Position numbers and translations under genes: made by a program
Part shown: positions 1 to 32,011 of the stretch, piece by piece
How positions within the stretch are numbered: position 1 is the stretch's first letter
Layout of the letters: the number at the start of each line of letters is the position of its first letter
Assembly: GCA_038248345.1 (NCBI GenBank)
Contig: JBBRXO010000019.1
Location: 1 to 32,011 of the forward strand
From: Armatimonadota bacterium
GTDB lineage: Bacteria > Armatimonadota > Hebobacteria > CAIYQO01
Length of the DNA stretch: 32,011 nucleotides
Direction: 5' to 3'
The notes under the pieces: model-generated
Seen by the model: only the letters and a program-made list of their open reading frames with translations
Databases searched by the model: none
What the model was told of the DNA's origin: nothing

Positions 1-29
1 CCTGCCATCCCGTAATTGGGATAGGCAGG
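1..29. terminator. Hairpin CCTGCC-ATCCC...GGGAT-A-GGCAGG, possible terminator downstream of tRNA-Thr
   Basis: Imperfect inverted repeat at the window edge; any minus-strand U-tract would lie outside the window. Confidence 0.35.
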
Positions 30-52
30 ATCGGGGTGATATTTGTAATTTT

Positions 53-137
53 TTGGTGCCACTGTTGGTGCCACTTGGTGCCATTAGGCGTAATATTGGT
101 GCCATTTTGGTGCCATTTTGGTGCCATTTTGGTGCCA
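53..137. repeat. Seven copies of TTGGTGCCA (putative integrase arm-type sites)
   Basis: Copies start at 53, 65, 75, 96, 107, 118 and 129; the last four have an exact 11-bp period. The array lies ~80-165 bp downstream of the tRNA 3' end. The repeats are seen directly; their function is inferred. Confidence 0.85.
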
Positions 138-218
138 GAAGGCTAAAAAATGGCGATAATTGGTGTGTTTTTCAGGTAGTTATGTAATGGTGTTTGGGGT
201 TCATTTTGAGGCTAAAAG

Positions 219-295
219 TGGAGCCCCCTGACGGATTCGAACCGACGACCTGCGCATTACAAGTGCGCTGCTCTGGCCAACTGAGCTAAGGAGGC
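219..295 (-). tRNA. tRNA-Thr (anticodon UGU)
   Basis: Reverse complement reads GCCTCCTTAGCTCAGTTGGCCAGAGCAGCGCACTTGTAATGCGCAGGTCGTCGGTTCGAATCCGTCAGGGGGCTCCA, with D arm, anticodon loop CT-TGT-AA, T loop GGTTCGAATCC and encoded CCA. Confidence 0.97.
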
Positions 296-309
296 ATTAC
301 CACCTAAAA

Positions 310-337
310 AGTATCACGAATAGGGTGCATTGGTCAA
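310..337 (-). promoter_or_regulatory. Putative sigma70-type promoter of tRNA-Thr
   Basis: Minus strand TTGACC (337-332), 16 bp, GATACT (315-310), ending 14 bp upstream of the tRNA. Confidence 0.5.
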
Positions 338-419
338 CATTGCGGGGAAGGAGGTTTTTTTGGCACATTACCTGACATGGGTTCTGGCTGATTAATCCCA
401 GATTATATGAACGGCAAAA

Positions 420-2308
420 ATCGCGGTAGGGACTGCGGTTGCCCGCAGCCCCCCGCACAGACCCCGGCGTGCGGAATTACCGCACCGGGTTCCTCCCTTG
501 TGTCAGACGGTCACTAGCTGACTCGGATATTTATGTCGCACTGTTACCTTTGGGAGCCATTTGTTCGCAAGCCGTCCTATCTTATCCCAAGTACAATACC
601 CCTTCTGGCTTTGCCGACTTATCGTTTTCTTCCATAGTTTTACGACAGCAAGGCGAAAGCTGCTCATGGACGGGGTGTTGCGCGGGACACCATAATATTG
701 ATAGTGTCCGTTCAGCACTTGAGCGAGCCACTTCCCGACTATCGGGAGCGGTTCATTGATTCGACGGCGCAGGGTTTGGCTGATTTCCTTCAGCTTGGCC
801 TGCACTTTCTTGCGTTTACTGATACGCAGGACACAGAAACGACCTTTCCGGGTCACGCTACAGATATGCGTGAATCCCAGATAGTCAAACGTTTCTGGCT
901 TTTTATCGCCACGTGCGCGGCGATTACTGGCGGCAAAACGACCGAATTCAATCAGCCGAGTCTTCTCTGGATGTACCTCCAGCTGAAATTTAGCCAGTCG
1001 AGCTTGCAGTTCTCCAGAGAACCGTTCGGCGTCGTCGCGATATTGGAAGCAGACTACCACATCATCGGCGTAGCGTACTATGTACATCTCGCCCCTTGCA
1101 TGGTGTCGCGCCCACAGCGCTGCCCAGTTGCCCAACGCATAGTGCAGGTAGATGTTGGCCAGCAGTGGGCTGATACTCCCACCCTGCGGTGTGCCGGCAT
1201 CGGAAACCTGCACTACTCCATTTTTCAACACGCCCGCGTTCAACCACTTCTTGATGTGGCGGATTATGCGCGTGCCAGCAATGCGGAGTTCGAGGAATTT
1301 GATGAGCCATTCGTGGTCGATGGAATCGAAAAACGCACGAATGTCCAGGTCGAACACCCAGCTTACCTTCTTCTGCTCTATCGTCGCCGCTAGCCGGTTA
1401 AGTGCGTTGTGGCACCCACGACCGGGACGGAAACCATAGGAAAAGTCATGGAATTCGGCTTCGTAGATGATGGTCAGCACATCAGCGACTACACGCTGGA
1501 CGAGTTTGTCCTCCAGCGTGGTTATCCCTAACGGGCGTAACTTACCATCCGCTTTGGGTATATTCACCCGCCGCACCGGCTTCGCATGATACGCTCCACG
1601 TTTCAGACGGGCAGACAGGTCTTCGATATTATGCTCCAAATCCCTGTCATAGCTCGCCCAGTCTACCCCATCAACCCCTGCCGCGCCATCTTTGCGCAAG
1701 GCAAAGAAGGTTTCGGCGAGGCGGTCTTTGTCATAGACATGATGCCAGAGCGTGGCAAACCGTACCGTTTTATCCGTTGCAACTAAATGCCGTATCGGCA
1801 ACAGCTTGTTTTGCAAGCTATCTCGGGTCAGTGCCCGGAGCTTGTTATCCCGTTGCAGATTCCACTTGGGTACCCCCCTTTGCTCGTCCGACTCCGCCAC
1901 CGAGGGAGTTGCACCCTCCGCTTTGTTCGCCGTTGTCATCGCTCGTATGGGGGTATATGACTCCCCAGTATCGTTCATCATCACTGTACTCCATTCGGAT
2001 TTTTGATACGACCCGTTGCCTCCATTCGCCACGGGTGATACCGGGGTCTCTCGATTTCGTATCGACATATTTTGTCTGCATGCAGGTGGTCTCTGACCTC
2101 GTGGGGCCTCGGGGAGTCTAGCATAGCGACTCGCTCAAGTGTTGCCTTCCGAATATAGGAACATCGTCAGCACCCCAAATTATAATTTCGCGGCTCAATA
2201 CACCGCCTGCAGAACCTCCATACTAACGCTTGCGCGGCAACCTTACGATTGCAACGCCATAGTCAAGAGCTGGTGTGACGCGCTACGCCTTCACCATACG
2301 GGACTCCC
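420..2308 (-). mobile_element. Group II intron, apparently 5'-truncated
   Basis: Domain V GAACCCGGTGCGGTAATTCCGCACGCCGGGGTC (492-460), a domain VI hairpin and 3' end ...CCCTACCGCGAT at 420. Domain I-like sequence (GGTGAAGGCGTAGCG...TATTGAGCCGCGAAA) extends to ~2308. No GUGYG 5' start found on this strand upstream. Confidence 0.9.
503..2068 (-). CDS. ltrA: Group II intron reverse transcriptase/maturase without endonuclease domain; true start probably downstream of 2068
   Basis: RT motifs IPKADGKLRPLGI, FSYGFRPGR, GTPQGGSISPLLANIYLH, VRYADD and FDYLGF, then a maturase X domain. The stop codon lies directly before domain V. The N-terminal extension overlaps probable intron RNA structure. Confidence 0.95.
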   Translation of the reverse strand: MSIRNRETPVSPVANGGNGSYQKSEWSTVMMNDTGESYTPIRAMTTANKAEGATPSVAESDEQRGVPKWNLQRDNKLRALTRDSLQNKLLPIRHLVATDKTVRFATLWHHVYDKDRLAETFFALRKDGAAGVDGVDWASYDRDLEHNIEDLSARLKRGAYHAKPVRRVNIPKADGKLRPLGITTLEDKLVQRVVADVLTIIYEAEFHDFSYGFRPGRGCHNALNRLAATIEQKKVSWVFDLDIRAFFDSIDHEWLIKFLELRIAGTRIIRHIKKWLNAGVLKNGVVQVSDAGTPQGGSISPLLANIYLHYALGNWAALWARHHARGEMYIVRYADDVVVCFQYRDDAERFSGELQARLAKFQLEVHPEKTRLIEFGRFAASNRRARGDKKPETFDYLGFTHICSVTRKGRFCVLRISKRKKVQAKLKEISQTLRRRINEPLPIVGKWLAQVLNGHYQYYGVPRNTPSMSSFRLAVVKLWKKTISRQSQKGYCTWDKIGRLANKWLPKVTVRHKYPSQLVTV

Positions 2309-2561
2309 CTCATCCATAAAGGTTTTGCCAAACCGACTGCCGCCAGCCAACTCGTCGCCTTGGTAAACCACGGCCAGTGGTAGTCCGGTACGACTCTATG
2401 TTTGACTATAACCCGCTATATGCCGTCGATTTCATCGACGCTTCTCCTACTTTATATGAACGGCGGCCCGCTTTTTTTGAACTACCAATCCCAGTTATAT
2501 GAACGATGCGCCGGTGAACCGAGCCGATGGGCGCTGGCATTTTGCTATTGTAAGCGCGGGT

Positions 2562-2590
2562 GAGTTGGCCGTCTAGTTGACGGCCAACTC
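2562..2590 (-). terminator. 12-bp stem hairpin downstream of small ORF
   Basis: GAGTTGGCCGTC-TAGTT-GACGGCCAACTC, 30 bp after the stop at 2621; no clear U-tract. Confidence 0.45.
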
Positions 2591-2607
2591 GGGGTGTATC
2601 GATCATC

Positions 2608-2631
2608 CTGAAGCGTAACGTTACGCTTCAG
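2608..2631. repeat. Perfect 24-bp palindrome
   Basis: CTGAAGCGTAACGTTACGCTTCAG equals its own reverse complement. Confidence 0.9.
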
Positions 2632-2796
2632 CCAGCTCCTGCAGCTGGGCGAGAAGTTCTTCCATTGACTCCAGGCGCTCGGTGAACTGCTCGCCACGTT
2701 CCGAAGATTGCCAGGCTTCGGATCGCTCATCCCAGTATTGCGCCATCTCCGTGGTGACGCCGTCGAGTAGCACATGTGCCTGCTGGAGCTGAACCT
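2621..2796 (-). pseudogene. C-terminal fragment of a small acidic helical protein, cut by an IS-like end
   Basis: Protein-like segment LQQAHVLLDGVTTEMAQYWDERSEAWQSSERGEQFTERLESMEELL. The upstream part of ORF 2621-2863 reads through a terminal inverted repeat (2797-2822), so it is unlikely to be the native N-terminus. Confidence 0.5.
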
Positions 2797-2968
2797 TTAC
2801 CCACAAACTTCCCCATAGAGCCGTGGTTTTCAAGGTGCCGATGTCATCCAGCTCCGCTTGCAACTGCCCGCAAGCGTAGAGGAAGTAGGTTTAGACGGCA
2901 ATAACCGCTGTCTCTATGTGGAGTTTTGTGGGTAAGCTGAGGTTGCCCACAAACTATCCCATAGAGCC
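2797..2968. mobile_element. Three ~26-bp IS-like terminal repeats (GGCTCTATGG...TTTGTGGG); 2910-2968 forms a 59-bp MITE-like unit
   Basis: TTACCCACAAACTTCCCCATAGAGCC (2797-2822), GTCTCTATGTGGAGTTTTGTGGGTAA (2910-2935) and TTGCCCACAAACTATCCCATAGAGCC (2943-2968). GGCTCT termini resemble ISL3/IS6-type ends. No transposase is present. Confidence 0.65.
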
Positions 2969-3199
2969 TAATAAAGAGATGGATTTCGCAATCACCCAGC
3001 TTGCATGTAAGACAGGCTGGGGTTGTATCAGAGATATCTCGAGTAATTATCCAGTGATGACGCGCTTTTAGTCTAGTGCTTATCATATCTATTTATGCTA
3101 TATTTTCAGTAGGTAAATGATGTTCATAAGCTGTAAGATGTACAGAAACTGTTCTTTGTTTAACCGGAATGATTCACTCGACATTAAAGGACGGCTTGC

Positions 3200-5020
3200 A
3201 TGAAAATTCTATGGGAAATACTGTTAATCTGGTTGATCGCTGCCACTCTGGCAGTGGCAGCAGCTCCGGAACCGCTCGGGCTTTTTAAGCCGCAGGCAGA
3301 TGGCACGTTCGCCTATCAATCGGATGTTTATCGCATCGCCTTCAACAGCGACGGCGTAATGGTATCGCTACAAGTGAAGGGGAATGAATTCCTGCGCCCT
3401 TTGCATGGGGAAGTTGGTGGAGCTGGTTTTTTCGTCAACGGCAAGCGCATTGTGTTGCCCTCCACGCAGGCGAATCCGACAGGTGGTGTGATTGCCGATG
3501 GTATCAATGGTATCTTCCTCAGCATCCTACCAGACCGGCTTGATATGGATCTCGGGCAGGAAGTCGCGGGCGGCAGAGTGGAATATGTTTTCTTCCCGGC
3601 GGAGGGGATCACCCTCACGCCGGTCGAGAAACCCGTATTACACGGAAAGCGCAACGAACCGTGGCAAATTGTCGGCACGCAGGCTACCAGATGGTCGGCA
3701 CCTGACGGCACTGCTATTGATGTACATTACGACACTATACCCGGCAATCAATACAACGGCATGTCAGCCATGGCAGTGAATAACCCATACAAAACGCGCA
3801 TTTGTGGGGAGATAAGTTTCCCTGCCAGTAGCTGGGCCGGAGACACCGCTACCATTGACTGGCAAGGAGCGGTGGAGGACCATAACTTTCCCCAATATAC
3901 TCCAGTAGCGCTCAGCGGCACTGTGCAATGGAAAGGTGCAGAACTCCCTACGAAACCAATTGAGTTGCTAGTGCATGTGGAGGATTATAACACACTTGAA
4001 ACAGTAGCGACCTTCAAGCTGCCACTCACCAACACCCAGAAGATCACCCCCTTTACCTGGTCAGAACACTGGACACAACCCGGGCCGTGGCGGATTAATG
4101 TTATGGCGGTAGCGAACGACCATGTCATCGGCATTAAAACCGGCGTTATCGTCTACGACTTGCCCCACTATCTGCCCCCGCTTAACCGTCCAGATGATTT
4201 CTGGGCGTTCTGGGAGAAGGCCATTGCTGACCAGCGGGCCTTGCCACTCGATTCAGTGCTTGTTAAAGATGATGCCGGTTCGACTAAAGACTATAATCTC
4301 TACACGGTCTACATCACCGGCTACGCCGGACGACGACTGCAGGGGCGTTATGGCGAACCGACGGCAGCGGGTATCGTTCCCGTAACTATAGGTGCCGGGC
4401 ATTCCGGGGCGAATATCACCGCGCCTGCGGATGCGGGGGTATGCAATCTTCTTACCTCCATGGATGGCATGGCCACCTATCGCACTGGCATGGGGGATCG
4501 CAATACCTCTAACTTGTTTTACAATTACATTGATGCCCTGCGCTGGGTAGACTTTCTGGCCACGCGGGAGAAAGCTGATATGAAACGCTCGATTTATTAC
4601 TCTGGCAGTCGCAGCGGTCCGGTCGCCATAGCTGTGCTGGCGCTGGACCCACGGGTGAAGATGTATATCTCTAACGTACCTACGAATAACCGCTGGGACT
4701 GGCAGGTTACCTTACCGGGAGCTGGCGGTTGGGGGCCGTGGTCGGCGGATCGCAAGCCCGGACAAGAGATACAAGCATATACACATGAATTGTCTTACTT
4801 CAATTCTGACAATTTCGCAGAGCGGATCACGCAACCGGTGCTCATCGGGTTCGGCTTGCTTGACGGACTATCGCAGGTGAGTGGCAATTTAGCCTGCTAC
4901 ACCCGCCTTGCCAGCACACAAAAGAAAATTTACTTCCGCGCCTGGTGGGGTCACGCCGATGGAAACAAGGAATGGTACGACACTAACGCACAGTGGAGTA
5001 AGGAGATGTTCGCCCGCTAG
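3200..5020 (+). CDS. Secreted acetylxylan esterase-like (CE7/AXE1-like alpha/beta hydrolase) with a large unknown N-terminal region
   Basis: Signal peptide (MKILWEILLIWLIAATLAVAA), AXE1-like RPDDFWAFWEKA, nucleophile elbow YSGSRSG, Asp in GLLDG and His in WGHAD. RBS AAAGGA upstream. Confidence 0.8.
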   Translation: MKILWEILLIWLIAATLAVAAAPEPLGLFKPQADGTFAYQSDVYRIAFNSDGVMVSLQVKGNEFLRPLHGEVGGAGFFVNGKRIVLPSTQANPTGGVIADGINGIFLSILPDRLDMDLGQEVAGGRVEYVFFPAEGITLTPVEKPVLHGKRNEPWQIVGTQATRWSAPDGTAIDVHYDTIPGNQYNGMSAMAVNNPYKTRICGEISFPASSWAGDTATIDWQGAVEDHNFPQYTPVALSGTVQWKGAELPTKPIELLVHVEDYNTLETVATFKLPLTNTQKITPFTWSEHWTQPGPWRINVMAVANDHVIGIKTGVIVYDLPHYLPPLNRPDDFWAFWEKAIADQRALPLDSVLVKDDAGSTKDYNLYTVYITGYAGRRLQGRYGEPTAAGIVPVTIGAGHSGANITAPADAGVCNLLTSMDGMATYRTGMGDRNTSNLFYNYIDALRWVDFLATREKADMKRSIYYSGSRSGPVAIAVLALDPRVKMYISNVPTNNRWDWQVTLPGAGGWGPWSADRKPGQEIQAYTHELSYFNSDNFAERITQPVLIGFGLLDGLSQVSGNLACYTRLASTQKKIYFRAWWGHADGNKEWYDTNAQWSKEMFAR

Positions 5021-5469
5021 TGTGCTGCAAGTAGTGAAAACGTTGCGAATACCGTTGACTAACATAAATGTCATTGTATCTCATAATAGGACATTATCAC
5101 AGAGCAACTATAGTGGGGGGTTACCGAATACTTACCCGCATGGTACAACACCTGCGACGAAACGACTCTTACAGCGGTTGAACCTTCCCCGGAGAACCGT
5201 ATCCAATGTAATATGGTGCGGAGTTGGCACTTTGGGGAATAGCATGGTGATGACTGATCGAATACTGGGTAGATTCTGATGTGCCATCATTGGTGACACA
5301 CTAGGCGTACCGGCGAACGTTATAATGGCATCGGGTCGATCATGCGCCCATCAAGGAGATGCTCTTAATGGTGCATCGCAATCGTATCAGATAGTGTACT
5401 GTGCAAACTAACACCTCGTTTTTTATGATAGTTATACGGTCCGGCAAGTTAGAAGTGGAGACAATTACC

Positions 5470-6135
5470 ATGGAGTATCATATTCAACGTACGCTTCGCC
5501 CATCTTCGCTTCACGGGGAGTGGGACTGCGCTGCCTGGAGTAATGCCGCGATCGGTGAGGTGCAGTATTTTCTGCCACAATCGAGTGGGCATCACCCGCG
5601 GGTCCAATTCCGCATGCTTTATGACGATGCCGGAGTGTACCTTATTTTTCGCGTGGAAGATCGCTACGTACGTAGCGTAATCACCGAGTTCAATGGCAGT
5701 GTCTGCACCGATAGTTGTACTGAATTCTTCGTGCAGCCCTGTAACAACGCGGGCTATTTCAATTTTGAGGTTAATTGCGGTGGTACCCTGCTTGCAAGTT
5801 ATATCGAAGACCCCACGCGTGATGAGCATGGCTTCAAAAAATCGAGGCCGCTGACCCCCGCAGACGCTGCGCTGGTGAGGATCTATCATTCCATGCCCGT
5901 TGTGGTAGAACCAGAGGTGCAGGAGCCAACCGTCTGGGTAAATGAGCTATTCATCCCGTTTGCCCTCTTTGAGCGTTATGTTGGCCCGCTGGATGCGCCC
6001 ACCGGGCAACAGTGGCGGGCCAACTTCTACAAATGTGCCGATCATACCTCGCACCCACATTGGGCCACATGGTCACCGGTGAAAGAGTTAAATTTCCACC
6101 AACCCCAGTACTTCGCCCCGCTGTTTTTTGCTTAA
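5470..6135 (+). CDS. Carbohydrate-binding family 9-like (DOMON-like) protein
   Basis: Motifs RMLYDDAGVYLIFRVED, VCTDSCTEFFVQP, YFNFEVN and WRANFYKC...WSP...FHQP. Start set at ATG 5470 behind GGAG; the ORF is open from 5401. Confidence 0.85.
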   Translation: MEYHIQRTLRPSSLHGEWDCAAWSNAAIGEVQYFLPQSSGHHPRVQFRMLYDDAGVYLIFRVEDRYVRSVITEFNGSVCTDSCTEFFVQPCNNAGYFNFEVNCGGTLLASYIEDPTRDEHGFKKSRPLTPADAALVRIYHSMPVVVEPEVQEPTVWVNELFIPFALFERYVGPLDAPTGQQWRANFYKCADHTSHPHWATWSPVKELNFHQPQYFAPLFFA

Positions 6136-6249
6136 TTTTTCCCTGAAGAAGTCATGCAAGAAACCAATGCCAGGTGGCTCTTATCCGTTATTTTCTCAGA
6201 GCCTATAATTAAGCAGCGAGATGAGTGGGGGATACCGAATTCTGATCTG

Positions 6250-7020
6250 CTATGAAGAAAGGGGAACGGCTCCCAGTTGTTCCTGCAATATCGGTGTGGA
6301 GGGGAAAGCGTGGCCGAGATGTTGGGTGAAGCCTTCGGCGTGGTGTACCCCGATGAGCGCCCCCATCTGGGCATCCCATGCGCGCATCTCTTCCAGGTAT
6401 TGATCCATACCGTGCTGGCGGCGAAGCCAGTCGCGTTGTGACGCGTGACACGCCAACAGGGACGCTTTCTCCTCGATCACTGCAGATATATCCACACAAA
6501 ACTTAGGGGGTACGTGGTGTCCAACATAGTCCACGCCCCCCATTGGGCTACCGAAATAATACAGATGCGCCATGCGAGTAGTAGCTGGCACACTCGCTGT
6601 CGGGCCGACGACATAGTTGGGAATTGGCGCGGTGAAGACAGCGGCACGTGCGACCGCGCTGGTTGCCTCATGGTCTGGCATATAGTCTACTGGGTAATGT
6701 GTAAGCACAAGATCGGGATCAAGCAGGCGAAACAAAGCAACCGCAGCCGCCCGCATTACCTGATCATCGAAGAGTTGCAGGTCCTGCCCTCCCAGGCAGT
6801 GGTAACTACCGCCAAGGCGAGTGGCAGCTTCAGTCGCCTCGGCCACACGTCGTCGGGCGATTATCTGCGGCGCAACTTCCGCACTGCCGCAATCGCCCGA
6901 GGAGAGCGTGGCCACATGCACCTTCCACCCCTGACGTGCCAACAAGAGCAGGGTTCCGCCACAGCGAAACTCCGCGTCATCCGGGTGTGCACATAGCGCT
7001 AAAACAGTCGGTTGCTCCAT
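6250..7020 (-). CDS. PIG-L/LmbE family N-deacetylase
   Basis: AHPDDAE zinc motif, second motif THYPVDYMPDH, C-terminal LACHASQ and AEGF. ATG 7020 follows GGAGG. Confidence 0.92.
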   Translation of the reverse strand: MEQPTVLALCAHPDDAEFRCGGTLLLLARQGWKVHVATLSSGDCGSAEVAPQIIARRRVAEATEAATRLGGSYHCLGGQDLQLFDDQVMRAAAVALFRLLDPDLVLTHYPVDYMPDHEATSAVARAAVFTAPIPNYVVGPTASVPATTRMAHLYYFGSPMGGVDYVGHHVPPKFCVDISAVIEEKASLLACHASQRDWLRRQHGMDQYLEEMRAWDAQMGALIGVHHAEGFTQHLGHAFPSTPILQEQLGAVPLSS

Positions 7021-7031
7021 GTTATTGCCTC

Positions 7032-7994
7032 CTAGTTGCACTCCGCCTCCAACGGGCCGGCCAGTTCTTCAACAAAGAAAAGGCGTCCGGGAAGAGTGGG
7101 GATAAAGCTACTGGGAACCCAGCAATCCGGGCCATAACGCAATGTTATCCATAAACTCATGCCCTGCCATTGCATCCCACGTCCTAAAACACCATCTGCA
7201 CCCCCGATAATCCTATCGGCCTGCAGAAAGAGTCCGGGGCCGATGGTGTTGGCGCGGCAAGGAACCAGTGTAGTGCGGCTTTTGAAGCTGGTGATGGCAT
7301 TCTGCTCGATGGTCAACGGATGAAGCTTGGCACCGAGGCGGTGTGTCTGCTGCCTCCATTCCGCTTCTGTGGCAAATTCAGCGGCGAAATGCGGCTCCCA
7401 GAAGGCGATATGACAGACACGGCCAATACCGAAGATTAACTGCAGCTCCGCTCCATTCGCCTTCAAGGCGGCGATACGGTCAGCATAGGTGGGGAGCATT
7501 TCGCGGGTGGCAAAATGGCGCTGTGACTCCGGTACCGTCAATTCCCCCAGCGGGCCATAAAAGGATTGCTCCATAGCATAGCGAAACGCTGCCGGGTTGT
7601 CCCCGTCCAGAGTATTTCCTTCGGCATCACTCCATTCATCCATATTGAAACCAAATACATGATCGCAGGGTGTCCCCCATGAGCGGAGGAAATAGACCGC
7701 CCAGCGGTACATCCCCATTGGCCCCGCAGGCAGAATGAGCGCCAACTGGCGTCCTGCTTCGCGGGCCAGGCGAATCTGCAAGGCGATCTCATGCCCCAGC
7801 ATAGCATCGAAATCTGCTAGCGTAGCGCAGGATACCGGTGAAAAATCAGCATGCCACCACTCCTGGGGGGTAGTGACAGCGGCGGCTGGCTTGCTGCAAC
7901 AGGCGTCGATACGCGCCAAATCCCATCCTGCCGGAAAGAAGCCCTCCAGCAGTGATCCTTGTAAGGTCGATTGCAAATCAATCTTTTGAGTCAT
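7032..7994 (-). CDS. Glucosamine-6-phosphate isomerase/deaminase-like protein (NagB superfamily)
   Basis: [28 protein letters not shown] and TIEQNA motifs; GGAGG RBS; 11 bp from the deacetylase start. Confidence 0.85.
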
Positions 7995-8048
7995 TGTAAC
8001 GATCCTCCGTATATTTTTTTACTACTCACGTGAGCTTCAAAATACTAC

Positions 8049-8846
8049 CTATTTACCCGTTCGATATACCGCTGGCGGTACACCTACTACCTGGCGAAAC
8101 TGCCGGCTTAAAAAATATGGACTGCTATACCCGAGCAGGTCGGCTATCTGCGCTACGCTATTTTTTGTAAAAAGTAACAGCTTTTTTGCCTCATTTATGC
8201 GTGCTTGTATGATGTATTGTACCGGCGTCATCTGCGTATATTGCCGAAATATCCGAATAAAATGATCCTCGGAACACTGGAATTGTCGGGCTAAATCGGC
8301 AAGGATAAAGCTCGTCTCCGGAGCTTCACGAATCCGACGGCATAAATCATCCAATTGTGTCGACTGTTTTACCGTGAGGGTGTTTGAATTGGGACACCGA
8401 TCAACTTCATCAATTAACAGCAAGGCGGAACATAGCCAATGGGCGGCCTGCCGGGTGTCACCGGCCTCCAGGTGCCTAAGAGAGCGATCCATCACTTCGC
8501 AGAGTAGCGTATTCGGATATATTTGCCGATGCCGCGGCAAATCGGAATAACTCGGTGTCCACACGTCGCCATCCTGGGTCAAAAAATCGAATTGAATGGC
8601 GCGCACCACCACCGGATTACGTGAATCATGAGTGCCCAGAACTCGCTCTGTATTCCGCAGCGTGAAGCAATCTCCCACCTGTAGTTGATAACTCTCGTCC
8701 GGTGTCACAAGCGTCCCATGCCCCTGCACAACCAGCCACAACAGGATGCCACTCCAAGGATTGATGTCGGAATCCCAATTCCAATCCAGTTGGCACTTCA
8801 ACGCTGTATGTCCGGTGTATAAATTCAGTAACGAATAGGGGTACAT
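8049..8846 (-). CDS. AraC family transcriptional regulator
   Basis: N-terminal cupin-like region; C-terminal HTH LARQFQCSEDHFIRIF...IADLLGYSSPYFLSRQFRQVVGVPPAVYR. Confidence 0.95.
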   Translation of the reverse strand: MYPYSLLNLYTGHTALKCQLDWNWDSDINPWSGILLWLVVQGHGTLVTPDESYQLQVGDCFTLRNTERVLGTHDSRNPVVVRAIQFDFLTQDGDVWTPSYSDLPRHRQIYPNTLLCEVMDRSLRHLEAGDTRQAAHWLCSALLLIDEVDRCPNSNTLTVKQSTQLDDLCRRIREAPETSFILADLARQFQCSEDHFIRIFRQYTQMTPVQYIIQARINEAKKLLLFTKNSVAQIADLLGYSSPYFLSRQFRQVVGVPPAVYRTGK

Positions 8847-8852
8847 GTCGAT

Positions 8853-8881
8853 ATTGTATATTCACATGCCGAGAATGTCAA
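8853..8881 (-). promoter_or_regulatory. Near-consensus sigma70 promoter of the AraC gene (predicted leaderless transcript)
   Basis: TTGACA (8881-8876), 17 bp, TACAAT (8858-8853), 6 bp, then ATG at 8846. Confidence 0.75.
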
Positions 8882-8900
8882 TGGATTATCAGGCATTATT

Positions 8901-8915
8901 TTGATATAATATCAA
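8901..8915 (+). promoter_or_regulatory. Extended -10 (TGATATAAT) within the palindrome TTGATAT-A-ATATCAA
   Basis: TGnTATAAT at 8902-8910, upstream of the URO-D-family gene, overlapped by a 7-bp inverted repeat. Confidence 0.55.
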
Positions 8916-8991
8916 CTGTTAAATCGCACGCACTATGCGATATAGTGTATGCCGTGAATTGATGAATTTTTCGAGAGGTGGGGTAACTACT

Positions 8992-10134
8992 ATGACACAC
9001 AAGGAGCATATACTACGTCATATTGCCGGAGAGCCAGTAGAACGCATCCCGATAATCGGGGGTTGGGGGCTGGGGATTAAGAATCTAGCTACCTGGGGAG
9101 ATTTCTCTACTGAAGAATATATGCAAGACCCGGAAGCGCATGTAGTGCTGGCGAATCGTCGTCTGGGGGTAGACGGCATCCCCTCCGGCTTTGTGGTGCC
9201 GCGCGAATTGGAAGCAATCCGTGAATTTAGCATGCTGGAGAAATCTTTTAGCGAGGTTGAGCCTGAGACACTGGTAGATATCGCCGCGGCAATCCCCGAA
9301 AATGCAACGGCGCTGCTGAAGGAAAGATTCGATCCTGCTGCGGTAGAAGCTGAGAACCGAGCGCATATCGAGAGTAACCTGGCTGCGCTGGGCGATATTG
9401 CTATGATACCCACTTTCTGGAACGCATCTGTGGCATTTTCCCTCTATTCTGCCTATGGTTACGTCGCTTTCCTGACTGCCGTTGCCCTTTACCCCGAAGC
9501 TGTTGAACGCATCTACTGGGCGGACGGGGTTATCTCGCGTGAGCAGAACAAGATCATCGCCCGCCTGATGCATGAATACGACCTCATTCCGCTGGTTTTA
9601 ACCGGTGATGATATCTGCACCAATGATGGCCCGATGGCGAATCCGCAATTTCTCCGTGAGCGGTATTGGCCCCATGCCTCTTTTGCGCTGGAGCCATTTC
9701 TCGATGCAGGTATCCGCCTTATCCATCACTGCGACGGAAATGTGATGCCGATGTTACCAGATATGGTTGCCGCCGGCTTCTCTGGTTTCCAGGGTTTCCA
9801 GTACGAATGCGGGGTAGATATCTACGAGTTACGTAAACAACGTAGTATACGCGGCGAAGAGATGCTTATCATCGGCGGCCTTTCCGTCACCCGTACCCTC
9901 CCCTTCGGCAATCCAGATGACGTAAAACGTGAGATTGACTACTGTCTGGATGCCACCGACGGCGGTCGCGGCTTCTTCCTCTTCACCAGTAATGTCACTG
10001 GTGTTGAAGTTCCCCCCCAAAACCTGGAAACTGCATATCAGTATTTGAAGGCTTACCAGCCCGGTACAGAGCGGACACGTGAAAAAATCCTGATCCCGCC
10101 AGCTCGTAGCATAACTCCCGGAACTATAAGCTGA
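8992..10134 (+). CDS. Uroporphyrinogen decarboxylase / MtaA-CmuA family protein
   Basis: GEPVERIP, LTGDDIC, IHHCDGNV, GGLSVTRTLPFGNPDDVKREI and VPPQNL motifs. Start set at ATG 8992 after GAGGTG. Confidence 0.85.
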   Translation: MTHKEHILRHIAGEPVERIPIIGGWGLGIKNLATWGDFSTEEYMQDPEAHVVLANRRLGVDGIPSGFVVPRELEAIREFSMLEKSFSEVEPETLVDIAAAIPENATALLKERFDPAAVEAENRAHIESNLAALGDIAMIPTFWNASVAFSLYSAYGYVAFLTAVALYPEAVERIYWADGVISREQNKIIARLMHEYDLIPLVLTGDDICTNDGPMANPQFLRERYWPHASFALEPFLDAGIRLIHHCDGNVMPMLPDMVAAGFSGFQGFQYECGVDIYELRKQRSIRGEEMLIIGGLSVTRTLPFGNPDDVKREIDYCLDATDGGRGFFLFTSNVTGVEVPPQNLETAYQYLKAYQPGTERTREKILIPPARSITPGTIS

Positions 10135-10153
10135 AGTGCTAGGAGTAACTTAT

Positions 10154-10177
10154 AGCCTCGTGCTTTAGCACGTGGAG
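10154..10177. mobile_element. Isolated IS200/IS605-like subterminal hairpin
   Basis: AGCCTCGTGCTTTAGCACGTGGAG fits the AGCC-stem-TTTA-stem-GGAG end pattern of IS200/IS605 elements; no tnpA or tnpB nearby. Confidence 0.5.
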
Positions 10178-10190
10178 AAACGAAGAAATA

Positions 10191-10268
10191 TTGACATGAA
10201 TGAAGGTAGCAAGATACTATTCTTCTCAAAGGCTCTTTCATTGACCAACAACCAGTGGTGGTCAATGA
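10191..10268 (+). promoter_or_regulatory. Putative promoter and leader hairpin of the second AraC gene
   Basis: TTGACA (10191-10196) with GATACT at 16 bp or TACTAT at 18 bp; inverted repeat TCATTGACCA...TGGTCAATGA (10238-10268) just before RBS GAAAGGA. Confidence 0.5.
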
Positions 10269-10289
10269 TTGTTGAAAGGAAATGTCTGT

Positions 10290-11138
10290 ATGCCAGTGCA
10301 CATGTGGGCAGGTCAACATCCTGAACCTGTCCAGGAAATCGGGGGGCTTTGGGTAAATTCATTAGGGCGAGATCTGCGTCCTGAAGATAGCCTGAGTGTG
10401 CATAGTCACACGGTATCGCATTGTTTTACCTACCTGCACGAGGGGCAGGGGGAAATAGTAATAAACAATCATCATTTCAACATCACTACCGGTGATTTCA
10501 TTGTTCTCCCCAAAGGATACACTATCAGCCAGTTCCCCGACATGGAACACCCCTGGGCATTCTATTGGATCTCAATTGATGGCCCTTTAACTAATGCGCT
10601 TATGAACCTTTTTGGCTGGACAAATAAATTTGCATCTTTCAATATCGGTACCCAAACTGAGTTCATTGACTACTTCAATCGCATATTAGATCGTATCCAT
10701 GAACTTCCCTATGGGAGATACCATGCAAATTCACTAGGTTACCAGTTGCTAGCTTATCTAGGCGACCTAACTTGTGAACACCACGAAGATAAACACTATA
10801 AACCGACATCCACCATAAACGATATCATTACCTACCTCGGTAGACATCTCCATGAGCCATTAACGGTGGATGATATTGCGGCGCACTTCTCCCTGTCACA
10901 TTCACAGCTGGCGCGGCGCTTCCGCATTGATGCCGGTATGTCACCCGCCAAATACTTGAATGAATTACGCATCGACCGGGCGAAAGCTATGCTCTTTTCC
11001 AATAAACCGGTCTCATTAATTGCTGAAATGATCGGCATTCAAGACGTTAACTATTTCTACCGGCTCTTCAAGCATACCACTGGCTTAACTCCGCAACAAT
11101 ATCGGGTGAAAATTGTCCGCCCAGAGAAGGGCTGCTAG
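10290..11138 (+). CDS. AraC family transcriptional regulator
   Basis: AraC-binding cupin (HSHT...YLHEGQG...PWAFYWISIDG) and HTH (IAEMIGIQDVNYFYRLFKHTTGLTPQQYR). ATG 10290 chosen from the RBS. Confidence 0.95.
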   Translation: MPVHMWAGQHPEPVQEIGGLWVNSLGRDLRPEDSLSVHSHTVSHCFTYLHEGQGEIVINNHHFNITTGDFIVLPKGYTISQFPDMEHPWAFYWISIDGPLTNALMNLFGWTNKFASFNIGTQTEFIDYFNRILDRIHELPYGRYHANSLGYQLLAYLGDLTCEHHEDKHYKPTSTINDIITYLGRHLHEPLTVDDIAAHFSLSHSQLARRFRIDAGMSPAKYLNELRIDRAKAMLFSNKPVSLIAEMIGIQDVNYFYRLFKHTTGLTPQQYRVKIVRPEKGC

Positions 11139-11141
11139 GCG

Positions 11142-11174
11142 CAGGCGGCCCGGCATGAATCGCCGGGCCGCCTG
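11142..11174. terminator. GC-rich hairpin between convergent genes
   Basis: CAGGCGGCCCGGC-7 nt-GCCGGGCCGCCTG, a perfect 13-bp stem between stops at 11138 and 11185. Confidence 0.75.
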
Positions 11175-11184
11175 GATCGTTGAG

Positions 11185-14100
11185 TTATTTGGGAAACGCA
11201 AATCGGACAATCTGCCCGGCGGGGATCACACATTGCTCCCGCAAGTGGAATTTATTCGTAATTTCCACTGGTGTTTCTATCAGTGCCGTAATCTCGGCAT
11301 CCGTCGGATTATTCATTTCAATAGATATCTTATCCTTCTCCCAATTTATGATAGAGAGCCGCAATTGTGCATTATCTGCCATGATGATATTGCCCGCGTA
11401 GAAGATTCCGCCTTTGGTGGCATCAAGCCGTGACCACCCGTTACCTTCAAAGACACCGAATGGAAACATCGCCCCATCGGCACGCCACAACGCCGCATCC
11501 CAGTTCATATTTATACCCTTAATTGCCAGTGGCAATTGGTATGGCATAGCAGCGGCAGCTTTCAGCTCACCGGCAATGCCAAAATGCTCGGCAGTGAACG
11601 AAGCAACATAAGCTACTCCATCCAGCGTCCCTTTTTTTATCTGCAATTGATACGGCGTACCGTCCACCCCGAACCCCATATTGGTTCGCATCTCCTGCAT
11701 CTTCTCTTTCGCCGGCACTTTAACGAAACGCCCATACCAGGATGTTTCCTTTGGAAGCAATGATCCCTTTACCGCTCCCGGAGTGAAGCCAACCGTGCCG
11801 TCTGCACCGACACGAATTCCAGGCGATAGCGCGAGCATATCCCCGGCATATCCACCGACCGGCAGGTCAATATAGCTTTTCTCCAGCGTGCCTTTGATTA
11901 CCTTCCCGTCTGTCTGGGTATAGCCATACTCCGGTTTTGGATCGATGCGCGTGAACGATGGGAAGATATCCTCCGCTAGCGTCACCGGCATACGTAGCCG
12001 CACCGTAACCTCTTTGATAATCATGGGCCGACGCTGATCTTTCTCACGGTACTCTTCACTCACGCCAAAATCAGAATAACGTACCCGCCCCGCATATACA
12101 CGACTTCGCGTCGTCACTTGTGAGGGTTTACCATCATAGATCAAGTCCTCTTTAAGCGCATACCAATAGCGTTGATCAAGGTCGGAATCCATCACATGAA
12201 CGACTTGGCTGGCATATGGAAAATCCAAGAGCGATGCCATATTATCTCCGCGATCCGGGCCGTGATATTGCGGGAGTAGACCACGCCCTTCCTGCACATC
12301 GGGAACGGGCACCTGCAGATCAACATCTGGAATATCTGTACCTGTATATTGCCAGACAAAGCCGAAGAAATTCTGTCGGTCACTACAGCGGATGGTATAC
12401 CGTGCTGCTATCCCATAGACCATCGTCGGCGTGATCGCTGTTCGTCCCAGCGCGTCTTGCACACGGATATAGTAATACCGCAAATTTGCATGCGGCAAGA
12501 AAATAGTCTGCTCAACATTACGGCTATTCGGGTTCCACTTTCGAATTGGGTAGTGGTCACCAATTATAGAGATGTCAGTAATGGGTACGTCGCTCTGCGC
12601 TTTAATACGGACACTGGCTCCGCTCTGGTTGCCATCGGATGCCCAGGTCAATAAGTGCGCGTTGCCGGTAGAGGACTGGAGTTCGGTAATGACCGGACCG
12701 GAAGAGATGTATACATGCGCCGGGTTCTCCCAAAAATGTTGCTCACCGATGAGCAAATACCAGGCCGCATTCCGAGCGGTATCCGCCGTAGTAAACACCT
12801 GGTGCCCGGCAGCAGCGGCTGCCTTTACTTCGGCGGGCGCGTATATCTCATGAGTTGCCAAAGGGAACATCATACTGCGGTTATTCACTTGCCATTGGTA
12901 GGGTAACAAGCCGTTATCGACGAGTTTGCCATTTCGGTAAGTATATACAGCGAGTGCTGAGGCGAACTTATATAGTTGTTGCGGCATAGGTGTAGTTGAG
13001 GGACGTGCGATCACCGTTAGATGCGCGCCGAATCCTAGCGACAGGAATTGTGTCTGCTTCAGCGCCTTTTTATCAGTGGTTAACAACGATTCTGCGGGGT
13101 AGGAACGCAACCCAATGAGCAAAAACCGGTTCTGATTAGGGTCAGCGATGTCAAGGCCAGGCACTACGATCAGCTCGTCATTGCTGGCTTGCTGACATGC
13201 AGTGATAAAATTCGCCCACACAAGTGGATCGAGATACTCGAAGGTCTCGGTCATAACTAGAATTGAGTAACCTTCGGCGCGAGCGGCGGCCGCATACTCG
13301 GCAATAGTTCCTTTTCCATTGCTGAACGCACTCCGTGCGCCGATGAGTACCTTCCACGTTTTGGCATTACCCTCTTGCCAGGCAGTTGTCCATGACGGTA
13401 TTACAACGGGAGGAGCAGCAGTCTGCGCAGTAAAGCGCGCATTAGTATATCCGCCCAGCCCCGCGCCTTTTGTCTCGGCGATCAGCCAATTCAGCGTATT
13501 CAGCAACAAACGGTAGCCGTCGCTGTTTAGCTCGCCTTCGCCTTTCTCCATAAAAATGCCTTCAATGGGGCCGATATTCGCTTCACCGACCCAACCCCCG
13601 GCGGCGTATGGCATCAGTAGGGTGCAGAATGGCGAGATGGTCGTAACTGTTACTCTACCTTTGCCGATCTGACGTGAAGCGGCCATCACGGGTGCACCTT
13701 CGTTCGGTACCGGCACCCAGGCGTCCTGCACTCGCATGGCGGCGACACTGTTCAGCATACCACTCACAATTGGTTGCCAGGCTTTGTCATCCAGCACGAG
13801 CGCGCTGGTAGCATACATGTCGTCCCAGCGGAGGCAATTTGTTGGGTACCAGATGCGGTGTACTTCCGCAGTAAGTGGTGAATCAGGAATATTTGTCGTC
13901 CAGGAGTATTGACCTTTCACCCCGCTATGTTCATCATCGCGAATTTGCACCGCGCGCACACGCGCACCCCAGGGAGCCAGCATGGATTCGCACCCATCTG
14001 CTCCAGCAGTTCCAGCGAGAGAAATCGAAATGAAGGCACTCCCGCCCGCCTCAATGTACTGATGCAATACTTCTAGATTTCTAGAAGTAGCATAATAATC

Positions 14101-14394
14101 ATTCAGCGAATTAGAGAGTGCGAAGAATGGTGTGTTAATGCCACCATAGTCTGGGGCTATTACCGCATCGAATAGCTTCATCGCCTCCAAGCTGATTGGG
14201 GTGCTCCAGGCACGACTGACTAAGGCGATGCCATCTTTGACGAAACGTTTTTCCAACGTTGGATCAATCTTTGTCCCCATCACCAGCACCGTTTTGGTGG
14301 GTGCCGGGTCTTGCGCAAATGCCAGTGAGGTCGCCCCCATAGTCAACAGTAGCGCCAACCCCAGGAACAGTACTCTGGTTAAGTTTTTGTGCAT
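11185..14394 (-). CDS. Large secreted protein with a GATase-like N-terminal region and a degenerate PHP-like domain
   Basis: Signal peptide ending ...SLAFA-QD. LHQYIEAGGS and RQIGKGRV are GATase-like. LIGARSAFSNGKGTIAEYAAAARAEGYSILVMTE follows PHP motif spacing. RBS GAAGGGG. Confidence 0.7.
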   Translation of the reverse strand: MHKNLTRVLFLGLALLLTMGATSLAFAQDPAPTKTVLVMGTKIDPTLEKRFVKDGIALVSRAWSTPISLEAMKLFDAVIAPDYGGINTPFFALSNSLNDYYATSRNLEVLHQYIEAGGSAFISISLAGTAGADGCESMLAPWGARVRAVQIRDDEHSGVKGQYSWTTNIPDSPLTAEVHRIWYPTNCLRWDDMYATSALVLDDKAWQPIVSGMLNSVAAMRVQDAWVPVPNEGAPVMAASRQIGKGRVTVTTISPFCTLLMPYAAGGWVGEANIGPIEGIFMEKGEGELNSDGYRLLLNTLNWLIAETKGAGLGGYTNARFTAQTAAPPVVIPSWTTAWQEGNAKTWKVLIGARSAFSNGKGTIAEYAAAARAEGYSILVMTETFEYLDPLVWANFITACQQASNDELIVVPGLDIADPNQNRFLLIGLRSYPAESLLTTDKKALKQTQFLSLGFGAHLTVIARPSTTPMPQQLYKFASALAVYTYRNGKLVDNGLLPYQWQVNNRSMMFPLATHEIYAPAEVKAAAAAGHQVFTTADTARNAAWYLLIGEQHFWENPAHVYISSGPVITELQSSTGNAHLLTWASDGNQSGASVRIKAQSDVPITDISIIGDHYPIRKWNPNSRNVEQTIFLPHANLRYYYIRVQDALGRTAITPTMVYGIAARYTIRCSDRQNFFGFVWQYTGTDIPDVDLQVPVPDVQEGRGLLPQYHGPDRGDNMASLLDFPYASQVVHVMDSDLDQRYWYALKEDLIYDGKPSQVTTRSRVYAGRVRYSDFGVSEEYREKDQRRPMIIKEVTVRLRMPVTLAEDIFPSFTRIDPKPEYGYTQTDGKVIKGTLEKSYIDLPVGGYAGDMLALSPGIRVGADGTVGFTPGAVKGSLLPKETSWYGRFVKVPAKEKMQEMRTNMGFGVDGTPYQLQIKKGTLDGVAYVASFTAEHFGIAGELKAAAAMPYQLPLAIKGINMNWDAALWRADGAMFPFGVFEGNGWSRLDATKGGIFYAGNIIMADNAQLRLSIINWEKDKISIEMNNPTDAEITALIETPVEITNKFHLREQCVIPAGQIVRFAFPK

Positions 14395-14447
14395 ATTAAT
14401 CCCCTTCGCAGCGCGTCTTTTGTGCTGCTGTCCGGTCAGTTTTTACT

Positions 14448-17400
14448 TTATTTTCCGACCTGCTGTTCAAATTCCTCGCGGGTCATCTTGCCTGTCAAAT
14501 AGCTATGAGAAAGCATGGCATTGTGCCGTGTATTTATTTCACCGTGAACTAATGCTGAGGCTAATATCGGAATGCTGCTTGCCGCTCCCAGTCGTCCTAA
14601 TGCCACAGCGAGTTGTGAGAGTACCGGGAAGAAATCGTCATCCCGGGCAAACGCCTGCTCTAGCAATGCAAGGGCGCTGCTATCGCCAAGTTGTCCCAGC
14701 GCTATCACAACTGCACAGCGGACACGCCAGCGTTTCACCGCCAGCGGCATCTCCAGTGTCTCGTCGACCCCTTCTGTCCGATCGGAAGCACGGAGCATCA
14801 TGCTCCAACTCCACCAGCGATGCAGTTCAGGATAAGGCTTCTCCGCTTCGCTTTCCTCGAACAAGCGCATTAACACCGGCACCGCTTCAATGATCCGCAA
14901 TCTACCAATTACATCTGCAGCGGCCATCTGAAGCTTCCAATCACCCCCTGCCAATACATTAAGGAAAACCGGCGATGCGGCAATACCAACGTTCTCAGCC
15001 AGTGCATAAAGCTGTGCAGGCGATGTTGGCTGTACAATATCTGAAGCAACGGCGGGGGGAAGGTCAATGACGATTTCACCGGCTGTCGCGTCTAATGTAC
15101 CCTCATATCTCTCACCATTGATGAATACCCGACATGTCCCGGTAGTTGCGACGCGTAAGCGATGGTCTGTTGATCCACTATAGGTAATAAAAAGGCAACC
15201 GGATCGACGAAGGAGTAACAGTCCGTCATTCCATTGCAGATGCATGGTTATACCATCAGGTGTCTTCCCAATCTGTGTCTGGGCTGACGTCCAGCTTAAA
15301 GAAACGGGGATGTTTGCGGATAAGGTAAGCTGCTGGGGGAGCGCTAGCTGGGTTACCTCTATAGCTGCAATGGCCCCGTCCCAGCTCTTTACCGCATAGC
15401 GTGCGTCGGTCTGTCCCCCACCCCAATTAACAACCCCACCATGATGCTCAAGGAGAATATCATCTACTTTGCTGCCGATAGTGACGCGCAGGTTATCGTC
15501 GCTTACGCGGGTAACCGCTACGGCATCAGCAGGACGGTCTACTTTCAGCAATACAGGACCACAAACCGACTCGCCATGAAAAAATGGCGCACTTAATTCT
15601 AGCTCATTTTCGCCTAAACGCAAGCAGCCCGTAACCTCAAACAACTGTGGTAGCATCGTACCGCTTATCCACTGGCTACCGGTATCTGCTTGTACTTGTG
15701 CTTGAACAGAAGTACCATTTACTATACATTTCAGCTCTTTTGGAGCAATCGCCACCTCGACATAATATCGGCACCCCACTTTAGGGATGATACTGTATGT
15801 TCGCTTAAAGCTCCGCCCTTCCTCCGGGAAAAGAGCGGTGTCACTCAGGTACGCGGTGCGGAGTGAAACTACATCCCTGGCGCCACCTATCGTGCGCTGC
15901 CACTCGTCAGACAAGTCATCAAACAACACTGACCGCGCCTGGGGGATGAGCGCGACATCAATGCGTGTCTCCAGCGCTGGTGGCATGGTACATGAGCAGC
16001 GAATGCTCTTACCATCCGGTTGGCTGGGGTACGTTGGAATCTCATCCAGCACACACTGAGCCTCCGCCGGAAATACCAGGTCACATTGCACGAGTTCGGG
16101 GGCCTCGATGATGACACGCTGGTCAGAGAGAACCGCCGGACTACGTAAATAAGCCTGCCATGTTATTGAATGTGGCGATGCGGCACGTACTTGATCAGAG
16201 ATAATGGCATACCTTCCGTCAATTAACAGACTGGTACGCGTCACTGATTCGACATCGTAGCGATCCCGATAATGATCTGTTGCCGCAGAACGCAACACTT
16301 TTAGCGGGTCAAAGGCGTGTAATGCTTCACCAACGCCATGACATGGATGTAACGGGACATACCATGATTCACCATCAAGGATGAGTGTATTTGCTTGTCC
16401 GATATTGCCGTCGATCCCGTAGCGCATGGCGTCTTCCAGGGTAGGTTCCCCACCCCAAGTTACCCGCATGTAATTCTGTAGTGTCTCAAAAACATGCCTG
16501 CCGGTATAGGCTGCTATGGTTTCCACCGGCATCGGCGCTAATTCCTTCGGTAAGAAGATCCTGCCATCCAGCACGAGTGGGCTCCCCAGTGCTTCAAATG
16601 TCACGGAATTCGGGTCGACATGGAAGCGTCCTGCTTGCCCAAGCCCACCACAGATATCCCAATATTGCATGAGGCGGATTTTTTGTCCGGTGTATTGCAG
16701 TGCCCCGCCCACTTCATCGAGCATCCAGTCGGGGGAAACGGCGGGCGCGCCATTATCAATCTCCTGCGGCCACCAGATGAGCGACCACAACCTGTCATCA
16801 TGTCCCCATGCTGGTAAGGATGTGCGGTACCAGAGTTGTGCATCGCGAATAGTGGCCAGAGGCCGCGGGTCGCCAGTCTGTTTAGCCAGCATTACCAGAC
16901 CACACTTGATGTCAGCCGCGCTGAAGCCGTAGTGATCCCAGGCGGCCAGCAAGCCGGCTGGGCTGATTATCTTCCAACTGGTCTGCAACACCGTTATCAG
17001 CGGTCGAAATGACGGTGCCACCCCCTGGGCAAAGACGGGCACGCCAGATATCTCTTCGTATAACATCCCCGACATTGCGATTAGCGGTTGCACCACGCTA
17101 CATTGATAAGCGCTGCCTTCTGATGAATACCCTCCGGCAGGCAAGCGACGAAACTCCTCAGTAAGAGAGGCGAAGCCCACGTCTAATAACGTCCGTGCCA
17201 GTGAATTATCTCCGCGATGTACCCCATAGACATAGCCTACGGTAGCCGCGCAGAAGGCATTAGATAATATCTGATTCTCAAAGATATTAGCCCGCGATAC
17301 TACGTTGGGCCAGGCGAAAGTATAGGCGTGGTCGATTATCGCTTCACTGATTGCTTCATTCTCTGCAGCTGAGAAAAGGTCGCAATCCATCAACCAATCA

Positions 17401-17735
17401 TGCCAGATGGCCCAGCGTGCGAGTGGGGCCACAGTGACGTGTGTGTGCATTTGGGCATCGAGGCTGGTATCACCCTCATTTTTTTGCGCCACAAACCGCA
17501 AAAAACATTCACGAGCGCGCTGACGATCGTCTTCTTTTTCCGTCAGAATTGCTGCCAGCACGGTATACGGCGAATTCCACAGCGGATCCTGCTGTGATAG
17601 GGTGTAAAACTGCTCCCAGTATGGGAATAAGACTGATTGGGGCGAAAGTAGCTTCGCCCGCAATGCTGGTAGAGAACACCCCATCAGGAGTGGGTTACTT
17701 GCCGTTGTTCGCATATAACTCCCTTGCGTGGTCAT
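14448..17735 (-). CDS. Heparinase II/III-like polysaccharide lyase fused to C-terminal HEAT repeats
   Basis: Helical N-terminal domain with GGYSSEGSAY, then FHVDPNSVTFEALGSPLVLDG and ANTLILDG. HEAT repeats AADVIGRLRIIEAVPVL, AVVIALGQLGD and LAVALGRLG. ATG 17735 overlaps the upstream TGA; 17714 is an alternative start. Confidence 0.75.
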   Translation of the reverse strand: MTTQGSYMRTTASNPLLMGCSLPALRAKLLSPQSVLFPYWEQFYTLSQQDPLWNSPYTVLAAILTEKEDDRQRARECFLRFVAQKNEGDTSLDAQMHTHVTVAPLARWAIWHDWLMDCDLFSAAENEAISEAIIDHAYTFAWPNVVSRANIFENQILSNAFCAATVGYVYGVHRGDNSLARTLLDVGFASLTEEFRRLPAGGYSSEGSAYQCSVVQPLIAMSGMLYEEISGVPVFAQGVAPSFRPLITVLQTSWKIISPAGLLAAWDHYGFSAADIKCGLVMLAKQTGDPRPLATIRDAQLWYRTSLPAWGHDDRLWSLIWWPQEIDNGAPAVSPDWMLDEVGGALQYTGQKIRLMQYWDICGGLGQAGRFHVDPNSVTFEALGSPLVLDGRIFLPKELAPMPVETIAAYTGRHVFETLQNYMRVTWGGEPTLEDAMRYGIDGNIGQANTLILDGESWYVPLHPCHGVGEALHAFDPLKVLRSAATDHYRDRYDVESVTRTSLLIDGRYAIISDQVRAASPHSITWQAYLRSPAVLSDQRVIIEAPELVQCDLVFPAEAQCVLDEIPTYPSQPDGKSIRCSCTMPPALETRIDVALIPQARSVLFDDLSDEWQRTIGGARDVVSLRTAYLSDTALFPEEGRSFKRTYSIIPKVGCRYYVEVAIAPKELKCIVNGTSVQAQVQADTGSQWISGTMLPQLFEVTGCLRLGENELELSAPFFHGESVCGPVLLKVDRPADAVAVTRVSDDNLRVTIGSKVDDILLEHHGGVVNWGGGQTDARYAVKSWDGAIAAIEVTQLALPQQLTLSANIPVSLSWTSAQTQIGKTPDGITMHLQWNDGLLLLRRSGCLFITYSGSTDHRLRVATTGTCRVFINGERYEGTLDATAGEIVIDLPPAVASDIVQPTSPAQLYALAENVGIAASPVFLNVLAGGDWKLQMAAADVIGRLRIIEAVPVLMRLFEESEAEKPYPELHRWWSWSMMLRASDRTEGVDETLEMPLAVKRWRVRCAVVIALGQLGDSSALALLEQAFARDDDFFPVLSQLAVALGRLGAASSIPILASALVHGEINTRHNAMLSHSYLTGKMTREEFEQQVGK

Positions 17736-19783
17736 TCTTGGCCACAACAACCAATATCACTGCCATGACGCGTATACATGTTCCGCCCCACTTCACGTAA
17801 AGCAGAAACTAACTCGGTATGCGGGCGATCTGTTATATCCACCAGTCCAAATCCCTGCCTTTCGCCATCCAAATCACGGCCTGTTACCATTTCGTCAATA
17901 TATTGGAACCAATGACACCCTCTGACAAATGGCAGATCAAAACATGCCTGCGTAAAATCATGCGAGAGTTGCGCACGCACAGCAGCATCAGGAGATAACC
18001 AACGTCCACCAAGTAAGCGCGCATCAGTAAGATCGAAACTGTACTCACTGATGACAATGGGACGCTTTACCGCCTCATACCAACCAGTTAGAAATGACGG
18101 CACATCCGCCAGTGTCTGATGATGCCATATGTACCAGTTGATACTAAGAATGTCAATATAGGGCGAGCAACCATCGAGTATAGCCTGGTGTGGCCGCAAC
18201 GCCAGGAAGCGACATCCCCAGAACAGGTGATTTGGATCCGCCGCCTGCAAAGCCGCACGAATTGCGGAGAAGTACCGCGCGGTATATCGACGCATAAATG
18301 AATCGCAGTCATCGGTACCAACTTCCGATAAACCGGGGGGATTTACCTCACGACGATAATGAGCAAGGTGGGCGAAACTGCGAAAACCGGTGCCCCATGC
18401 TATATTCAACTGCTCGATTGTTCGATACTTATCAATCAATTTAGCAAAGAAAAGACGACGGCTTTCCCAATGAGTGGGAAGGGCAAAGGGCGAATTCCAG
18501 AGACACCAGGTCTCTTCATTTTGCACAAAATAGCCCAGCAGGAATTTGTCGTCGACATATTGAGTGAGCTGGGTGAACGCTGATACCACTCGATCAAGAA
18601 AATCAGCATGAAAGACATCGGGAGTTTGGCGAAGAGGGAAGATGGTATCATGCGGATCAGCCAGCAAGCCGGTGAAATCCAGCGGACAGACGCGGTCCGC
18701 GGGGATCAGATATGGGATATCTCCGCCACAGGCATACTCAAGGTCAGACCAATTAGCCAGGGTATTCATACCCCAGGATTGTAAACGTGCAGCCGTCTCC
18801 TCCGCCCAACGCTCGCGCCAGGGTTGGCCGTATTTTTTGATTATATTAGCGCGGTAAAAGTTGACAACGTCCTGACCACACGCATAGGCATATTGGGGAA
18901 ATAACTCTATATCTGCAGGACGATCCTTCCATTCTGATGTCCAACAATTGCGAAACTCCCCCAGATATGGCGGTAAGTCGGCGAATATCTCTTCACGTCC
19001 AGATACACGGGTGGCAGTAACTGTACCCACACACGCAGGACCAAAACTGAGGAAAGGATTCCCGTCGGGAGTTACCAGCCACCATCTACTATCTTCAGCT
19101 TCCAACCGAAATAATGCCCCTGCTTCAAATTGTTGCCCATCCAGCCATCCGCCGAAGCAATCGCGTGATGCTGCTAAAGGCGTTGGAAGCGGTGTTAGCC
19201 CATCTGCTACCAGCTCTGCGTCATTGCCCACTTTACCAGACCACGAGGTGGCGACGGGCTGTCCATATCGATCAACATGCGGGCTAAAGAACTCGGTTGC
19301 AGTTATCTCGTGGAGGCGAATACCGTAGATAATCACCTCGCCGGGTGAAGCGGAGCGCCAGTCCCAGCGTAGATGATCGGCCATTAACGTATCCTGACAG
19401 AGACGGAAAGTACTGGCATCGGTAACGATAGTGGTCAGCTCGGCTACTGGTAACTCGAAATATTCATGCATCTCTGCATGACTGCCCAACCATCCTGCTC
19501 CTCGTGCGCGTGCTCGGATCCGCACCGGTTGCTCCGCATTATGTGCCACATAGTACTCAATTTTCGCTGTATGCAACAGTGGGAGTGCCACATCGCCTTC
19601 ATTATTGGAGCGAAAAATAACGTCGCATTGCACCCCGGCAGGATATTGGAGATGAATAGCATTGCCACAGTGTCTGACGGTAACGCCGCGAACGGGTATT
19701 GCGTATAGATGCTGAAGCGGCATAGTCGCCATCTTAGCCTCATTATTGATATCGGAAAAGCAGTGAAAAATCTCATTTGCCAT
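17732..19783 (-). CDS. GH50-like (beta-agarase family) glycoside hydrolase, no signal peptide
   Basis: VDRYGQ, WWLVTPDGNPFLSFG, NFYRANIIKKYG, RLQSWGMNTLANWS, GYFVQNE (acid/base), DPNHLFWGCRF, IVISEYSF (nucleophile) and GCHWFQYIDE..TGR..DGE...FGLVD. Confidence 0.88.
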   Translation of the reverse strand: MANEIFHCFSDINNEAKMATMPLQHLYAIPVRGVTVRHCGNAIHLQYPAGVQCDVIFRSNNEGDVALPLLHTAKIEYYVAHNAEQPVRIRARARGAGWLGSHAEMHEYFELPVAELTTIVTDASTFRLCQDTLMADHLRWDWRSASPGEVIIYGIRLHEITATEFFSPHVDRYGQPVATSWSGKVGNDAELVADGLTPLPTPLAASRDCFGGWLDGQQFEAGALFRLEAEDSRWWLVTPDGNPFLSFGPACVGTVTATRVSGREEIFADLPPYLGEFRNCWTSEWKDRPADIELFPQYAYACGQDVVNFYRANIIKKYGQPWRERWAEETAARLQSWGMNTLANWSDLEYACGGDIPYLIPADRVCPLDFTGLLADPHDTIFPLRQTPDVFHADFLDRVVSAFTQLTQYVDDKFLLGYFVQNEETWCLWNSPFALPTHWESRRLFFAKLIDKYRTIEQLNIAWGTGFRSFAHLAHYRREVNPPGLSEVGTDDCDSFMRRYTARYFSAIRAALQAADPNHLFWGCRFLALRPHQAILDGCSPYIDILSINWYIWHHQTLADVPSFLTGWYEAVKRPIVISEYSFDLTDARLLGGRWLSPDAAVRAQLSHDFTQACFDLPFVRGCHWFQYIDEMVTGRDLDGERQGFGLVDITDRPHTELVSALREVGRNMYTRHGSDIGCCGQE

Positions 19784-19834
19784 TTAATATCATCCTGGGT
19801 TCGCTTCTAAGGCGAGAAGGTTGCATCGCAAATA

Positions 19835-21718
19835 CTACAGGAAAGACGGAATATACGGGTTAAGCGAAAAATCAACATCCGTGTTGCTGGTACTGAATCG
19901 GCGCGTTGATATTACATCATTATCGGTATGGTGTAATAACTCGGTAAGCCACTCAGCAGCGACAGTATACCATTCCTCATCCGGGACTTCATGCCCTTTC
20001 CGCGGCATCAGGCATAGGTGTTTCCGCCCCGCCAGGCGTGCATAACAGGCTAGATTTCCAGATACCTGCGAGAGTTCATCTCGTAACCCGATGCTGATCA
20101 ATACCGGCTGGGTAATATATTCGGCAAAATGCGACGGCTCAAAATAGGCCAGCTGCTTGATTACCTGCTCGAAGGAGATCTCATCATCCTGGTAACGGGC
20201 GGCATTGGGTCCCCACTCCAATCCAGTCGGATTTCGCATCTGCCACTCCCATCTATTATTGGTGGGAACGCTAGCGACACACATTTGTATGCGTGGATCC
20301 AGCGCTAACAGCGCAATACCGATAGGCCCACCGCGGCTACCGGCGAAATATACCGACTGCTGCAAATCCGCCATTTCACGCGATGCAAAAAAATCAACCC
20401 AGCGCAGCATATCCAGGTAATTATAGAAAAAATTAGCCGTATATCGATATTGAAGCCCGGTACGGTAAGTGGCTTTACCATCTAATTGATAGGAGAGCAA
20501 AGAACATGCGGGTAACTCCCGCACCCAATCCAGGTGTGGCCCGCACGGAACGCCTATTATCACCGGGTATTTCCCTGGGGCGAGCGGCTCGCGGTAAATC
20601 CCGGTGATTCGCCGCCCGGCATAGCCTGTTATATGGACTTCGTAGGTAGCACATACGTCATCACTTTGCTCCGGTAATAACAAAAAAGACGGATCAATAA
20701 GAAAGTTCCTTTGTTCGGCAATGGCGTTTTGCCAAAAATCCCAAAAATCAGTCGGTCGGTATAATTCAGGGAGATAGTTGTCGATATTATAGACAAATAT
20801 AGCGTCATGATGGGCGATGACGTGCCCACCTTCGATAGCATTTAATTGGACTCGCCACGGCCCGGGGATATCCCAGGGAATTTTCCATGAACTATTATTT
20901 GTCTCACCGATGAGCTGAACTTTTGTACCCTCTTCATAAACAACTGCATCGGTTTGAAAGTCCAAAATTTTAACACGTAGTAGAATGTCACGAGTCTGGT
21001 CTAACAACATGATCGTTTGGCAGATTACGTCGAAAACAAAATACTTCCCGGTGCAAAAATGATGATCCGGCGCCTTACTAATCAATGATAACGTGAGCTG
21101 TTGGGCAGTCCAGGAACTCCGTGGGAGACGTATCTCTCCACATGTACGAACTCCTGCCTGGGCGAATATTATCAGATAGGTACCTTCTTCATCTCTACTG
21201 GTGATAATGCGATTATGAGATATCTCAATCCATGTGCCATTGGGAGCGCTGCAACGTACCAAAGTAGCACCGGCAGCATTTTCCCCCGGTAATGAGTATG
21301 ATACAGCGACGTCTGTAGCCAGGTAAATACGGTACTCCTGCTGCGAGTCGGGAATATCATAACCGATATCCAAGTTGATGAGGTCGGGAGAAAAGCGTAA
21401 AAACACGCCATAATCTTCCGCCGTAAAACGTAAATAATCAGTCCGCATACCACTGAAGGGATGCAAAAGGGGGAGATTATGGCGGAACCAGCCTATCCCG
21501 CCGGCGAGGTGCGAACAAGGACGTAAAAATTCGATGCCACTCACTTTCAGCGATTCGATGCGCCCCTGCTGCACAGCCTTAAAGCAATAGCTGTCAGATT
21601 CAAACTGATAATCGCCACTACTTCTTTTGTGCACTTCGCCATAGACAACATCAACAGCCAGCGGGCGGCTTGTTTGCTCGGATTGAGGCTCTATTAAGTT
21701 GTAGCTTTGCATATTCAT
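19835..21718 (-). CDS. Acetylxylan esterase-like (CE7-like) protein, paralog of 3200-5020, no signal peptide
   Basis: Shares PGPWR, RPxDFWxFW, ITGYAGRR, ATYRTG, LRWVDF, LALDPR, VPTNNRW and LSQVSGNLACY with 3200-5020. ATG 21718 follows GAGGT. Confidence 0.8.
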   Translation of the reverse strand: MNMQSYNLIEPQSEQTSRPLAVDVVYGEVHKRSSGDYQFESDSYCFKAVQQGRIESLKVSGIEFLRPCSHLAGGIGWFRHNLPLLHPFSGMRTDYLRFTAEDYGVFLRFSPDLINLDIGYDIPDSQQEYRIYLATDVAVSYSLPGENAAGATLVRCSAPNGTWIEISHNRIITSRDEEGTYLIIFAQAGVRTCGEIRLPRSSWTAQQLTLSLISKAPDHHFCTGKYFVFDVICQTIMLLDQTRDILLRVKILDFQTDAVVYEEGTKVQLIGETNNSSWKIPWDIPGPWRVQLNAIEGGHVIAHHDAIFVYNIDNYLPELYRPTDFWDFWQNAIAEQRNFLIDPSFLLLPEQSDDVCATYEVHITGYAGRRITGIYREPLAPGKYPVIIGVPCGPHLDWVRELPACSLLSYQLDGKATYRTGLQYRYTANFFYNYLDMLRWVDFFASREMADLQQSVYFAGSRGGPIGIALLALDPRIQMCVASVPTNNRWEWQMRNPTGLEWGPNAARYQDDEISFEQVIKQLAYFEPSHFAEYITQPVLISIGLRDELSQVSGNLACYARLAGRKHLCLMPRKGHEVPDEEWYTVAAEWLTELLHHTDNDVISTRRFSTSNTDVDFSLNPYIPSFL

Positions 21719-21967
21719 TATTATAACCTCATCTGTTTTCCGTAACAACTCGCTTGGAATTAGCTGAGCTATCTAGCAGTGTAATGGGCAATCGATGTAC
21801 TTTTTCAGTAAGTTTTTTTTCTTACTGTTTTCGCTCTGGACGTAATAACTCGGACCCGATCATCAATAAAAATATAGCATAAGCTCCCATGATTATCACT
21901 AGACGAATGACGCATCATCACTGGATAATTATTCGCCATATATATGATGGGAGTTAGTAATAATAAA

Positions 21968-21993
21968 GGCAGGTTATCGTCAGATAACCTGCC
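21968..21993 (-). terminator. Rho-independent terminator of pilin-like gene 1
   Basis: GGCAGGTTATC-GTCA-GATAACCTGCC, followed on the minus strand by TTTATTATT. Confidence 0.75.
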
Positions 21994-22028
21994 CTAAATG
22001 TGCTTACCCTTTTGAATGTCTCAATTCT

Positions 22029-23552
22029 CTAGAAGTAGAGGAAACTAACTGGACCTCTGGTTGTACCTGGACTATCGAAACAGTTTCCATTATATTGGTT
22101 TCCTTTTACTACTCCAGCTGTGGTGGAAGTAATCGACGTAGGTGGCTGGTAATACATATCACCACCAGTGTGTTCCTGTGAATCGATATAGTAGTCTGTG
22201 TTGGCAGCGAGTGTTACCGGCGTCGTCAACGCTACGTATTTGAAATTACCGACCGCTGTTCCGGTAGTCATATTGAGATCTACTGCTACATCAACTGAGG
22301 AACCAGTTTTCGATTTCAGTCTCATGTTGTGTGTGCCAGTCATAGTTGCAATCGCTGGATTGGCCTGGAAGATTCGTCCCAGGTGAGTAACAGTTATAGG
22401 ATTAGCCCCAACGGTAAACCAGAACCCCTGTCGGTATTCGCCCCCATCTGTAGAACCAGTGCCCAAACTAATACTGGTGCCTGTGACAAAGGGAATAGGA
22501 GGATTAATTACCACGCTGATCGGAGGGGTTGTGCCACCATTACAGGTCGCAGAAATGGTATATGTCGTTGCAACTGCTGGCATGGGGAATGTGATGACGC
22601 GCTGAGCGCCCGCAGGATGGGGAAGCACGTCTGGTGAAATCGTCCAGGTTGCATTTGCACCGGTAGCAACACCGTTCTCGTTTATAACGAAAGTATTGGC
22701 ACCCGCGGCAGCAGGTACTGGTGCCACTAAAACAAGATCAGCGACAGTGACAGTGAAAGCAGGATCAACTCCATTGGTCACCGTGAAGGTGCTGCCAAGA
22801 GCCGCTGACGGGAAGGAGATAGTGGCGGTCATCGCTGGTGATGTTGGCGAAACGGTAGTGCCCGCGCATGTCCAAGTAACTGCACCCTTATCAGTGACGA
22901 ATTGTAAGTTGCCACCAGCGGAAGATACCTTGTTAACGCCGCCAGCGACACCAACAGTGAAAGTTGCAGCCGGTGATACAGCGTAAGCAGAAGCAGCGTT
23001 ATTCCAGGTATCCTTGTTGGTGGCCTGTACGCGATCGACATGACCATCCAGTGCTGCGAAGAAGAAACCACCGGCATGGCGGGATTCTTTAACATCACCA
23101 AGACAAAAAGCGATGTTCGGCATTGTAGTACCGACGCCGGTATGCGCCCCATCGGCAAGGATCCACACAGCCGTTGGATCGCTAGTACCAGCTGTACCCA
23201 ATGCTACGCCAGAAAGCGAGAAGTTATAAACATACCCATTCGCGGTAGCAATGTTCGGGCAACGTGTTACGTTGTTTGCTAGCGCTAATGTAGCCAAGTC
23301 GGATGATAGTGAAGAGGTCAGTTTCAATGACTGCCAGATAGTGCCAGCATCCGGTAACAGTTCGTCGTGCTCTTGTGTGTACATACTAATGGCAATAGCC
23401 AGTTGGCGCTGGTTATTCATGCACTGTGTCTGGCGGGCCTTCTCGCGGGCCTTGGAGAACACGGGGAATAGGATGGCAGCCAAAATTGCGATAATCGCAA
23501 TGACTACCAGTAACTCGATGAGGGTGAACCCTCGACGCTGAGATGAATTCAT
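22029..23552 (-). CDS. Type IV prepilin-like protein (N-methylation motif, DUF1559-like, H-X9-DG) with two Ig-like repeats and a C-terminal DUF4082-like module
   Basis: [55 protein letters not shown]-terminal [18 protein letters not shown]...[21 protein letters not shown]. Confidence 0.9.
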
Positions 23553-23589
23553 GACTTTTCTCCTTTCAAATATCAGGGTTCAGCCATAA

Positions 23590-23677
23590 AGATTTAGCTA
23601 AACCAAGTATTATATTATTCGCTAGATTGCCTACCGTCAATAGACAATCTGCGCATTTTTACTGAACAAATTTCACA
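23590..23677 (-). promoter_or_regulatory. Promoter/operator region of pilin-like gene 1
   Basis: TTGACG (23640-23635), 17 bp, TAATAT (23617-23612). Upstream 33-bp block at 23645-23677 and an AGATTTAGCT motif are both shared with gene 2. Confidence 0.7.
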
Positions 23678-23849
23678 ATTCGCACTATAATCATTAAAAG
23701 AAATACTGATATCAGTACCATTTGAGACTCGAAAACAGAGGCCAACCTGATAGTATCCTATTTTATGAATAAAAAGTATACATGGCGAGGTAATTGCATT
23801 ATATCATAGTTTGATCACTGCAACATGTCGGGGTGTGGATAAAAAAGAG

Positions 23850-23887
23850 ATGCATGACAGGTTATAGATCAATAACCTGCCATGCAT
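23850..23887 (-). terminator. Rho-independent terminator of pilin-like gene 2
   Basis: ATGCATGACAGGTTAT-6 nt-ATAACCTGCCATGCAT, then CTCTTTTTT on the minus strand. Shares the CAGGTTAT/ATAACCTG core with terminator 1. Confidence 0.75.
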
Positions 23888-23926
23888 AGTTGATCTGATA
23901 TTTAGTTGTTATCTTTTTGAATATTA

Positions 23927-25435
23927 TCAGAAGTAGAGGAAGTTAACTGCACTATCAGCTTTGCCAGGGTTACCTACAGCGTTCCAGCCGCCATTAGGAG
24001 CTTGACGATATGCCTGGTTAATGGCTGACCCTGCTGTCGAAACTATGGTGAATGACCTATAGAATGTATCAGCAGCTTCTAGTGATACCAGGAAATATGA
24101 TGTACCAGCGGTGAGAGTTACAGGCGCAGTCAGCGGGACATACACATATTGCCCATCCGTTCCACTGGCCACGGATACGTCGACGGTTGCCAGCGTCGTT
24201 CCACTACTACTGGCAATTATCATATTATGTGTTCCACTATTACCGGCAATTTTTAATCGCCCCAGACTGGTTACGGTAATATTACTAGCTCCCACCGTGA
24301 ATTTCATTCCCATATAGTAATTCCCGCCGCCACTGCTATCGGCAGTAGCGCCAGTAGGCGAACTGGAGGTGTTAAACGGCACTGGCGGTGTAATTGAGAC
24401 CAGTAGCGTGTTAGTACTCCCGTCGGGGATTGTCGCCTGAATAGTGTAAGGCGTTGCCGATACCGGTGTTGGGAAGGTTATGGTGTACGGAGACACGCTG
24501 ACGGTCAACGCCGGGCTGACTGTCCAAGTTGCTGGCCCGCTATAAGGAGTCCCATTAACTGAAATAGTAAAAACGGAAGCGCCGATACCCGGTGTTCCCA
24601 CAGGAGCAAGGACGATATTCCTCACAGTGATAGTTGAAGCCGGATCGATCCCATTGCTCACCGAGAAGGTGTTACCTTCAGCCGCCGGGGGGAAACTGAT
24701 AGTAGTAACTAGCGCTGGTGATGATGGTGTGTTTATGACACCGGCACTCGGGGTCACTGTCCAAGATACAGGGCCTTTATCGCTGATGAATTTGACCGGG
24801 CCACCCTGTGGAGTGATCCCCGATCCTACCGGACCAGCGACGAAAGGAACTAACGTGGAAACAGCATAGGGTCCGGCTTTACTATTCCAAGTAGTATTGT
24901 CTGTTGCCTTCACGCGCTCTACATGGCCGTCAAGGGCTGCATAGTAGAAACCGCCAGCATGGCGCGTCTCATTAACGTCGGCCATGCAGAATGCCACATT
25001 AGGCATGGTGGAGCCAGCAGTGATGTGTGCTCCATCAGTGAGAACCCAGACTGCCGTCGGGTCATTGGTGCCAGCTATCCCCAGAGCTTCGCCGGAAAGC
25101 ATAACATTGTAGACATAGCCATTGGCTGCAGCCTTATTGGGACATCTGGTGACGCTGTTTGCTACCGCTAACGCGGCTTGGTTGGATGACAGCGCGGTAG
25201 TCAGTTTCAGCGACTGCCAGATTGTGTTGGCATCCGGCATAACTTCGTCGTGCTCTTGAGTGTACATACTAATGGCAATAGCCAGTTGGCGCTGGTTATT
25301 CATGCACTGTGTCTGGCGGGCCTTCTCACGGGCCTTAGAGAACACGGGGAATAGGATGGCAGCCAAAATTGCGATAATCGCAATAACTACCAGCAGTTCG
25401 ATGAGGGTGAACCCTCGACGCTGAGATAAATCCAT
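23927..25435 (-). CDS. Type IV prepilin-like protein, tandem paralog, with C-terminal DUF4082-like module
   Basis: Same [11 protein letters not shown]-terminus; [16 protein letters not shown]-terminal [18 protein letters not shown]...[12 protein letters not shown]. Confidence 0.9.
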
Positions 25436-25463
25436 GACTTTTCTCCTTGCAAATTGATCGACC

Positions 25464-25566
25464 AGATTTAGCTATGAAAGATTTAGCTGAATCTTATATC
25501 ATATTATTCGTAACACCATCCACTGTCACTATTCAATCTGCGCATATTTACTGAACAAATTTCACA
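25464..25566 (-). promoter_or_regulatory. Promoter/operator region of pilin-like gene 2
   Basis: GTGACA (25529-25524), 17 bp, TAATAT (25506-25501). 33-bp block at 25534-25566 and two AGATTTAGCT copies at 25464 and 25479. Confidence 0.7.
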
Positions 25567-25613
25567 TGAAGAACTATTTTGCATGAGAGTTGGTTAAGAT
25601 TCTCTGTCGTTAT

Positions 25614-25653
25614 AGCAATGGCACATCCGTCGTCACCAGAATGTGCCATTGCT
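25614..25653 (-). terminator. Hairpin downstream of the 1960-aa gene
   Basis: AGCAATGGCACAT...ATGTGCCATTGCT, a 13-bp stem; weak U-tract. Confidence 0.6.
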
Positions 25654-25674
25654 TTCTAAAGCTACGCAGAATGC

Positions 25675-28600
25675 TTATTGCTTCCCAGCTGCCAGTGAGC
25701 TGATCTCTGCGGCGGACAGTACCCGGTTGTAGATGCGGACTTCGTCCACTTTGCCGGGCCAGTAGTCGGCGCCGCTTACGGTACGTGCAGCATTGATGGT
25801 AGTGGCGGTAGCAGTATTGGTGGCGGTCGCAGAAGTGGCCACCTGGGTACCATCAATATATAGCAGGTTGAAGTTGCCGGTTGTGCCGTTCTTTACATAG
25901 GCTACGTGATGCCAGGCACTAGCCGTCGGTAATGTGGTGGTGGTCACCAGTGGCGTACCGCCATTCTTCCACGCGCCGAATACGGTGGCGCTATTGTAGC
26001 CCAGATATATCCCGGAGCTAGCGCCAGTAACACCGACAGCAGTTTTGCGAACTGTCGGGGTGGCAGTAACGTAGAACCAGCAGCTTACAGTCTGACTTGC
26101 GTTGGCCGTCGGTAGCCCGGTAGCGCTGCCTTTGGTCACATACTGGCTAGTGCCGTTGAACTGCAACGCAGAGCTAATTTTGCCAGTCGTCCATGTTGGC
26201 GTTCCTGTTAACGTTCCTACATTGTTTGTGCCCGAAGAGTCGCCGGCGCTGGCGCCAGTGTTCTCGTTGAATTTCCAGAAGCACTTCAGCGCGCTGTCCG
26301 TTACCGTGTAAGTAATGGCAGCGGAAGTTGTGCTGACGTTGTTATTGTCGAAGGCTTTCGCCGTCAGGCTTATCCCACTGGCTCCACTGGCAGCTACACT
26401 AGTCCAGGAATAGTTCCATGGAGCGATTGTGGTAGTGCCCAGTAGGATACCATTGTTGTAGAACTCCACTTTGCTGATGGTACCATCGGAATCGGCAGCA
26501 TTAGTAGTGATGGAGATCGTCGCCGGTGCGGTTGTCGTACCACCGGTGATCGGAGAAGTGATGCTCACTATCGGAGCTGCGTTTACGCGGATGTTCACCG
26601 CTGTGGAAGTAGTAGCTGCTGAAGCATTATCAGTAGCTTTCGCTGTTACGGTATAGCTACCGGCTGTTACTCCCATCCAGTCATAGGTGTAAGGAGCTAC
26701 CGTATCGGTATTCAGCAGAGTAGCTCCGTTGTAGAATTCCACCTTGCTGATTATCCCGTCAGTATCAGTGGCCGTCGCCGTCAGGGTGACAGTAGCAGGA
26801 GCGGTGGTATATACCTGACCTGCAGTAGGAGCGGTGAGGCCCACTGTCGGGAACAAATTGCCGTATTTAAAACTTACCGGCCCATAGGAGTAGTTTGCCC
26901 CGCCGACACAATTAAAAGACCATACTTTGCAATCAATTTGTGCTGCTTGCGTGGGAGTAAGAAGTACACCATCCAGGAATGAATCGCCGCCATCATGTTC
27001 CTGGCTTTGCACATAATAAGAGGTGTTGGCGTCGAGTGTAAGTACGGCTGGTAATTCGACATATTTGAACTGCCCAACGGTACCACCAATCATCGTGATA
27101 TCAATAGATGCTATGGTGTTATTATTACTCGCCCGAACTAGTCGTAGATTATGAGTACCACTATTACCGGTGAGCATATATCTCCCCATATGTGAGAGAT
27201 TTATTGCAGTTGCGCCCACTGTAAATTTAAACCCCTGATAGATCTCACCACCATCGGTTCGCAGGTTTCCATTCGCTATAGAACGCACGAATTCCACCGG
27301 CCAGATACGTGTATAGTTGCCGCTAAGCACGTCACTCGTTATACAACCAGTTTTATAAGCGATGGCCTTCACCGTGGTGAAGTTCTGCGTACTATTGATG
27401 GTGATTGGCATTGTATATATCGTACCATTAGTCTCACTGGGAGTACTGCCATCCGTGGTATAGCGGATTATAGTATCCTTCGTTCCGCAACTAATAGTCA
27501 TTGTTTGTGCACTGGTGTAGATACCAGCAACTGGGGAAAACGTCGGCTTCAGACATCCATTGTAAAGGAAATCTAACGGTACATAGCAGGTATTAGCCCC
27601 TCCGACCCAGTTCCATCCTCCACCTCCACCGGGTCGATATGCTGAACCATTAACTGATGCCACTGACGTTGTACTCAACGTAGTAGCACCATCATAGAAG
27701 GTGTCGCCCCCTGTAACTTCCTGACATCCCAAGTAGTATGAAGTTCCTGCCGGCAGGGTTACCGCCGACGACAGTTCTGCGTATTGATACTGCCCGACTG
27801 CTCCAGTGGTCATTGATACATTAGCTGAGGCGATGGTCGCGCTATCGCTTACTCGAACCAACAACATACTATGGGTGCCGTAATTACCATTCAACATGTA
27901 GCGCCCCAGATGGGTAACGGTAATCGGAGTTGCACCAACAGTGAACTTCATTCCCTGATAGTAATCTCCTCCGGCGGTACGCAATGAACCAGGGGTAACA
28001 CCTGTAACCATCGGCACAGACCAGATGATGCTATAAGATCCACTCTGAACATCACTATCTAATAATCCACTCTTATATACAATGGCCTTCAAGTTACAGC
28101 TGGCATCAATGAGTACTGAAGTACTGTAAACAGTGCCTACTGTCGCACTTGGTGTAGTTCCATCAGTGGTATAGCGAATAGTCGCCCCGACGGTATTAGT
28201 GGATATCGTCACGTTTTGCACGGCAGTGTATGAACTTGCAAGTGGAGTGAAGCGCGGTGTATCGCATTGTTGTTGACCTTGCCAAGCGGTTGCGTATTTG
28301 AAGTTTACCGGTACATACGAGGTGTTCGTTCCATTTATGAGATTCCATCCACCACCACCACCAGGGCGATATGACGCCCCATTGACCGTGGCGACTGACG
28401 TTGCAGATATGACGGTATTCCCCTCATAGAAGGTATCACCGCCGGTTTGCTCCTGACTACCCAGATAATATGCGGTATTGGCTGCCAGTGTCACCGGTGA
28501 AGATAGTAACGCATAGGTAAATTGCCCCACCGTGCCCCCGCTCATGGAGATATTAACAGAAGCCATGGCGCCTCCATCAGATGCTCTAACTAAAAGCAGG

Positions 28601-31557
28601 TTATGCGTTCCACTGTTGCCACTTAATTTGTAACGGCCCAGATGAGTGATCGTTACCGGTGATGCACCGACAGTTAACTTCGTCCCCTGGTAGTAATCTC
28701 CCCCGTCAGAACGAAGATTTCCCGGCGTCACTGAGGTGACGAAAACTGTGGGGGTACCTTCATAGTATTTGTTACCATAGACGGTTACTTTATAGGCTTT
28801 ACCCGCTGTCGTGATAGTTACCGTCCCGATATTGACACCTTCATTCATCGATGCTGCGGTACAAGTGACCGTTATATTTTGACAGGCATTCTCATTACTT
28901 ACGGTTCCACTAGTTGATGACAGGCCGATCCAGCCAGCGTCTGCCGAGGCGCTCCAGTTCATCGAGGCAGTGCCAGCGTTCCAAATGGGTAATGTGCCGG
29001 TTGCGGTATTATCTCCTTGCGGTATGGTAATATCCAACACCCGCACAGGGAGCGTCAAACACTCTGATAAAGGAGAACCGTACGTGGTCTGAAAGCCCGT
29101 ATAGCTGTTCTCGCGCAACCCCGCAATAACCGGTGGAATCAAATACGAGATTCCCAATGATCCGGTATATACACCTGTTCCCAGTGAGAAGATGTTGTTC
29201 GTGATCGCGTTGCCACCAATGATTGAAAAATAGGGGTTGGTGGCCCCCACAGTACCCGAGTTTATATTCAACGCATTCACGGTTTCAAAAATGTTTGTTG
29301 TCGTCATAGGTGTCGGTAAGGTAACACCAGGATAAGGCGTACGATTAACGCTTGAATTCGTGTCGCATTGAACATTGAAAACCGATCCTGCCTGGCGAAC
29401 TGTATTGTGACGAAAAACGTTTAGTGATTCAAATTCCCCGACGATTGTGGCGACGTTACTCTTAATATTAGTAAACGTGTTATTCGTGATCAAGCATGAA
29501 GACGCCGGTTGTGTAGCGAGCCACCCGGATTGCCCATTCTGCGTATTAGTGTACCCACGTAACACCACACCAGCTTGTACGTTCAACACCGTATTACGGT
29601 CATAAATAAAATCTGTTCCACCATCATAGATGCACAGCCCGGTACTTCCAGTTCGACCGGAAGTGTACTGGCCCGACTTGGCGGCGAAACTATTATGATA
29701 AATGGCGTATTTTGCCGGCACCATTGAAAGAACAATTGTACTCGTTGAATCAGGGATGACATCCCAGGCGCGATCCACAGTAGTCTCCAATGTTGATGAA
29801 TTGTATGACACGTACCGGCGTCGTTGCCCAGCGCCTTTCCCGGCAATTACAATTATCTGCGGTAAATAGCTATCCCAGGAGCTGCTCCACGTCAGATTAT
29901 TGAACTTCATCATGGTGCTACCGGTGATCTCGATGCTGTTGGTGGTGCCTAACGAAGGTGTGTTCTCGAAGAGTACATTTTCACCGACATTCTGGTCAGG
30001 GCACGCCGGGCGCACGCTCATATCAGTCGTTGTATTATCGCCTAGATAGACATGATAAGATGCGCCGGTATCATTGTAAAACCAGCGCCCCATGCACCAG
30101 CCCGCCGGGTCATTGGGATTTGAATTATCATAATCCTGCGCTGTGCAATTCGTTACACTCATCTCACGCATCTGCTTCACCGGTAACAGCACTGCCGACT
30201 CGTGAGTGCCATAAAAATCAACCTGGTCTAGGAAAACCTGTTTGCACGCGCCTTCAAAGTCTGTGCACGGTGAGATTATTTTACACCCACTCAACAGTAT
30301 ACGCTGGCAACTGGTAAAGATGAGCGCGCTATCGTAGCCAGATTTGAGGCGGACACTCTGCAAGCGTATATCGGCACTAGAGTTCGCAGACAATTGAGAA
30401 CAGCCACTCGCCGGTTTTGCAGATTGATCTATGGTCATATAACTAATATCAACCACACCTGCGCTGCCAAATTGCAGCATATGGTTATTTGCAGGAATGG
30501 TGGAGAATGCGACAATTTTGGTAGCCATCGAAGAATCGTCCATACCATCCCCTAGTAACCGGATGCCATATAAATCGGCTAATTGAGCGCTGATTATATA
30601 GGTTCCCGAAGGAAAATAGAGCGTGCAACGCGAGCCGCGATTTGCGGTGATCAAAGCGTTGATGGCTGCGGTATCGTCGGTGTACCCATCGCCGACCACG
30701 CCATAACTCTGTACGTTGAGGATACCGCCCGTCCATTGCACCCCATCGTTAACGGTCAAGGTTTGCGGTCCACTCCAACCATATTCACCACCACGCCCAT
30801 TGTGTATCCATATCTCATAGGTTCCATTCGCCAAAGATGCAGGTACGGTGAAATCGACTTTATTGGGGTTCGCCGCCGTAACGGTAAGCCATTGTCCTGC
30901 TCCGCCGCTAGGCTTTAGGTATACCCACGAGGTATTCGTCCCTATGTGAGTACTCTTATAACGGGCGAGATTACGACCAAAAGCGCTGACAGTCTGTCCA
31001 CGTGTTGCTACATTCGGGCCAACCCACCACAATTCTGTGCGATTTATTGCGAGCGGACGCCCAAAGCCAGCATTGTTACGTGGCCAGAGAAGATACATGG
31101 CATCATCAGGCAATGCTGCGGGCAAACGAATAATGCCGTTCGTAATGAGACCATTACTATTGGCCTCCATACTCATAATCTCCGCAGGCATTTTAACGGC
31201 ATCATTGGCGGTAGTCTGGCCATAAGCCAGATACTGCGTGTCTTTTCCGTTGTTGACGCCGGTATATCTGGAAATCGCATCACCCGTCAAGGCTAATGAT
31301 TCTCCGGCATCGACAGTACGCGTGTATTCTGCCATCACCGGCGTCCCGGATACCGGGGCTTGTACATCGACAGGGGGGATAAAGATTGACATCTGCACCG
31401 GAAGCGTTGGATTATCTGCCGGTTGCGTTTTATCCGACATGTCCGGATACGTAGCTGCCACACCGGCAGTCGAAGAAGTCGCCAGGAGAAGAAGTAATGT
31501 CATCCCCTGCAGTACCAGCCGGCAGTTGCCGGCCATGATCGAAATTGCCTTTTTCAT
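25675..31557 (-). CDS. Giant secreted multidomain glycan-active protein: pectate-lyase-3-like beta-helix, BACON-like, 3x DUF4082-like, 2x chitobiase-C/FN3-associated, 2x Ig-like, C-terminal LamG
   Basis: Signal peptide; NVQSYGVVGDGYTDDTAAI...LYFPSGTYII; WSASADAGWIGLSSTSG; IRYTTDG(T/S)TPS twice; DGxISKVEFY twice; WKFNENTG...WHHVA...GKVDEVRIYNRVLSAAEI. RBS GAGGT. Confidence 0.88.
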   Translation of the reverse strand: MKKAISIMAGNCRLVLQGMTLLLLLATSSTAGVAATYPDMSDKTQPADNPTLPVQMSIFIPPVDVQAPVSGTPVMAEYTRTVDAGESLALTGDAISRYTGVNNGKDTQYLAYGQTTANDAVKMPAEIMSMEANSNGLITNGIIRLPAALPDDAMYLLWPRNNAGFGRPLAINRTELWWVGPNVATRGQTVSAFGRNLARYKSTHIGTNTSWVYLKPSGGAGQWLTVTAANPNKVDFTVPASLANGTYEIWIHNGRGGEYGWSGPQTLTVNDGVQWTGGILNVQSYGVVGDGYTDDTAAINALITANRGSRCTLYFPSGTYIISAQLADLYGIRLLGDGMDDSSMATKIVAFSTIPANNHMLQFGSAGVVDISYMTIDQSAKPASGCSQLSANSSADIRLQSVRLKSGYDSALIFTSCQRILLSGCKIISPCTDFEGACKQVFLDQVDFYGTHESAVLLPVKQMREMSVTNCTAQDYDNSNPNDPAGWCMGRWFYNDTGASYHVYLGDNTTTDMSVRPACPDQNVGENVLFENTPSLGTTNSIEITGSTMMKFNNLTWSSSWDSYLPQIIVIAGKGAGQRRRYVSYNSSTLETTVDRAWDVIPDSTSTIVLSMVPAKYAIYHNSFAAKSGQYTSGRTGSTGLCIYDGGTDFIYDRNTVLNVQAGVVLRGYTNTQNGQSGWLATQPASSCLITNNTFTNIKSNVATIVGEFESLNVFRHNTVRQAGSVFNVQCDTNSSVNRTPYPGVTLPTPMTTTNIFETVNALNINSGTVGATNPYFSIIGGNAITNNIFSLGTGVYTGSLGISYLIPPVIAGLRENSYTGFQTTYGSPLSECLTLPVRVLDITIPQGDNTATGTLPIWNAGTASMNWSASADAGWIGLSSTSGTVSNENACQNITVTCTAASMNEGVNIGTVTITTAGKAYKVTVYGNKYYEGTPTVFVTSVTPGNLRSDGGDYYQGTKLTVGASPVTITHLGRYKLSGNSGTHNLLLVRASDGGAMASVNISMSGGTVGQFTYALLSSPVTLAANTAYYLGSQEQTGGDTFYEGNTVISATSVATVNGASYRPGGGGGWNLINGTNTSYVPVNFKYATAWQGQQQCDTPRFTPLASSYTAVQNVTISTNTVGATIRYTTDGTTPSATVGTVYSTSVLIDASCNLKAIVYKSGLLDSDVQSGSYSIIWSVPMVTGVTPGSLRTAGGDYYQGMKFTVGATPITVTHLGRYMLNGNYGTHSMLLVRVSDSATIASANVSMTTGAVGQYQYAELSSAVTLPAGTSYYLGCQEVTGGDTFYDGATTLSTTSVASVNGSAYRPGGGGGWNWVGGANTCYVPLDFLYNGCLKPTFSPVAGIYTSAQTMTISCGTKDTIIRYTTDGSTPSETNGTIYTMPITINSTQNFTTVKAIAYKTGCITSDVLSGNYTRIWPVEFVRSIANGNLRTDGGEIYQGFKFTVGATAINLSHMGRYMLTGNSGTHNLRLVRASNNNTIASIDITMIGGTVGQFKYVELPAVLTLDANTSYYVQSQEHDGGDSFLDGVLLTPTQAAQIDCKVWSFNCVGGANYSYGPVSFKYGNLFPTVGLTAPTAGQVYTTAPATVTLTATATDTDGIISKVEFYNGATLLNTDTVAPYTYDWMGVTAGSYTVTAKATDNASAATTSTAVNIRVNAAPIVSITSPITGGTTTAPATISITTNAADSDGTISKVEFYNNGILLGTTTIAPWNYSWTSVAASGASGISLTAKAFDNNNVSTTSAAITYTVTDSALKCFWKFNENTGASAGDSSGTNNVGTLTGTPTWTTGKISSALQFNGTSQYVTKGSATGLPTANASQTVSCWFYVTATPTVRKTAVGVTGASSGIYLGYNSATVFGAWKNGGTPLVTTTTLPTASAWHHVAYVKNGTTGNFNLLYIDGTQVATSATATNTATATTINAARTVSGADYWPGKVDEVRIYNRVLSAAEISSLAAGKQ
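26863..28746 (-). repeat. Three intragenic ~150-aa DUF4082-like repeats (~28294-28746, ~27562-28017, ~26863-27297)
   Basis: Each has LRxxGGxxYQGxK(F/L)TVGA...H(L/M)GRY.L.GN.GTH...TL.A.T.YY...QE..GGD.F. Confidence 0.85.
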
Positions 31558-31785
31558 CGTCAGTACCTCATCTATTGTAAGATAACCCCGCGCAGCTAGC
31601 CTTCATATATTGCAGGTATTGGCGACAGACAGATAAGCTATTGCACCTCTAACTAAACATTACACCCGTAATTTTGAACTCACAATAGAGAGATAACGCA
31701 TAATTACTGGATAATTTATAATCAACAAATAGAATGTCATCATCGTTTCACAAATAGTAGTGGGAAAGCATTTGAGGCAAAGGAA

Positions 31786-31818
31786 CAGCCCATAGTTGCA
31801 TTCTGCGACTATGGGCTG
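31786..31818 (-). terminator. Terminator-like hairpin after the partial gene at the window end
   Basis: CAGCCCATAGTTGCA-TTC-TGCGACTATGGGCTG, then TTCCTTT on the minus strand. Confidence 0.65.
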
Positions 31819-31869
31819 GAGAGTATTTCTTTGTATTTGGGCACCACTGGGGGATACAGATTTATCTCG

Positions 31870-32010
31870 TTACACCTTCGATATCTCCACGAGCATCATG
31901 CCCAGATCTGCGATAGTTTCAGAAATGTTGAGCTGCCCCATCTCGGTGATTACGGTTTTAACCCGAGACATTGGCTCCTGGGCATCCCGGAGGCGGCATA
32001 ATTGTGGCGG
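31870..32010 (-). CDS. Partial CDS (C-terminal 46 aa), possibly a glycoside hydrolase beta-sandwich tail
   Basis: Open frame PPQLCRLRDAQEPMSRVKTVITEMGQLNISETIADLGMMLVEISKV* followed by a hairpin; only a weak resemblance to GH39-type C-termini. Confidence 0.45.
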   Translation of the reverse strand, partial: PPQLCRLRDAQEPMSRVKTVITEMGQLNISETIADLGMMLVEISKV

Positions 32011-32011
32011 A

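Follow-up and report, generated by a model that had tools for sequence, protein, structure and literature searches.

Two predicted modular pilins from an Armatimonadota glycan locus share a DUF4082-like module with secreted proteins and belong to an expanded family with variable tails

The two pilins described here appear, on balance, to belong to a family of modular pilins with swappable, probably glycan-binding tips that are drawn from the accessory-domain pool of secreted proteins. Their genes lie in the window, the whole stretch of 32,011 nucleotides that was analysed; it is a glycan locus that encodes two AXE1 esterases, a GH42-like protein, a CBM9 and AraC regulators. Together with the gene of a 1960-aa protein they form three consecutive minus-strand ORFs; the initial annotation ended the third gene too early, since it runs to 31557:

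22029-23552, minus strand: pilin A gene, 507 aa, with a class III signal, an H-X9-DG head, putative Ig-like spacers and a DUF4082-like tip
23927-25435, minus strand: pilin B gene, 502 aa, 55% identity to pilin A
25675-31557, minus strand: large secreted-protein gene, 1960 aa

Both pilins start with a class III signal, composed of a short hydrophilic leader, a G|F site, E5 and a hydrophobic tract (G|FTLIE in both), and hold an exact H-X9-DG motif at aa 159-170. The N-terminus of pilin A matches PF07963 with 37.6 bits and TIGR02532 above its cut-off. Mature pilin B without its tip was modelled (pLDDT 84.5) as a 51-residue helix (residues 3-53, pLDDT 86-96), a globular head and two Ig-like domains, and the best Ig structure aligned to the spacers with Z 8.1 and rmsd 2.3 over 76 residues. 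The fold lists of this head-plus-spacer model were filled by Ig domains and held no pilin. The Ig-like spacers of pilin A are assigned by homology to pilin B, and both proteins are predicted to follow the order pilin head-Ig-Ig-module. In line with the initial idea of display on a pilus, the models suggest that both are modular pilins presenting a beta-sandwich tip on two Ig-like spacers. The parts of the two pilins are as follows:

23466-23552, minus strand: prepilin N-terminus of pilin A, aa 1-29, with G8|F9 and E at mature position 5 (PF07963, TIGR02532)
23043-23078, minus strand: H-X9-DG of pilin A, aa 159-170, located in the sequence
22032-22751, minus strand: pilin A aa 268-507 (second spacer and module), matching a secreted protein of contig C28
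24872-25411, minus strand: predicted mature pilin moiety of pilin B (N-terminal helix and globular head, with H-X9-DG at 24926-24961)
24386-24844, minus strand: two predicted Ig-like spacers of pilin B, aa 198-272 and 273-350

The same succession of class III signal, pilin moiety, Ig-like spacer and C-terminal beta-sandwich is described for PilC and PilB of Streptococcus sanguinis (PMC9934059, PMC8179133). PilC is a pilin-Ig-lectin modular pilin whose tip is proven to bind glycans (PMC9934059), and over 1,200 modular pilins in 264 architectures, LamG and PA14 tips included, are reported in PMC8179133. As these papers describe it, the pil locus of S. sanguinis encodes two modular pilins, whereas the H-X9-DG head is found here on dozens to over 100 dispersed paralogues; in addition, the tips of the Armatimonadota family are exchanged with secreted proteins, and glycan binding, shown for PilC, is here predicted only. 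The window pilins also resemble the DUF1559 (PF07596)/H-X9-DG (TIGR04294) proteins, reported to be among the largest planctomycete gene families (PMC4807772), in that they match PF07963 and PF07596 above cut-off, hold the motif and belong to a large family. They are unlike typical DUF1559 proteins in the tails of 180-400 aa after the motif and in matching PF07596 (37.5 and 30.8 bits, cut-off 23.3) over profile positions 2-32 of 268 only. The 22-position model TIGR04294 had one match in the genome, on contig C27, and none was listed for the window genes.

The 1960-aa protein has an N-terminus that looks, by eye, like a signal peptide. It contains a right-handed beta-helix, a BACON domain, three modules alternating with Fn3-associated domains, two Big_7 domains and a LamG domain. 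The beta-helix is recognised by PF12708 and by ESM Atlas clusters (0.97), and only about 60 of its residues match GH55 and epimerase structures. Because this beta-helix family has no assigned activity, the term glycanase used initially for the protein is a presumption:

30298-30720, minus strand: pectate-lyase-like beta-helix, PF12708, aa 280-420, 68.9 bits
28780-29010, minus strand: BACON_2, aa 850-926
25699-26157, minus strand: C-terminal LamG / concanavalin A-like domain, aa 1801-1953

The statement that one module occurs five times in the three consecutive genes was confirmed. The copies are 147-156 aa long with pairwise identities of 39-65%, and pilin copies match enzyme copies with 82-114 bits, against 24.6-26.2 bits for the best matches to 200 shuffles of the large protein:

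22032-22499, minus strand: copy 1, pilin A aa 352-507
23930-24385, minus strand: copy 2, pilin B aa 351-502, DUF4082 above cut-off, predicted PHR-like beta-sandwich
28291-28752, minus strand: copy 3, 1960-aa protein aa 936-1089
27559-28020, minus strand: copy 4, 1960-aa protein aa 1180-1333
26860-27300, minus strand: copy 5, 1960-aa protein aa 1420-1566

By the sequence comparison with DUF4082 that had been suggested, the module is DUF4082-like. PF13313 recognises the pilin B copy with 40.3 bits (cut-off 28.4), whereas the other four of the five copies are below cut-off (three, at 18.6-24.2 bits) or unmatched (one); DUF4082 is also the top ESM Atlas match (0.96), and choice-of-anchor R (NF041539) weakly matches three copies. 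In the searchable part of the literature, the term DUF4082 is mentioned once in each of two papers. A model from an 80-sequence alignment (pLDDT 92.5, all beta) predicts a PHR-type beta-sandwich fold. PHR domains are the best structural matches (Z 12.4, rmsd 2.8, 134 aligned), followed by the lectin-like domain of Cwp84 (Z 10.5), virion proteins (Z 8-10), esterase CBM-type domains (Z 7.5 and 6.7) and F-lectins and CBM32/62 at about Z 6, a value near which fold scores are common. To our knowledge, the PHR domain is not a known lectin. No solved (PDB) sequence matched the module below E 0.05, and Foldseek gave no match at E 0.001 or better.

In 473 copies from outside the family, R43, H53, E103 and D106 (numbered as in the pilin B module) reach 99% conservation, followed by Y82 (91%), R17 (90%) and W108 (88%). 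From the strand order, the first four would gather at one end of the sandwich in a site-like arrangement, or they may have a structural role. R17 is present in the three enzyme copies and in four pilins of relatives but is lost in pilin A, pilin B and the C28 copy, and all five window copies have Phe or Tyr at the position of the conserved tryptophan. As R17, an arginine shared by 90% of the 473, is missing from both pilin copies, it is doubtful that these bind the same target glycan as the enzyme, as had been proposed. A complex prediction for enzyme module and pilin module gave a score of 0.01 (mark 0.32, no folded controls) and is evidence neither way.

The module is promiscuous and occurs on subtilases, glycanases and, in the phylum, PEP-CTERM proteins. 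A profile search found it in 2,879 cluster representatives (E 0.001 or better); the module at the C-terminus of the pilins is thus found on many non-pilus proteins, a scatter over unrelated proteins that the initial annotation had named as speaking against its own proposal. Among the best 150 representatives, a list that favours multi-copy proteins, 149 hold 2-16 copies and the sole pilin is pilin B itself. Thirty-one representatives were scanned for other domains, and only 6 have one of CAZyme type while 5 are subtilases, so that the ligand may not be a catabolic glycan; others carry NHL, RHS, RCC1, FG-GAP, lectin or only Ig domains. In a survey of the phylum, 44 of 401 genomes matched the module, and at the 26 loci examined outside the family it was never on a pilin and was in 12 cases the only domain of a PEP-CTERM protein (L074-L091). 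Two further genes of the same genome, beyond the window locus, carry it.

The trio of pilin, pilin and enzyme was not found in any of the 11 family relatives. Genomes G003 (99% complete) and G009 have two module pilins each, in which the module directly follows the head, and no further match; G006 has the module only in a beta-helix protein, and it is absent from the other 8. The expected co-occurrence of module pilins with module CAZymes is therefore not conserved. The pilin B module found 6 matches among proteins of 276-879 aa, none of them another pilin; the G003 module found 26, of which 4 are pilins. Scans for similar loci with the module alignment (genome contigs) and with the pilin A tail (metagenome contigs) yielded no confirmed relative.

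A dedicated pilin-enzyme pair, or docking of the enzyme onto the pilus as initially considered, is unlikely, because the pairing is not conserved among relatives and glycanases are not enriched beside family pilins (see below). Cellulosomes use two different domains, cohesin and dockerin. A cellulosome-like form, in which the enzyme modules would bind the pilin modules and tether the enzyme to the filament, fits the adjacency and common origin of the copies and the near copy of the pilin A tail on a pilin-free secreted protein (C28). Nevertheless, we give it hardly any credence, as the same domain stands on both sides where cellulosomes pair cohesin with dockerin, one protein may hold up to 16 copies, and the module occurs on pilins without the enzyme, on the beta-helix protein without pilins, and as a single domain with PEP-CTERM. 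The module common to the pilins and the enzyme would rather reflect one accessory-domain pool drawn on by recombination than an obligatory co-assembly.

Several comparisons point to such a pool. Residues 268-507 of pilin A share 63% identity with the C-terminal part of G000:C28:16239-20597 (66% over 728 nt in the DNA), a secreted, pilin-free protein whose locus also encodes GH65, GH116, GH39 and a sugar ABC transporter. The FGE-like tail of a pilin on contig C72 shares 76% identity over 291 aa with one domain of a TIG-repeat protein (G000:C71:3-3911), and in this genome 5 of the 11 long tails have counterparts among non-pilin ORFs. A tree was built from 57 modules, 12 of the family and 45 taken from the 473 at one per protein. 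It places the C28 copy in a single clade with the five window copies (98/96), which upholds a common local origin of the five copies with the C28 copy inside. Pilin A and C28 are sisters (100/99), such that the closest relative of the pilin A copy lies at a different locus, and the pilin label requires at least 3 changes on the tree. As judged from these sequence comparisons, tails are exchanged repeatedly between pilins and secreted proteins.

The head, in turn, belongs to an expanded family. That of pilin A was matched 22 to at least 150 times per genome in the 12 genomes of the family (E 1e-8, other pilins included), the counts of three genomes being lower bounds. At E 1e-20 the 11 relatives had 15 to at least 111 head matches, against 0-20 in 19 other genomes of the class, a contrast that is partly an effect of distance from the query. 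H-X9-DG proteins had been said to end, as a rule, soon after the motif; in this lineage long tails are the rule. In this genome, 11 of the 14 motif-bearing genes have tails of at least 200 aa, a further one is truncated at the end of its contig, and the other two are short. From the relatives, whose genomes are kin, 67 distinct pilins were sampled by head similarity (4 by the module), of which 63 are complete with the motif, and 60 of these 63 have tails of at least 150 aa. All 1770 pairs of heads match (median 54%), whereas only 99 of 1770 pairs of tails do. The 62 tails fall into 27 clusters, and Pfam names 15 of them (LamG 5, DUF4082 4, F5/8 3, Big_1 2, PKD 1) and none of the other 47.

Each pilin gene is apparently its own expression unit, an arrangement that would allow the cell to choose tips by regulating single genes. 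The elements that suggest this in the window are the following:

21966-21995, minus strand: terminator-like hairpin 3' of pilin A
23850-23887, minus strand: terminator-like hairpin 3' of pilin B
25620-25660 (approximate limits), minus strand: hairpin past the stop of the 1960-aa gene
23553-23680 (approximate limits), minus strand: upstream block of pilin A, with promoter-like hexamers and a ribosome-binding site
25436-25570 (approximate limits), minus strand: upstream block of pilin B

The two upstream blocks are duplicated (79% over 158 nt, first codons included) and each pilin gene has its own hairpin, so that the pair resembles a tandem duplication of a single expression unit. We found no regulatory element shared by all pilin paralogues; only close paralogues are alike upstream. 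In contigs of run X1, perhaps the source sample, the head of each pilin is continuous with its tail (0-1 differences). For the order of the genes the original assembly is the basis, since no listed X1 piece crosses the repeated 5' ends of about 140 bp.

We counted neighbours by hand around 20 pilin loci, which are kin and not independent, and around control regions of the same contigs, with proteins cut at 900 aa; 2 of the 20 control regions were dropped as they held pilins. LacI/AraC-type genes lie near 10 of the 20 pilin loci and 2 of the 18 control regions (Fisher p 0.015), and many family pilin genes in the relatives would thus stand close to LacI- or AraC-type regulators. CAZyme domains were found at 7 of 20 loci and 8 of 18 controls (p 0.74), and their enrichment beside family pilins was rejected. 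Several pilins sit among housekeeping genes, one module pilin of G003 among DUF881, RsgA and ligase genes.

These counts bear on the idea that the tips serve adhesion or act as decoys, with proteins, minerals or cells as ligands or for phage evasion, the sharing with the enzyme then being neutral shuffling. The top fold matches to PHR domains and virion proteins agree with it, and so do the module's presence on subtilases and on NHL, RHS and RCC1 proteins and the lack of CAZyme enrichment. We consider it highly improbable, however, for the recognised tails are mostly of LamG and F5/8 types (12 of the 15 named by Pfam are LamG, F5/8 or DUF4082), LacI/AraC-type regulators are enriched nearby, and the tails are swapped whole and not varied by substitution.

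The genome encodes a prepilin peptidase (G000:C38:11215-12213), assembly and retraction ATPases, platform proteins and secretins, unlinked to the window locus. They include a PilB-PilT-PilC-PilD cluster, further ATPases with a second PilT, and five secretin matches; both PilT-family ATPases are over cut-off, and three PilB/GspE-type ATPases are below both equivalog cut-offs. In the mechanism that we favour, the pilins would be processed by PilD and then enter a type IV filament as minor or tip subunits, so that the conserved H-X9-DG head carries a swappable tip, likely displayed at the surface, with probably a glycan as ligand.

SusD and SusE-like surface glycan-binding proteins are lipoproteins paired with a SusC transporter. 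The SusE-like proteins of Bacteroidota resemble the window pilins in their tandem Ig domains and terminal beta-sandwich (BT4661 is among the Ig matches, Z 6.5). In contrast to such systems, SusD (PF07980) had no match in the 96% complete genome and the window locus has no transporter; the one match to the TonB-dependent receptor family PF00593 is on another contig, and no SusC/SusD-type locus, with SusD and a paired TonB-dependent transporter, was found.

A capture system specific to this locus would fill that role, with the pilin tips and the three modules of the enzyme binding the same polysaccharide and retraction delivering it to the enzyme and the envelope, much as SusD delivers to SusC. 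The single clade of window and C28 copies, the glycan genes of both loci, the two PilT-family ATPases and the lack of a SusD match beside a single TonB-dependent receptor in the genome are all in its favour. A type IV-like pilus has also been linked to glycan attachment in Akkermansiaceae, where pilus-type proteins of the Akkermansia MUL2 are proposed to attach to complex glycans; as described there, MUL2 is one conserved four-gene locus and not a family with variable tips (PMC13174399). We still judge such a dedicated system unlikely, given that the trio is absent from all 11 relatives, the conserved arginine differs between pilin and enzyme copies, hairpins lie between the three genes and CAZymes are not enriched near pilins.

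The pilins may, on the other hand, not polymerise at all. Their helix would then be an inner-membrane anchor, or a short pseudopilus would hold the tip in the periplasm, where it could bind or sense oligosaccharides or guide the export of a secreted partner. A hundred or more paralogues with bulky tails could not all be core subunits, to judge from the tip-only fit described for S. sanguinis (PMC9934059), and the low scores of the three PilB/GspE-type ATPases would allow a T2SS-like use. Two of the paralogues share a tail that resembles, by eye, phosphate-binding proteins, one of them (C158) having no Pfam match. Sugar-binding proteins of Sulfolobus also carry class III signals (PMC3047682). 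The bindosome of this archaeon is like the window pilins in placing ligand-binding domains on class III signals and in its link to sugar use, and differs, as described, in using ABC-type solute-binding proteins and a dedicated Bas system, with neither an H-X9-DG head nor beta-sandwich tips (PMC3047682, PMC6668835). We regard this non-filamentous alternative as improbable: tandem Ig spacers, found in this genus, suit extension from a surface, the module is also on PEP-CTERM and large adhesin-like proteins, and pairing of pilins with a large neighbour in this genome was not significant (only 3 of 13 loci, or 5 of 15 genes, had a gene of at least 900 aa no more than two genes away, against a background of 16%, with 3 of 18 genes dropped by the crude gene set).

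We thus return to modular pilins with swappable tips, of which a stronger form can be entertained, though we hold it rather doubtful: a library of interchangeable tips, up to 100 or more, in which one conserved H-X9-DG head would insert into a retractile type IV filament, recombination would recruit the tips from the accessory domains that secreted glycanases carry, and regulators responsive to sugars would decide on the tip produced. If true, pili would here take the place of SusC/SusD in foraging, and a function would be found for the DUF1559/H-X9-DG proteins, which in polysaccharide-degrading phyla rank with the largest gene families that lack one. Glycans would be the ligands of the pilin tips by this reasoning, and if the tips are lectins, one genome family would hold hundreds of uncatalogued binding modules together with a SusD-free foraging route. 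The tips should be folded, expressible domains, some of them near copies of secreted-protein domains, and hence testable without culturing. We found no description of long-tailed H-X9-DG pilins in Armatimonadota in a literature search that did not extend to most subscription papers or to the supplements of PMC11535203 and PMC8179133; the main text of PMC11535203 does not discuss pilins.

Some other pilin genes of these genomes deserve mention. Short pilins of the genome studied here are on contigs C10 and C47. The pilin with the FGE-sulfatase-like tail lies at L005:4537-6135 (G000:C72), and its tail domain is on over a dozen ORFs of the genome. The pilin-like proteins at L007:246-1808 (G000:C158), G000:C48:7158-8726 and G000:C18:5085-6404 have tails that look, by eye, like phosphate-binding proteins, without a Pfam match in the case of C158; that of C48 has a degenerate signal, and the N-terminal helix of that of C18 is absent from the open frame. 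At G000:C117:4014-5612, the signal region of a long-tail pilin is swapped for unrelated sequence, perhaps by insertion. In G004:C17 (L043:5131-6370) a pilin ends 78 aa past the motif and is followed by an overlapping ORF that is 59% identical to the tail of a neighbour; it is probably a frameshifted paralogue. At L038:11409-13011 (G003:C151), phage scaffold and capsid genes lie about 2 kb from a module-bearing pilin.

Within the window, an 80-bp element is repeated in inverted orientation at 21869-21948 and 3027-3106 (77% alike), in each case upstream of a gene for an AXE1 esterase (19835-21748 and 3200-5020), and is possibly a shared regulatory site. A reverse transcriptase ORF of 521 aa (PF00078), possibly of a group II intron, occupies 503-2068. 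Two long ORFs of the glycan locus (11185-14394, 1069 aa, and 14448-17750, 1100 aa) are almost without family match, C-terminal HEAT repeats in the second being the sole one. The 141 bp at 31871-32011 are identical to G000:C57:17536-17676 and form a contig-end repeat of higher depth. Finally, a 66-bp piece at G000:C3:26004-26069 (L096), just downstream of another long-tail pilin gene, is 97% identical to window positions 25673-25738, the 3' end of the 1960-aa gene, and is possibly a recombination scar.
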